Assembly: GCA_046598935.1 (NCBI GenBank)
Contig: JBKJHW010000088.1
Coordinates: 1 to 57,993 of the forward strand
Length of the DNA stretch: 57,993 nucleotides
Source: Vicinamibacterales bacterium
GTDB lineage: Bacteria; Acidobacteriota; Vicinamibacteria; Vicinamibacterales; SCN-69-37
Direction: 5' to 3'
The notes beneath the pieces were generated by a model. The model searched no databases. It was not told the DNA's origin and saw nothing but the letters and a program-made list of their open reading frames with translations. How positions within the stretch are numbered: position 1 is the first letter of the stretch; each line of letters starts with the position of its first letter. The translations under genes and the position numbers were made by a program. Of this stretch, positions 1-57,993 are shown piece by piece.

Positions 1-163
1 CGACGTCTCCGATCTCATGCGCGGGAAACTGGCGCGCTTCAGCCAGGAGCGCTTGGTGCGTTTCCTCAACGCCCTGGACATGAACGTACGCATTCAGGTC
101 GGTCCGCGAAAGCGGTCACGTGTGCGTGCAACGGTGACGGCTGAACTCGTGGGGGCTTTCTAG
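1..163 (+). pseudogene. 3' part of the XRE antitoxin in inverted orientation, carrying what is probably the true C-terminus (…MNVRIQVGPRKRSRVRATVTAELVGAF*)
   Basis: 1-98 is the reverse complement of 169-266 with 1 mismatch. The + frame reads DVSDLMRGKLARFSQERL… to TAG at 161-163. Confidence 0.75.
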
Positions 164-472
164 GAAGGCCTGAATGCGCACGTTCATGTCCAGGGCGTTG
201 AGGAAACGCACCAAGCGCTCCTGGCTGAAGCGCGCCAGTTTCCCGCGCATGAGATCGGAGACGTCGGGCGGCGCGATGCTGAGTACCTTCGCCGCGTGTC
301 GCTGTGTCCAGTTCTTGTCGGTGACGATCGCGCGAATCACGCGCGCCAGCTCCGCTTTCGCGAGACGCTCAGCGGCATCAGGCAGCCCCAGATCCTGGAA
401 GACATTCCCGCTGCCGAGTTCCATCGCCATGCGATCCGACGCCTTTGCGCGCTTTGTCTTCGTCGCCATCAC
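116..472 (-). CDS. XRE-family HTH antitoxin (HigA-like); C-terminus after VRIQ is probably chimeric
   Basis: GSGNVFQDLGLPDA…WTQRHAAKVLSIAPPDVSDLMRGKLARFS is typical of XRE antitoxins; start overlaps the toxin stop. Confidence 0.85.
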   Translation of the reverse strand: MMATKTKRAKASDRMAMELGSGNVFQDLGLPDAAERLAKAELARVIRAIVTDKNWTQRHAAKVLSIAPPDVSDLMRGKLARFSQERLVRFLNALDMNVRIQAFLESPHEFSRHRCTHT

Positions 473-858
473 TGCCCCCTGCGCTTTCCGTAGGTCTCGT
501 CGTGGTGTTGCTGGGCCGCCTTGAATCGTTGAAGCACGCGGTCTTTGTCTGCTCGAGGCGTCTTGATCCCGGATTTCGATTTCTTCATGAACACATCAAG
601 CACGTAGACCACGTCAACAAAGACCGCCGTATAGACCGCACGATAGGTGTCACCGTCATGGTCTTCGACGATCTTCCAGATCTTGTGTGGCAACCCCTCG
701 CCGAAAGGCTTGGCCCCGGAAGGCGTGTCCCCGTACTGCACGTCCAACAGCGCCGCGCCAAAGACATCCTTCACGTCTTCCGGCAGGTCGTTCAGGCTCC
801 GCTTGCTCCCGCTCACCCACACGAGCGGCTTCCGCGGCAGAGCCAAGAATGACGACAC
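469..858 (-). CDS. RelE/HigB-superfamily toxin (Gp49-like)
   Basis: KPLVWVSGSKRSL…IVEDHDGDTYRAVYT…VYVLDVFMKKSKSGIKTP; toxin-first order with the downstream XRE gene. Confidence 0.88.
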   Translation of the reverse strand: MSSFLALPRKPLVWVSGSKRSLNDLPEDVKDVFGAALLDVQYGDTPSGAKPFGEGLPHKIWKIVEDHDGDTYRAVYTAVFVDVVYVLDVFMKKSKSGIKTPRADKDRVLQRFKAAQQHHDETYGKRRGQ

Positions 859-865
859 TGCCGAG

Positions 866-883
866 ATGTTAGCAATTCTGCTA
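866..883 (-). promoter_or_regulatory. TA promoter -10 (TAACAT) with overlapping palindrome TAGCA-N4-TGCTA, a candidate antitoxin operator
   Basis: Minus-strand TAACAT at 866-871 lies 7 nt from the GTG start; inverted repeat at 870-883. Confidence 0.55.
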
Positions 884-1034
884 TTTCACCGCAAGCCAAG
901 GCCGGCGGAGAAGCCGATCGGTTATTACCACTTGCGCCATCGTGGCGCCGATCCGCGAATTTTCGCCTGATCTACCGAAACAACGGCATCGCCGACGCCC
1001 GCGGCAATAACCGCCTAGCGATAACCGATTCGAT

Positions 1035-1081
1035 GCCTTCTAAGCCGGTGGTCGCTGGTTCGAGTCCAGCCGGGCGCACCA
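1035..1081 (+). tRNA. 3' half of tRNA-Arg(TCT) only; att-site-like fragment, not a complete tRNA
   Basis: gccttctaagccggtggtcgctggttcgagtccagccgggcgcacca contains anticodon loop CTTCTAA, T-loop GTTCGAG and CCA end. No D-arm or matching 5' acceptor strand at the expected position. Confidence 0.8.
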
Positions 1082-1112
1082 ACCGCCCGCGCCGCGTGCC
1101 CATCGCGGGCGG

Positions 1113-1143
1113 AGGGCAAAAGGCAGAGGGCACAAGGCAGAGG
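1113..1143. repeat. Short 7-bp-period repeat (agggcaa aaggcag agggcac aaggcag)
   Basis: Direct reading of the sequence. Confidence 0.55.
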
Positions 1144-1186
1144 TTCCTTCGCCTTGTGATCGCGCCTTCACTTTTATTCCGGACGA

Positions 1187-1546
1187 ATGGCACTGTGTGT
1201 CCCAGTGGCAGACGCAACGATTCGCGAGTTGAGAGTTTCTGCGAAGTTGTCGCAGGCTGAGTTCGCCAACCGCCTCAATGTCGCCTTGGTGACGTACCGC
1301 GGGTGGGATTCCGGTCGGCGTTGTCCACCGCCAGAGGCCATGGTCAAAGCCCGCGAACTCACGGCGCACGGCCCCGACGATCAACTGGTCGAACTTCGAG
1401 TGTTGGCCACGCTGATCGGCGTGAGCGTCTACCGTTTGCGTGAAGCCGCCAGAGACGGGCGCTTGGCGGTGACCTACGACAATCGCGTGGTGTTCGGGAG
1501 GCCCGTGCCACGCGCCACACGCGTGGCTGCGAGCTGTTCAGTCTGA
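1187..1546 (+). CDS. XRE HTH protein with a second excisionase-like HTH segment; possibly truncated
   Basis: IRELRVSAKLSQAEFANRLNVALVTYRGWDSGRRCP followed by LRVLATLIGVSVYRLREAARDGRL. Confidence 0.6.
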   Translation: MALCVPVADATIRELRVSAKLSQAEFANRLNVALVTYRGWDSGRRCPPPEAMVKARELTAHGPDDQLVELRVLATLIGVSVYRLREAARDGRLAVTYDNRVVFGRPVPRATRVAASCSV

Positions 1547-1634
1547 GCGGTGCAGCAGGCCGTTGACCAAAGCGGGAGTGTCATCTTCATGCTGAGCCCG
1601 TTGCCGGACCAACCAATGTTCCAAGTGACCAGCT

Positions 1635-1943
1635 TCATCCTTGGTTCTTGGCCGGCACGCACATTTCGCGACATCGACGCGCCGCATAATCCCATGCCGA
1701 GAATAGGACTCCACCCTCCTCTGTCGGACTTGCGACAATGAACGGATCCTCTCCGAATGCTTTGTAGCTACTGGACAACGCCTCTGAGGTCACTCCTGGC
1801 GTATATGCCGAATGCAGGTAATCGTCGACGATCTTCTTCGATGCTGCGATCGCAGCATCAAGGGTTGGAAACTCACCGAGCTCGTAGCGCTCGGATTCAT
1901 CCATGTAGTGGAAATTGTCGTCGACGAAAACTTTGTATGTCAT
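1635..1943 (-). CDS. Hypothetical acidic protein (MTYKVFVDDNFHYMDESERY…)
   Basis: Natural-looking protein composition compared with the overlapping shadow ORFs; ATG at 1943. Confidence 0.7.
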   Translation of the reverse strand: MTYKVFVDDNFHYMDESERYELGEFPTLDAAIAASKKIVDDYLHSAYTPGVTSEALSSSYKAFGEDPFIVASPTEEGGVLFSAWDYAARRCREMCVPAKNQG

Positions 1944-2069
1944 TTGTAACCTGAGTGCCTGAGCCATCTAGCGCTCGCGCTCACCCGTGGCTGCTCACTG
2001 GCGTCACCGCGGGCGGCGAGGGCAATCCTGACACAGGGAATGAATGAGCACTCCAAGTGTGCAAGTAGC

Positions 2070-3269
2070 GGTGAATTCAAGCGGTCGCTGCAACGTGGAG
2101 GACTATGGGCAGCGTGCAGCGACAATTTACGACGGCAGACAGACATGAGATGTGGCGGCGGTGGCGGCAGGGGGAGTCGGTCACCGAGATTGCGAGGGCG
2201 CTGACGCGCGCCCAAGGGCTGATCTTCGGGAAGGTCCAGCGGTGTGGGGGGATCCCTCCACGCCCGCGCCGACGGGCGGCGCGCGCGTTGACCGGGACCG
2301 AACGCGCGTTGATCGATCACGCCGTGCGGACTGGCGTGACGTTTCGCGCCATCGCCCGGACCTTGCATCGGCCGCCGTCCACGATTAGTCGGGAAGTGCG
2401 TCGCCATGGCGGGCGTGCGCACTATGCGGCGGCCGTCGCCGATGCGGCCGCGTGGCGCGCGGCGCAACGGCCGAAGCCGTGCCGGTTAGCCGTCGAGCCC
2501 CGGTTGCAGCGGCTCGTGGCTCGGAAGCTGCAGGCCTGCTGGTCCCCGCGACAAATTGCGGGCTGGCTGCGGGTCACGTACCCTGACGTGCCCGCCATGC
2601 AGATCTCGCACGAAACGATCTATCAAACGCTCTTCGTCCAGAGCCGTGGCGCGCTCAAGCGCGAGCTGCTCGCGCATTTGCGCCGGCGGCCCGCGCTGCG
2701 CCACGCGCGCGCGGCCGACGGGATCCAGCCGCACCGCGGGCGGATTCCCGAGGCGATCTCGATTCGGGAGCGTCCCGCCGCCGCCAATGACCGCGCCGTC
2801 CCAGGGCATTGGGAAGGCGACCTGTTGCAGGGCGCGCGCCAGTCGTACATCGCGACGCTCGTTGAACGGCAGTCGCGCTATGTGCTGCTCATTCGCCTGC
2901 CGAATAAAGAGACCGCGACGGTCACGCGCGCGCTGACGCGGCGCATTCGCCGGTTGCCGCAGCACCTGCGCCGCTCTCTGACGTGGGATCGCGGGCACGA
3001 AATGGCCGCGCACCGCACGTTTACCATCGCGACCAACGTCCAGGTCTATTTCTGCGATCCGCGGAGTCCGTGGCAACGCGGCTCCAACGAAAATACCAAC
3101 GGGCTATTACGCCAGTACTTTCCGCGCGGCGTGGATATCGCGGCCTATTCCCAAGCGCAACTGAACCGCGTCGCGCATCAACTGAACACCCGGCCGCGCG
3201 AAACGCTCGGTTTCACAACGCCAGCTGCTATGCTGGCGTCAATTGTTGCAGCGACCGCTTGAATTCACC
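2070..3269 (+). mobile_element. IS30-family insertion sequence (1200 bp)
   Basis: Perfect 25-bp terminal inverted repeats GGTGAATTCAAGCGGTCGCTGCAAC at 2070-2094 and 3245-3269 flank the transposase. Confidence 0.93.
2105..3262 (+). CDS. IS30-family DDE transposase
   Basis: STISREVRR, WSPRQIA, ISHETIY, GHWEGD, LTWDRG and PWQRGSNENTNGLLRQYFP motifs. Confidence 0.97.
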   Translation: MGSVQRQFTTADRHEMWRRWRQGESVTEIARALTRAQGLIFGKVQRCGGIPPRPRRRAARALTGTERALIDHAVRTGVTFRAIARTLHRPPSTISREVRRHGGRAHYAAAVADAAAWRAAQRPKPCRLAVEPRLQRLVARKLQACWSPRQIAGWLRVTYPDVPAMQISHETIYQTLFVQSRGALKRELLAHLRRRPALRHARAADGIQPHRGRIPEAISIRERPAAANDRAVPGHWEGDLLQGARQSYIATLVERQSRYVLLIRLPNKETATVTRALTRRIRRLPQHLRRSLTWDRGHEMAAHRTFTIATNVQVYFCDPRSPWQRGSNENTNGLLRQYFPRGVDIAAYSQAQLNRVAHQLNTRPRETLGFTTPAAMLASIVAATA

Positions 3270-3282
3270 CTGTTTAAAAAAC

Positions 3283-3325
3283 TGAATACTCCATGGCTCT
3301 CCATGGCCCTCCAAGGTGAATAGCT
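3283..3325. repeat. Dispersed repeat of 3 x 10 bp (ctccatggcc unit), intergenic copy
   Basis: tgaatactccatggctctccatggccctccaaggtgaatagct closely matches 57828-57870. Confidence 0.75.
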
Positions 3326-3326
3326 C

Positions 3327-4448
3327 TTACCCGCCGGTATAAAACGTCAGCTTGGCCGGCGCGAGCGGCGTGCCGTCGGGCGTCGTGATGCCTTCTGAAA
3401 AATCAATAGTGATGGTCGCGAAGCGCGGCAGCGCGCCCGCAAATTTCAGCTCGACCGCGAGCGTGCCCGGCCGGTAGGCGAGCGTCATCGCCGGCGTCGG
3501 CGTGTCGACGCCGTTGACGACGGCAGTCACTTTCACGCGGCCGTCGAATGTGTCGGATTTCATATCGCGCGAGAACTGAATTCGCACGAGCGTGTCCGTC
3601 GCGATTGCGGTTTCGTCGTTGGCCGGGACACTGAACGAGATCGCCGGCGGCGCAGGGGGCGGGCCTGCCGGCGGAGCATCACCGGCCGCCGCCGCGTCGT
3701 CCTGCGGCGTCGACTGGTTGACGGCCGTCGCGCGAAGCATCGGCAGGCCGTTGACGATTGTGGCTGTGCCGGTGACTTCGAGCCACCGGCCAAGGTCGCG
3801 GCGTGCCTGCGTGTCGAGGTCGAAGCCCTTGCCGCGAGGTCGCGTGCCTGTGACCCACGTGGCGCCGTCTGCGGCCTGCAGTACGAAGTCGTGCTCGGTC
3901 TGACGCGGCCAGCTGGGCATGTCGCCGGCCAGGTTACGCCCTCTGAAGCGGCCGCGGAGCGAGATCGGCTTGCCGTCGAATTTCTCCGGAAACATCGCGA
4001 GCGTTCGGATGCTTGGCGTCGTCGTGATGTCCTCGGACGGCGTGGTCGTGGCCGCCACGATTGCGAAGAACGTCTCGCGCGCCGGCCACTGCGCGCCCGG
4101 GCCGAGCACGGCGTCCATCGCGGCCTTGAGTTCGAACGCCGTTACGCGCGAATCGTCGGGCGCGAATCTCCCGACATCGACGAACGTGCCGCGGATCTCG
4201 ACTGCGCGATCGGTCGTGGGCGATCCGCGGAAGATCACGATCAGGTGTTTGTTGGCGTCGGTGGGCAGCCGCCACACGCCGTCGATGATCCGCGGGGTGT
4301 CCGTAATCGCGACCGTTCGCGAGTGAAAGAACAGCGGATTCGATAACAGCAGTGCGCGCGTGGATGCGATACGCGACTGCGTCTGCGCGCCCGCGGCGCC
4401 GGCGACGATGCCGGCGGAGAGGATTGCGACGAACGAGCGGCGCCACAT
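3327..4448 (-). CDS. Secreted protein with OB-fold-like segments, a Pro/Ala linker and a C-terminal Ig-like domain
   Basis: Signal peptide MWRRSFVAILSAGIVAGAAGA; C-terminal SVPANDETAIATDTLVRIQFSRDM; real start taken as ATG 4448. Confidence 0.75.
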   Translation of the reverse strand: MWRRSFVAILSAGIVAGAAGAQTQSRIASTRALLLSNPLFFHSRTVAITDTPRIIDGVWRLPTDANKHLIVIFRGSPTTDRAVEIRGTFVDVGRFAPDDSRVTAFELKAAMDAVLGPGAQWPARETFFAIVAATTTPSEDITTTPSIRTLAMFPEKFDGKPISLRGRFRGRNLAGDMPSWPRQTEHDFVLQAADGATWVTGTRPRGKGFDLDTQARRDLGRWLEVTGTATIVNGLPMLRATAVNQSTPQDDAAAAGDAPPAGPPPAPPAISFSVPANDETAIATDTLVRIQFSRDMKSDTFDGRVKVTAVVNGVDTPTPAMTLAYRPGTLAVELKFAGALPRFATITIDFSEGITTPDGTPLAPAKLTFYTGG

Positions 4449-4490
4449 GCTCCGAGTGTAATGCGAATTTGCTGTTAGAATTTCCAGCTT

Positions 4491-5162
4491 GTGACGGGCA
4501 GGAACAAGGCGCGGGCTGGTGGCGATCAGGTGTCGGAACTTACGGCCGGACGCCTGTCGGTTTACCTGCGCTGCCTGAATGCGCTCGACGCTGACGGCGT
4601 TAAGTCCGTCTCCTCGAAAGCGTTGGCCGAACAATTTCAACTGAACGCGGCGCAGATTCGCAAAGATCTCGCGTACTTCGGCGCGTTCGGCGTGCGCGGC
4701 GTCGGCTACTACGTCAAAGAGCTCAAGCGGCACCTGCGCCAGATTCTCGGCCTCGATCGCACAGTGAAGGTGGCCATTGTGGGGGCCGGCAACCTCGGGC
4801 TCGCTCTCGCGGACTATCCCGGCTTCCGGCAGGAGGGCTTCGCGATCGTCGCGCTCTTCGACACTGAGCAGGTTAAGATTGGCCATCGGTCGAAGGGTGG
4901 CGTGCGCATTTTGGACGTGAACGATTTTTGCAAGATGGCGAAGAAGGAAGGCATCGATATCGCCGTCCTCGCTGTTCCGGCGCGAGCCGCGCAGGCGGTT
5001 GCCACGCAGATCGTCGCGGCGGGCGTGCGCGCGATCCTCAGTTTTTCGCCCGGCACCTTGAAGGTGCCGCCGCAGGTGAAGTTGAAGAACATGGACCTGA
5101 CGGTCTCGCTTGAGAGTCTGTCGTTCTTTCTCGCGAGAGGTGATGGCGATTCCGGCACGTAA
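4491..5162 (+). CDS. rex: Redox-sensing transcriptional repressor Rex
   Basis: RLSVYLRCL…QIRKDLAYFGAFGVRGVGY; Rossmann motif IVGAGNLG. Confidence 0.96.
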   Translation: MTGRNKARAGGDQVSELTAGRLSVYLRCLNALDADGVKSVSSKALAEQFQLNAAQIRKDLAYFGAFGVRGVGYYVKELKRHLRQILGLDRTVKVAIVGAGNLGLALADYPGFRQEGFAIVALFDTEQVKIGHRSKGGVRILDVNDFCKMAKKEGIDIAVLAVPARAAQAVATQIVAAGVRAILSFSPGTLKVPPQVKLKNMDLTVSLESLSFFLARGDGDSGT

Positions 5163-5628
5163 GCTCTCGCATGTGGATCCGCGCGGCCGCATTCGGATGG
5201 TGGACGTCGGCGACAAAGCCGAGACCGATCGGGAGGCCGTCGCGGCCGCAGAGATTCGCGTCAGCAAAGCGGCGCTTTCCGCCGTCCGTCGCGGCGCTGT
5301 GAAGAAAGGCGATCCCCTCCAGATCGCCCGCATCGCCGGGATCATGGCGGCCAAGCGCACCGCCGACATGATTCCGCTTTGCCATACGCTAGGTCTTACC
5401 CATATTGACGTCGACATCAAGCTGCGGCCGTGGGGCTACGAGCTGCGCTCGATGGTGCGCACGAAGGGCCGCACGGGCGTCGAGATGGAGGCGCTCGCGG
5501 CCGTGACCGTCGCCGCGTTGACGATTTACGACATGCTGAAGGCTGTCGACAAAGCAATGACGATCGGCCGCGTCCGCGTGCTCGAAAAGCGCGGCGGGCG
5601 CAGCGGGCATGACCGGCGGCCGGAGTGA
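5143..5628 (+). CDS. moaC: Cyclic pyranopterin monophosphate synthase
   Basis: LSHVD…MVDVGDK, KKGD, IPLCH and TGVEMEAL motifs. Confidence 0.97.
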   Translation: MAIPARKLSHVDPRGRIRMVDVGDKAETDREAVAAAEIRVSKAALSAVRRGAVKKGDPLQIARIAGIMAAKRTADMIPLCHTLGLTHIDVDIKLRPWGYELRSMVRTKGRTGVEMEALAAVTVAALTIYDMLKAVDKAMTIGRVRVLEKRGGRSGHDRRPE

Positions 5629-5638
5629 GCGCCAGTTG

Positions 5639-7468
5639 ATGTCTGCCAACGACGATCTCGCCGCGATTCCAGACACCCTGGCCGAGCTTCCGTTCTTCAT
5701 TTCGGGCAGATTTCCGCATCCGCAGTTGATTGGTGTCTGTCGCGCCAGCGGCGTCGAGTTCACCAGCGGCCGGGACTTGCTCACGATCGTGCGCGAGATT
5801 TCACTCGGCCTCGAGACGCTCGGCATGGTGCGCGGCGGGCGGGTGGCCATCCTCGCGGAAAGCCGGCCGGAGTGGGTCTTCGCCGATCTCGCCATCCTCG
5901 CCGGTGGCGCGGTTACGGTCCCGATCTATCCGACGGTGTCGGCCGAGCAGGTCACCACGCTCATCGCCGACAGCGGCGCCACAATCTGCATCGCGTCAAC
6001 CCCGGAGCAGCTCGCGAAGGTACTTTTCGCCGGGGACCGCTGCCCCTCGCTCACGGCGGTTCTCACGATGTTCGAACCGCCCGCCGACACCGGGCGCCTG
6101 ACGGCGTTGTCGATCGCGGGCGCTGCCGCCCTGGGGCACCGCTCGATCGTGGATGGCCAGGGCGTCGCGCGCGCATTCCGGGAACGCGCGAAATCCGTCG
6201 CGCCGGGCGACCTCGCGACGATCATCTATACCTCCGGGAGCAGCGGCGAGCCGAAGGGCGTGATGCTCACCCACGCCAACATCGTCGCCAACCTTCGCGG
6301 CACACAGCAGGCGCTGGAGCTCTCGGAAAAGGACACGAGCCTGTCGTTCCTGCCTATCTGCCACGCGTTCGAGCGAACAGCGGTCTACGTCTACCTGACC
6401 CATGGCGTGTCGCTGGTGTTTGCCGAGTCGATCGACACCTTGCCGCGCGACCTGCTGATCGTCAAGCCCACGGTGATGAGCGGCGTGCCGCGCGTCTACG
6501 AAAAAATGCTCGACCGGATCTTCGAACGCGGCCGCGCCACGAAAGGGTTGCGGCGGAAAATCTTCGACCTGGCAATGGCCGTCGCGCGCGCCCGGGGTGA
6601 GTCGATTCCAGACGGGCGATCGGCGCCGGTGTGGGCGCGGGTGTTCGGTCCGCTCTGCGATCGCGTCGTGTTCTCTAAGATCGCGGCGAATCTCGGCGGC
6701 CGCATTCGCTACACGGTTTCCGGCAGCGCGCCGCTCCGCGAAGACGTCGGCCGGCTGTTTTTTGGCATGGGCATTCCCATTCTCGAAGGCTATGGCCTGA
6801 CCGAGACCGCGCCGGTTGTGACGGTCAATCTGCCCGACCGCATTCGCTTCGGTTCAGTGGGCCCGCCCCTCCCGAACGTCGAGGTTCGAATCGCCGCGGA
6901 CGGCGAGATTCTCGTCCGCGGTCCCAACGTCATGACGGGTTATTTCAACCGGCCAGATCTGACCGCGGAGGCGATCAAAGACGGCTGGTTTTACACCGGA
7001 GACGTCGGGCGGATGGACGATGAAGGCTGCCTGCACATCACCGACCGCAAGAAGGAAATCATCGTGACGTCCGGCGGCAAGAAGGTCGCCCCTCAGCCGA
7101 TCGAAGCCGCTCTTCGCGGGCAGCCGGTGATCGGCGATGCGATCGTGATTGGCGACCGGCAACGATTTCCGGCCGTGCTCGTCCTCCCTCGATGGCCGGT
7201 CCTTGCCAGCGCCGTCGGTGTCCCGGCGCCTGCCACCTCCGCCGAGCGCGAAACGCTCGCCGCGCGGCCCGAGGCGCGCGCGCTGATCCAGGCGGCAATC
7301 GACGAAGTCAATGCGCCGATGGCGCAGTACGAAAAGCTGAAAGCGTTCGCGGTGATCGTTGAAGACTTCTCGATCGCAGGCGGCGAGCTGACGCCGACGC
7401 TTAAAGTGAAGAGGCGCGTGATCGAGCAGCGCTACGCGGCACAAATCGCGCAGATCTATTTACCATGA
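5639..7468 (+). CDS. Long-chain fatty acid-CoA ligase (AMP-dependent)
   Basis: YTSGSSGEPKG, EGYGLTE, GWFYTGD and LTPTLKVKR motifs. Confidence 0.93.
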   Translation: MSANDDLAAIPDTLAELPFFISGRFPHPQLIGVCRASGVEFTSGRDLLTIVREISLGLETLGMVRGGRVAILAESRPEWVFADLAILAGGAVTVPIYPTVSAEQVTTLIADSGATICIASTPEQLAKVLFAGDRCPSLTAVLTMFEPPADTGRLTALSIAGAAALGHRSIVDGQGVARAFRERAKSVAPGDLATIIYTSGSSGEPKGVMLTHANIVANLRGTQQALELSEKDTSLSFLPICHAFERTAVYVYLTHGVSLVFAESIDTLPRDLLIVKPTVMSGVPRVYEKMLDRIFERGRATKGLRRKIFDLAMAVARARGESIPDGRSAPVWARVFGPLCDRVVFSKIAANLGGRIRYTVSGSAPLREDVGRLFFGMGIPILEGYGLTETAPVVTVNLPDRIRFGSVGPPLPNVEVRIAADGEILVRGPNVMTGYFNRPDLTAEAIKDGWFYTGDVGRMDDEGCLHITDRKKEIIVTSGGKKVAPQPIEAALRGQPVIGDAIVIGDRQRFPAVLVLPRWPVLASAVGVPAPATSAERETLAARPEARALIQAAIDEVNAPMAQYEKLKAFAVIVEDFSIAGGELTPTLKVKRRVIEQRYAAQIAQIYLP

Positions 7469-8394
7469 GACGCGGTGAACGGCTGTGACGAGGTCGGCTC
7501 TATATGGATCACGACATCTTTCAGCGCCGGGAATGTCGCCATTAACCTGTCTTTGACCACGTGAGACAGCCGGTGCGCGTCGTCGAGGCGCATGTCGGCA
7601 GGGAACCACACGTGGCAGTCGAGAAAAATGTGATCCGCCGTGCCGCGTGTGCGGATCTCGTGGCAGCCGGTGACCTCCGGCACGGAGAGCACGACTCGCT
7701 GAATGTCGGCCTCGCCAAGCACGGCATGATCAGCGAGCACATTCGATGTCTCCTTCGCGATGCGGTAGCCCGCGTGGCCGATGAACACCGCGACGAGCAG
7801 GGCCGCCAGCGGATCGAGAATGGGATACCCGAGCTTCACACCGATCAACGCGGCGATGACGGCGACCGACGTGTAGACGTCGCTCAGCGTGTGCGCCGAA
7901 TCCGCCATCAGCAGTTCGCTGCTCAGCCGGCGGGCCGCCCTCGACTCATACCAGACAACGAACAGGTTGACGGCCAGCGTGACCGCCATCACCACGAACG
8001 CGGCTGTACCGATGTGCGGCGCGGCGCCGCCGGCGAGCCGGTCGAGCGCCGTACGTACCAGCTGCACGAGCACGATGGCGAGAAACACGAAGATCGCGCC
8101 CGAGGCGAGCGTCTCGAATTTGCGGTGCCCGTACGGATGCGTCGTGTCGGGCGGACGCTGCGCGATGCGGATGCCGATGAGGCCGGCGACGTTCGACGCC
8201 GTGTCGGTGAGCGAGTGGAATCCGTCCGACAGAATGCTGACCGCGCCCGAGTACGCGCCGTAGCCAATCTTCGCCAGCGCCACCACCGCATTGAGCAGGA
8301 GGACGGTGACGAGGACCCGCGACACGTCGCGGTACCTGGCCGCGCCGGTGAGAAGGGCGGAGCCTAGAACAGGCGGGCCTGTTTGAGCGGCCAC
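7456..8394 (-). CDS. Cation diffusion facilitator (FieF-like); start uncertain
   Basis: SDGFHSLTD, HPYGHRKFE, ADSAHTLSD and VVIHIEP motifs. Confidence 0.93.
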   Translation of the reverse strand: MAAQTGPPVLGSALLTGAARYRDVSRVLVTVLLLNAVVALAKIGYGAYSGAVSILSDGFHSLTDTASNVAGLIGIRIAQRPPDTTHPYGHRKFETLASGAIFVFLAIVLVQLVRTALDRLAGGAAPHIGTAAFVVMAVTLAVNLFVVWYESRAARRLSSELLMADSAHTLSDVYTSVAVIAALIGVKLGYPILDPLAALLVAVFIGHAGYRIAKETSNVLADHAVLGEADIQRVVLSVPEVTGCHEIRTRGTADHIFLDCHVWFPADMRLDDAHRLSHVVKDRLMATFPALKDVVIHIEPTSSQPFTASHGK

Positions 8395-9026
8395 CAGCGC
8401 AGCTGCACTTTACCGATGATGTATTTCTTTGGCACGAAGCCCCAGGCGCGGCTGTCGGAGCTGTTGTTCCGGTGGTCGCCCATCACGAAGTAGTAGCCCT
8501 CGGGCACGACTTCGGGCCCGAAGCTGCCGTGGTCCTTGTACTCGTCGGCGACGAAGTCGTCCTTCATCGGCACGTCGTTCCGGAAAACGCGGCCATCGTC
8601 GATGCGAATCGTGTCGCCGGGCTCACCGACGACGCGCTTCACGAACGACTTATCCGGATCGCGCGGGTAGTAGAGCATGACGATGTCGCCGACGGCGGGC
8701 GCGTCCATGCGGTAGTGGAGTTTGTTCACGATCAGCCGATCCTGATCTTCGAGCGTGGGCGCCATGCTCTGGCCTTCGACGCGCGCAACTTGGAAGCCGA
8801 ATGTGACGATGAGCGTGGCGTAGACGGCCGCTGAAGTGAGCGTCTTGAGCCACGCCCAGAGCTCGTCTGCGATGCGGGTGAACGACACGTCGGCGCGCCC
8901 GGTCGTGTGCTGGTCGGCGGGCTCGAACGCGACGGCCGGCTCGATGGGGTGGCCGGGCTGATCGAACTCCCTGGGCGCGTCGTTCCTCGGGGTGCTCGGG
9001 GTAGCCGCGGCCGGCGCGTCCTCCAT
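8364..9026 (-). CDS. lepB: Signal peptidase I; start uncertain
   Basis: GQSMAPTL, FVKRVVG and MGDHRNNSSDSR motifs. Confidence 0.92.
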   Translation of the reverse strand: MEDAPAAATPSTPRNDAPREFDQPGHPIEPAVAFEPADQHTTGRADVSFTRIADELWAWLKTLTSAAVYATLIVTFGFQVARVEGQSMAPTLEDQDRLIVNKLHYRMDAPAVGDIVMLYYPRDPDKSFVKRVVGEPGDTIRIDDGRVFRNDVPMKDDFVADEYKDHGSFGPEVVPEGYYFVMGDHRNNSSDSRAWGFVPKKYIIGKVQLRWWPLKQARLF

Positions 9027-9085
9027 CAGCCGGCGGGCGAAACGCGCGTCGTCGACATCTCCGGCGAGCGGCCGCTCGGAGAAGG

Positions 9086-9889
9086 CTAGAGCTGGAGGTA
9101 CTCCCGGAGCCGTTTGGTCTGCGACCGGCTCACTGGAATTTGCGACCCCTTCTCGTCCTTCATCTTCAGAAGGTAATTCCTGCTGAACCACGGAACGATC
9201 TCCTTAATCTTTGTGATGTTCACCAAGTGCGAACGGTGCACTCGCCAGAATATCCCGGGATCGAGCCGGGCCTGCAATTCATCCAGCGTTCGGTAATTCG
9301 ACGTGCCGGTCGCCGTTGCCGTGACCACCACGACGTTCTCTTCGACGAGAGCAGCATGAATGAGTTCACTGGCCTGGACAAGCACGAACCGCTGGCCCAC
9401 GCGAACCGCCAGCTGGTCGCGGCGGTCCTGGCGCGCCTGCACCGCGGCGACGACCCGCTCGAGGTCGGACGGCGAAAGGGGCAGCTTGGCGGCGTGCTCG
9501 CTGTCCACTCGCCGTCGTACGCGCGCAAGCATCTCGTTCAACCGCGCCGCATCGACCGGCTTCAGCATGTAATCGACGGCGTTCACCGAGAAGGCGTCGA
9601 TCGCGTACTGGTCGAACGCGGTCAGAAAGACAACCTGGGGCCGGAGGTCGGCTTCGACAAGCCGCCGGGCGACCTCAAACCCGTCGAGGCCGGGCATCTG
9701 GACATCGAGCAACAGGAGATCGGGGCTCAACTCGCCGGCGAGCCGCAGCGCCTCGACGCCGTTGGCCGCCTGGCCGACGACTTCCACGCCGCCGATCTGG
9801 CCGAGCAGATAGCAGACTTCGTCGCGGGCCAGTTGTTCGTCGTCGACGACGACAGCGCGGAGCAGTTTCGCCGGGGCGGTGCCTGTCAT
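9086..9889 (-). CDS. LytTR-family response regulator
   Basis: Receiver motifs VVDDE and LDVQMPG; LytTR motif FWRVHRSHLVN…IPVSR. Confidence 0.95.
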   Translation of the reverse strand: MTGTAPAKLLRAVVVDDEQLARDEVCYLLGQIGGVEVVGQAANGVEALRLAGELSPDLLLLDVQMPGLDGFEVARRLVEADLRPQVVFLTAFDQYAIDAFSVNAVDYMLKPVDAARLNEMLARVRRRVDSEHAAKLPLSPSDLERVVAAVQARQDRRDQLAVRVGQRFVLVQASELIHAALVEENVVVVTATATGTSNYRTLDELQARLDPGIFWRVHRSHLVNITKIKEIVPWFSRNYLLKMKDEKGSQIPVSRSQTKRLREYLQL

Positions 9890-11202
9890 CGCGCCCGTTC
9901 CATCATCAGCGTTTCGGGAATCCGGATCCGCGCCACGGTGCCGACGCCGGGAACGTGTTCGAGCTTCATCTGAAACTCAGACCCGTAGATTACCCGCAAC
10001 CGCTCGTTGACGTTGCGCAGGCCAATGCCCCGGCCCGGTGACGTGACGAGCCGGTCGTCGGTGAGCCCCATGCCGTCGTCGATGATCTCGATCGAAAGGT
10101 CGCCGCCGGTGAGGCTGGTGCGAATGGTCACAGTGCCGTGACCGACTTTGCGCGCGAGGCCGTGCTTGATCGAGTTTTCGACAAGCGGCTGGAGGATCAT
10201 GCTCGGCACCATGACGTCGAGGCTGGCCGGATGGATTTGTTTCACCACGTTCAGCGCGGGACCGAATCGGACCTTCTCGATGTCGAGGTATTCGTCGACG
10301 GCTTCGAGTTCCTCGCGGAGCGGCACGAACTGATCCTGGCTTCGCAGCAGACGGCGGAGCAGCCCGCTCAGCTTGACGATCAGCACCCGCGCGGTTTCGG
10401 GGCGCGACCTGATCAGCGAGGAGATCGACGTGAGCGTGTTGAACAAAAAATGCGGGTTGATCTGGTTTGCGAGCGCTTCGACGCGCGCGGCCATCAGCAG
10501 CTTCTCCTGTTCGGCGAGGCGGTGCTCGATGCGCGCGCTGTTCCAGATCTTGATCGGGATCGCCACGCCAAGGACGGCGGCGAGGAGCGTGATCGTCCAC
10601 AGCCACGGGTTCGTCGGGACGACGTGATAGATCGAACGAGGCCAGTAGAAACCGACGAGCTGGCGGATGAGCTCGAGCCCGATCGGCGCGGACACGAGGG
10701 CGATCTGCCAGTCAAGGGAGAGACGGCGGACGAGATTCCAGGTCGACTGGTGGATCTTCGTCACGAAGAACGGCGAGAAGCGCCAGATCTCTTCCTTCGG
10801 GCAGAGTTGGCGCAGACCGCCGCCGGCGAATCCGCAACCGATGGCGAACGGCAGTGCGCCCCACTCTCGAAGGAACAGGGCCGGCGTTCCCGTCATGACG
10901 CCGACGATCGCGCCGGCGTACGGCCCGGCGATCAGGCCGGCGAGAAACGTGCCGGAGAGCGTGAGGTCGGCGGCGCCGAATCCGAGGAGCAGGCGCACGG
11001 TCACCCCGATGGCGAGCGGCACGCCCCAACCGGCTGCGAAGATGAGGCGCTCAGGCCAGTCGCGTTTCTCGGTCAGCAGGATGCTGCGAAACCTGCTGAA
11101 CCGCACGAGCATCGTCGCGAGCGTCGCCATGACCGCCAGCGTGACGATCAGGGTAATGACCAGAACTTGTTCAGTGGGCGGGGGTTGCGCGCTTAGCGGC
11201 AC
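9886..11202 (-). CDS. LytS/YehU-type membrane sensor histidine kinase
   Basis: QINPHFLFNTL, LQPLVENSIKHG and GIGLRNVNERL; multi-TM N-terminus. Confidence 0.94.
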   Translation of the reverse strand: MPLSAQPPPTEQVLVITLIVTLAVMATLATMLVRFSRFRSILLTEKRDWPERLIFAAGWGVPLAIGVTVRLLLGFGAADLTLSGTFLAGLIAGPYAGAIVGVMTGTPALFLREWGALPFAIGCGFAGGGLRQLCPKEEIWRFSPFFVTKIHQSTWNLVRRLSLDWQIALVSAPIGLELIRQLVGFYWPRSIYHVVPTNPWLWTITLLAAVLGVAIPIKIWNSARIEHRLAEQEKLLMAARVEALANQINPHFLFNTLTSISSLIRSRPETARVLIVKLSGLLRRLLRSQDQFVPLREELEAVDEYLDIEKVRFGPALNVVKQIHPASLDVMVPSMILQPLVENSIKHGLARKVGHGTVTIRTSLTGGDLSIEIIDDGMGLTDDRLVTSPGRGIGLRNVNERLRVIYGSEFQMKLEHVPGVGTVARIRIPETLMMERAR

Positions 11203-11225
11203 GGCCTTTTGGTATGATTCTAGCC

Positions 11226-11654
11226 ATGATTCGTCCGTTTCTCGTCGGTTTCGCTACAACCTTGAAGCACATGTTCAAGAAACCGATCACGGTGAACTAT
11301 CCCGACGAAAAAGTGCCTGTGTTTCCCAAGTACCGCGGGAAACAGGTGCTGATGCGCGACGAGAACGATCTTGAAAAATGCGTGGCGTGCGGCCTCTGCT
11401 CGGTCGCCTGCCCGGCCGACGCGATTTATCTCGAGGCGGCCGAGAATAACGGCACCGTGATGGCCGGCCCGCGCTACGCCAGCACCTACCAGATTCACAA
11501 AACGCGCTGCATCTTCTGCGGCTACTGCGAAGAAGCGTGCCCGGTCTCGGCGATTTTCATGGGCAAGGACTACGAGCTGGCTGTCTACAGCAAGGAAGAT
11601 TTCATCTGGGACAAGGCTGACTTGCTCGTTCCGCCGGCGTCTCCAAGCCGCTGA
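11226..11654 (+). CDS. nuoI: NADH-quinone oxidoreductase subunit I (orphan)
   Basis: EKCVACGLCSVACP and RCIFCGYCEEACP (two [4Fe-4S] motifs); TVNYPDEK. Confidence 0.9.
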   Translation: MIRPFLVGFATTLKHMFKKPITVNYPDEKVPVFPKYRGKQVLMRDENDLEKCVACGLCSVACPADAIYLEAAENNGTVMAGPRYASTYQIHKTRCIFCGYCEEACPVSAIFMGKDYELAVYSKEDFIWDKADLLVPPASPSR

Positions 11655-11662
11655 TCAAGCCT

Positions 11663-13546
11663 TTGAAAGCCCCGTTCCTTCAAGAGATTCAAGCCCGCGT
11701 TCTCGTCTGTGACGGGGCGATGGGGACGATGCTCTATGCGAAGGGCATCTTTCTCAATAAGTGTTTCGACGAGCTCAATCTGACGCAGCCGGGCATCGTG
11801 CTCGATGTGCATCAGAGCTACGCGCGCGCCGGGGCGGATGTGCTCGAGACCAACACGTTCGGCGCGAACCGGTTCAAGCTCTCTACCTTCGGCCTGGCTG
11901 ACCATCTGCGCGAGATCAACGTCGAAGGCGCGCGGATCGCGAACCGCGCCGCGCGCACCGGCTGGCCCGGTGCGTCCGGGGGAGACTCCGCCTGGGTGGC
12001 CGGCTCGATCGGTCCGCTCGGCGTTCGCATCGAGCCGTGGGGCAAGACCGGCATCGACGAAGCAGAGGCCGCGTTTCGCGAGCAGGCCGAGGCGCTCATC
12101 GAGGGCGGTGTTGACCTGTTCATGCTCGAGACATTTCGCGACGTCAACGAATTGGCCGCGGCCGTTCGCGCGATTCGCGCCGTGTCCGTGCTGCCGATCG
12201 TGGCGCAGATGACCACCGAGGACGACGGCAATAGCCTGGATGGCACGCCGCCGGAAACGTTTGCGCCGCAGCTCGACGCCGCGGGCGCGGATGTGATCGG
12301 TGTGAATTGCAGCGTGGGGCCCGCCGCGATGCTCGAGACGCTCGAACGGTTGAGCCGCGCAACGACCAAACGACTGTCGGCGCAGCCGAACGCCGGCCGC
12401 CCCCGCGACGTCGACGGCCGCAATCTGTATCTCTGCTCCCCCGAATACATGGCCAGCTACGCCCGGCGGTTCATCGACGCCGGCGCGCACCTGGTCGGGG
12501 GCTGCTGCGGCACCACGCCCGAGCACATCCGCCAGATGAAGCAGGCGGTCCTCGCAGTCGCCAGTAAAAAAACGACATCGGGTGTCGTTTTTCGGAAAAC
12601 GACACCCGATGTCGTTTCTGCGGCGTGGGTAGAAGCTACCCAGGCAGTAACTCCGGTTGCGAAGGCGGAGAAGTCGGCGCTCGCGGAGGCGCTGGATGCA
12701 GGCGTGTTCGTGACGATGGCCGAGGTCGCGCCGTCGCGCGGGCTCGATACCACGGCGGCGCTGGCGATGGCCAAGCGGTACGCCGAGCTTGGGGCGACGG
12801 CGATCAACGTGCCGGACTACCAGCGCAGCGCGGGGCACGTCAGTGCGCTCGCGTTGTCGCAGCTGATCGCCGCCAGCGGCATCGAGGCGCTGTTGCATTA
12901 TTCCTGCCGTGAGCGATCGCTGGTCGCCATGCAATCGGATTTGCTCGGCGCGCACGCGATGGGCCTGCGCAATGTGCTGCTCGTCACCGGCGAGCCGCAA
13001 AGCCAGGGTACATACCCAGACGCCACCGCCATTGACGATGTCGATTCGATCGGGTTGACGAACATGGTCGCGTCGCTCAACCGCGGGCTCGACATCGGCG
13101 GTCAGCCGCTCGGCCGCGCCGCCGGTTTTCACATCGGCGTCGCCGTCAATCCCCACGCGCCGAACCCGGATGCGGAGTGGAAGCGCCTCGACTACAAAGT
13201 TGAGGCCGGCGCGGAGTTCATCCTCACGCCGCCGATTCTTGACACGGCCGCGTTCCTGCGCGTGCTTCCGCGCCTGCGCGCGACGGGGCTGCCGGTCATT
13301 GCCGGGCTCGCCGCGCTCGAAAGCGCGCGCCAGGTGGACTTCATCGCGAGCGAAGTTTCGGATGTCGTGGTTTCGGAAGACGTCGTTCGGCGGATGCGCG
13401 CGGCGCCGGATCCTCCAGCCGAGGGCCTCGCGATCAGCGTCGAGATTTATCGGGCGATCCGCAGCGGCGTCGAGGGCGTGGCCATCCGCGGCCTGCACGG
13501 GACGCCGGCAAGCGTCGAACGCTTTCTCCAAGCGGTGCGCGGATGA
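11663..13546 (+). CDS. Bifunctional homocysteine S-methyltransferase / methylenetetrahydrofolate reductase-like fusion (YitJ-type)
   Basis: DGAMGT, GVNCSVGP and GGCCGTTPEHI, then an MTHFR-like domain (GLRNVLLVTGE, KVEAGAEF). Confidence 0.92.
   Translation: MKAPFLQEIQARVLVCDGAMGTMLYAKGIFLNKCFDELNLTQPGIVLDVHQSYARAGADVLETNTFGANRFKLSTFGLADHLREINVEGARIANRAARTGWPGASGGDSAWVAGSIGPLGVRIEPWGKTGIDEAEAAFREQAEALIEGGVDLFMLETFRDVNELAAAVRAIRAVSVLPIVAQMTTEDDGNSLDGTPPETFAPQLDAAGADVIGVNCSVGPAAMLETLERLSRATTKRLSAQPNAGRPRDVDGRNLYLCSPEYMASYARRFIDAGAHLVGGCCGTTPEHIRQMKQAVLAVASKKTTSGVVFRKTTPDVVSAAWVEATQAVTPVAKAEKSALAEALDAGVFVTMAEVAPSRGLDTTAALAMAKRYAELGATAINVPDYQRSAGHVSALALSQLIAASGIEALLHYSCRERSLVAMQSDLLGAHAMGLRNVLLVTGEPQSQGTYPDATAIDDVDSIGLTNMVASLNRGLDIGGQPLGRAAGFHIGVAVNPHAPNPDAEWKRLDYKVEAGAEFILTPPILDTAAFLRVLPRLRATGLPVIAGLAALESARQVDFIASEVSDVVVSEDVVRRMRAAPDPPAEGLAISVEIYRAIRSGVEGVAIRGLHGTPASVERFLQAVRG
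12570..12617. repeat. Palindromic element (22-bp arms, 4-nt loop) in frame in the HMT-MTHFR linker
   Basis: aaacgacatcgggtgtcgtttt-tcgg-aaaacgacacccgatgtcgttt; translates to KTTSGVVFRKTTPDVV. Confidence 0.9.
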
Positions 13547-14139
13547 CGACGCGCAGGGCCATCGGGGAGCACCTGATGTTCCTCGGGAAGTTCCTGCGCA
13601 ATCCCCGTAACGTCGGCTCGGTGGCGCCGAGCTCGCGCGCGCTCGCGAGAGAAATGGCGCGCGCAGTTCCTGTCGACCCGCGCGCCGTTGTCGTCGAGCT
13701 CGGTCCGGGCACGGGCGCTCTGACACGGCAGGTCGTCGAAGTGCTCGCGCCGGGCGAGCGCTTTCTCGCCATCGATATCGATCCCGGGTTCTGCGCCAGC
13801 TTGCGGGCTCGCTGGCCGCAGGTCGATATCGAATGCGGCTCAGCGGCAGACATGCCGGCGATGCTGACCGCGCGCGAGTGGAGCGGCGTGGATCACGTGC
13901 TGTCCGGCCTGCCGTTCGCCAGCCTGCCGTCGGCGATCTCGCGGTCGATCCTCACCGCCGTCGCCCGCGCGCTGGTGCCCGGCGGCACGTTCACGACATT
14001 TCAATACGTTCACGCGTACCTGACGCCGCCGGCGGCGAAGTTTCGCGCGCAGATGGCGGCGGGTTTCGGGCCGATGGTTTCGCGTCAGCTCGTTGTGAAA
14101 AATATTCCGCCCGCGTACGTCATGACCTGGAAAAAATAG
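13543..14139 (+). CDS. Phospholipid/ornithine-lipid N-methyltransferase family (PmtA/OlsG-like)
   Basis: FLRNPRNVGSVAPSS, VVELGPGTG, SGLPF, FQY and NIPPA motifs. Confidence 0.85.
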   Translation: MTTRRAIGEHLMFLGKFLRNPRNVGSVAPSSRALAREMARAVPVDPRAVVVELGPGTGALTRQVVEVLAPGERFLAIDIDPGFCASLRARWPQVDIECGSAADMPAMLTAREWSGVDHVLSGLPFASLPSAISRSILTAVARALVPGGTFTTFQYVHAYLTPPAAKFRAQMAAGFGPMVSRQLVVKNIPPAYVMTWKK

Positions 14140-15229
14140 TCTCCGCCGCGACCTCCGCCCCGTTGGGCGGAAGCGTGTCCGTTGGCTGAGGCAGCGCAAG
14201 CACGTCGCTCAACGCCAACTGCCAACGCCCGGCAAACAAGTCCGGCTGAGAAATGAAGCGCGACCGGACGTACCGCGGCATCTCGGCGACGAGCACGTCG
14301 TATTCACGGAAATCACCGCGCGACGTGTAGAGGATCGGCGTGGACGCCGTGATGCACTCGCCGAGAATTCCGAAGCCCGGTTTCGTAATCACGGCGTCAG
14401 CCGCGGCGATCAGGTCTTCGTAGCGCGCAACGCTTCGAGCCAGGTCGGTTTCCGACAGCGCATGGACGTAAGGGAGGGATCCGGCCGTCGCGTCCGAAAC
14501 ACTGCGGTCGGTCACGACAAGGTCCCACTGAGCGGCGCAGTCGACGTGTGCGAGGTCCAGCTCGCTCAGCCCGTAGCCGCCAAATGACAGCAGCGCCAGC
14601 TTTCGGTCCTGCGGAAGCCCCAAAATGGCGCGCGTTTCCGCGCGTTCACGCGTTGACCGCCGCGCGATGAGCGGCAGCGGCGTGATGTTGCGCAGCCCGC
14701 TGCCCGCGAACGGCGGCGACAGCGGCAGCTTGAGCGTCGCGGTGACCAGCGACTGCGCGCGGCGAATGGTATCGAGCACTTCAGTCGCGCCGCCAAACGC
14801 GGGCTGAGCCTCGTAGATCCAATCCCACGTGAAGTTGCCGATGAAGATTGACGGGACGCCCAGCCTGGCCGCGACCGCGAGACCGAGCGGGCTGATGTCG
14901 CACACGATCACCGAGGGGGCGTCCGCAGCGAGGCGCGCCGCCTCGGCCGTCACTCGCGCGTCGAACGAGCCGTAGAACTTCCGCGCCCACGCGACCGTCG
15001 CGTCATCGTCCTGCCTGACGCTGTTCGTTTGAACGAGCCCGGTGTCGCAGATGCCCGGCCGGAGCTCGAATGGCACGCGCACTGTCCGCTCGAGCAGCGA
15101 TTGCGAGACGGCCGAGCGGATGATGACGCGAAGGCCGGGGCCGGTGATCCGGCCGAGAGCATTGATCACTTCGACTTGCCGCGAGGCGTGGCCGAACCCG
15201 TGGCCTGAAATGAAAAAAACGACGGTCAT
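14120..15229 (-). CDS. GT-B glycosyltransferase-like protein resembling the L-arabinokinase N-terminal domain
   Basis: FISGHGFGHASR, GNFTWDWIY, SFGGYG, VITKPGFG and RGDFREY motifs. Confidence 0.75.
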   Translation of the reverse strand: MTVVFFISGHGFGHASRQVEVINALGRITGPGLRVIIRSAVSQSLLERTVRVPFELRPGICDTGLVQTNSVRQDDDATVAWARKFYGSFDARVTAEAARLAADAPSVIVCDISPLGLAVAARLGVPSIFIGNFTWDWIYEAQPAFGGATEVLDTIRRAQSLVTATLKLPLSPPFAGSGLRNITPLPLIARRSTRERAETRAILGLPQDRKLALLSFGGYGLSELDLAHVDCAAQWDLVVTDRSVSDATAGSLPYVHALSETDLARSVARYEDLIAAADAVITKPGFGILGECITASTPILYTSRGDFREYDVLVAEMPRYVRSRFISQPDLFAGRWQLALSDVLALPQPTDTLPPNGAEVAAETIFSRS

Positions 15230-17577
15230 GCCGGCGGCAGAGCCACCGCAAGGACGTCTTCGAGCGTGCGAGCCGGCACAAAGCGCATGGCGTTCCGCAC
15301 ATCGTCCGGCAGCTCGCGTAAATCGTCGAGGTTTCGTTCCGGCAGAATGATGGTCTTCACGCCCAGCCGGCTCGCCGCGAGGACCTTCTCACGGATGCCG
15401 CCCACAGGCAGGACCAGGCCTGAGAGCGTGATCTCGCCCGTCATCGCGACGTCAGCGGCCATCGGCTGCTTGCGAAGCGCCGACACGATCGCTGTCGCCA
15501 TCGTCACGCCCGCTGAAGGGCCATCTTTCGGAATCGCGCCGGCCGGCACGTGGACGTGCAGGTCGTGGTCTTTGAGGAATTCGGGATCGAGGCCGAGCGG
15601 CCCGGCTTGCTGCCTCAGGTGACTGAGCGCGGCTCGCGCGGATTCCTGCATCACCGCGCCGAGCTGTCCGGTGAGTGTGAGCTGGCCATTGCCGGCCGGC
15701 ATCAGCGCCGCTTCGATATAGAGCACATCGCCGCCGGCCTCGGTCCAGGCCAGGCCGGTTGCGACACCGGGCCGCGAGACGCGGAATTCGGTGTCCGGTT
15801 TGAAACGGGGCGGCCCGAGAAAGGTGAGCACGTCATCGGCATCGATCGTGACCGACTCCGCCGCTGCGCTGCCTGTCGATTGCGCCGTCGCCAGCGCCGC
15901 TGCGGCCTTGCGTGTCATCGTGGCGATCCGCCGCTCGAGACTGCGCACGCCGGCTTCCCGGGTGTATTCATTGATCACGCGTGCGAGCGCCGCGTCGGCA
16001 ATCCTCACGTAGTCGGGCGCGAGGCCGTGTTCGGAAGCCTGGCGCGGAATCAGGTACTGCCGCGCGATGTGTTGCTTGTCCTGCTCGGTGTAGCCGCTGA
16101 GCTCGATGATCTCCATCCGGTCGAGCAGGGCCGGATGCACGGGGCCCAGCTGATTCGCCGTCGCGATGAACAGCACTTTCGACAGATCGATCGGCAGCTC
16201 CAGATAGTGATCCCGGAACGTGTTGTTCTGCGCCGGGTCGAGCACCTCGAGCAGCGCCGCGGCCGGATCGCCCGAGAACCCGCCCTGTGTCAACTTGTCG
16301 AGCTCGTCGAGCATGAACACCGGGTTGTTCGACCCGGCTTGCTTCAACGCCTGGACGATGCGGCCCGGCAACGCGCCGATGTATGTGCGGCGATGCCCGC
16401 GAATCTCCGCTTCGTCCCGGACACCGCCGAGCGACAGCCGCACGAACTTCCGGTTCATGGCTCGCGCAATCGATTGGCCGAGCGATGTCTTGCCGACGCC
16501 CGGCGGCCCGACGAAACACAGGATCGGGCCCTTCATGTCGCCCTTCAATTTACGAACCGCCAGATGCTCGACGATGCGCTCCTTGATCTTCTCGAGTCCG
16601 TAGTGGTCTTCATCAAGGACCCTGCGCGCTTCCACAGGGTCGAGCCGGTCTTCAGTCGAGATCGACCACGGCAGCTCGAAGACCCAGTCGAGGTACGTGC
16701 GCACCATCTGGTATTCGGGCGACGCGGAGTTCATGCGTTCGAGACGGTCGAGCTCACGCGAAACGGTGTCGTTGATCGCCGGCGGCAGCGCGGCGTTCGT
16801 CAGTTTCTCGCGCAGCTGCTGCATTTCCGTCGAGCCTTCACCCAGCTCTTCCTGGATGGCTTTCATCTGCTGGCGCAACATGTACTGCCGCTGCGCGTCC
16901 GTCATTTCCTGCTGCGCCTGCGACTCGATCTTGCCCTTCAGTTCGAGCACTTCGATTTCGCGCTGGAGCGATTGCGCGATCACCGTCAGTTTCACGGCGA
17001 GCGAGTCTTCTTCGAGGAGCTTCTGCTTGTCTTCGGGGCGCAGATCGAGGAGGTTGCCGAGCACGTACGCGAGCCGCAACGGGTTGTCGATCGTCGCGAC
17101 GAGTTGGCGCACGTCAGGCGACAGCCCGGTCGCGACCGACAGCGCCTTTTCGACGAGTTCCTGCACGTGCCGCACGTGCGCTTCGACTTCGACCGTCTCA
17201 ACTGTCGGTTCGGGCATGTGACGGAGGACTGCTTTCAACATGCCGCCGTCGCGCGTCAGAAATTCCGCCTGCACGCGCGCCACGCCTTCGACGAGCAGGC
17301 GGAGCCCCTGCGCGCCTGTGGACATTTGCCTGACGAGACCGACCGTGCCGATGCGGTGCAGGTCATCCGGCTGCGGATCGTCGGCGTCGTTCTTCTGCAT
17401 CAGGAACAACACCCTGCGATCGCCCGCGAGCGCTTTGTGCACGGCGTCGATGGAAATCTGCCGGCTGACGGTGAGCGGCGCGACGGCGAGCGGCAGGACG
17501 ACGCTGCCGCGCAGCGGAATGACGGGCAGCTCAGCCGGCAACGCCGGGTCGCGCGACGAGGTGTCAGTTGTGCCCAC
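15226..17577 (-). CDS. lon: ATP-dependent protease La
   Basis: GPPGVGKTS, IRGHRRTYIGA and PKDGPSAG motifs; start placed at GTG 17577, 6 nt after TACACT. Confidence 0.97.
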   Translation of the reverse strand: MGTTDTSSRDPALPAELPVIPLRGSVVLPLAVAPLTVSRQISIDAVHKALAGDRRVLFLMQKNDADDPQPDDLHRIGTVGLVRQMSTGAQGLRLLVEGVARVQAEFLTRDGGMLKAVLRHMPEPTVETVEVEAHVRHVQELVEKALSVATGLSPDVRQLVATIDNPLRLAYVLGNLLDLRPEDKQKLLEEDSLAVKLTVIAQSLQREIEVLELKGKIESQAQQEMTDAQRQYMLRQQMKAIQEELGEGSTEMQQLREKLTNAALPPAINDTVSRELDRLERMNSASPEYQMVRTYLDWVFELPWSISTEDRLDPVEARRVLDEDHYGLEKIKERIVEHLAVRKLKGDMKGPILCFVGPPGVGKTSLGQSIARAMNRKFVRLSLGGVRDEAEIRGHRRTYIGALPGRIVQALKQAGSNNPVFMLDELDKLTQGGFSGDPAAALLEVLDPAQNNTFRDHYLELPIDLSKVLFIATANQLGPVHPALLDRMEIIELSGYTEQDKQHIARQYLIPRQASEHGLAPDYVRIADAALARVINEYTREAGVRSLERRIATMTRKAAAALATAQSTGSAAAESVTIDADDVLTFLGPPRFKPDTEFRVSRPGVATGLAWTEAGGDVLYIEAALMPAGNGQLTLTGQLGAVMQESARAALSHLRQQAGPLGLDPEFLKDHDLHVHVPAGAIPKDGPSAGVTMATAIVSALRKQPMAADVAMTGEITLSGLVLPVGGIREKVLAASRLGVKTIILPERNLDDLRELPDDVRNAMRFVPARTLEDVLAVALPPA

Positions 17578-17627
17578 GAAATCAGTGTAATGCACGCGAT
17601 CTGAGGCAACTTGATACGATTGCGCGC

Positions 17628-17900
17628 ATGGCGTTCAACGAGCGCGATTTCTTCACCGAGAAGGCGGAAACGCGGCCGATGTCACTCGCGTGTCCGAAGT
17701 GCGGACATCGCGCGGACTATCCGCTCAAGTGGATTCGCCGCACCAAGAAGGACCGGCTGCCGTCCGGCTCCGACGAGCGCGACCGCGCACTCTACGCCAA
17801 ACTCCAGGACTATCTGATTCGTGCCGACGACTTTGCGACCTGCGCGAAGTGCCGGCGCCGAATCGAGATTCCGACGCACCAGAGCATTTCGTTTCTATGA
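17628..17900 (+). CDS. Small Zn-binding hypothetical protein (CxxC…CxxC)
   Basis: CPKC and CAKC pairs; -10 TACGAT 7 nt upstream; stop overlaps the next ATG. Confidence 0.75.
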   Translation: MAFNERDFFTEKAETRPMSLACPKCGHRADYPLKWIRRTKKDRLPSGSDERDRALYAKLQDYLIRADDFATCAKCRRRIEIPTHQSISFL

Positions 17901-19138
17901 AACAGGACATCGTCATTATCGGCGGCGGCGTGATCGGCGTCGCCTGCGCGCGCGAGCTTGCGCTGCGGGGTGCGTCGGTCACCGTCCTTGAACGCGACCG
18001 CATCGGGCACGGCTGTTCATTCGGTAATGCCGGCTGGTTGACGCCGTCGCAGGCCGTCCCACTCGCCAACCCGGCCATGCTCCTCAAGTCGTTTCGCTGG
18101 ATGCTGGACCCGGAGAGCCCGCTGTACATTCAGCCGCGCCTCGATCCGGCGTTTCTGCGCTGGCTCATTGAGTTCGTCATGAACTCGCGCAGCGCGAAGT
18201 TCGAACGCGGCGCCGCGGCCCTCGTTGAGCTGTGCCGCGTCAGCGTCGATCTCTGGGAAGAAGTGGCCCGGACCTCGACGGAGCCGTTTGGTTTCGAGCG
18301 GCACGGGTTGCTGTCGGTCTACGAAAAGCCGGCGTCTTTCGAGCACGCGCACGCCGGCATCGATCTCGTCTGCAGGAGCGGCGTGCGTGCCGAGCGCTGG
18401 AGCGCTGACGAAGTCCGCGAACGCGAACCGGCGATCGTCGGCAAAACCGTCGGCGGATATTTCTTTCCTGACGACGCGCATTGCGAGCCGTATCCTGCGG
18501 TGCGCGCGCTGGCGACGCAGGCGAAAGCCGCGGGCGCGACATTCCAGGAAGGCGCCGAAGTCTTCGCAATCTCCAACAACGGCAGCGGTCCGCGCGTGTT
18601 GAGCACCACGCACGGCGAAATCACCGCCGACCGGATTGTTGTCGCCACCGGCCCCTGGTCGGAGCAGCTCGGCGCCATGCTCGGCATGCGGCTGCCCGTC
18701 ATCGGCGCGAAGGGCTATTCGGTCGTGTTGCCGAAGGCGCAGCCGCATCCGAAGCGATCGATCTACCTGATCGAACGGAAGGTTGCGGTGAACCCGCACG
18801 CGGACGCGTTGCGCATCGCCGGCACGCTCGAGCTCGTTCGCAATGATTTCTCGATCAACCAGCGCCGTGTCGACGTCATCGTCCGCGGCGCCAAGGCCAT
18901 GCTGAATATCGGCGAAGCGCCTGTCGCGCGCGAAGTGTGGCGCGGCCTGCGCCCCTGCACGCCCGACGGCATGCCGGTCATCGGGCAGGCCCGAGGCCGT
19001 GGAGACATCTGGCTGGCGACCGGGCACCAAATGGCCGGGCTTAAAACCGCAACGGGCACGGGCTTACTGCTCGCGCAGTTGATGACCAAGGAAAAGCCGC
19101 GCTTCGACCCGGCGCCATTCCGCGCCGATCGTTATTAG
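17897..19138 (+). CDS. dadA: D-amino acid dehydrogenase / DAO-family FAD oxidoreductase
   Basis: IIGGGVIG, CSFGNAG, WRGLRPCTPDG and ATGH motifs. Confidence 0.85.
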   Translation: MKQDIVIIGGGVIGVACARELALRGASVTVLERDRIGHGCSFGNAGWLTPSQAVPLANPAMLLKSFRWMLDPESPLYIQPRLDPAFLRWLIEFVMNSRSAKFERGAAALVELCRVSVDLWEEVARTSTEPFGFERHGLLSVYEKPASFEHAHAGIDLVCRSGVRAERWSADEVREREPAIVGKTVGGYFFPDDAHCEPYPAVRALATQAKAAGATFQEGAEVFAISNNGSGPRVLSTTHGEITADRIVVATGPWSEQLGAMLGMRLPVIGAKGYSVVLPKAQPHPKRSIYLIERKVAVNPHADALRIAGTLELVRNDFSINQRRVDVIVRGAKAMLNIGEAPVAREVWRGLRPCTPDGMPVIGQARGRGDIWLATGHQMAGLKTATGTGLLLAQLMTKEKPRFDPAPFRADRY

Positions 19139-19815
19139 TAGACAAACGGCAGCATTCTCCAGCGGACCTGCTTCTGGTAGCGGGTGTACGGGAGCCCGAA
19201 CTGAGCCACGAGCGAGCGCTCCTCGAACGGCACCGCGATCGCGAGATACAGCGTGCTGATGGCCGCAAACGAGAGACGAGTGCCGTTCATGTCGGGCACG
19301 GACCAGACAAGCAGCAGCCATGCCAGGTAGATCGGATGGCGCACGAGCCCGTACGGCCCATCGGTGCGCAGGCTGACGGCGCCTGTCGCCCGAGGCGGCT
19401 TGACGCCCGCCAGTTCGAGAATGCCCAGCGAGCCGGCCGACCAGGCGGTGAAGGCGATGCCGGTACACTGGCCGGCCCATGCAATCAGCGCGGCGGCGCC
19501 AGTGAGATTCCACAGGACACCGGGCACAGGCCGCCAGAACGCGGCCACGCTGAGAAAGAGCAGGCTCGCGATCCACACGTACAGCGTTCGCTCGGCATTG
19601 GGCGCCAACAGCCCGTTGATCCAGGCCTTTGCGCGTGACCGGGCGAGTATCGAGTGGTGGATCGCGAAGACGCTGAAGAGCAAGCAGTTGATCGCGAGGC
19701 CCCCGTACCCGGCTCCGGCAGCGGCCGGCTCGCCAAACGTGAAGAAATAGCGCCACAAGAAGTGGACGAGCGAAAACAGGAACACCGCCGCGCCGGTCCA
19801 GGCCATCACTGACAC
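19135..19815 (-). CDS. ICMT/PEMT-like membrane methyltransferase (MddA/nurim-like)
   Basis: FAIHHSILAR, ERTLYV, GPYGLVRHPIY and FEERSL motifs. Confidence 0.8.
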   Translation of the reverse strand: MSVMAWTGAAVFLFSLVHFLWRYFFTFGEPAAAGAGYGGLAINCLLFSVFAIHHSILARSRAKAWINGLLAPNAERTLYVWIASLLFLSVAAFWRPVPGVLWNLTGAAALIAWAGQCTGIAFTAWSAGSLGILELAGVKPPRATGAVSLRTDGPYGLVRHPIYLAWLLLVWSVPDMNGTRLSFAAISTLYLAIAVPFEERSLVAQFGLPYTRYQKQVRWRMLPFVY

Positions 19816-19852
19816 ACGCCCATTATAGGAACGACCTCATATCATAGGGACC

Positions 19853-21085
19853 GTGCCCAACTCACCGCGCGTGGCCATTACCGGAATCGGCGTTGTCTCC
19901 GCGTTCGGCGCCGGGCGGCAGACGTTCTGGGATCACATCTCCCGCGGACAGAGCGGCGTGCGGGCCATGCACGAGCTCGACCTCGCGCACAGCGCGTGCC
20001 GCGTGGCTGCGCCGGTCCCCGACGATGGGCTTGGCGGAGATGACGAACCGCGGCGCGCGGCGAAGGTGTCGAAGATCGCCGTGCTCGCTGCGCGCGAGGC
20101 GCTCGAAGACGCGCACATCGCTCCCGGCGATGTGCCGGATCTCGGCGTGATTGTCGGCAGCGGCGCCGGAGGAATCGACGTCGCCGAACGGCAGTATGGC
20201 GAGTTTTTCGCCGGTGAGTATCATCGCGTTTCGCCGTACGCGATCCCCGTATCAATCGTCGGCATCGTCTCGAGCGAGATCTCGATCGCGCTCGGGCTGC
20301 GAGGCATCAGCCACGTCATTTCGACCGGCTGCACGAGCTCTACCGACGCCGTCGGTTATGCCGCGTCGATGATCCGGCACGGCGAAGCCGAGGTGCTGCT
20401 GACCGGCGGCGCCGATGCCTGCGTCACGCCGGGAATGCTGTTCGGCTTCTCGCGGATGCGCGCCGTGGCCACCAAGTACAACGAACGACCGGCAGAGGCG
20501 TCGCGCCCCTTCGACCGTGCGCGCGACGGGTTCGTCCTGGGCGAGGGCGCATGGCTCATGACGGTCGAACGCGAGGATCGCGCCCGGGCCCGCGGCGCGA
20601 AGATCTATGCCTACGTGGACGGCTACGCGTCCACCTGCGACGCCTACCATCGCGTGCAGATGGATCCGGAAGGCACCCAGATCGTGCGCGCGATGCGGCT
20701 CGCGATCGAGCGCTCGGGGCGAGCGCCGGCGGATATCGGCTACGTGAACTACCACGGCACGTCCACGCAGCTCAACGACGCCGTCGAAGCGCAGTGCGTG
20801 GCGCGGCTCTTCGGCGATCACGCGGCGTCGTTGTGCGGATCGTCGACAAAATCGATGATCGGGCACCCGCAGGGCGCAAGCGGAGCCGCCGGTATCGTCG
20901 CGGCCGCGCTCGGCATGGCGAACGACTTGTTGCCGCCGACAATCAACCTTGCCGATCCGGATCCGGCCTGCGCGGGTCTCGATTTCATTCCACACGTCGC
21001 GCGCGAGCGCCGGATAGACGCCGCGCTGTGCAATTGCCTCGGGTTCGGTTCCAAGAATTCCGCGATTGTCTTGGGACGCGGATGA
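19853..21085 (+). CDS. fabF: Beta-ketoacyl-ACP synthase II-like
   Basis: Cys-His-His triad: STGCTSS, NYHGTST, KSMIGH; SRPFD and GFGSKN. Confidence 0.88.
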   Translation: MPNSPRVAITGIGVVSAFGAGRQTFWDHISRGQSGVRAMHELDLAHSACRVAAPVPDDGLGGDDEPRRAAKVSKIAVLAAREALEDAHIAPGDVPDLGVIVGSGAGGIDVAERQYGEFFAGEYHRVSPYAIPVSIVGIVSSEISIALGLRGISHVISTGCTSSTDAVGYAASMIRHGEAEVLLTGGADACVTPGMLFGFSRMRAVATKYNERPAEASRPFDRARDGFVLGEGAWLMTVEREDRARARGAKIYAYVDGYASTCDAYHRVQMDPEGTQIVRAMRLAIERSGRAPADIGYVNYHGTSTQLNDAVEAQCVARLFGDHAASLCGSSTKSMIGHPQGASGAAGIVAAALGMANDLLPPTINLADPDPACAGLDFIPHVARERRIDAALCNCLGFGSKNSAIVLGRG

Positions 21086-21093
21086 ACGGATAG

Positions 21094-22233
21094 ATGCTCG
21101 ACGTACTGATTGCGGGGGCCGGCCCGGCGGGGGCGATCGCGGCTCGCGCGCTGGCGCTTCGCGGCGCACGCGTGCTCCTCGTTGATCGCGAGACATTTCC
21201 GCGCGACAAACTGTGCGGCGATACGCTGAATCCGGGCGCCGTGAAGTTGCTCGCGGGTATTGGCCTGGCCGGCGGTGTTCTCGATACGGGATTGCCGATC
21301 GCCGGCATGCGCGTGACGGGGCCGGCGTCGTCCGTTGTTGCCCACTACAAAGATGGCTGCCGCGGTGTGAGCCTGCTGCGGCGCGAGTTGGACCATTGGC
21401 TCGTCGAACAGGCGATTGCCGCAGGCGCGCGTTTCGAGCCCGGGCTCGTGGCGCAAAGTGCGCTCACGATCGAGTCGCAGCAGACGACGGCCGTGCGCGG
21501 CCTGGTGTTGCGCGACCGCGCAGGCGTCGTCACGCGGATGCCGGCGTCGGTGACGATCGCGGCCGATGGACGCAGGTCGGCCGTCGCGCGATCGGTCGGT
21601 CTCGGCACCCATCCCGCATCGCCGAGGCGTTGGGCGTACGGCGCCTACTTTCGCGCCGATGCGCCGGCCGGGAGCGAAGTCTTTGGCGAGATGCACGTGC
21701 GTTCCGGCTGGTACGCGGGTGTTGTGCCTGTGCCCGGCAATCTCCTCAACGTCTGTGTCGTCGTCGATCAGCCCGAAGCCGGTAGCCAGCCGCTCGATCT
21801 CATACGGAGATGCCTCGCCAAAGACCGCGAGCTTGCGCGACGGTTTGGCGGGCGCGAACCCGTCGCACCGGTGTCGATTCTCGGCCCCCTGGCGGTCGAT
21901 TCACGGTCTGCCGGCGTACCTGGGCTCTTCACAGCGGGAGATGCAGCGGGTTTTGTCGATCCGATGACCGGTGATGGCCTCAACCTGGCGATGCGCGGCG
22001 CGTTGCTGGCCGCGGACGAATCGATGCGGGTCCTGGAAACGGGAGACTGGCACGGTGCGGTCGAACGTCTAAACCGTCGAAGGGTGACCGAATTAGGGCC
22101 GAAACTTCGCTTCAACCGCTTTGTGCGCGCGATGACGGCTTCCGCGGTGGGCGTTCACGCAGCGGGCCTGGCGGCCCTCGTTGCGCCGGGTCTCGTGCGA
22201 AAGTTGATCGTGGAGGCTGGAGACGCGGCATGA
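21094..22233 (+). CDS. FAD-dependent oxidoreductase (geranylgeranyl reductase-like)
   Basis: GAGPAG, FPRDKLCGD, AADG and GDAAGFVDPMTGDG motifs. Confidence 0.88.
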   Translation: MLDVLIAGAGPAGAIAARALALRGARVLLVDRETFPRDKLCGDTLNPGAVKLLAGIGLAGGVLDTGLPIAGMRVTGPASSVVAHYKDGCRGVSLLRRELDHWLVEQAIAAGARFEPGLVAQSALTIESQQTTAVRGLVLRDRAGVVTRMPASVTIAADGRRSAVARSVGLGTHPASPRRWAYGAYFRADAPAGSEVFGEMHVRSGWYAGVVPVPGNLLNVCVVVDQPEAGSQPLDLIRRCLAKDRELARRFGGREPVAPVSILGPLAVDSRSAGVPGLFTAGDAAGFVDPMTGDGLNLAMRGALLAADESMRVLETGDWHGAVERLNRRRVTELGPKLRFNRFVRAMTASAVGVHAAGLAALVAPGLVRKLIVEAGDAA

Positions 22234-22733
22234 GGACGCAAGTGTTCGTGCTGGCCGCGATTTTCGGGCTGATGATCGCCGAGTGGCGCGTTTCCGGCCG
22301 GCACGAGGCGCGTTTGATCGAGCTGGGTGCAACAGACCCGCCCGAGCCGCAGTATTTGTGGATGGCTGTCGCGTATCCGCTCTCATTCCTCCTGATGGGT
22401 GTGGAGGCATGGTGGCGGCATGCGGAAATCGGCGGCGCCTTCGTTTCCGGCGCGCTCCTTTTCGTCGCCGCCAAGGCGCTCAAATACTGGGCCATCGGAT
22501 CGCTCGGCGAACGCTGGACGTTCCGCGTTTGGGTACTTCCCGGGGCGCCGCTCGTGGCGATCGGCCCGTACAAATACATCGCGCATCCGAACTACGTGGC
22601 GGTGGCGGGCGAGCTTGTCGCGGCGGCGCTGATGATGGGCGCGTTCATTGCCGGACCGGTCATGACCGCCGTGTTCTGCGTGTTAATGTGGCGGCGAATC
22701 CGATTCGAAGAGCACGCGCTGGCGCGCTCCTGA
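22230..22733 (+). CDS. ICMT-family methyltransferase (SrsB/BpsB-like)
   Basis: WAIGSLGERWT, GPYKYIAHPNYVAVAGE and RIRFEE motifs. Confidence 0.85.
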   Translation: MRTQVFVLAAIFGLMIAEWRVSGRHEARLIELGATDPPEPQYLWMAVAYPLSFLLMGVEAWWRHAEIGGAFVSGALLFVAAKALKYWAIGSLGERWTFRVWVLPGAPLVAIGPYKYIAHPNYVAVAGELVAAALMMGAFIAGPVMTAVFCVLMWRRIRFEEHALARS

Positions 22734-22766
22734 AAGAGTGAGCCGGCTGGCGGGTTATCAAGAACG

Positions 22767-25316
22767 ATGACAACGATCAAACGGACACTCGAAATGGCGA
22801 CGAAGCGGATCACGCTGGCGGGGCTCGGCGTGATCGTTGCCGGCGTCGCGATTCTCGCGCAGGCGCAGTCGGCCGCGCCTCAACCGCCGCCGGCTCCGCT
22901 CGTGCGCGCCGTCAGATTTGCGCTCGGCCATGGCAGTGCTGATGAAGCCCGCCGGCTCATTCAGCAGTCGCGCGCCAACGCCAACAAGAAGGCGATCGCC
23001 ACGGCGGTCGTCGCGATTTACGAAGGCAAAGATGAAGACGCGCGCCGCGCGCTTACGCCGCTCACGCACGGCGAATCCGCCGACGACGACGCGTTAGTCG
23101 AGCTGGGACTGATCGAAATGCGTCACGGCCGACATGACGAAGGCAATACGTTGTTGCAGCGCGTGATCTCCTCGCAGGCCGATCTCGACACGGACGGCTT
23201 CCTGCGCCTCGCGCGTGCAGCGGAAGCGACCGGTGACATTAACCTCGCAAACTCGGTCTTCCAGCGAATCGGTTCCGCCAGCGAAGATCGCCCCGACGTG
23301 CAGGCGCAGTGGGGCGACCTGTTTCTCAAAGCGCACGACAAGGCTCAGGCCGCGAGGAGTTATCAGGACGCGCTCCGCGCGGATCCCGCATGGATTCCGG
23401 CACTCCTCGGAAACGCGCGCGCACTCGGCGACGATGATGCGAAGGCCTCCGGCGAGTCGCTCGGCAAGGCGCAGCAGCTCGCGCCAAAATCGCCGGACAT
23501 GTGGCTGCTGGTCGCGGAAGGTGAACTGGAGGCCCAGGACTTCGCGGCCACGAAGGTCTCGCTAGACAAGGTGGCGACATTCCGCGCGAACTCGCTCGAC
23601 GAACTCGCGCTGCGGGCCGCCGTGACCTACGCCACCGGCACCACGAAAGATGTCGAGCCGTTGCTCGGGCAGGCGGCCGCAATCAATCCGCGGAGCCCGG
23701 CTGTTGCGCGAGCCGTGGCCGCGCAGGCGGCACAGTTGTACCGATTCGACGATGCCGTGGCGTTGGCCAGGGCGGCGGTGAGAATCGATCCCGAAGTTCC
23801 GGGGCCGCATGCGGATCTCGGATCGTATCTGCTGCGGACCGGCGATGAAGCCGAAGCCCGCGTCGAGCTGGAAGCCGCTTTCAAGGCTGATCCCTACGAC
23901 ACGGTGACCTTCAACCTCCTCCAGATGCTCGACGGGCTTGAAAAGTTCACCGTCATCACAGACGGCGATCTGGTCTTCAAATTCACGCCGGAAAGCGCTC
24001 CGGTGCTGAAGCACTACGCGATTCCGGTCGCCAAGGAAGCGTTCGCGGAATACACGAAACGCTACGGCTTCACGCCGAAGGGCCCGATCTACATCGAGAT
24101 CTTCGATCAGCACGACTCGTTCGCCGTTCGCACGATCGGCTTGCCCGGTATCGAAGGGGCGCTCGGCGCGTGCTTCGGCCGCGTCATCGCGATGGACTCG
24201 CCGAAGGCGCGGATCCCGCTGGACTTCAGCTGGCAGGCCACGCTCTGGCACGAGATCGCTCACGTGTTCACGCTGCAACTCTCCGAATACAAAGTGCCGC
24301 GCTGGCTGACGGAAGGCATCTCGCAGTACGAAGAGCATCGCCGGTCCCCGCCCTGGGGACGCGAGCTGACGATGCAGTATGCGCGCGAGATGGCGCAGGG
24401 CCAGGTTTTTACGTTCAAGCAGCTCAGCGAGAGCTTCAAGAAAGCGAGCCGCATTTCGATGGCCTACTTCGAAGCGTCGCTCGTGGCCGAACAGCTTGAG
24501 CTGCTTGGCGGAACCGCTGCGTTGCAGTCGTTGCTGAAGAGCTACGCGGCCGGCGCCAATGACACGGAAGCGTTCACGAAGGCATTCGGCAAGACCGTTC
24601 CGGAGATCGAGGCGTCGTTCCGGGTGTTCACACAGCTGCGTTACGGCGCGCTGCGCGACGCGCTGAAGAACCCCGCTGTGCCGGTGGCTGAGGACGATCT
24701 CCCGGGTTTGAAAGCCCGCGCCGATGCGCAGCCCGGGAGCTACATCGCGCAGACGATGTATGGGACGGCCGCGTTTCAGGCAAAACAACTGGAAGAAGCC
24801 AAGCGCGCATTCGAACGCGCCGTCGTCCTCGCGCCGCCAGCCGGAGGCGAAGATGGTCCGTACGCGATGCTCGCTCAGATCGCGACCGAGACCGGCGACA
24901 AGGCCGCGGTTCGGCAGAATCTGCGGAAACTGCTGGACTACGATCACGACAGCGTGGCGTCGGCGCGCACCCTGGCGACGCTCGCGGCTGAAACAGGTTC
25001 GACGGCCGACCTCGATTTCGCTCTGACAAGAATCGCGGATCTCGATCCGTTCGATGCTGACGCGCACACGCAGCTCGGACGCCGCGAACTCGCTCAGCAT
25101 CGCGCGGCGCGGGCGATCATCGAGTTCCAGGTGGCCCTCGCGCTCGGACCCTCGAACAAGGCCGAAGCCCATACGGATCTTGGCGAAGCGTTCCTGAAGG
25201 CCGGCAAAAAAGACGACGCGAAAAAGGAAGCGCTGCTCGCGCTCGAACTGGCGCCGACCTTCGCGAGAGCACAGGACCTGCTGCTCGCCGCGATGGGAAA
25301 GGCGGGACAGCGATGA
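22767..25316 (+). CDS. Secreted TPR protein with a central gluzincin (peptidase MA-like) domain
   Basis: Signal peptide, TPR-like helices and WHEIAHVF…PRWLTEGIS. Confidence 0.85.
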   Translation: MTTIKRTLEMATKRITLAGLGVIVAGVAILAQAQSAAPQPPPAPLVRAVRFALGHGSADEARRLIQQSRANANKKAIATAVVAIYEGKDEDARRALTPLTHGESADDDALVELGLIEMRHGRHDEGNTLLQRVISSQADLDTDGFLRLARAAEATGDINLANSVFQRIGSASEDRPDVQAQWGDLFLKAHDKAQAARSYQDALRADPAWIPALLGNARALGDDDAKASGESLGKAQQLAPKSPDMWLLVAEGELEAQDFAATKVSLDKVATFRANSLDELALRAAVTYATGTTKDVEPLLGQAAAINPRSPAVARAVAAQAAQLYRFDDAVALARAAVRIDPEVPGPHADLGSYLLRTGDEAEARVELEAAFKADPYDTVTFNLLQMLDGLEKFTVITDGDLVFKFTPESAPVLKHYAIPVAKEAFAEYTKRYGFTPKGPIYIEIFDQHDSFAVRTIGLPGIEGALGACFGRVIAMDSPKARIPLDFSWQATLWHEIAHVFTLQLSEYKVPRWLTEGISQYEEHRRSPPWGRELTMQYAREMAQGQVFTFKQLSESFKKASRISMAYFEASLVAEQLELLGGTAALQSLLKSYAAGANDTEAFTKAFGKTVPEIEASFRVFTQLRYGALRDALKNPAVPVAEDDLPGLKARADAQPGSYIAQTMYGTAAFQAKQLEEAKRAFERAVVLAPPAGGEDGPYAMLAQIATETGDKAAVRQNLRKLLDYDHDSVASARTLATLAAETGSTADLDFALTRIADLDPFDADAHTQLGRRELAQHRAARAIIEFQVALALGPSNKAEAHTDLGEAFLKAGKKDDAKKEALLALELAPTFARAQDLLLAAMGKAGQR

Positions 25317-26320
25317 GCCGGCGGTCCGTTCTGATGGCCGCCGCACTCGCCAGTCTCGCGTGCCTGATTCCAGGCGATGCCGCCGCGCAGGCCGGACAGC
25401 GGTTCGCGCTGCTCGTCGAGGGCGCGCCCGGCGATCAGCCGCACGCCGACCTGCAGCGAAAGAACCTGGCGGCGCTCGTCAGCCGGTTTCGCGATGAGTA
25501 CAAGCTCGACAAAGATCACCTCGTGATCCTCGCGTCCACGCCGGAATCCGGCGAAGGCAAGGCGACGGCGATCGAAGTGAAGGCGGCCCTCGCGCGGCTG
25601 ACGCCGCAGGTCAAGGCGCTCGACACGTTCTTCGTGCTGCTGCTCGGCCACGGCAGTTGGGACGGAACGGACGCGAAATTCAACCTGATCGGGCCCGATC
25701 TCACCGCGAACGAGTGGGCCGGGCTACTCGCACCGGTCGCCGGCAAAGTCGTCTTCGTGAACACCACGCCGGCCAGCTCGCCGTTTCTCAAAGCGCTTTC
25801 CGGCGAGAAACGCATCGTGATCACCGCGACCAATCAGCCAGGCCAGAAATACGGCACCGTCTTCGCGGACGCGTTCGTGCAGGCGCTCGGCGCGACGTCG
25901 GCGGATCTCGACAAGGACTCGCGCATCTCGATGTGGGAGGCGTTCGCGTATGCGTCACGAGTCGTGCGTCTCTCGTACGAGCAGAGGCAGCTGATGCAGC
26001 CTGAGCGCGCCGTGCTCGACGACGACGGCGACGGCACCGGGCGGGAGGCGACAGGCGAAGGGAAAGACGGCACGCTCGCGAGCCTGACGTTTATCGATGC
26101 GGTCATCGCGTCACGTCCGGCTGATCCCGAGCTGCAGCAGATGGTGCAGCGGCAGGAGTTGCTGGTGATGCAGATCGACGCCCTGAAGAAAAAGAAGGCG
26201 ACGATGAAGCCTGCGGAATATCAGCCGGCCTGGGAAGCGCTCGTCGTCGAGCTCGCGACCGTGTCGCGCGAAGTTCGGGCCCGGATCAAGGGACCGGGCG
26301 GACCCGATCCCACCAACTGA
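25313..26320 (+). CDS. Secreted caspase/legumain-fold-like protein with a C-terminal coiled coil
   Basis: Signal peptide, LLLGHG, RIVITAT and ADLDKDSRISMWEAF; no catalytic Cys at the expected position. Confidence 0.65.
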   Translation: MSRRSVLMAAALASLACLIPGDAAAQAGQRFALLVEGAPGDQPHADLQRKNLAALVSRFRDEYKLDKDHLVILASTPESGEGKATAIEVKAALARLTPQVKALDTFFVLLLGHGSWDGTDAKFNLIGPDLTANEWAGLLAPVAGKVVFVNTTPASSPFLKALSGEKRIVITATNQPGQKYGTVFADAFVQALGATSADLDKDSRISMWEAFAYASRVVRLSYEQRQLMQPERAVLDDDGDGTGREATGEGKDGTLASLTFIDAVIASRPADPELQQMVQRQELLVMQIDALKKKKATMKPAEYQPAWEALVVELATVSREVRARIKGPGGPDPTN

Positions 26321-26960
26321 CGTCGGCGCGCTCGGGCCGGGCCAGGATGCGCCCGAGGATCGCGCCTGCGACAAACCCGCCGAGATGGGCAACAAACGCA
26401 ATGCCGCCCGTACCCGCTGTCGCGCCAAGCCCGCCGATGAGTTGAAAGAGAAACCAGAAGCCGAGGAACAGCACGGCGGGAATCTCGACGAAGTCGAGAT
26501 AGAAGATCAGCCAGATCAACATCACGACGCGCGATTTCGGGAAGAGCACGAAGTACGCGCCCATCACCGCCGCGATCGCGCCGCTCGCCCCGATGATGGG
26601 AATGAGCGAATCCGGAGCGGCAATGGCCTGCGACGCGCCTGCGGCCATCCCCGCCGCAACATAGAACAGCAGGTAGCGGCCATGCCCGAATCGGTCTTCG
26701 ACGTTGTCGCCGAAGATCCAGAGGAAGATCAGGTTGCCGAGAAGGTGCCCGATGTTTCCGTGCAGGAACATCGAGGAAAAGAGCGTCGGCGCGAGCCAGC
26801 CCGTTTCGCCGGGGACGATGCCTGCGGAGCGCACGAGTGCGTTCAACGGCTCGGCAGAGAGGGAAAGTTGGTAAAGAAAGGCGAGGACGTTCGCGATGAT
26901 GAGAGAGAATGTGACGAACGGCGTCGTGCGTGAGGGAATAACGTCACGAATCGGGATCAT
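26286..26960 (-). CDS. Rhomboid intramembrane serine protease
   Basis: SMFLHG, HLLGN, GASGAI and AHLGG motifs. Confidence 0.95.
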   Translation of the reverse strand: MIPIRDVIPSRTTPFVTFSLIIANVLAFLYQLSLSAEPLNALVRSAGIVPGETGWLAPTLFSSMFLHGNIGHLLGNLIFLWIFGDNVEDRFGHGRYLLFYVAAGMAAGASQAIAAPDSLIPIIGASGAIAAVMGAYFVLFPKSRVVMLIWLIFYLDFVEIPAVLFLGFWFLFQLIGGLGATAGTGGIAFVAHLGGFVAGAILGRILARPERADVSWWDRVRPVP

Positions 26961-27028
26961 TCGCCGGCGAGCCAGTATAACGAACGGAGTCGATGCCCCG
27001 TGGAGTACCTCGAAATGACGTGCCGGAA

Positions 27029-27238
27029 GTGACCTGCCGGAAGTGCGGCACCGAGATCGCCGCGAAAGCGATTATCTGCTACAAATGCGGGACCGCCGCG
27101 ACTGAGCCGGTGGGCGGAGGGTTCAACCCCGCTGCGCACGCCGGCAAAGGCGCCGGCGCTACAGTGCCGGCCTCCGTCTGGATCATAATGATGGGCGTCG
27201 TGGTCGCGGTCGCCGTCTGGTGGTTTCAATACCGCTAA
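27029..27238 (+). CDS. Zinc-ribbon protein with a C-terminal TM anchor
   Basis: CRKCG…CYKCG plus a hydrophobic tail. Confidence 0.7.
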   Translation: MTCRKCGTEIAAKAIICYKCGTAATEPVGGGFNPAAHAGKGAGATVPASVWIIMMGVVVAVAVWWFQYR

Positions 27239-27250
27239 TCTGGAGCGTGT

Positions 27251-28876
27251 GTGGCACATCTTGACGTCAGGGATACGACCGGCGATCGGCGCGTAAAGAT
27301 CGACCCGACGCCGTTTACGATCGGACGCCGCGAAACCAATCACCTGCCGCTCTCCGGCAGCGAGGTCTCGCGCGAGCACGCTGAGATCGTTCGTGTCGGC
27401 GAGGAATGGGTGCTGCGCGACAAGGCGTCGCGGTACGGCACGTTCGTCAACGGCAATCAGATCAGCGAGCAGACTCTCAAGCCGGGCGACCAGGTGCGGA
27501 TCGGCCGCGGCGGCGGCGCCGACCTGATGTTCGCGACCGAAGATCTGTCGGCGTCGCAGTTCAGGAGCAGCACCAGCGCCGTCGGTGATTTCCGTCAGGT
27601 CGCTGCGCTTCTCGAAGGGCTCCGCGCGCTTGGCTCCGGCCGCGTCTTGCAGGACGTGCTCGGGCTCGTGCTGGATACCGCCATTTCCATTTCCGGCGCC
27701 GAACGCGGCTTCATCATGCTGGCGGGCGTCGCGCTGCCGTCAGTGCTCGAGATGAAGCTCGCCCGCGGCCGCGCGAAGGAGACGCTCCCGGGCGCGTCGT
27801 TCCAGATCAGCCGCAAGATTCCCGAAGCGGCGTTCACGACCGGTGTGACGCAGGTCGTCGCCGACCTGCTCGACAGCGGCATGGCCGATGTTCATGCCGG
27901 CACGGTGGCGCTCGGGATCCGTCACGTCGTCTGCGCGCCCCTTCACCTCGTGCGCTATGTCGATGACGCGAGCGCCGGCGGAGAAGACCGGCGAATCGGC
28001 GTCCTCTATCTCGACAGCCGGGAGAAAGGCACGCTGACGTCGACGTCCACGCGCACCGCACTCGAGACGCTCGCGACTGAAGCGGCGGTTGCGATCGAAA
28101 ACGCGCGGCTGTACCGCGAAGCCACCGAGAAGGCGCGGCTTGATCAGGAGATGAAGATCGCCGCGGAGATCCAGGCGATGCTGCTGCCGCGGACGTCGGT
28201 GAATCGGCCGTTCGTTGAAGCCGCGGCTGCGACCGTGCCGTGCCGATCGATCGGCGGCGACTTCTTCGACTACGCCGAGCAGACGACCGGATGTTTTGCG
28301 TTCATGCTCGGCGACGTCGCCGGCAAGGGGCCGCCTGCGGCGCTGCTCAGCGCGTTGCTGCAGGGCATGTTTTCGCTCGAGGCGCAGGGATGCGACGAGC
28401 CGGCGTCGGTCGTCGGGCGCGTGAATATGGCGCTCTTCCGCCGCGGCATCGAATCCCGATTCGCGACGCTGTTCTATGGCGTCATGAGCAAGGAAGGCCA
28501 TCTCCGGTATTGCAATGCCGGACACAACCCGCCCTACATCGTCGGGCCCAGCCGTGTGGAGAAGCTCGAGGAGGGCGGGCCGGTTGTGGGGTTGCTTGGC
28601 GGACTGAAGTACTTGCAGGGCACTGCCGATCTCAAATCGGGCGACCGCATCGTGGTGTTCAGCGACGGCGTTTCCGAGGCGATGAGCGCGACGGGCGAAG
28701 AGTTTGGCGACGATCGTTTGCTCTCGCTCATCGAGACGGCGCGCGCCGCCAACAGTGACATCGATGCGACACGGCTGGTCGACGAATTGATCGCCGGCGT
28801 CCGCGTGTTTACCGCGGGCGCGCCGCAGAGCGATGACATCACCGCGATGATCGTGCGTTATCGGGCCGAAGCGTAG
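27251..28876 (+). CDS. FHA-GAF-SpoIIE (PP2C) phosphatase
   Basis: FHA motifs IGR, SREHA, GTFVNG; GAF motif GVLYLD; PP2C motifs GGDFFD, GDVAGKG, SDG, DDIT. Confidence 0.93.
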   Translation: MAHLDVRDTTGDRRVKIDPTPFTIGRRETNHLPLSGSEVSREHAEIVRVGEEWVLRDKASRYGTFVNGNQISEQTLKPGDQVRIGRGGGADLMFATEDLSASQFRSSTSAVGDFRQVAALLEGLRALGSGRVLQDVLGLVLDTAISISGAERGFIMLAGVALPSVLEMKLARGRAKETLPGASFQISRKIPEAAFTTGVTQVVADLLDSGMADVHAGTVALGIRHVVCAPLHLVRYVDDASAGGEDRRIGVLYLDSREKGTLTSTSTRTALETLATEAAVAIENARLYREATEKARLDQEMKIAAEIQAMLLPRTSVNRPFVEAAAATVPCRSIGGDFFDYAEQTTGCFAFMLGDVAGKGPPAALLSALLQGMFSLEAQGCDEPASVVGRVNMALFRRGIESRFATLFYGVMSKEGHLRYCNAGHNPPYIVGPSRVEKLEEGGPVVGLLGGLKYLQGTADLKSGDRIVVFSDGVSEAMSATGEEFGDDRLLSLIETARAANSDIDATRLVDELIAGVRVFTAGAPQSDDITAMIVRYRAEA

Positions 28877-28878
28877 CC

Positions 28879-29145
28879 GTGCGGGCCCGCTGGCTGGTGG
28901 TCGGGTGGATGGGCGTCGCCGGCGCCGTCTGGTGCGGGTTCTACGACATCCTGATCACCCGGGGCACGAAAGCGTATTTCATGTACGAGGCCATGGCGCG
29001 CGCCGGCGAGGGGCCGGCGCCGTCGCTCGAGCACGTCATGACGCAGACGTCGCATGACGCCAGAATCACCGCGTCGATGTGGGCTGCCTTCGTTCTGGCG
29101 GCCGGCTGGATCACGATCTGGGCGGCGAGGCGCCGGAGTTTCTGA
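28879..29145 (+). CDS. Small two-TM hypothetical protein
   Basis: Fills the operon gap; two hydrophobic segments. Confidence 0.6.
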   Translation: MRARWLVVGWMGVAGAVWCGFYDILITRGTKAYFMYEAMARAGEGPAPSLEHVMTQTSHDARITASMWAAFVLAAGWITIWAARRRSF

Positions 29146-29152
29146 CACGCAC

Positions 29153-30367
29153 ATGCATCCGCTGATTTACGACTGGAACACGGCAGACCAGACCGTCTCT
29201 AGGCGGCCCGGCGTCATGCTCGATGACGAAACGCTTCGTGACGGGCTGCAGTCGCCGTCGGTCACCTCGCCGTCAATCGACGACAAGCTGCGAATTCTGC
29301 ATTTGATCGACGCGCTCGGCATCGAGACTGCCGACGTCGGCCTGCCTGGCGCCGGCCCGCACGTTGTCGCGGACGTCGAGCGGCTCGTGTCGGAAATCGC
29401 GAGCGCGAGGCTCAAAGTCACGCCAAACTGCGCCTGCCGGACTGTGATCAGCGATATCCGGCCGATCGCCGAAATCACGCAGCGGACCGGCGTGCCGATC
29501 GAGTGCTGCACGTTCATCGGGTCCAGCCCGATCCGTCAGTATGTCGAAGACTGGACGCTCGACCGGCTTCAGCAGTTGACCGAGGAAGCGATCACGTTCG
29601 CCGTGAAGGAGGGGCTGTCGGTGATGTACGTCACCGAGGACACCACGCGTTCGGATCCGAATTCCCTGCGCCGGTTGTACTCGGCCGCGATTCGCGCAGG
29701 CGCAACGCGCCTCTGCATCGCCGACACGGTGGGGCACTCGACGCCGGAAGGCGCGGCGGCGGTGACGAAGTTTGTCGCATCAATTATCGAAGAGTGCGGC
29801 GCCACAGGGCGCGTGGGGATCGACTGGCACGGTCACCGCGACCGCGACTTCGCGATCATCAACTCGATTGCCGCCATGGACGCCGGCGCCACGCGACTTC
29901 ACGGCGCGGCGCTTGGCATCGGCGAGCGCGTCGGCAACACGCCGATGGATCTGCTGCTCGTGAACCTCGTTCTCATGGGATTGCGGACCGCGGATCTCAC
30001 TCGTCTCCCGGAGTACTGCGAAGTGACTGCCGCGGCGACGAAGACGGAAATTGCGCCGAACTACCCGGTGATCGGCCGCGACGCGTATCGGACGGCCACC
30101 GGTGTGCACGCCTCGGCGGTGATCAAAGCCTTTCGCAAGAACGACACCGTCCTGGCTGACGCTGTGTATGCGGCCGTCCCCGCGAGCCTCGTTGGCCGCG
30201 AGCAGATCATTGAAGTCGGGCCGATGTCGGGCAAGTCGAACGTGATCTATTGGCTTGAAAAGCGCGGCATCGCTGCGAGTGACGACGTCGTGGAACGCAT
30301 CTTCGCGAAAGCAAAGGGCTCCACGACGATACTGACTGAGGACGAAATCCGGACGTTACTTAAGTAG
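29153..30367 (+). CDS. DRE-TIM acyltransferase (2-isopropylmalate/homocitrate synthase-like) lacking the regulatory domain
   Basis: DETLRDGLQ, ADTVG, HGHRD and GIGERVGN motifs. Confidence 0.88.
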   Translation: MHPLIYDWNTADQTVSRRPGVMLDDETLRDGLQSPSVTSPSIDDKLRILHLIDALGIETADVGLPGAGPHVVADVERLVSEIASARLKVTPNCACRTVISDIRPIAEITQRTGVPIECCTFIGSSPIRQYVEDWTLDRLQQLTEEAITFAVKEGLSVMYVTEDTTRSDPNSLRRLYSAAIRAGATRLCIADTVGHSTPEGAAAVTKFVASIIEECGATGRVGIDWHGHRDRDFAIINSIAAMDAGATRLHGAALGIGERVGNTPMDLLLVNLVLMGLRTADLTRLPEYCEVTAAATKTEIAPNYPVIGRDAYRTATGVHASAVIKAFRKNDTVLADAVYAAVPASLVGREQIIEVGPMSGKSNVIYWLEKRGIAASDDVVERIFAKAKGSTTILTEDEIRTLLK

Positions 30368-31261
30368 GCGTTTTTCGACTTCCGGCACGGCGGCGACGAT
30401 GACGTCGCCGACGATCTGCAGACTCCGGGCGGAGACTTTGTCGATCGTGTCCTGGCCGGAGGTGTTGTGCCAGGCGGGGTAGTCGAGGTCGATGATGTCG
30501 GCCGACGGGATGCCGGCCGCGAGGAACGGCACGTGGTCGTCGGCGATCTCGGATGCCTCGTCCACGAACACCGCGCCGTAGCCCAGCGTTTTTGCCGCGG
30601 CCCAGATGACATCGACCAGCCACTTGGTCGACTGGCTCTCGCGCATGATCCGCAAATCTTTGTCGCCGACCATGTCGATGAGGATGTTCGCCTTGATTGA
30701 TGAGGTCGCGCCGGCCTTTTCCGCCGCTTGCACGTAGAAGCGGCTGCCGTAGGTGTTGTCGGGCGCGCCCGGTTTCCCGCACTCGTACCAGTCTTTGCAG
30801 AAGGCCTCTTCGCCGTCGAGCCAGACGAACTCGTAGGTAAACTCGCGCGCGCGGTCTGTGAAGACCCGCGCGAGCTCAATCAGCATCGCGGCGCTCGACG
30901 CGCCGTCACTGGCGCCGACAAACACAGAGTCCTTGATCAGCTTGGTGTCGTAGTGGCCGGTGAAGAGAATCCGCTCGGGCCGTTTGCCCGGCAGCCGGAC
31001 GATCAGATTGACCATCTCCACCTTGCCGACCGGCGTGTCGGCGACAAACGGCTGTTCCTCGACCTTGAGGCCGAGCGCGGTGATCTGACGCGTGATGTAC
31101 GCGCGCGTCTGGCGCAGTTGAGCCGACCCGGCGGGCCGTGGCCCGATGTTCACCATCGCCTGCAGGTGCGTCCACGCTTTGGCGCTATCGAACGGTGCCT
31201 GGGCGTCGAGGCAGGCGACGAAGCTGACGAGTGACAGAGCGAGAGCGGCGCAGCGTTTCAT
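30356..31261 (-). CDS. M28-family peptidase / glutaminyl cyclase-like, exported
   Basis: GHYDTK, GASDGAS, LDGEE, DMVG and DDHVPF motifs. Confidence 0.9.
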
Positions 31262-31467
31262 CGTTCGTCCCCACTGTCAAAATCCCCAATTTCCAAATTG
31301 CCGGACCCGGAATTCGCAATCCCGCGCTGATCAATTTCCGGTACGGCGTAGTCACCCTTCAGCCAGCGCCCGAGGTCCGCCATCTTGCAGCGTTCGCTGC
31401 AAAATGGCCGGTTCTGCTCGGTAGCAGGCTCAGCGCGGCAATAGACGCACCTGGCGGGGTCGGGCAT
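31258..31467 (-). CDS. yacG: DNA gyrase inhibitor YacG
   Basis: CVYC…[16 protein letters not shown]. Confidence 0.9.
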
Positions 31468-31476
31468 GTGTCGGCG

Positions 31477-32244
31477 CTATTTTACGCCCGCGCCCGTCTT
31501 CAGGAATTCGCCGATCTGCCGGCGGAGCTCTTCCTGGATCGTGTTGACCGACCGCTTGCTGTCGATCACCCGGAACCCGAACTCATCCGCCATCGAGGTG
31601 TATTCCTTGAGCAGGTTGCGCTGGTAGGCGCGGAAGCTCTCGTAGATGTCGTCCCCGGCTTTCATGTCCATGCCGGATTCCCAGTAGTCCATGCCGCCGC
31701 GTTCGAGCACGCGACGCGCGAGGGTGTCGGCGTCGATTTTCAAATAGAACGTCAGATGCGGCGCGATCGCAAAGCCGTAGATGTTGCGGATCCACTGGCG
31801 GTCGATGCCGCGAACACCGGCGCGCGCGATCGCCGTGAAAATGTAGCGATCGGCCAGCACGATGAAGCCCGCCTTGAGGGCCGGCACGATTTCCTTTTCG
31901 AGACGGTCCGCGAAGTCGCAGGCGTAGAGCAGTGTGAACGTCAGCTTGTTGAGCGTGTTGCTGGCCTTCGCCAGCTCGATTGTCGGCGCCATGAGCGGCG
32001 AGCGCGTCAACCCTGTTTCGATCACGCCGTAGCCCTGTACTTCGAGCCACTCGCGCAGCAGCGTAATCTGCGTCGTCCGGCCGATGCCGTCGGTGCCTTC
32101 GATCGCGATGAGCTTGCCCGGATAGTTGTCGATCGGCAGGTACGGCAGGCCATGCCCGTAATACGAGCCGGGTTTGACGCCGCCATGCGCGCCGCGCTCG
32201 ATCTCGGCGGTCGTCGCGTGTGACTGAACAGCTTCGAGGGCCAT
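31477..32244 (-). CDS. Thymidylate-kinase-fold protein, paralog 2, with variant P-loop GTDGIGRTT
   Basis: LIAIEGTDGIGRTT, ADRY and WESGMD motifs. Confidence 0.88.
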   Translation of the reverse strand: MALEAVQSHATTAEIERGAHGGVKPGSYYGHGLPYLPIDNYPGKLIAIEGTDGIGRTTQITLLREWLEVQGYGVIETGLTRSPLMAPTIELAKASNTLNKLTFTLLYACDFADRLEKEIVPALKAGFIVLADRYIFTAIARAGVRGIDRQWIRNIYGFAIAPHLTFYLKIDADTLARRVLERGGMDYWESGMDMKAGDDIYESFRAYQRNLLKEYTSMADEFGFRVIDSKRSVNTIQEELRRQIGEFLKTGAGVK

Positions 32245-32247
32245 TGC

Positions 32248-32952
32248 TTACTCCTTCACCTTGGAGGACGATTCGCCCTCGGACTCTTCGCCGGCCATCA
32301 CGCGCGATACCATTTCACGGAAGACGCGCTGCTGATCGGTGATGCTGCCGGACGCGTCGATCACGCTCAGCCCGAACTCCTTCACCTGTGCGTCGTATTC
32401 GTCGAGCACCTTGGTCTGGAACAGCCTGAAGCTCTCGACCGGGTTGTTGCTCCAGCCCATGTCCATGCCGGCCTCGTAAAACTTCAACTTCACGCGGCGC
32501 GCGAGCAGCCGGTCGAGCGAGACGTCGATCGGCACTTTGAAGTAGACGGCCAGGTCGGGCCGCACCGCAAAGCTGTAGAGATCGCGCACCCATTCGCGAT
32601 CGCAGCCGCGCGCGACGTCGCGGGCAAACGCCGTGTAGCTGTAGCGGTCGGCGAGGACGATCATGCCGGCTTTGAGCGGCGGCACGATGCGGTAGAGCAG
32701 CCGGTCGGCGAAGTCGGTCGCATGCAGCAGACTGAACGTCATCGGCGTCAGCGAGTTTTTCTTTTTGCCGGTCTTCGTCGCGGCCTTCACGAGAACGGAG
32801 GAATTCCACTCCGTCACGAAAACGCGGTGGCCGGCGGCGCTGAGCCACTTGGCCAGGAGCGCGAGCTGGGTCGTTTTACCTGACCCGTCGATGCCCTCGA
32901 CGACGAACAGTTTTCCGGGATACGTGTGCGGTGTGATGAGCGTGTTTAGCAT
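32248..32952 (-). CDS. Thymidylate-kinase-fold protein, paralog 1, with canonical P-loop
   Basis: VVEGIDGSGKTT, ADRY and YEAGMD motifs; ATG at 32952. Confidence 0.9.
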   Translation of the reverse strand: MLNTLITPHTYPGKLFVVEGIDGSGKTTQLALLAKWLSAAGHRVFVTEWNSSVLVKAATKTGKKKNSLTPMTFSLLHATDFADRLLYRIVPPLKAGMIVLADRYSYTAFARDVARGCDREWVRDLYSFAVRPDLAVYFKVPIDVSLDRLLARRVKLKFYEAGMDMGWSNNPVESFRLFQTKVLDEYDAQVKEFGLSVIDASGSITDQQRVFREMVSRVMAGEESEGESSSKVKE

Positions 32953-34549
32953 GCTTGCGTTTGCCTTTTCTCTTGACCCGGCCCTTCGGGGCCTTAACCT
33001 GACTCTTACCGGACGCGGGACGAACGTCAAATGTTATTGGGTGACCAATCAGTTCCGAGAGCACTGCGGCGTGCCGATCCGCCGCCCAGATCTCGAGTTC
33101 CGCGTCACCCGTGGTGCGGACCTCGATTTTCCAGGGCTTGCCGGGCTTTGTCGCCGCCTTCACCCGCAGGCGCGAGATCACCTGCGAGTGGCTGCGCTCG
33201 AGCCCTTCAGCCAGGCGAAGAATCGCGCCCAGCATCCGGACGGTCTCCCGCTCACGACCGGGCAGCGTGCTGAACCCGGCGTGAGAGCGTCGCGGCGGCG
33301 TCTGCCGATGGTACCGCGAAATCAGCGCGATGATCTCGATCTCGCGCGGCTCGAACCCGCGCAGCCCGCCGTTCTTGATCAGGTAATACGAATGCTTGTG
33401 ATGCCGTTCGTAGCTGATATGGATGCCGATGTCGTGCAGCAGCGATGCATATTCCAGCCACTCGCGCGCATCGGCGCCGAGCGAGTGCTGCGCGGTGGTC
33501 TGATCGAAGATCTGGAGCGCCAGCTTCGCCACTTGCCGCGAATGATCGGCGAGGTAATTGCACCGCTCGCCGAGCTCAACGACGCTGCGGCGCCGGACAT
33601 CAGGGTAGCGCTCGATCTGCTGGATGTGCGCGCGGTTCCGCTTGATGTAATCGAGGATCAGCCCCTCGCGCAACGCGTAGTCGCACAGCGTGATCTCATC
33701 CGCGCCGAGCTCTTCGACCAGTGTGTCGAGCAGCACCGCGCCGGCCACGGCCAAGTCGGCGCGCTTTGGATCGAGACCGGGCATCTTCAGCCGCTCCACG
33801 AGGGTCGTGCCGGTCAGTTGACGGCGAAGCCGATGGAGTGCCTTCGCGCTCACGCGCAGATTGCGGACGCCGTCTGGCGCCCGCCGGCCGCGCGCCAGTT
33901 CGCCGAGCGTCAGAATGGTGCCCGAGGTCCCGATCACGCGCTCGAATCCGGCCTTTCGAATCTTCCGGAGCGGCTCGTGCGCGTCCCGGCGGATCGCTTT
34001 CGTCATGCGCCGCTCGTCGCGGCGCGAGAGCGGATCCGTGCGGATGAACTTGTCGGCCAATCGGATGACACCGAGCTTGAAACTCTTGCCGACGTGCATG
34101 CGCGCGGCCGTCCCCTGCGTCACCTCGACGCTGCCGCCGCCAATGTCGATGACGACGCCGACCCGCGAGCCGATACCGGTGGCGTAGGCGGCGGCCAGGT
34201 GAATCAGGCGCGCTTCTTCGGATCCGGAAATCACCCGGACGCGAATGCCCGTCGTCCGCTGCACATCGGCGATGAAGTCGCCGCCGTTTCTCGATTCGCG
34301 CACGGCGCTCGTGGCGGTCGCAATGATCTCGTCGACGCCGCGTGACTCGGCGAGGCGCCGGAATTTGGCGAGCGTCTGCAATGCGTTCGCCATCGCGGTC
34401 TGGGTGAGCCGCCCGCCTTCGAGGCCTCCGGCACCGAGCCGGACCATGTCTTTTTCCCGATCCACGACCTCAAACGACAGGTCGGGACGCACACGCACGA
34501 CGATCATGTGCACGGAATTGGTCCCGATGTCGATGGCCGCAAGTTGCAT
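32876..34549 (-). CDS. ppx: Ppx/GppA exopolyphosphatase with HD domain and basic tail
   Basis: AIDIGTNS, ATSAVRE, DIGGGSVE, ALREG and LLHDIG motifs. Confidence 0.95.
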   Translation of the reverse strand: MQLAAIDIGTNSVHMIVVRVRPDLSFEVVDREKDMVRLGAGGLEGGRLTQTAMANALQTLAKFRRLAESRGVDEIIATATSAVRESRNGGDFIADVQRTTGIRVRVISGSEEARLIHLAAAYATGIGSRVGVVIDIGGGSVEVTQGTAARMHVGKSFKLGVIRLADKFIRTDPLSRRDERRMTKAIRRDAHEPLRKIRKAGFERVIGTSGTILTLGELARGRRAPDGVRNLRVSAKALHRLRRQLTGTTLVERLKMPGLDPKRADLAVAGAVLLDTLVEELGADEITLCDYALREGLILDYIKRNRAHIQQIERYPDVRRRSVVELGERCNYLADHSRQVAKLALQIFDQTTAQHSLGADAREWLEYASLLHDIGIHISYERHHKHSYYLIKNGGLRGFEPREIEIIALISRYHRQTPPRRSHAGFSTLPGRERETVRMLGAILRLAEGLERSHSQVISRLRVKAATKPGKPWKIEVRTTGDAELEIWAADRHAAVLSELIGHPITFDVRPASGKSQVKAPKGRVKRKGKRKHAKHAHHTAHVSRKTVRRRGHRRVR

Positions 34550-34560
34550 CGAATGTGTGC

Positions 34561-34576
34561 TTTACCGTGCTGTTAC
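34561..34576. promoter_or_regulatory. PHO-box-like 11-bp direct repeat between ppx and the CHAD gene
   Basis: TTTAC-cgtgct-GTTAC (GTAAC-N6-GTAAA on the minus strand). Confidence 0.5.
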
Positions 34577-34620
34577 GTCCAGAAGAGTCACAGTTGCGGC
34601 ATGCTAGCACGTGAGGTTTC

Positions 34621-35427
34621 ATGGACCTGTTGCACTTAGTGACACCCCGTGCCGACCGGCTCCTGTCGCACGTACGGGGAGCGCAGGATGGCGATGCGCG
34701 TCACACACATCAGGCGCGCGTATCGGCGCGCCGACTCGCGGAAGTGCTGGCCCTCACCGCAAACGCCGGCAAGCGGCTCGATCGCGACGTGCGCAGCCTG
34801 CGCCGGGCGCTCGGCGCGACACGCGAGCTGGACGTCGCGCGGATGATCTTCGATCAGGCGGCGCTCGCGCACACGTGGTCGAAGGACGCCGAAGCGCGGG
34901 TCCGCAAGTTCATCAGCCTCGAACGCGCGCGTCGCCACGACAAAGTCAAAGGCACGCTGGCGAACGTCAGCGTTTCGCGGCTGCGGCGCCGAATCCAGGA
35001 GGTCGGGGGGTATGCCGACGGCGTGCCCGCTCCGAAAGTGGCCGTTCGGATCCGGAAGAGAGTCACCGCGCGAGACAAGGAACTGGCCCAGGCCATCAAG
35101 CGGGCAGGCGCCACCTACAACATCGACAAGCTCCACGATGTCCGGCTTGCCGTGAAGAAGCTCCGGTATACGCTTGAGGTAGCGCAGGATGCCCTCGGCC
35201 GGCGCTGGACGAATCGGATCGCGGCCCTGAAAATCCAACAGGCGCGGCTCGGAGATCTCCACGACCTGCAAGTCCTGGTCGGGCACATCCGGGTGCTCGA
35301 GAGCGAACTGGTGGGCCACCGGGGCCCGGTGGCCGAAGCGCTGGCCGTAATCCGGCGCGACCTCGATGTCGAGTCGAGACGGTTGCACGGTCATTGGCTG
35401 AAACAGACGAAGACGAAAGGGATGTGA
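34621..35427 (+). CDS. CHAD-domain (polyphosphate-binding) protein
   Basis: HQARVSARRL, LGATRELDV, LHDVRLAVKKLRYTLE and LGDLHD motifs. Confidence 0.92.
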   Translation: MDLLHLVTPRADRLLSHVRGAQDGDARHTHQARVSARRLAEVLALTANAGKRLDRDVRSLRRALGATRELDVARMIFDQAALAHTWSKDAEARVRKFISLERARRHDKVKGTLANVSVSRLRRRIQEVGGYADGVPAPKVAVRIRKRVTARDKELAQAIKRAGATYNIDKLHDVRLAVKKLRYTLEVAQDALGRRWTNRIAALKIQQARLGDLHDLQVLVGHIRVLESELVGHRGPVAEALAVIRRDLDVESRRLHGHWLKQTKTKGM

Positions 35428-35930
35428 TGGTGCGCCTGTATCTGGTCCGGCACGCGATTGCGAGCGAGCGGGACGACACGAAGTGGCCTGACGACGACAA
35501 GCGTCCGCTGACGCACAAGGGCACGGCGCGCATGCGCGAGATCGTCCAGGGTCTTCAGGAGCTCGACGTCGACCTGGACCTCGTGATCACGAGCCCGTTG
35601 GTCCGGGCCAAGCAGACCGCCGACCTGATCCTCGCCGGATGGCCGGATGCCCCGGACCTGGTGGTGAACGACGCGTTGGCGCCCGCGGGCTCGCCCGCCG
35701 CCGTCGCTGAAGTGCTGTCGCGCCACACCAAGCTCAAGAACATTGCGCTGGTCGGCCATGAGCCGAACATGGGGGACCTGGCGGCGTTCCTCATTGGCGC
35801 CCGGGCGCCGTTGCCGTTCAAGAAGGGCGGCGTGGCCTGCATCGAAATGCCGACGCTGCCCGTGGTCGGGCCAGGCCAGCTGGCCTGGCACGCGACGCCC
35901 AAGATGCTGCGCGCGCTGGTCGATTTGTAG
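35427..35930 (+). CDS. sixA: Phosphohistidine phosphatase SixA
   Basis: LYLVRHA, RPLT, SPLVRAKQTA and LVGHEP motifs. Confidence 0.92.
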   Translation: MVRLYLVRHAIASERDDTKWPDDDKRPLTHKGTARMREIVQGLQELDVDLDLVITSPLVRAKQTADLILAGWPDAPDLVVNDALAPAGSPAAVAEVLSRHTKLKNIALVGHEPNMGDLAAFLIGARAPLPFKKGGVACIEMPTLPVVGPGQLAWHATPKMLRALVDL

Positions 35931-35953
35931 AGACGCTTCGGCGCTGTTGCGCG

Positions 35954-37210
35954 CTAGACGACGGTTCCGTTTTTCACAACGCCGCCTTTGGGCACAATGA
36001 TGATGCCCGAGCGGATGTGATACCCGTCGCCGTCGGCGTGCTGAATTCCCCGCTCGTTCACCAGCACCACGTCGTCGCCGATGCGCGCGTTCTTGTCGAC
36101 AATTACGCGGTCGAGCACGGCGTTCTTGCCGACGCCCATGGGGATGTCGCCGAAGGATTCCTCGTAAAAGTCGGCGCCAAGCAGCACGGATCTCGAGATC
36201 TTCGCGTTCGGCCGCACGACAGTGCGGATGCCGACGACGGAGTTCGCAATGGCGCAGTCGTTGTCGATGTAGCAGCCCTCCGAGATCAGCGTTTCTTCGA
36301 TCACACTTTTATGGATCTGCGTGGCCGGCAGAAAGCGCGGCCGCGTATAGATCGGGCGTGTCGGATGGAAGAAATTAAACGGGGCGCCGTGCTGCGTGAG
36401 CATCAGGTTCGCGTCGTAGAAGGACGACACTGTTCCGACGTCGGCCCAATAGCCGTTGTAGAGGTGCGCGTTCACGCGATGCGATGAGAGCGCGTGCGGG
36501 ATGATCTCGCGGCCGAAGTCGATGGCGCGGTCGCGCGCGAGCACCTCGTGCAGGACATCGCGCGAGAACACATAGATGCCCATTGACGCGATGAACGGCT
36601 TGTCGGCGGTCATGTGGCGCGTGAGCGGCCCGGCCGGCACGCTCGTGCGCATTTCGCCGAGCCGCGCGGGCGAGGGCTTCTCGTCGAATCCGGAAATGTG
36701 GCCGCCGCCGTCAAACCGGAAAATGCCCATCTGCGTCGCGTCGTCTGGCGTCACGGGTTGCGCGGCGATGGTGATGTCGGCGCCGCGCTCGATGTGCGCG
36801 TTGATCAGCTCGGCGAAGTCCATGCGGAAGATGTGATCGCCGGCAAGGATCAGGTAGTACTCGGCGTCGGCCTGGCCGAAGTGTCGGGTCGCCTGGCGCA
36901 CGGCGTCGGCCGTGCCCTGGAACCACTGTTCGCCCTCCGGAGTTTGCTCGGCCGCGATGACTTCGACGAATCCGCTGGAGAACAGATCGAGCCGGTACGT
37001 TTGGGAGATGTGGCGGTTCAACGACGCCGAGTTGAACTGCGTCAGGATATAAATTCGCTTCAGTCCCGCGTGGAGGCAGTTGCTGATCGGGATGTCGATC
37101 AGGCGGTACTTGCCGCCGATCGGGACGGCGGGCTTGGATCTCAGATGCGTCAGCGGGAAGAGGCGCGTGCCGCGCCCTCCGCCGAGGATGATCGTCAGAA
37201 CGTCGTTCAC
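35954..37210 (-). CDS. glgC: Glucose-1-phosphate adenylyltransferase
   Basis: GGGRGTRLFPLT..RSKPAVPIGGKYRLID, WFQGTADAV and ASMGIY motifs. Confidence 0.97.
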   Translation of the reverse strand: MNDVLTIILGGGRGTRLFPLTHLRSKPAVPIGGKYRLIDIPISNCLHAGLKRIYILTQFNSASLNRHISQTYRLDLFSSGFVEVIAAEQTPEGEQWFQGTADAVRQATRHFGQADAEYYLILAGDHIFRMDFAELINAHIERGADITIAAQPVTPDDATQMGIFRFDGGGHISGFDEKPSPARLGEMRTSVPAGPLTRHMTADKPFIASMGIYVFSRDVLHEVLARDRAIDFGREIIPHALSSHRVNAHLYNGYWADVGTVSSFYDANLMLTQHGAPFNFFHPTRPIYTRPRFLPATQIHKSVIEETLISEGCYIDNDCAIANSVVGIRTVVRPNAKISRSVLLGADFYEESFGDIPMGVGKNAVLDRVIVDKNARIGDDVVLVNERGIQHADGDGYHIRSGIIIVPKGGVVKNGTVV

Positions 37211-37893
37211 GGAGGGATTCTATTCGAGGCGGCTGGCCGCAGCCAGCGCGTCGCCGCAAATCCGGATGCTGTGCCAACGATTTGCGCCATGAGAAATGGC
37301 GCCACGTCGATCGGGCGGATTCCGGCAAATGAGTCTGTGAAGGCCCGGGCGATCGTGACGGCCGGATTCGCGAAGGATGTCGACGACGTGAACCAGTAGG
37401 CGGAAGCGATGTAGGCGCCAACCGCCACGGCCGAAGCGGCCTGGCTCACTCGCGAGGCTCCAGCGATAACAATCAACAAGCCGAATGTGGCGACGCCTTC
37501 GGAAAACCACAGCGCCCATCCACTGCGGGCATCCGATGAAACCTGCAGAACGGGTACGCCGAACATCACGTGCGCGACAACAATACCCGCGAGGCCGCCG
37601 GCGACTTGCGCGAGGACGTACGCCATCAGCTCTCGCGCCGGCAGCCGCCCGCTGAGAAACTCCGACAGGCTCACGGCCGGATTGAACTGCGCGGAGATGT
37701 CGCCGAACGCAAAAATCAAGGCGGCGAGCACGGCGCCGGTCGCGAGGCTGTTGGCCAAGAGGACCATGCCGATGTTCCCCGCAAACAGCCGGCCGGCCAT
37801 GATTCCGGAGCCGACCACACAACAGACGAGGAGCGCCGTGCCGACACCCTCGGCCGTCACCCGGCGGGAAAGCGTTGCCGCTGTGTGCGTCAT
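37207..37893 (-). CDS. MIP/aquaporin-family channel of the arsenic-associated type
   Basis: Two NPA motifs; AYWFTSSTSFANPAVT; directly follows arsC. Confidence 0.9.
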   Translation of the reverse strand: MTHTAATLSRRVTAEGVGTALLVCCVVGSGIMAGRLFAGNIGMVLLANSLATGAVLAALIFAFGDISAQFNPAVSLSEFLSGRLPARELMAYVLAQVAGGLAGIVVAHVMFGVPVLQVSSDARSGWALWFSEGVATFGLLIVIAGASRVSQAASAVAVGAYIASAYWFTSSTSFANPAVTIARAFTDSFAGIRPIDVAPFLMAQIVGTASGFAATRWLRPAASNRIPP

Positions 37894-38336
37894 GCTTGTG
37901 TTGGGTGCGGCGAGAGCTTCGCCTGAACATCGGGCCGCGCGAGCCAGGCGATGAGGCGCTCATTAATTTGCGTCGCAACTGCTTCGAACGTGGCGCGCAG
38001 CACAGTGTCGCTCGCCGCGGCCGGATCTTCAAAGCTCCAGCGAATGCGCTCGGAACGGCCGGGAAAGACCGGGCAAGTTTCAGCGGCGTGATCGCACACG
38101 GTGATCACATAGTCGAAATGCCGGCCGGCGAACTGATCCACGTTCTTCGGAAACTGTCCGGCCATGTTGAGACCGAACAGCCGCAACGCCGTTTCGCGAG
38201 CGAGAGGATGAATCTCCGGTTGTGGGTGCGTCCCTGCACTGGCGATGTCGGCGGTGCCGTTCGTCAGGTGTCGCAAGATCGCTTCCGCCATCTGGGATCG
38301 CGCGGAGTTTCCGGTGCAAAGAATCAGGACTCTCAT
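37890..38336 (-). CDS. arsC: Arsenate reductase (LMW-PTP fold, thioredoxin-coupled type)
   Basis: CTGNSARSQMAE, VITVCDHAAETCP and FEDP motifs. Confidence 0.9.
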   Translation of the reverse strand: MRVLILCTGNSARSQMAEAILRHLTNGTADIASAGTHPQPEIHPLARETALRLFGLNMAGQFPKNVDQFAGRHFDYVITVCDHAAETCPVFPGRSERIRWSFEDPAAASDTVLRATFEAVATQINERLIAWLARPDVQAKLSPHPTQA

Positions 38337-38386
38337 AGGGTCAGGCTGTGGCGCCCATCGTAGCGCGTGAGGGGGACCGCCAGCCG

Positions 38387-38881
38387 CTATTCGACGAAGC
38401 GGTATCCGAGGCCGACGACTGTTTCGATCGGCGAACCGGCGGCGCCGAGCTTGGCTCGCAGGCGGCCGACGTGGACATCGACCGAACGGGTCTCGACCTC
38501 GCGGTCGTAGCCCCATACCCGCTCAAGGAGGCGGTCCCGGGACATCACCCGGTTTCGGTTCTCGACGAGGAATTTCAGCAGTTCGAATTCGCGGCGGGTG
38601 AGTTTGATGCGTTCGGCGTCCACGCTGACCGCCACTGCGTCGAAGTCCGCCCGAAGGTGTTTCCCTTCGTAGACCGCCGCGGCGCCGTCGTCGGCTAGGT
38701 TCAGGTCCAGGATGAGCAGGTCTGGGGCTGAATCGTTGACCGCCTTCAGGGCCTCGTCGCCGGAACCGACGATGCTGACCTCGGCGTTTCCGGCGCGTTC
38801 CAGAGTGTGTTTAATGAGGCCGGCGATGTCGGATTCGTCCTCAAGGACCCGGATACGGGTGGGTGCGGGCACGAGCGCCAC
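38387..38881 (-). pseudogene. PhoB/OmpR-family regulator with an in-frame deletion of about 70 aa in the receiver
   Basis: …DLLILDLNL joins directly to ADDGAAAVYEG…; intact wHTH (LTRREFELL, TRSVDVHVGRLRAKL, VGLGYRF). Confidence 0.8.
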
Positions 38882-38906
38882 AGTAGGGCGGCCAAATTGC
38901 CCGCCC

Positions 38907-38982
38907 GTAACGGCGCGGTTAATTCGCGGTTACTTCGCGTACGTTAGAGCACAGTGGCGGGGATGTAACAACCGTGTAAACT
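38907..38982. promoter_or_regulatory. PHO-box-like repeats in the divergent promoter region
   Basis: GTAAC-N6-GTTAA-N6-GTTAC at 38907-38933 and GTAAC-N6-GTAAA at 38965-38980. Confidence 0.65.
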
Positions 38983-38991
38983 TTCCGGCAT

Positions 38992-39615
38992 ATGGGCTTC
39001 CGATTCAGTCTGGTTCCGCGAGACGAGCAGTTCTTCGATCTATTCAAGCAAATGGCCGAGGAGATCAAGCGCGCCGCGTGCGACCTCGAGGCGCTGCTCT
39101 CGACCAATCCTCCGGACACCTCGAAGGTTGATGCGATCAGAGACGCCGAGCATCGCTGCGACACGATTACACACGACACTATCCAGCGCCTGCACAGGAC
39201 GTTCGTCACGCCGTTCGACCGCGAAGATCTCTACACGCTCGCCGCGTCGATGGACAACGTCATGGACGCCATCGATCACGCGGCGTCGTTGGTGAGGTTG
39301 TACAAGATCCGCGAGATGCCGCGCGGCGCGGTCGACCTGTCTCACACGGTGACCGCGTCGGCGACCTCGATGGCCGCCGCGATCGAAGCCCTCAGCGCGC
39401 AGCGCCCGGTGACGCCGCACGCCGTCGAAGTGAACCGCCTCGAGAATGAAGCCGATCGCACCTACGCCGAGTCGATCGAGTTTCTCTTCGACACCGTGAC
39501 GGACCCGATTCTGCTGATGAAGTGGAAGGAGCTGCTCGATCAGCTTGAGAACGTCACCGACAAATGCGAGGACGTCGCGAACGTCATCGAGAGCGTCGTT
39601 GTGAAGTACAGCTAG
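38992..39615 (+). CDS. DUF47 / PhoU-like Pit accessory protein
   Basis: EHRCD, TFVTPFDRED, LENEAD and DKCEDVA motifs. Confidence 0.93.
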   Translation: MGFRFSLVPRDEQFFDLFKQMAEEIKRAACDLEALLSTNPPDTSKVDAIRDAEHRCDTITHDTIQRLHRTFVTPFDREDLYTLAASMDNVMDAIDHAASLVRLYKIREMPRGAVDLSHTVTASATSMAAAIEALSAQRPVTPHAVEVNRLENEADRTYAESIEFLFDTVTDPILLMKWKELLDQLENVTDKCEDVANVIESVVVKYS

Positions 39616-39617
39616 CC

Positions 39618-40622
39618 GTGACGCTCGACGCCACACTCATCACGGTCAGCGTCGTCATATTCGTCGCGCTGGTCTTCGATTTCATCAACGGCTTCCACGA
39701 CGCCGCCAATTCGATCGCGACCGTCGTCACGACTCGCGTGCTGTCGCCGGCGCAAGCGGTGATCTGGGCCGCGTTCTTCAACTTCATCGCCGCGTTCTTT
39801 TTCGGCACGGCTGTCGCCAAGACGGTCGGCAAGGGCATGGTCGACCTCGAAATCGTGACCTTCAGCGTGATCCTCGCCGGCCTGCTCGGCGCGATCATCT
39901 GGAACCTGATCACCTGGTATTTCGGCCTGCCGACCAGCTCGTCGCATGCGCTGTTCGGCGGCTACGGTGGCGCCGCAGTGGCAAAGGCCGGTTTCAGCGC
40001 CATCATCGTCTCCGGCTGGACCAAAACACTCATCTTCATCGTCGTGGCGCCGATGGTCGGCTTGCTGGTCGGCTTGCTGCTGATGACAGCGATCTACTGG
40101 GTATTCCGTGACACGACACCGACACGCGTCGATCGGTGGTTTCGGCGCATGCAACTGGTATCGGCGGCGGCCTTCAGCATGATGCACGGCGCCAATGACG
40201 CGCAGAAAACGATGGGCATCATTACTGGCGCGCTCGTGACCGGCGGCTACATCGCGACGTTCGAGGTTCATTGGTGGGTGATTCTCGCGGCCCACGGCGC
40301 CATCGCGCTTGGCACCCTCAGCGGCGGCTGGCGCATCATCAAAACGATGGGCTCGAAGATCACGCGCCTGCGTCCCGAGAGCGGCTTCGCTGCCGAGACC
40401 GGCGCGGCGGTTGCCATCTACACGGCGACCGCGCTGGGCGTTGGCATCAGCACCACCCATACGATCACCGGTGCGATCGTCGGCGTTGGGGCCACGCGCC
40501 GCATGTCGGCGGTGCGCTGGAGCGTTGCCGGCCAGATCGTCTGGGCGTGGGTGCTCACCATTCCGGCGGCGGCCACGATCGGCGCGATCTCGTACTACAT
40601 CGTCTCGCAGGTCATCCGCTGA
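39618..40622 (+). CDS. pit: Inorganic phosphate transporter (PiT family)
   Basis: NGFHDAANSIAT, HGANDAQK, PTSSSH and ISTTH motifs. Confidence 0.95.
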   Translation: MTLDATLITVSVVIFVALVFDFINGFHDAANSIATVVTTRVLSPAQAVIWAAFFNFIAAFFFGTAVAKTVGKGMVDLEIVTFSVILAGLLGAIIWNLITWYFGLPTSSSHALFGGYGGAAVAKAGFSAIIVSGWTKTLIFIVVAPMVGLLVGLLLMTAIYWVFRDTTPTRVDRWFRRMQLVSAAAFSMMHGANDAQKTMGIITGALVTGGYIATFEVHWWVILAAHGAIALGTLSGGWRIIKTMGSKITRLRPESGFAAETGAAVAIYTATALGVGISTTHTITGAIVGVGATRRMSAVRWSVAGQIVWAWVLTIPAAATIGAISYYIVSQVIR

Positions 40623-40630
40623 TGTCACAT

Positions 40631-40646
40631 TTAACGTGCTCGTAAC
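40631..40646 (+). promoter_or_regulatory. PHO-box-like repeat upstream of pstB-phoU
   Basis: TTAAC-gtgctc-GTAAC; -10-like TACGAT at 40679. Confidence 0.55.
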
Positions 40647-40693
40647 ATGCTGGAATTCGGCGCGATACACGCACTTTCTACGATTGACCGTGA

Positions 40694-41530
40694 GTGCATA
40701 TCTCTGAAGTTGACGAGCCCGTCACCGGGACCAAGGTGACCTCCGCGCCGGACGCCGGTGTCCAGCCCGCAGACGCCGTGGCCGTGGACGTCCAGAATCT
40801 GAATTTTTATTACGGGACGAAGCAAGCCCTGTTCGACATTTCCATGCAGATCCGTCCCCGCGTGGTGACGGCGTTCATCGGACCATCCGGTTGCGGGAAG
40901 AGCACCTTCCTGCGCACGTTGAACCGGATGAATGACGTCATCCCCGGTGTGCGGCTCACGGGGAGCGTGCGGATCAATGGGATGGATGTCTACGGGCCGA
41001 CGTCCGACGTCGTCGAGCTGCGCCGGCGTGTCGGGATGGTCTTTCAAAAGTCCAATCCGTTTCCGAAATCGATTTTTGAGAATGTCGCGTACGGCCTCCG
41101 GATCAACGGGATGGCCGGTACCCGGCAGGAACTCGCCGGGCGTGTTGAAGAAAGCCTCAAGTCGGCAGCGATCTGGGACGAGGTGAAAGATCGCTTGTCG
41201 TCGTCGGCGTTAGGGCTCTCGGGCGGGCAGCAGCAGCGGCTCTGCATCGCGCGGGCCCTTGCCGTTCGTCCCGAGATCCTGTTGATGGACGAACCGGCGT
41301 CGGCGCTCGATCCGATCGCCACGCAGCGGATCGAGGAGCTGATCTACCAGCTCAAAAAGCAGTACACGATCGTCATCGTGACGCATAACATGCAGCAAGC
41401 GGCTCGTGTGTCGGATGCGACCGCCTTTTTCTGGCTCGGCAAGATGCTCGAGTTCGGGCCGACCGATAAACTTTTCACCAATCCGGCAAATAAATTGACG
41501 GAGGACTACGTGACCGGGCGCTTCGGCTAG
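40694..41530 (+). CDS. pstB: Phosphate ABC transporter ATPase (copy 1)
   Basis: [28 protein letters not shown] and [10 protein letters not shown] motifs. Confidence 0.96.
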
Positions 41531-41549
41531 CCAGGGCGCAGAGGGACCT

Positions 41550-42218
41550 ATGGAACACGCGACGCATTTCCAGGAAGAGTTGAACGAGTTGAAGCGGCGG
41601 TTGCTCGAAATGGGCGGCCTTGCTGAGGATCGTCTGCGCCTGTCTGTGAAGGGCCTGGTTCAGCGCGACAGTTCGCTCTTCGAGCGTGTGCTGACCGGCG
41701 ACGGCGACATCAACAACCTCCACCTCGAAATCGACGACCGGTGCGTGAAGCTGCTTGCGCTCCACCAGCCGATGGCGATGGACCTCCGCGCAATCGTCGC
41801 CGCCGTCAAGATTAATTCGGACCTCGAGCGCGTTGGGGATTTATCCGTGAATATTGCAGAGGCCGGCACGCGGTATCTGCAGCATCCGCCTGTCAAGGAA
41901 TTGATCGACATTCCGAGGATGGCTGACATCGCGCAGGGGATGCTCCGCGATTCGCTCGACTCGTTCGTTCGCCGCGATATCCCGTTGGCTCAGTCAGTGC
42001 TGGTCGCTGACGACAACCTGGACGCGCTCAAGGGTCAAGTCTTCCGGGATTTGTTGACGTACATGCTGAACGACGCGACCACCGTGCCCGCGTCACTGGA
42101 TCTGATTCTGATTTCCAGACATCTCGAACGCGTCGGCGACCACGCGACAAACGTCGCGGAGGACGTCATTTTCATGGTGTCGGCGCAGGACGTGCGCCAC
42201 GTGAAGGCCTCAAGCTAG
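41550..42218 (+). CDS. phoU: Phosphate signalling protein PhoU
   Basis: QPMAMDLR, DLERVGD and LERVGDHATNVAE motifs. Confidence 0.96.
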   Translation: MEHATHFQEELNELKRRLLEMGGLAEDRLRLSVKGLVQRDSSLFERVLTGDGDINNLHLEIDDRCVKLLALHQPMAMDLRAIVAAVKINSDLERVGDLSVNIAEAGTRYLQHPPVKELIDIPRMADIAQGMLRDSLDSFVRRDIPLAQSVLVADDNLDALKGQVFRDLLTYMLNDATTVPASLDLILISRHLERVGDHATNVAEDVIFMVSAQDVRHVKASS

Positions 42219-42224
42219 GCGCAA

Positions 42225-43064
42225 CTAACCGAAACGGCCGGTGATGTAGTCCTCGGTGTGCTTCACCTTCGGGCTGGTGAATATCTCGGCTGTCTTGGAG
42301 AACTCAATCAGTTTGCCCATGAAGAAGAACGCCGTCTGATCCGACACGCGCGCCGCCTGCTGCAGGTTGTGCGTCACGATGACGATCGTGTACTGAGACT
42401 TCAAATCCTGAATCAGTTCTTCGATTTTCTGTGTCGCGATCGGATCGAGCGCCGAGCACGGCTCGTCCATCAGGATGATCTCCGGCTCAGTCGCGATAGC
42501 GCGCGCGATGCACAGGCGCTGCTGTTGACCGCCCGACAGGGCCAGGCCGCTCGTCTGCGCGCGATCCTTCATCTCGTCCCACAGCGCCGCACCGCGCAAC
42601 GCGCGTTCGAATGCCGCATCCAGCACAGGCTTCTCGCGAATCCCGGCGACGCGAAGCCCGTAGACCACGTTTTCGTAGATCGACTTCGGCAGGGGATTGG
42701 ATTTCTGGAAGACCATGCCGGTCCGCCGGCGGACATCGATCACGTCGGTCTTGGGCGCGTAGATGTTGCGTCCGTCAATGATGAACTGACCCTCGATGCG
42801 CACGTTGTCGATGAGGTCGTTCATCCGATTGAGGCAGCGGAGCAGCGTCGACTTGCCGCAGCCTGACGGGCCGATGAACGCCGTGACCTGTTTGTCCGGG
42901 AGGTCCATCGAGACGTCATGAATCGCCTGCTTCTGGCCATACCAGACGTTGGCATCCTGAATCTGAATGGCCGGCGGCGCGCCGCTCGCCGTCGTCTCGA
43001 CGAACGACACGTCCGTCTTGACGCGCAAGCGATCGGTATGTTCGGGGCGGGTCTCGGAGCTCAT
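42225..43064 (-). CDS. pstB: Phosphate ABC transporter ATPase (copy 2)
   Basis: [26 protein letters not shown] and [10 protein letters not shown] motifs. Confidence 0.96.
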
Positions 43065-43074
43065 GATCGACAGG

Positions 43075-44718
43075 TCAAAAGGCCGACGTCAGGTACTTCT
43101 TGCGCAGACGGTTGCGCACCACGATGGCGGTGAGGTTCAGGAGGACGACGATGATCAGGAGCAGAATTGATGTGGCGTACACCATCGGGATGGCCGCCTC
43201 GACGTTTGGGCTCTGAAAGCCGACGTCGTAGATGTGGAACCCGAGGTGCATGAACTTTCGATCGAGATGCAGATAGGGAAAGACCGTGTCGAGCGGCAGA
43301 TCCGGGGCGAGCTTCACGACACCGGTGATCATCAGCGGCGCAACCTCGCCGGCGCCGCGTGCCATCGCAAGAATCAGGCCCGTCAGGATGCCGGGCGCTG
43401 CCGACGGGATCACCACGCGGGTCAGCGTCTGAAAGGTCGTCGCGCCTGTCGCGAGGGAAGCCTCGCGCATCGAACGCGGCACGGCGGTCAAGGCTTCCTC
43501 GGTCGCCACGATGACAACGGGCACGGTGAGCAGGCCCAGCGTCAGCGATGCCCAGAGAATTCCACCGGTGCCGAACGTCGGCGTCGGCAGACTCTCCGGG
43601 AAGAACATCCGGTCGATGCCCACGACCACGAAGTACACGAAGAAGCCGAGGCCGAATACGCCGAAGACAATTGACGGCACGCCGGCGAGATTGTTGACCG
43701 CGATGCGCACGAGCCGGACGAAGAAACCCTGCTTGGCGTACTCGCGCAAGTAGAGCGCCGCCAGCACGCCGAAGGGGACGGCGACGACGCTCATGATCAG
43801 GACCATCATCACGGTGCCGAAGATGGCGGGCAGAATCCCGCCCTCCGTGTTCGATTCTCGCGGGTCGCTGCTCAGGAACTCCCAGAGACGGCTCCCGTAC
43901 ACGCCGGCGCGTTCCCCCCATGACAACTGGTTGGCGGGGTACGCACGGAAGATGTCGAGGACGGCCATGTCCTTCTCTGTGCCGTCGCCTGCGAGAAACG
44001 AGACGCGCATCTTTGACGCGGCATCGACCGTCTGCGTCATCTGCGCCTCGAGCGCCTGGTACCTGGCCTGGAACTCAGCGGTTTTGGCTTCGAGCGCGGC
44101 ACGCCGTGAGGCGATATCGGTGCCCGGCGACTTCTGCGCTTCGAGATCGAGCGCGCGCATGTCGAGGCGGCTTTGCTCGATGCGAGAGTTCATCGTGCCG
44201 AGCTCGTCGCGCTCGAGCTTGCGAATCGCGGCGCGATCGTCCTCGGCCTTGTCGACAAGATCGCTGAGCCGCGCGATCACGTCGTTGCCCGTGGCGATCA
44301 CGGCGTCGCCATCTTTGAGCGTGCCCGGGCGGCCGATGAATGGGCCGTATTCGCGCCGTTCAATGTAGAGCGCGTCGGCCGGCCTCGTGCGGCTCGCCAT
44401 CGTGTCTTCGTCGACCCAGCGGAAATCCGCGCCGGTCAGATCCCGGTTGCCGAGCTTCATCTGCGCGCGGAAGCGCTTGAGATGTTCGGGTGTGCCGGGC
44501 GCTGGAATCGGCTCACGGTCGGAGATCTCCCCCATAAGTACAGTGCCGTCGGTCAGCGTGATCTGCTCGATCTGTCGCGGCCAGAAGAACCCGAGGCCGT
44601 TGCTGAGAATGAGCGCGATCATGCCGGTGATCATGAGCAGGCAGATGCCGAGCCCGCTGCCGGCGAGCCAGATCGCGGAGTCGCCGCGGCGCATCGGGTC
44701 GCGTTTAAAGAGCGCCAT
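43075..44718 (-). CDS. pstA: Phosphate ABC permease PstA, long form with a coiled-coil periplasmic domain
   Basis: [29 protein letters not shown] and [10 protein letters not shown] motifs. Confidence 0.95.
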
Positions 44719-46982
44719 CAGACGGCCTTGTACTTTTCGCGAAGGTGCTGGCGGATCACTTCCGCCACCGTGTTGATCACAAACGTCATGACGAAGAGCA
44801 GCGCGGCCGCCAGAAACAGCGTGCGGTAGAGCGTGCTCGCGTGCGGGGCTTCAGGGATCTCGACCGCGATGTTGGCTGACAGCGTCCGGATCCCGTTGAA
44901 GATCGACCAGTCCATGACCGGCGTATTTCCGGTCGCCATCAATACGATCATCGTCTCGCCGACGGCGCGGCCGAAGCCGATCATGACCGCCGAAAATATC
45001 CCGGGGCTGGCCGTCGGCAGGACGACGCGGACGGCCGTTTGCCACCGACTGGCCCCGAGCGCCAGCGACGCGGCCGTCAGGCTCGATGGCACGCCGGAGA
45101 ATGCGTCTTCGGAAATCGTGAAGATAATCGGGATCACGGCAAAGCCCATGGCGATGCCGACGACGAGGCAGTTGCGCTGATCGTAGGTGAGGTCGAGCGC
45201 TTGCTTGAGCCACAGCCGCGCGTCTGCGTCGAAGAGCCACGCCTCGACCGACGGGCCGATCGCCAACGCGAGCCATCCGGCAAACACAAGGAGCGGCAGA
45301 ATCAACAGGACTTCAGTGCCGGCGCGAAGATTGGCGGTCACGCGCCGGGGGAGCAGGCGCCACAGGAACACGCCTGATGTGCCGGCGAGCGGCATGAGTG
45401 GAATTAAAAGGAGCACGGCTACGAGATTTTTTTCGACGACCGCCGCCAGGTAGAGGCCCGCAAGAAAGCCGATCACGACGCTCGGCAACGCCGCCATGAT
45501 TTCGACGGCGGGCTTGACCTTGGCGCGGTAGAGCGGGTCCATGAACTGCGACGTGTAGAGCGCCGCCAGCACCGCGAGCGGCACGGCAAACAACATCGCG
45601 TAGACCGTGCCCTTGATCGTGCCGAAGATCAGCGGCACGAGGCTGAACTTCGCCTCGAAGTCGTCGGTCGCACCGGTCGACTGCCACACGTATTCCGGCT
45701 TCGCGTAGCCCTCGTACCATACTTTGCCGAAGAGCGTCTTCCAGCTCGTCTCCGGGTGCGGGTTATCGAGCGTGAACCGGCGGAGGTTGTTGCCGGTCAG
45801 CATCAGGATCGCGTCAGCTTTCGGCGTGATCAGCACGGCCGTGATACCGCCGTTGGCGGGTTGCCGTAGCAGGACGCGCTCGGACGTCTGGTGGCGCAGC
45901 ACAAGTTCGCCGTCCTGGCCGATCGTCGCGAAACTCCGCTCACGTCCGGAGAGCGCGATGGCGGTCACCGCCGAAGACTGCGGCTCGAAGACATGGGCGC
46001 GCACCATGGCGGATTCGTTCTCCGTGCCGACGGGCACGGCCATCCAACCTGACAGCGTGCCGTCGGCGGCGCCGGCCGTCCACGAGTTGCCGCCCAGCAT
46101 CCATTCCAGCGAGGTGATGGCTCTCGGACTGACGGGCGAGACGCTCGTGAGCACGGGCGATTCCGCGTCGCCAAGATGCCAGAAGTAGACGCGCCCACGA
46201 TCCGTGCCCGCCAGCAACGCGCCGCTCTGTCCCATCCGGATATGCGTCACCTGGTCGGGCGAATCAACTCGCAGCATCGCCGTGTGCGGCACGAGCTGGT
46301 CGTCGGCCGACGCGTAGACGATGTCGCCGCCTTCGTCGCCGCCTTCGAGGAGCCCGGCGACAAAACGCCGTTCGTCCTGTTCGATGTACGAAACCTGGCC
46401 GACCGGGCGCCGAGCGGCGTCGAGCGTGAGGGTGCCGCGCGGACGCAGTTCGATCGTGAGGTCTTTCAACACCGAGCCGTCGTACTGCGGCACGTAATGC
46501 ACTTGCATGAGCGACACGCGGCCGTCGCTGAGACCGGCGGCGAGGTAGTGGCCCGTGACGCTGCGCGACGATGAGATGACCGTGGCCGCGCCGAGGTCCG
46601 GCACCGGCAGCGAGGTCACCGCCGCGCCCGTCTGCACGTTGCGAAAGACCACCTGGCCGTCGGCTTCAATGCTGTAGAGATACTTCTGATACTCGTCGAC
46701 GCCCACCGCCCGCAGCGACGCGCCCGCCGTGGAACCGATCGCAACTTCTCCAGCGGGAATCAGTCGCGCCGACCGGAAGAGCGGAATGGCCTCGCTCGCG
46801 ACAAAGACCAGGATGCCCATCACCGCAACAACGACCGCGATGCCGCCGGCGGAAATGACAAACACGGCCGCACGGTCCACGCGCTTCAACCGCGCGATTC
46901 GCTTCCGCGCGGAGGCCATGTGAGCCCGGACTGATGAAGTCGAGGGCGCCGGGGACTGGGCCGAGGATTCGGGAGGGGCCAT
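44718..46982 (-). CDS. pstC: Phosphate ABC permease PstC, long form with a beta-propeller-like domain
   Basis: WYEGYAKPEYVWQST, KPAVEIMAALPSV and GRAVGETMIVLMATGN motifs. Confidence 0.93.
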   Translation of the reverse strand: MAPPESSAQSPAPSTSSVRAHMASARKRIARLKRVDRAAVFVISAGGIAVVVAVMGILVFVASEAIPLFRSARLIPAGEVAIGSTAGASLRAVGVDEYQKYLYSIEADGQVVFRNVQTGAAVTSLPVPDLGAATVISSSRSVTGHYLAAGLSDGRVSLMQVHYVPQYDGSVLKDLTIELRPRGTLTLDAARRPVGQVSYIEQDERRFVAGLLEGGDEGGDIVYASADDQLVPHTAMLRVDSPDQVTHIRMGQSGALLAGTDRGRVYFWHLGDAESPVLTSVSPVSPRAITSLEWMLGGNSWTAGAADGTLSGWMAVPVGTENESAMVRAHVFEPQSSAVTAIALSGRERSFATIGQDGELVLRHQTSERVLLRQPANGGITAVLITPKADAILMLTGNNLRRFTLDNPHPETSWKTLFGKVWYEGYAKPEYVWQSTGATDDFEAKFSLVPLIFGTIKGTVYAMLFAVPLAVLAALYTSQFMDPLYRAKVKPAVEIMAALPSVVIGFLAGLYLAAVVEKNLVAVLLLIPLMPLAGTSGVFLWRLLPRRVTANLRAGTEVLLILPLLVFAGWLALAIGPSVEAWLFDADARLWLKQALDLTYDQRNCLVVGIAMGFAVIPIIFTISEDAFSGVPSSLTAASLALGASRWQTAVRVVLPTASPGIFSAVMIGFGRAVGETMIVLMATGNTPVMDWSIFNGIRTLSANIAVEIPEAPHASTLYRTLFLAAALLFVMTFVINTVAEVIRQHLREKYKAV

Positions 46983-47014
46983 GTGGGGGTGTGTGGGGTG
47001 GGTTCACAGAGTGA

Positions 47015-47042
47015 CAGGCCGATGGCTCCCGCCACCGGCCTG
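47015..47042 (-). terminator. Stem-loop between pstS and pstC (partial terminator or mRNA stabiliser)
   Basis: caggccgatggc-tccc-gccaccggcctg. Confidence 0.5.
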
Positions 47043-47077
47043 AATGTTGTTAACAGTAAGCGTCCGGACGATCGCGG

Positions 47078-48082
47078 CTACTTGATCACCTTCGCGAGTT
47101 CCGTCTTGGCGATCGTCGCCGAGAGCGGCATGTAACCGTCTTTGACGACGGCCTCCTGGCCTTCCTTGCTGTACATCAGCTTGATGAACTCAGCCACGAG
47201 CGGGTCGAACGCCCGGCTCGGCGCCTTGTTCACATAAATATAGAGGAAGCGCCGGAGCGGGTATTTGCCCGACTGCACATCGGCGTAGCTCCCGTTCGAG
47301 ACCGCGCCCGCCTCGGTTTCTGAGAGGGGAACCAGCTTCACGCCCGACGTCCGGTAGCCGATGCCGCTGTAGCCGATGCCGTACCGGTCTTCGGTGACAC
47401 CCTGGACGACCGACGCGGAGCCCGGCTGTTCCTTGACCGTGTCCTTGAAGTCGCCGTTCTTGAGCGTGAGCTCCTTGAAGAACCCGTAGGTGCCGCTCGC
47501 CGAGTTGCGGCCGTAGAGACTGATCGGGCGGTTGGCCCAATCACCAGTGAGGCCGAGCTGGCCCCAGGTCGTGATGTTCTGCTTATGGCCCCGCTTGCGG
47601 CTCTTGCTGAAGATCGCTTCGACCTCGGCGAGCGTGAGCTTCGCGATCGGGTTGTCCTTATGCACATAGACGGCGAGCGCGTCGTAGCTCGTCTTGAGCT
47701 CCGTCGGCTTGTAGCCGTATTTCGCTTCGAACTGGTCGATCTCGGTGGCGCGCATCTGGCGCGACATCGGGCCGAACTGCGACGTGCCGGCGATCAGCGC
47801 CGCCGGTGCCGTCGACGAGCCCTTCCCCTCGACCTGGATCTTCACGCTCGGGTAGGCCTTCCGAAACGTCTCGGCCCAGAGCGTCATCATGTTGTTCATG
47901 GTGTCGGAACCCACGCTGCTCAGGTTCCCCGACACGCCGCTCACGCGCTGGTAGGGTGTCAGGGCGGCGTCCACGTGCTGCGCCTGCCCCTGGAGGAACA
48001 CCGACCCGGCCACAACGGCCGTCATTGCCACAATTGCCCGCTTCATCACTAGGTGCTTCACGTGGTTTCTCCCCTCGACCAC
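47078..48082 (-). CDS. pstS: Phosphate-binding protein PstS; start uncertain
   Basis: VGSDTM, GKGSSTA, GPMSR and YGRNSASGTY motifs. Confidence 0.95.
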   Translation of the reverse strand: MVEGRNHVKHLVMKRAIVAMTAVVAGSVFLQGQAQHVDAALTPYQRVSGVSGNLSSVGSDTMNNMMTLWAETFRKAYPSVKIQVEGKGSSTAPAALIAGTSQFGPMSRQMRATEIDQFEAKYGYKPTELKTSYDALAVYVHKDNPIAKLTLAEVEAIFSKSRKRGHKQNITTWGQLGLTGDWANRPISLYGRNSASGTYGFFKELTLKNGDFKDTVKEQPGSASVVQGVTEDRYGIGYSGIGYRTSGVKLVPLSETEAGAVSNGSYADVQSGKYPLRRFLYIYVNKAPSRAFDPLVAEFIKLMYSKEGQEAVVKDGYMPLSATIAKTELAKVIK

Positions 48083-48137
48083 CGGCTCGTCTCAAATCCA
48101 CGATACCGGGGTCGAAAATCGTCTGGATTGCGCCCTT

Positions 48138-48153
48138 GTTAAATCCCTGTAAC
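48138..48153 (-). promoter_or_regulatory. PHO-box-like repeat upstream of pstS
   Basis: GTTAA-atccct-GTAAC, 11-bp period. Confidence 0.45.
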
Positions 48154-48154
48154 T

Positions 48155-49567
48155 TTAGAAAATGATCTGCAACTGCGACCGGAACTCGATCGACCGGACG
48201 GTCGGTGCCGTGGTGCCCGTCTTGACGTCCACGCGGCCGAAGTCGTTCTGCCACTTGAGGCCGTGACGCGCGTAGTAGTAGCTGAGCGAGCCGCGGATTT
48301 CCTCGGTGTTGTTGTTGCCGGTGAGGTCCGTCGGGTCGAAGGAGCCGTACCGGGCGGCCACTTCCCAGGTGCGCCGATGAAACAGTTTGCCGGCCTGGAG
48401 GAAATAGCCCGCCGCGTCAAACTTGGCGCCGGTTTCCGGTGTGCGGCGCGCGAAGGTATACATGCCGTTGGCCGAGAAGCCCTTGAACTTGTAGATGCCG
48501 TCGACGCTGACCGCGTCCCACTTCTGGTCGTTGCCGGTCGTCGCGTTGAAGTTGTTCTGGTTTTCCCAGTTGACCGCGATCGCGTAGATCGGCACCGTCG
48601 TCGACTCGAAGTCGCTTTCCGAGTAGAGCGCGCCGGTCACCCACGCGCGCTGATTGAGCACCTGGCTGCCGTTGGGCTGCCACATCAAGCGCGCGTTGTA
48701 CAGGAGCTTGTCGTTGTCATTGGTCGTGCGCGTCGGGCCGTTGCCGTTCGACGCGCCGACGCGCCACTCGATCTTGTTATTCCTCGTCGCGCCCCAGAGT
48801 GCGACGCCCGTTTCGCGGCCGCGGAAAAAGCTGTTGCTGACGAGCGCGCGGTCGACAAACTGCTGGCTGCCTGACGACGTCATTTCCTGCGCGCCGTAGG
48901 CCGGCTTGAACTGACCGACGTGAAGGCGGAAGGTGCCCTTGCCCTTCGAGAAGTCGAAGTCAACGGCCGCGTCTTCGAGCAGCGCGCCGACGTTCGAGCC
49001 GGTGACGGCGGGGAAGTTCAGCTGCGTCTCATACGTGATCCACGGCTTGATCGCCCAACCCTCGAGCTTGAACTTCGCGCGGCGGATGCGGAACGACGGC
49101 CGCTGATCGCCCTTCGCGGCGGTACCGGCCAGCTGCGTGTTGGCGTCCGGCTTTTCCTGCGTGAACCGGATCTGCACGCGGCTCGAGATCTCGAGATACG
49201 CGTTGTCGGTGGTGATGCGCGTCTTGCCGTCGCGCCACACCATCGTCTGGACCGGCACCACAGCGTCAGCGACCGGCTCGGAGATGCCGTGCTTGAAGAA
49301 GTAGAGCTGCAGGGCGCGCTCGTTGTCGCCGACCACCGTTTCACCGTTCGGGCCGACGCCCGGCTTGGTGATGCCGACGCCCATTTCGCCGGTCTTGTCG
49401 AAGCGGTCGGCGTTGGCGGCCACGTTGAAGACGTAGATGCGTCCGTCTTTCGTGATCTCTTTGTAATAGAAGCCCTGCGCCGACGCGGGCGTCGCGCCGA
49501 TAATCGTCAAAAGGGCCGCGCACAGGGTTACGACGAACACGCGCAGCATTGGGGAAGTCCGATTCAT
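48155..49567 (-). CDS. Phosphate-selective porin (OprO/OprP-like) with an extra N-terminal domain
   Basis: Signal peptide, FRIRRAKFKLEG arginine ladder, VGQFK, QFVDRA and C-terminal Phe; lies upstream of pstS. Confidence 0.85.
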   Translation of the reverse strand: MNRTSPMLRVFVVTLCAALLTIIGATPASAQGFYYKEITKDGRIYVFNVAANADRFDKTGEMGVGITKPGVGPNGETVVGDNERALQLYFFKHGISEPVADAVVPVQTMVWRDGKTRITTDNAYLEISSRVQIRFTQEKPDANTQLAGTAAKGDQRPSFRIRRAKFKLEGWAIKPWITYETQLNFPAVTGSNVGALLEDAAVDFDFSKGKGTFRLHVGQFKPAYGAQEMTSSGSQQFVDRALVSNSFFRGRETGVALWGATRNNKIEWRVGASNGNGPTRTTNDNDKLLYNARLMWQPNGSQVLNQRAWVTGALYSESDFESTTVPIYAIAVNWENQNNFNATTGNDQKWDAVSVDGIYKFKGFSANGMYTFARRTPETGAKFDAAGYFLQAGKLFHRRTWEVAARYGSFDPTDLTGNNNTEEIRGSLSYYYARHGLKWQNDFGRVDVKTGTTAPTVRSIEFRSQLQIIF

Positions 49568-49625
49568 GTCTCTAAAGCCTCCTGCGGGGGAGTCCCGCGA
49601 TGTGGGTGAAGGCTATCGGCCCCGT

Positions 49626-49695
49626 GTTACCGCCCTGTCGCAGGCCCGTTTCCGCGGAGTTAATTCGTTACACGTCGCGTTTACACGGAATTTAC
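49626..49695 (-). promoter_or_regulatory. Array of PHO-box-like half sites upstream of the porin-pst operon
   Basis: GTTAC/GTCGC/GTTTC/GTTAA at 11-bp period from 49626; TTTAC-N6-TTTAC at 49680-49695. Confidence 0.6.
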
Positions 49696-49747
49696 CTGGC
49701 CGCTGCGGGTAATCGGACAGAATCAAGTCACTGCCCCGGGAGCCTGT

Positions 49748-49954
49748 ATGACCACCACAACAAAACACGACGACGCCACCGCCATTTCTCACGATAGAAA
49801 AGTCAGCGTCGTCCGCCAGCCGGTCGGCTGGGAAGTCCGCGAAGAGGAAGGCCAGAATATTTTGCGGTCGGTGACGGTCACTGATTGGCACCGCGTCGAG
49901 CGCGCGGTCCTGGCGTTCGCGCACAGCGCGCAGCCGGTTTCCGCGGCGCGCTAA
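49748..49954 (+). CDS. Small hypothetical protein (GWEVREE…DWHRVER)
   Basis: Fills the intergenic gap; GGAG upstream; protein-like composition. Confidence 0.6.
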
Positions 49955-51720
49955 TCGCGCGGCGCGCCGTCCGGGCCGGCCGGAATAAACAGTGTGACTA
50001 TCGCGCCGCCGCCGGCGCGATTTTCGGCGGAGACGCGGCCTCCGTGTAATTCCATCAGATGTCTGACGATTGCCAGGCCGAGTCCCGTGCCGCCCGGGTC
50101 GCGCGTGCGCGAACGATCCACCCGATAGAAGCGTTCGAAGATCCGCGAAAGATCACCCGCCGGAATACCGGTTCCCCGATCACCCACTGAAACCGCGACG
50201 CCACCGGGCCGGCGGACCGATTCGATCTCGATGATTGAGTCCTCGGGCCCGTAATTGATCGCATTCTCGACAAGATTTCTCAGCGCGTCGTGGAGCTTGG
50301 CGGGATCGCCCGACAGGACCGCGGCGTCCTGAGCGATTGTTCGCGAGATGCACTGGCGCTTGCGCGCGAGCGCGTCTTCCATTTCGGCTTCGACGCCGTT
50401 CACCAGCGCATCCACCGCGACGACAGACCGTTCGATCGCTTCCTGGCCCGCGTCCAACCGGGCCAGGCGGAGCAGATCGCGCACCAGCCGCTCCATGCGC
50501 AGCGTGTGCCGGCCAATGATTTCGAGAAAGCGCCGCCGCTCGGCATCGGTCGTCGGCGGGGCATCGAGCAGCGCTTCGACATATCCGCGCACAGCGGTGA
50601 GCGGCGTTCGCAGCTCATGAGAAACGTTCGCGACGAAGTCGCGCCGCACACGGTCGGCGCGTCGCAGATCAGTCACGTCGTGGAGCACAAGGACGAGTCC
50701 GCCGGCCGGCTCATGCGCCACGCGCACGACGTTCGCGATGTACGCGCGATCGGGCGAGCGCAGCAGATGCACTTCGCGCGCTTCGGGCGCCTCGCCGGGT
50801 CCCAGCGCCGCGGTCAGAAGCTGAATGATGTCCGCGTCCCGCACGAGATCGCGGATGTGGCGGCCTTCCGCATCATCGGGCAGCTGCAGCATTGTTCGCG
50901 CGGCATGATTGGTGAGCACCAGCCGCCGGTCGCGATCGACGAGCAAGACGCCCTCGAACATCCCCGCCAGGATGCTGCGCAACTGCGCGCGCTCGGTCGT
51001 GCTTTCACCAAACTTCCGACCCAGCTCGCTGACCGTGGTGTCAAGCACGCGCGCCACCGTGCCGATCTCATCGCGTCCGTACTCAAAGCTCGGCCGCGAA
51101 AAATCTCCTTCGGCGTACCGGCGGGCCGTGTCGGCGATCGCCTGCAGCCGCCGGCTGAGCAGCGCGGACATCACCCAGGCCAGCCCCAGCGCGATCAGCA
51201 GCGCGACGCCGAAGCCGATGGCGGCGACGCTTTGAATGCGCCGCACACGCTCGTCGACCGCTGTGAGCGGAAGGCCCAGCCGTACAACGTGCACGGGGCT
51301 CTGGTCCACGACGATGGCGGCGTATGTGGTCATGACGCCGGTGGTCTCCGACCGCCGAGTCGCCGCGCCGCGGCCCGATTGAAGGGCCCCCGTGATTTCC
51401 GGCCGCCCGCGGTGTGTTTCGAGCGCGGGAATTCGGGACACGTCGACTTCCGAGTCGCCGAGCACACGGCCCGCAAGGTCGAGCAAGGTGACCCGCGCCG
51501 TGAGCTGGCGGCCGAGCGCGTCGGCGTTGGCATCCGCATCTCCGCCGGCGGGACCGGTCGCCAGCAGTTGCGCCGTCAATTCGGCCTGCAGCATCAGGGT
51601 GTCCTCGACGTCTTTCCTTAGGCCCGCGCGTACGTCGGCGGAAATGAGCATCACCGACACGGTCAGCGACACCGCGGTCGTGACAAAGACCGCGAGCAGA
51701 ATGCGAAGCCGGAACGTCAC
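49951..51720 (-). CDS. phoR: Phosphate regulon sensor kinase (HAMP-PAS-HisKA-HATPase)
   Basis: [14 protein letters not shown] and [21 protein letters not shown] motifs. Confidence 0.93.
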
Positions 51721-52421
51721 GGCTGTTCTTCGAGCCGGTAGCCGAATTGCTTGACCGTCGACAAGGCTTCGGTCAACACGGGCAGTTTTTCGCGCAACCG
51801 CCGGACGTGCACGTCCACGGTTCGCGTGCCGCCGGTGTAGTTGTATCCCCAGACATCCGTGAGCAGCAGGTCGCGCGACAGCACGCGTCCCTTGTGATCG
51901 ATCAGGTAACGAAGGAGCAGAAACTCTTTCGCCGTCAGCCTGACGTCATCGCCGTTATGCGTGATCCGGTGGCGATCCGCGTCGATAGAGATGGGGCCGT
52001 AGTTGATCAGTTCGTGTGCCGCAGAACCGCCGTCGGCGACGGCCGCGCTCCGGTTGGTGCGCCGCAAATGCGCGTTGACGCGCGCGACGAGTTCTTTCGG
52101 ACTGAATGGTTTGGTCAGATAGTCATCGGCGCCGAACTCAAGGCCGCGGACGCGATCGGATTCTTCGCCGCGCGCCGTCAGCATCATGATCGGCGTTGCC
52201 GACATGCGGTCGTCGTTGCGAATGGCCTGGCAGACCTGCAAGCCGTCCATCCCCGGCAGCATGAGATCGAGCAATACCAGCTCGGCCGGCTCTTGCGCCA
52301 GGCGCGACACCACGAGATTGCCGGCCGTGACGATCTCCGGCGTGTGACCGGCCTTCTCGAGATAGTGCTGAATCAGCTCCGCGATGTCGGCGTGGTCTTC
52401 GACGACGAGGATGCGGGCCAT
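51717..52421 (-). CDS. phoB: Phosphate regulon response regulator PhoB/PhoP
   Basis: [28 protein letters not shown] and [14 protein letters not shown]; coupled to phoR. Confidence 0.9.
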
Positions 52422-52423
52422 TT

Positions 52424-53695
52424 CTATAATTCTCGCATGGCCCGTCCGCGGCCCGACATGAGCACGCCGGCGGAGATGAGCGCGAGCAATGCGCCGTTGA
52501 AAATGAGCGCTTTCGGCGCTGTCACCCAATCGGCCATCGCGCCTGTCACGAGGCCGCCGAGCGGCCCGCCGCTCCTCAGCGCGACCATGTAGATGCTGAT
52601 CACGCGGCCGCGCAACTCATCGGGAATGGCGAGCTGCACGATCGAAAACCCGATCGAGAACATCGCCATGAACGTCACGCCGGAGATGAACATCAGGGCG
52701 CAGTTGACGAGCCAGATGTGCGTCAGCGAAAAGATGATCACGAGCAGGCCCATCACCACTTGCAGGCCGAGCAGCGCGAGCCCCCGGCCCTTGAAGTGAC
52801 CGGCGGCGCCGATGGTCAGTGCGCCCAGAATCGCGCCGACGCCCTGGCACGCCTGGAGTGTCGCCAGCCGCGTCTGCGGCGTGCCGGGACCGTCGGCAAA
52901 CACACTCGTCGCGAATGCCGGCAGCAGCGTGATCAGGGGTTGCACGAGGAACGACGCCGTCGCGACAAGAATCGTGAGCGTGAGCACGATGCGGTTGTTC
53001 TTGACGAACTGGAGGCCGGTTCTCAGATCTTCGCGGATGGACTTCGGTCCCGTGGTCGACGACGCCAGCGCCGGCAGATGCAGCGCCATGAGCGTGAAGA
53101 TGACGATAAAGAAGGAAAGACCGTTGATGCCGAAGCATGCGGCTGTGCCGATGCTGAGCACGACGCCCGTGCCGATGAGCGGGCCGAGCACGCGCGAGAG
53201 ATTGAATTGCGTGGAGTTGAGCGCGATCGCGTTCGGCAGATGCTCGCGCGGCACGAGCGACGGAATGAGCGACTGATACGCCGGCCCGCCGAACGCCTGG
53301 CCGCAGCCCGCGAAAAACGAGAAGAAGAGAATGTGCCAGATCCGGATCTCGCCGGAGAAGACAAGCACCGCCAGCGAAAACGCCGCGACGGCCTGCACAA
53401 GTTGAGAGCGAATGAGCAGTTTGCGGCGGTCGTAGCGGTCGGCGATGACGCCGCCGATCAGCATGAACATCAGAATCGGCAACTGCCCGAGCGCCGAGTC
53501 GAGGCCCAGGTAAAAGCTCGAGTTGGTCAGTTTGTAGACGAGCAGCCCCTGCGCGTATTGCTGCATCCAGGTGCCGATCGTCGAGCCCAGAGCCGCCAGC
53601 CAGACGAGGCGAAAGTTCCGGTGGGTGAGTGCGACCCCTACGCGATGCCACATCGGGGCCTGTGGCGCGGGTGTGACGGGCGCGGCGTCGGACAC
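52424..53695 (-). CDS. MFS transporter
   Basis: STIGTWMQ, GGVIADRYDRR and PDELRGRV motifs; many TM segments. Confidence 0.92.
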   Translation of the reverse strand: MSDAAPVTPAPQAPMWHRVGVALTHRNFRLVWLAALGSTIGTWMQQYAQGLLVYKLTNSSFYLGLDSALGQLPILMFMLIGGVIADRYDRRKLLIRSQLVQAVAAFSLAVLVFSGEIRIWHILFFSFFAGCGQAFGGPAYQSLIPSLVPREHLPNAIALNSTQFNLSRVLGPLIGTGVVLSIGTAACFGINGLSFFIVIFTLMALHLPALASSTTGPKSIREDLRTGLQFVKNNRIVLTLTILVATASFLVQPLITLLPAFATSVFADGPGTPQTRLATLQACQGVGAILGALTIGAAGHFKGRGLALLGLQVVMGLLVIIFSLTHIWLVNCALMFISGVTFMAMFSIGFSIVQLAIPDELRGRVISIYMVALRSGGPLGGLVTGAMADWVTAPKALIFNGALLALISAGVLMSGRGRAMREL

Positions 53696-53713
53696 GACAC
53701 GTCATCTTACCTG

Positions 53714-53760
53714 TTGCCTGCCGGAACCCTCGCCGGTATAGTAGCGAAAGTTAGGCGAAA
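53714..53760 (+). promoter_or_regulatory. Sigma70-like promoter of imuA plus a direct-repeat operator candidate
   Basis: TTGCCT(53714)-N17-TATAGT(53737), followed by GCGAAA-gttag-GCGAAA at 53744-53760. Confidence 0.65.
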
Positions 53761-53765
53761 CTCTG

Positions 53766-54524
53766 ATGGTTTCTCAGGCAATTCAACACATTGAAGGGCT
53801 CCTCCGCGCCCGAAAGCTGGACGGCACGCTGGCCAAGCTCGAGCTCGTTCCGGCGATGGCGCCGACCGGCCTCGACGCGTTCGACAGGGCGCTTGGCGGC
53901 GGCTGGCGCCGGGGCGAGCTCTCGGAATTGACGGGGCCGAAATCCTCAGGCCGCACCAGTCTGTTGTTGGCCTCGCTGGCCGCCGCGACCGCCCGCGGCG
54001 AAGTCGTGAGCATCGTCGACAGCCTCGACCGCTTCGATCCAGCCATGGCCGCTGCGGCCGGCGTGGATGTCATGCGCGTGTTGTGGGTCCGCGGACCGAG
54101 CTCGACGGAGCTCAAAAAGTCGGGAGTTAATTGCCAGAGAGCAGGCGGGCAATTAACTCCCGACTTTTCGAGCTTCGCCGACGCGCTCGTGCGCCGCGCC
54201 CTTCGCGCCGCCGATCTCATCATCCGCGCCGGCGGCTTCGGCATCGTCGCGCTCGATCTTGCGGATGTCTCGCCGCAATTGCTGCGGCGCATTCCCTTGT
54301 CATCGTGGCTGCGCATCGCGCACGCGAATGAAGGGCGCGACACGGTGTGTCTCCTGCTTGCCGATCAGCCGCTCGCACGTAGCCCCCGCGGAGTCTCGGT
54401 GCGACTGAATGCAGCGCCTCGGTGGAGCGGGGACAGCGTGCAGAGTCGCAGACTCGCAGGACTCGACGTTGCAGTCACTGTGACATCTGCTCGCCACATC
54501 GACACAGCAAGGCTCGAAATATGA
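53766..54524 (+). CDS. imuA: ImuA (RecA-like) mutagenesis protein
   Basis: TGLDAFDRALGGG, ELTGPKSSGRTS and GGFGIVALD; upstream of imuB-dnaE2. Confidence 0.88.
   Translation: MVSQAIQHIEGLLRARKLDGTLAKLELVPAMAPTGLDAFDRALGGGWRRGELSELTGPKSSGRTSLLLASLAAATARGEVVSIVDSLDRFDPAMAAAAGVDVMRVLWVRGPSSTELKKSGVNCQRAGGQLTPDFSSFADALVRRALRAADLIIRAGGFGIVALDLADVSPQLLRRIPLSSWLRIAHANEGRDTVCLLLADQPLARSPRGVSVRLNAAPRWSGDSVQSRRLAGLDVAVTVTSARHIDTARLEI
54109..54174. repeat. Palindromic element (21-bp perfect arms, 12-nt loop) in frame in imuA
   Basis: aaaagtcgggagttaattgcc…ggcaattaactcccgactttt; translates to KKSGVNCQRAGGQLTPDFS. Confidence 0.9.
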
Positions 54525-56101
54525 AGTGCGTACTCTTCGCAGAGGGTTCGTACGAAACAGTGGGTTCGAACGAACCCTCGACGGTCGTACGAACCCCCGA
54601 AGTTCGTACGAACCCCCAAGCTCGTACGAACTCTCATAACGCGCTCCTGGAATTGGCGCGCCTGTGCTCTCCGCGCGTCGAGGCGCTGGGAGTGAACGGG
54701 GCGGTCTTTGACGCCAGTGGACTTTCGCGCGTGCTGGGGACGCCGCGTGACATCGCCAGGGAAGTGCAACGCCTGGCGGTTGCGCGCGGCGTCCGCGCGC
54801 GGATTGCCGTCGCGCCGACGACCACGTCGGCGTGGCTGCTTGCGCAGGCGCCGAACGCGCCGACCATGAAGACGCGTCCGGCGGCGATCACGGTCGTCGA
54901 AGGCAATGTGGCCGAGGCGTTGTCGCCGCTGCCGGTGGCGCTGCTGCTTACGGTGCCGGGGCTGTCGGACCTGGCGGGCCCTGGGGGAACGCCCGGGATA
55001 ATGCCCGGGGGAACGCCCGGGATAATGAACGTGCGGCGCCAGCGCGTGCCGCGCGGCCAGAATTTTCGCGCCGCGCCGTCGCCGATGCGTACGAGCAATG
55101 TCGGTTTTGTGCGAATTGAAGCGCAGCTGCTGACCACCTTCGAGCGCTGGGGCATCCGCACGCTCGGCGACGTCGCGGCGCTCTCGCGCGCGGAGCTGCG
55201 CGCGCGCTTCGGTGACATCGGCGCGCGATTGCATGAAGCGTCGATCGGCGAAGACCGCCGGCCGCTCACGCCCGGCGAAGCGCCGCGGCGGTTCGTCGAG
55301 CGGCTGACGCTCGATTGGCCGATCGAAGGACTCCAGCCGCTGTCGTTTGTTGTCGCGCGGCTGTGCGAATCGCTCTCGAAGCAGCTCGAAGACGCTGACC
55401 GCGGCGCGGTGGCGGTGACAACGAGATTGGCGCTGGTGTCGAAGGCGGGGTTTGAGCGCACGCTGCATTTACCGGCGCCGATGCGCGACCCGCGCGTGCT
55501 GCGCACGCTGATTCAGCTCGATCTCGAAACGCATCCGCCGAAAGGCGCGACGGATGAGATCACCGGCCTCGCGACGAGCGGCATCGACGCGGTCGAAGTG
55601 GAAGTCGAAGTGTCGCCCGGCCGGATCACGCAGGGTGCGTTGTTTGTGAAGACGACCCCGACGCCCGAGGCCTTGTCGACGCTGGTGGCGCGATTGGGCG
55701 CGCTGATGGGCGGCGACCGCGTCGGGTCGCCGGCGCTCACGGATTCTTACGACGAGCGATCAAATTTCACGCAGATTTCTTTGAACGTCCAGCAGGAGCG
55801 CGCGAACGCGCAGCGCGAGAGTACGAACCCTCAGCGCGAGAGTGCGAACGCCCTGCGACCGGTGTGCTTGGGTTTCCGCCGCCTTCGATCAGCGCCGGCG
55901 ATTCGGGTGGAGTGTACGAACAATCGTCCGAAGGCGTGTGCCGTCGCCGGCCCGTGGAGAACCTCCGGTCGTTGGTGGCGCCGCGATTCGTCGGCGTGGG
56001 ATCGGGATACCTGGGACTTACAGCTGGCATCCGGCGAGCTGCAAAGGGTCAGCTTTAATCGCCGCTCCAAAAACTGGGAACTCGAAGGCACGTACGACTG
56101 A
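54521..56101 (+). CDS. imuB: ImuB, catalytically inactive Y-family polymerase homologue
   Basis: SPRVE, FDASGL, WGIRTLGDVAAL, AGPWRTSGRWW and LEGTYD; no catalytic motifs. Confidence 0.88.
   Translation: MKCVLFAEGSYETVGSNEPSTVVRTPEVRTNPQARTNSHNALLELARLCSPRVEALGVNGAVFDASGLSRVLGTPRDIAREVQRLAVARGVRARIAVAPTTTSAWLLAQAPNAPTMKTRPAAITVVEGNVAEALSPLPVALLLTVPGLSDLAGPGGTPGIMPGGTPGIMNVRRQRVPRGQNFRAAPSPMRTSNVGFVRIEAQLLTTFERWGIRTLGDVAALSRAELRARFGDIGARLHEASIGEDRRPLTPGEAPRRFVERLTLDWPIEGLQPLSFVVARLCESLSKQLEDADRGAVAVTTRLALVSKAGFERTLHLPAPMRDPRVLRTLIQLDLETHPPKGATDEITGLATSGIDAVEVEVEVSPGRITQGALFVKTTPTPEALSTLVARLGALMGGDRVGSPALTDSYDERSNFTQISLNVQQERANAQRESTNPQRESANALRPVCLGFRRLRSAPAIRVECTNNRPKACAVAGPWRTSGRWWRRDSSAWDRDTWDLQLASGELQRVSFNRRSKNWELEGTYD
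54544..54633. repeat. Five copies of palindromic GTTCGTACGAAC-like units at 18-19 bp spacing in the 5' end of imuB
   Basis: Cores start at 54548, 54566, 54585, 54604 and 54622. Confidence 0.85.
54983..55027. repeat. 24-bp tandem duplication in imuB (PGGTPGIM x2)
   Basis: gggggaacgcccgggataatgccc is repeated. Confidence 0.85.
55790..55852. repeat. 3 x 21-bp tandem repeat in imuB (QQERANA/QRESTNP/QRESANA)
   Basis: Direct reading of the sequence. Confidence 0.8.
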
Positions 56102-56149
56102 GAAATAGGGGTCGGGAGTTATTTCGAAATAACTCCCGACCCCTATTTC
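56102..56149. repeat. Perfect 48-bp palindrome between imuB and dnaE2, same family as the elements at 12570 and 54109
   Basis: gaaataggggtcgggagttatttc|gaaataactcccgacccctatttc. Confidence 0.92.
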
Positions 56150-56160
56150 CGGCTGCTTCC

Positions 56161-57993
56161 ATGTTCATTGAGCTCCATACCTCCTCCGCGTTTTCGTTCC
56201 TGCGCGGCGCGTCGCTGCCCGAAGCGCTGATCGAGCGCGCGGCGGCGCTTGGGTATCCGGCGCTGGCGTTGCTCGATGCCGACGGCGTGTACGGCGCGCC
56301 GCAGTTTTACCGCGCCGCCAACAAAGCCGGGCTCAAAGCCATCGTCGGCGCGGAATTGACGATGGGGGAGGCGGGGCAGCCGGAGCGGGATTGGCGGCTG
56401 CCGGTACTGGTGTCGTCGGTCGAGGGTTACCGGAATCTGTGCCGCGCGATTACGCGGGTGAAGCTGCGCTCGGCCAAAGGCGAGGCGCGATTCACACTCA
56501 AAGACTTGGATGGGCGGACGCGCGGGTTAGTGGCGCTCGCCGGCCGCGAGGCGCTGATGGCGCAGCATCATGGCGTCGGCGGCCTCACCGATCAGCTCGT
56601 CGGCATCTTCGGGCGCGACGGCGTGTGGGTGGAGTTGCAGCGGCATTTCCGCCGCGACGAGGAGTCCGCCAATCGCGCGCTGCTCGATCTCTCGTCCGCG
56701 TTCCGCGTGCAGGTGATGGCGTCGAACGGCGTGCGGTTCGCGTCGGGCGCGGACCGGCCGCTGTTCGATGTGCTGACGTGCATCCATCACGGCGTGACGC
56801 TCGAAACGGCCGGGCGGCGGCTCACGGCCAATGCCGAGAGGTATTTGAAGCCGCCCGAGTCGATGGCCAGATTGTTTTCCGATGTGCCGCAGGCGCTCGC
56901 CGGCACCGAAGCGCTGGCGGAGCGGCTGGATTTCACGCTCGCGAATCTCGGCTATCGCTTTCCCGACTATCCCGTGCCGGCGGGCGAAACCGAGATTTCG
57001 TTTTTACGCCGGCTGGCGCAAGTCGGCGCGCGCGATCGCTATCGCCCGTACCACGACAAGGCAAGACATCAGATTGACCGCGAATTGGCTCTCATAGAAA
57101 AACTCGAACTGGCCGGTTATTTCCTGATCGTCTGGGACATCGTGAACTTCTGCCGGCAGCAGCGCATTCTCGTGCAGGGCCGCGGCTCGGCCGCCAACAG
57201 CGCCGTCTGCTATGCGCTCGGCATCACGGCCGTCGATCCGGTGGGGATGGAGCTGCTCTTCGAGCGGTTTCTCTCGGAAGAGCGCGGCGAATGGCCCGAC
57301 ATCGATCTCGATCTGCCGAGCGGCGACCGGCGCGAGCGCGTCATTCAGTACGTGTACGAACGCTACGGCCGGATGGGCGCGGCGATGACGGCCAACGTCA
57401 TCACCTATCGCGGCAAGAGCGCAGCGCGCGAAGTCGGTAAAGTACTGTGCATTCCTGAAGAAGAAATAGCGAGGCTTGCGCGCATGATGCACGGCTTCGA
57501 GTGGGTCGATCCCGCTGATTCGTTCGCGAGACATCTCACGGAAGCCGGGCTCGATCCCCACGACGCGCGATATCAGCAGTTCGGCGATCTCTGGCAGCAG
57601 ATGCAGGATCTGCCGCGCCATCTGGGCCAGCACTCCGGCGGCATGGTGGTTTGTCAGGGCCGGCTCGACGAAGTCGTGCCGCTCGAGCCCGCGTCGATGC
57701 CCGGCCGCGTCGTCGTGCAATGGGACAAGGACGATTGCGCCGATCTCGGCATCGTGAAGGTGGATTTACTGGGCCTCGGGATGATGGCGGCACTCGAAGA
57801 CGCGTTAGCCATTATCAATACAAAGAGTGAATCTCCATGTCCCTCCATGGCCCCCCAAGGTGGAAATGCTGTTGATCTTGCGCACCTGCCGCCGGACGAC
57901 CCGGCCGTCTACGCGATGCTGCAACGCGCAGACACGGTGGGCGTCTTCCAGGTCGAATCGCGCGCGCAGATGGCGACGCTGCCGCGCATGCGC
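56161..57993 (+). CDS. dnaE2: Error-prone DNA polymerase DnaE2 (runs off the window; absent from the ORF track)
   Basis: MFIELHTSSAFSFLRGAS…; GRGSAANSAVCY, FERFLSEERGEWPDIDLD, PRHLGQHSGG, QWDKDD and GVFQVESRAQM. Confidence 0.96.
   Translation, partial: MFIELHTSSAFSFLRGASLPEALIERAAALGYPALALLDADGVYGAPQFYRAANKAGLKAIVGAELTMGEAGQPERDWRLPVLVSSVEGYRNLCRAITRVKLRSAKGEARFTLKDLDGRTRGLVALAGREALMAQHHGVGGLTDQLVGIFGRDGVWVELQRHFRRDEESANRALLDLSSAFRVQVMASNGVRFASGADRPLFDVLTCIHHGVTLETAGRRLTANAERYLKPPESMARLFSDVPQALAGTEALAERLDFTLANLGYRFPDYPVPAGETEISFLRRLAQVGARDRYRPYHDKARHQIDRELALIEKLELAGYFLIVWDIVNFCRQQRILVQGRGSAANSAVCYALGITAVDPVGMELLFERFLSEERGEWPDIDLDLPSGDRRERVIQYVYERYGRMGAAMTANVITYRGKSAAREVGKVLCIPEEEIARLARMMHGFEWVDPADSFARHLTEAGLDPHDARYQQFGDLWQQMQDLPRHLGQHSGGMVVCQGRLDEVVPLEPASMPGRVVVQWDKDDCADLGIVKVDLLGLGMMAALEDALAIINTKSESPCPSMAPQGGNAVDLAHLPPDDPAVYAMLQRADTVGVFQVESRAQMATLPRMR
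57828..57870. repeat. Second copy of the 3 x 10-bp ctccatg repeat, in frame in dnaE2
   Basis: tgaatctccatgtccctccatggccccccaaggtggaaatgct; translates to ESPCPSMAPQGGNA. Confidence 0.75.

Follow-up and report, generated by a model that had tools for sequence, protein, structure and literature searches.

What does a pair of tandem thymidylate-kinase-fold (TMK-fold) genes do beside an exopolyphosphatase gene in a soil acidobacterium? The pair lies in a window of 57,993 nucleotides from a Vicinamibacterales genome (contig JBKJHW010000088.1), where a preliminary description had read it as part of an uncharacterised polyphosphate (polyP) module. We propose that the module is very probably a family-3 polyphosphate kinase (PPK3), with ppx-cPPK3-rPPK3 on one strand and CHAD-sixA divergent. 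The assignment draws on orthology and gene order, on motif conservation, on a tmk encoded elsewhere in the genome, and on a complex model that clears its controls. The functional guess of the preliminary description was good, yet the system is already known: PPK3 was released as a preprint in 2024 and published in the Journal of Biological Chemistry in 2026, and the window adds a further member.

The module occupies both strands, with ppx, gene A (c), and gene B (r) on the minus strand and CHAD-sixA on the plus strand across a 71-bp spacer (Table 1). Much of the earlier reading of this layout is borne out. The 3' end of ppx overlaps TMK-fold gene A (P-loop GIDGSGKTT) by at least 77 nt, where the start of A at 32952 is an ATG and the longest open reading frame extends to 33030; paralog B (P-loop GTDGIGRTT) begins 3 nt past the stop codon of A; the E[AS]GMD motif common to the two (WESGMD in B) is family-wide; and a large Pho cluster lies about 2.5 kb off the module. 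Genome-wide, Ppx-GppA is matched by the ppx product alone (557 aa; PF02541, 200.2 bits; PF21447, 109.2 bits), and CHAD likewise by the CHAD protein alone. A reported absence of ppk1 and ppk2 stands for the contig, where profile searches found neither, but not for the genome, which carries two PPK2 genes on other contigs (PF03976, 369.5 and 217.6 bits).

Table 1. Features of the polyphosphate module and its flank, in window coordinates.
Feature	Position	Strand	Characteristics
rPPK3-type subunit, gene B	31477..32244	-	TMK fold; P-loop GIGRTT, Arg for Walker A Lys; DRY present; N-terminal YYGHGLP extension
cPPK3-type catalytic subunit (putative), gene A	32248..32952	-	P-loop GSGKTT, EWNSS, basic patch KTGKKK, DRY, YEAGMD
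Exopolyphosphatase Ppx	32876..34549	-	Ppx-GppA + domain III/HD; basic C-terminal tail overlaps c gene
Divergent promoter region, ppx / CHAD	34550..34620	.	No convincing Pho box
CHAD-domain protein (polyP-granule-associated family)	34621..35427	+	PF05235, 91.9 bits
SixA-type histidine phosphatase	35394..35930	+	TIGR00249, 84.6 bits (cut-off 74.5); PF00300
Pho cluster members	38387-51720		Response regulator, PhoU_div, PHO4, PstB, PhoU, PstB, PstA, PstC, PstS, porin O/P, histidine kinase

A PHO-like repeat had also been placed between ppx and CHAD. The spacer holds only GTGCTTTACC/GTGCTGTTAC, an 8/10 imperfect tandem of 10 nt; a repeat search found no direct repeat in its 71 bp, and four related loci do not conserve the tandem in the corresponding spacer. 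The spacer thus shows no convincing Pho box, and that reading was rejected. A promoter and terminator scan of positions 31100-36100 returned one promoter-like and four terminator-like sites, no more than shuffled sequences yield, and the sequencing runs listed as matching the stretch are soil metagenome DNA only, with no RNA runs among them.

The two kinase proteins are 44% identical (93/210 aligned residues), and neither matches PPK2 (PF03976) at E up to 0.01. Their placement relative to canonical Tmk was resolved with an IQ-TREE phylogeny of 87 rows from chosen pairs (82 PPK3 and 5 canonical tmk). PPK3 and canonical rows split at 100/97, which sets the pair apart from Tmk as the preliminary description anticipated. 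Within PPK3, gene A groups with catalytic cPPK3, and all 37 downstream partners, including the window r and six Sulfolobaceae-type r, form one r clade (100/98; 100% of 200 bootstrap trees). Two candidate archaeal r sequences with NKY in place of DRY (P0171 and P0185) fall outside this clade. A first tree recovered the PPK3/canonical split at SH-aLRT 95 after a motif filter had left out 54 of 148 rows, including one truncated canonical row and seven genuine r rows; the P-loop of these seven reads DSSGR. Profiles built with the window rows left out give the same assignment: the window c scores 341.7 bits on the c-HMM versus 226.4 on the r-HMM, the window r 327.3 bits on the r-HMM versus 240.6 on the c-HMM, and Sulfolobaceae r 135-167 bits on the r profile versus 83-110 on the c profile, with canonical tmk at 47-66 bits on either. 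Taken together, tree and profiles show A to be orthologous to the active subunit (c) of heteromeric PPK3 and B to its regulatory subunit (r).

Motifs and gene order point the same way. The window c carries GSGKTT, DRY, and KTGKKK, the sequence features of a PPK3 c subunit. Across the family, the motifs listed for c are conserved in 111-120 of 120 sequences; the P-loop Lys and DR[YF] are each present in 120/120, and the basic patch is K/R-rich throughout. The 3-nt spacing places c and r in one operon, an arrangement that is widely retained: c precedes r on one strand at 40/40 Acidobacteriota loci and at 76/80 loci from many phyla. The window also shows the neighbourhood associated with PPK3 (PPX, SixA, CHAD, Pst), as ppx, CHAD, and sixA adjoin the pair and pst/pho genes lie 2.5 kb away. 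A proposed linkage to ppx is upheld, with ppx within 7 kb of the pair at 29/40 Acidobacteriota and 53/80 many-phyla loci; SixA falls within the same distance at 9/40 and 32/80, respectively. The PPK3 family is widespread across many bacterial phyla, a distribution that extends beyond the main text of PMC12995831.

The characterised member is SaPPK3 of Sulfolobus acidocaldarius, comprised of Saci_2019 (cPPK3) and Saci_2020 (rPPK3) (Hofmann et al., J Biol Chem 2026, PMC12995831). As its main text describes, the operon saci_2017-2021 reads sixA-ppx-cPPK3-rPPK3-CHAD, and the enzyme is an alpha2beta2 assembly that moves phosphate between polyP and ADP/ATP; neither protein has dTMP kinase activity, and Saci_2020 is inactive in every assay, which is explained by a lost DRX arginine. 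Acidobacteriota homologues are mentioned in the preprint (10.1101/2024.08.28.610084). The window shares the same five gene families: ppx is directly followed by two TMK-fold paralogues, first c and then r, and the module includes SixA and CHAD. As in Sulfolobus, the genome encodes its canonical tmk at another site, c has the P-loop Lys, DRY, and a basic patch, r belongs to the same clade, and a c-r complex is predicted. It differs in its bacterial, mesophilic soil host, in a CHAD-sixA pair that is divergent rather than flanking the kinase genes, in c/r identity (44% versus 22-38% in the preprint), in the presence of PPK2 in the genome, and in an r whose DRY is retained, whose P-loop Arg is invariant, and which bears an N-terminal extension. 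A second relative, STK_15430/st1543 of Sulfurisphaera tokodaii (PDB 2plr, 4nzy, 4rzx, 5h70), was deposited as a dTMP kinase and re-read as a cPPK3 homologue (PMC12995831). It is the best PDB sequence match for both window proteins (2plr/5h70), at 180.9 bits for c (E 2.4e-52; next match 54.2) and 152.4 bits for r (best canonical Tmk 63.6). The r model (pLDDT 86.9) likewise finds its best fold matches in st1543 chains (TM 0.88-0.92, target-normalised; 38-40% identity). However, st1543 is c-type and was solved without an r partner, and the window r differs from it at the P-loop Lys and in having no basic patch. The pairing of an active P-loop kinase unit with an inactive paralogous one recalls two-domain class II PPK2 (e.g., P. 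aeruginosa PA3455), in which the inactive unit serves oligomerisation (PMC12995831); those units are fused and of PPK2 fold, whereas the window encodes TMK-fold proteins in separate genes.

Structure prediction lends tentative support to binding between the window c and r. A 1:1 model gave a median ipSAE of 0.67 over three runs against 0.00 for the best of three controls, a mark reached by 58/80 solved complexes and 2/110 mismatched pairs; since the predicted interface is the classical Tmk dimer face, this pass may reflect memory of solved Tmk homodimers. On the c side of the model, helices at about residues 54-86 and 115-128 form that face. The runs have at least 91% of contacts in common, with partner pLDDT of at least 81, and r residues 31-35, in the conserved N-terminal FYGxGLP stretch, are predicted to face c residues 67-72 of the basic patch.

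By orthology with SaPPK3, c would be the catalyst, binding ATP/ADP at the P-loop and polyP in the basic cleft and moving the terminal phosphate reversibly, such that polyP would be built at high ATP/ADP and ATP regenerated from polyP at low ATP/ADP. The r subunit would bind c and raise its activity via oligomerisation, while Ppx would degrade polyP and CHAD would sit on it. This orthology lends support to the suggestion in the preliminary description that an active and a regulatory subunit move phosphate between polyP and nucleotides. Enzyme activity, stoichiometry, and catalytic silence of the bacterial r are all presumed by analogy. A single archaeal enzyme is the source of the assigned activity; c is about 50% identical to it and r much less.

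Two other functions were weighed for the pair, and we regard each as highly improbable. It might be a kinase for dTMP (or another NMP), either standard or back-up, that sits beside ppx by chance: fold, P-loop, DRX, and lid architecture are those of canonical Tmk, both proteins pass Pfam PF02223 (B about 84.8-85.2 bits, A about 74-74.5 bits), sources name the homologues "dTMP kinase", and B, at 89.6 bits, passes the dTMP kinase equivalog cut-off of NCBIfam TIGR00041 (83.25), below which A falls at 78.3. Yet the genome holds a separate tmk that outscores both (G000:C97:39588-40121; 104.5 bits PF02223, 96.8 bits TIGR00041) and adjoins lysA, in agreement with the earlier view that the pair is not the housekeeping gene, and a canonical tmk also occurs in 5/5 other pair-bearing Acidobacteriota genomes and 5/5 from other phyla. 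The pair belongs to a clade distinct from canonical tmk and has a different gene neighbourhood; where canonical Tmk has REPGG, after strand 2, c has EWNSS and r has GLTRS; many phyla retain ppx, SixA, and CHAD close to the pair; and the Sulfolobus orthologues showed no dTMP kinase activity (PMC12995831). As B exceeds the TIGR00041 cut-off but lies outside the canonical clade, the cut-off evidently admits r-type PPK3. The separate tmk, the distinct clade, and the conserved polyP-gene linkage led us to drop the housekeeping reading. Alternatively, the pair could act on a signalling nucleotide, e.g., one related to (p)ppGpp, as the preliminary description also allowed. Ppx/GppA-family enzymes can hydrolyse pppGpp, and this family ambiguity is the one point in favour; the window protein reaches 210.9 bits on the GppA model NF008260, far below the 624-bit cut-off, and scores best as an exopolyphosphatase (TIGR03706, 262.1 bits). 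CHAD and the pst/pho neighbourhood also indicate polyP, and the substrates of the characterised orthologue are ATP/ADP and polyP (PMC12995831); this reading, too, was dropped.

Within the PPK3 reading, the role of r deserves closer comparison. Among 116 bacterial and non-Sulfolobaceae archaeal r sequences, with states read from alignment columns, the P-loop Arg and DR[YF] are each present in 116/116. Sulfolobaceae-type r, from loci retrieved by a phylum search starting at a Nitrososphaeraceae genome, instead read DGY in 6/6, with a P-loop Arg in three and Lys in three, and they lack the N-terminal extension [FY][YF]G.[GP][LI]P. The window r retains DRY rather than a replaced arginine, so the argument for inactivity from loss of the DRX arginine, as given in the main text of PMC12995831, does not carry over to it. 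Because DGY is confined to these six sequences and the window r still falls in the r clade, DRX loss marks the Sulfolobaceae branch and not the family; the ancestral r state is a P-loop Arg with intact DRY, a point beyond that main text. We considered whether bacterial r is not a dead scaffold but has a functional pocket built from the Arg P-loop, DRY, and lid, giving an enzyme with two functional sites. The pocket may bind a nucleotide or polyP end as a sensor of energy charge, or it may carry out a second step of phosphotransfer. Invariant r positions coincide with active-site positions shared with c (P-loop Gly/Asp, D110, D132-R133, R141, R178, E189-G191, Q208), and r is well conserved, at 72-79% identity across same-order relatives. 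The free P-loop residue where DRX has become DGY fits an Arg that is constrained only while the pocket is intact. On the other hand, a Walker A Lys-to-Arg change usually cripples phosphoryl transfer in P-loop enzymes, r has neither the EWNSS motif nor the basic patch of c, and its conservation could reflect folding and interface alone; Saci_2020, moreover, was inactive throughout (PMC12995831). A functional r pocket is, on balance, a doubtful proposition. It is similarly rather unlikely, though worth stating, that r outside Sulfolobaceae is a ligand-binding or catalytic partner whose second site may sense ATP/ADP or hold a polyP end and so set direction.

The remaining consideration is how PPK3 relates to other polyP kinases in the same genomes. 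Within Acidobacteriota, genomes with the pair tend to lack PPK1 but not PPK2. PPK1 occurs in 6/45 pair-bearing versus 163/256 other genomes, counts from related, non-independent draft genomes behind which few independent events may lie, and PPK2 in 35/43 of the pair-bearing genomes, also related and not independent. PPK1 was not found in the window's genome (93.2% complete). The expected anti-correlation with ppk1 is thus observed, and that with ppk2 is contradicted by these counts and by the two PPK2 genes of the window's genome, given which PPK3 need not be the sole polyP kinase. According to the main text of PMC12995831, by comparison, both PPK1 and PPK2 are missing from most PPK3 genomes. 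The Acidobacteriota pattern would fit a bacterial PPK3 that mainly replaces PPK1 for polyP synthesis, with PPK2 covering polyP-to-NTP, unlike the ATP-regenerating "emergency buffer" role put forward for Sulfolobus; a likeness between the gene neighbourhoods of PPK3 and PPK1 has been noted and in situ replacement suggested (PMC12995831). SaPPK3, however, is ~50-fold faster towards ATP formation (PMC12995831), PPK2 can make polyP too, and the absences are drawn from draft genomes. We consider such a replacement plausible, if somewhat short of probable.

In summary, PPK3 rather than PPK1 would serve the turnover of polyP in soil Acidobacteriota and in many further uncultured phyla, and surveys limited to ppk1 and ppk2 would overlook such turnover. 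Both PPK3 subunits are still labelled dTMP kinase in databases, and the NCBIfam equivalog cut-off accepts the r subunit. The ancestral state of r and the bacterial spread of the family bear on how PPK3 is regulated; if the r pocket is indeed functional, the published account of r inactivity would be limited to a derived Sulfolobaceae branch.

The window carries a real five-gene PPK3 polyphosphate module of a known family in a soil acidobacterium, as seen here in genes and models. PPK3, the two-subunit TMK-fold polyphosphate kinase of Sulfolobus acidocaldarius, is encoded in the operon sixA-ppx-saci_2019-saci_2020-CHAD (Hofmann et al., J Biol Chem 2026, PMC12995831); the polyphosphate function that the preliminary description proposed for the TMK-fold pair thus corresponds to a published system. 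In that account, Saci_2019 (cPPK3) uses ATP to build polyP and, at a much higher rate, regenerates ATP from ADP and polyP, and lacks dTMP kinase activity; Saci_2020 (rPPK3) has no activity by itself but, supplied at a 1:1 ratio, increases activity about tenfold; together they form an alpha2beta2 complex; and the genome's true dTMP kinase is encoded by a third gene away from this operon. The article also describes operons in bacteria whose neighbours are PPX, SixA, CHAD and Pst, and in the preprint Acidobacteriota are listed among "only few bacterial homologues". In some older literature, the name PPK3 denotes a PPK2-type enzyme.

Features of the PPK3 module and its neighbourhood in the window
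Feature	Position	Strand	Description
ppx	32876-34549	-	557 aa; Ppx-GppA, domain III, HD
Ppx C-terminus	32876-33110	-	~45-residue very basic tail, K/R/H-rich
TMK-fold gene A (c-type, predicted catalytic)	32248-32952, counted from its ATG	-	P-loop GSGKTT
TMK-fold gene B (r-type, predicted regulatory)	31477-32244	-	P-loop GIGRTT
CHAD	34621-35427	opposite direction to ppx
sixA	35394-35930	opposite direction to ppx
MIP-family channel and low-molecular-weight phosphatase	37207-38516	-	ArsC-like family phosphatase; between glgC and Pho cluster
Pho cluster	38387-51720		response regulator, PhoU_div, PHO4 transporter, PstB, PhoU, PstB, PstA, PstC, PstS, phosphate porin, histidine kinase
Response regulator	38387-38881	-	OmpR/PhoB type, 164 aa

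At least 77 nt of gene A lie within the end of ppx, and gene A stops 3 nt before the start of gene B, with which it shares 44% identity. The basic tail of Ppx is coded in the stretch that ppx shares with the start of the c gene, an overlap that recurs in close relatives (e.g., locus L038). Ppx, the tandem TMK-fold genes, the divergent CHAD-sixA genes and the nearby Pho cluster are all present as first described, and the reported "PHO-like repeat" between ppx and CHAD is the sole exception: the 71-bp spacer holds just one imperfect 10-nt tandem (8/10 matching), a repeat search of it found no direct repeat, and the motif is not kept in four related loci. Four relatives (loci L038, L039, L040 and L149) have CATGGTAGGAT in common at the start codon of CHAD, with a TATAT-rich box ~60-70 nt beyond it; the window's CHAD-ppx spacer has neither. 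In the neighbourhood, the receiver of the short response regulator covers only profile positions 3-59 of 111, with the winged-helix domain following directly, as if the receiver's second half had been deleted in frame. The channel and phosphatase next to the phosphate genes may form an arsenate-related pair.

Membership of the pair in PPK3, rather than among canonical thymidylate kinases, is carried by several comparisons. The best PDB match of the window proteins is the S. tokodaii cPPK3 homologue st1543 (2plr/5h70; 180.9 and 152.4 bits), versus 54-64 bits for canonical Tmk structures. With c and r profiles built without the window rows, A scores 341.7 on c and 226.4 on r, B scores 327.3 on r and 240.6 on c, Sulfolobaceae-type r proteins score 135-167 on r and 83-110 on c, and canonical tmk scores 47-66 on either. 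An 87-row tree, in which the window pair, 6 Sulfolobaceae-type pairs and 30 other c/r pairs (drawn from Acidobacteriota and from named loci across many phyla) stand beside 8 representatives and 5 canonical tmk, splits PPK3 from canonical tmk with support of 100/97. It places all 37 downstream partners, B among them, in one clade (100/98; 100% of 200 bootstrap trees), and the c rows branch as a comb without resolution. The predicted structure of B (pLDDT 86.9) best matches st1543 chains (TM 0.88-0.92, normalised by target). A c+r complex model reached an ipSAE of 0.67 (best of 3 controls, 0.00), a mark that 58/80 solved complexes and 2/110 mismatched pairs reach, with at least 91% of contacts common between runs and partner pLDDT of at least 81; since c and r meet in the model through the usual Tmk dimer face, this pass may mirror solved homodimers.

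The search for a separate tmk suggested in the preliminary description turned up a third PF02223 gene, adjoining lysA on another contig (C97) of the assembly (2.94 Mb, 143 contigs, 93.2% complete), which scores 104.5 bits versus 74.5 for A and 85.2 for B. Separate canonical tmk genes were likewise present in 5/5 pair-bearing genomes checked in each of two sets. On TIGR00041, the NCBIfam dTMP-kinase equivalog, B reaches 89.6 bits (the genome's real tmk, 96.8) and thereby exceeds the cut-off of 83.25, so rPPK3 will go on being auto-named "dTMP kinase"; this is the label of most of the 7801 matches that B alone gives at E up to 1e-10, out of 8000 90% clusters scored. The names carried by the nearest homologues indicate Vicinamibacterales. 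The genome has one ppx, one CHAD gene and two PPK2 genes, one a clear TIGR03707 member; PPK1 was not found in the 93.2% complete assembly.

Linkage of the pair is conserved. B is matched (E up to 1e-20) in 48 of 301 sampled Acidobacteriota genomes: 45, including the window's own and one flagged unpublished (G152), have two adjacent matches, and three have a single weak match each (35-38% identity). Of the 44 other pair-bearing genomes, 39 (all but G152, G102, G233, G253 and G294) supplied 40 loci, which were searched with the window's own proteins; the same-strand order c to r holds in 40/40, ppx is no more than 7 kb away in 29, and SixA and CHAD were detected in 9 and 6. A species-genome scan with a c-type alignment matched at least 596 stretches, 507 of them confirmed relatives. 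The best 80 loci span archaea (Nitrososphaerales, Nitrosopumilales, Thermoplasmata, Methanoliparum) and Acidobacteriota, Verrucomicrobiota, Planctomycetota, Chloroflexota, Bacteroidota, Nitrospirota, Sumerlaeota, Armatimonadota, Binatus, Thermodesulfobacteriota and others. Within these 80, r is directly downstream of c in 76 (three of the other four run out at or close to the end of their contig, and the fourth shows r in three frames). Of all 80, 53 have ppx, 32 SixA, 7 CHAD and 6 PPK2.

Searching 1.84 billion representatives with a profile returned 571 proteins at E up to 1e-30, and fused forms also occur. P0166 (794 aa), from the protist Ancoracysta twista (EukProt), joins a partial SPX, a c-type domain (GSGKST, RWNSS, DRY, YYEAGLD; c profile 192+55 bits) and DUF2252. 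Eukaryotic polyP synthesis is regulated by SPX domains. Neither SPX nor DUF2252 is mentioned in the main text of PMC12995831. Eight c-type fusions on metagenome contigs (P0176, P0179, P0203, P0224 and P0232, 1030-1276 aa; P0199, P0219, P0170) join the PPK3 domain either to an MFS transporter plus a kinase-like APH/DUF2252 region or to an inorganic pyrophosphatase domain; an ADP-ribosyltransferase domain of polyvalent proteins is also present in P0170 (2575 aa). Single chains uniting c, r and Ppx domain III/HD are P0126, P0144 (Ignavibacteria) and P0152, at 650-696 aa, and P0121 (Alicyclobacillaceae; 460 aa) is a c-r fusion whose r half has no Lys or Arg in a recognisable P-loop.

The r subunits differ from the published description. 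PMC12995831 describes the DRX arginine of rPPK3 as replaced and offers this as the cause of its inactivity, whereas the 116 r sequences aligned here keep DRY (113) or DRF (3), as do 120/120 c sequences. Read from alignment columns, the P-loop residue is Arg in 116/116 r and Lys in 120/120 c; the segment after strand 2 is varied in r (commonest GLKRS, 39/116) versus EWNSS in 111/120 c; and the basic patch, K/R-rich throughout c, is absent from r. At their N terminus, bacterial r proteins also have the motif [FY][YF]G.[GP][LI]P, which in the complex model touches c beside this patch. DGY replaces DRX only in the six Sulfolobaceae-type r examined (L181 and L184 left out), whose P-loop residue is Arg in three and Lys in three. 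This branch is long (1.37) and nested within the r clade, so the ancestral r likely combined a P-loop Arg with an unaltered DRY, and the Sulfolobus r characterised so far is likely a derived form. The P-loop Lys-to-Arg change is unmentioned in the main texts of PMC12995831 and the preprint; Figures S16 and S19 and Data S1 may show it.

Finally, most PPK3 genomes are described in PMC12995831 as having neither PPK1 nor PPK2, whereas PPK2 occurs in 35/43 pair-bearing Acidobacteriota genomes. PPK1, found in 169/301 sampled genomes (two flagged unpublished), occurs in 6/45 pair-bearing versus 163/256 other genomes. The anti-correlation anticipated earlier thus holds for ppk1 and fails for ppk2. Although these counts, drawn from related and often draft genomes, overstate independence, PPK3 in the Acidobacteriota accompanies the absence of PPK1, not that of PPK2.
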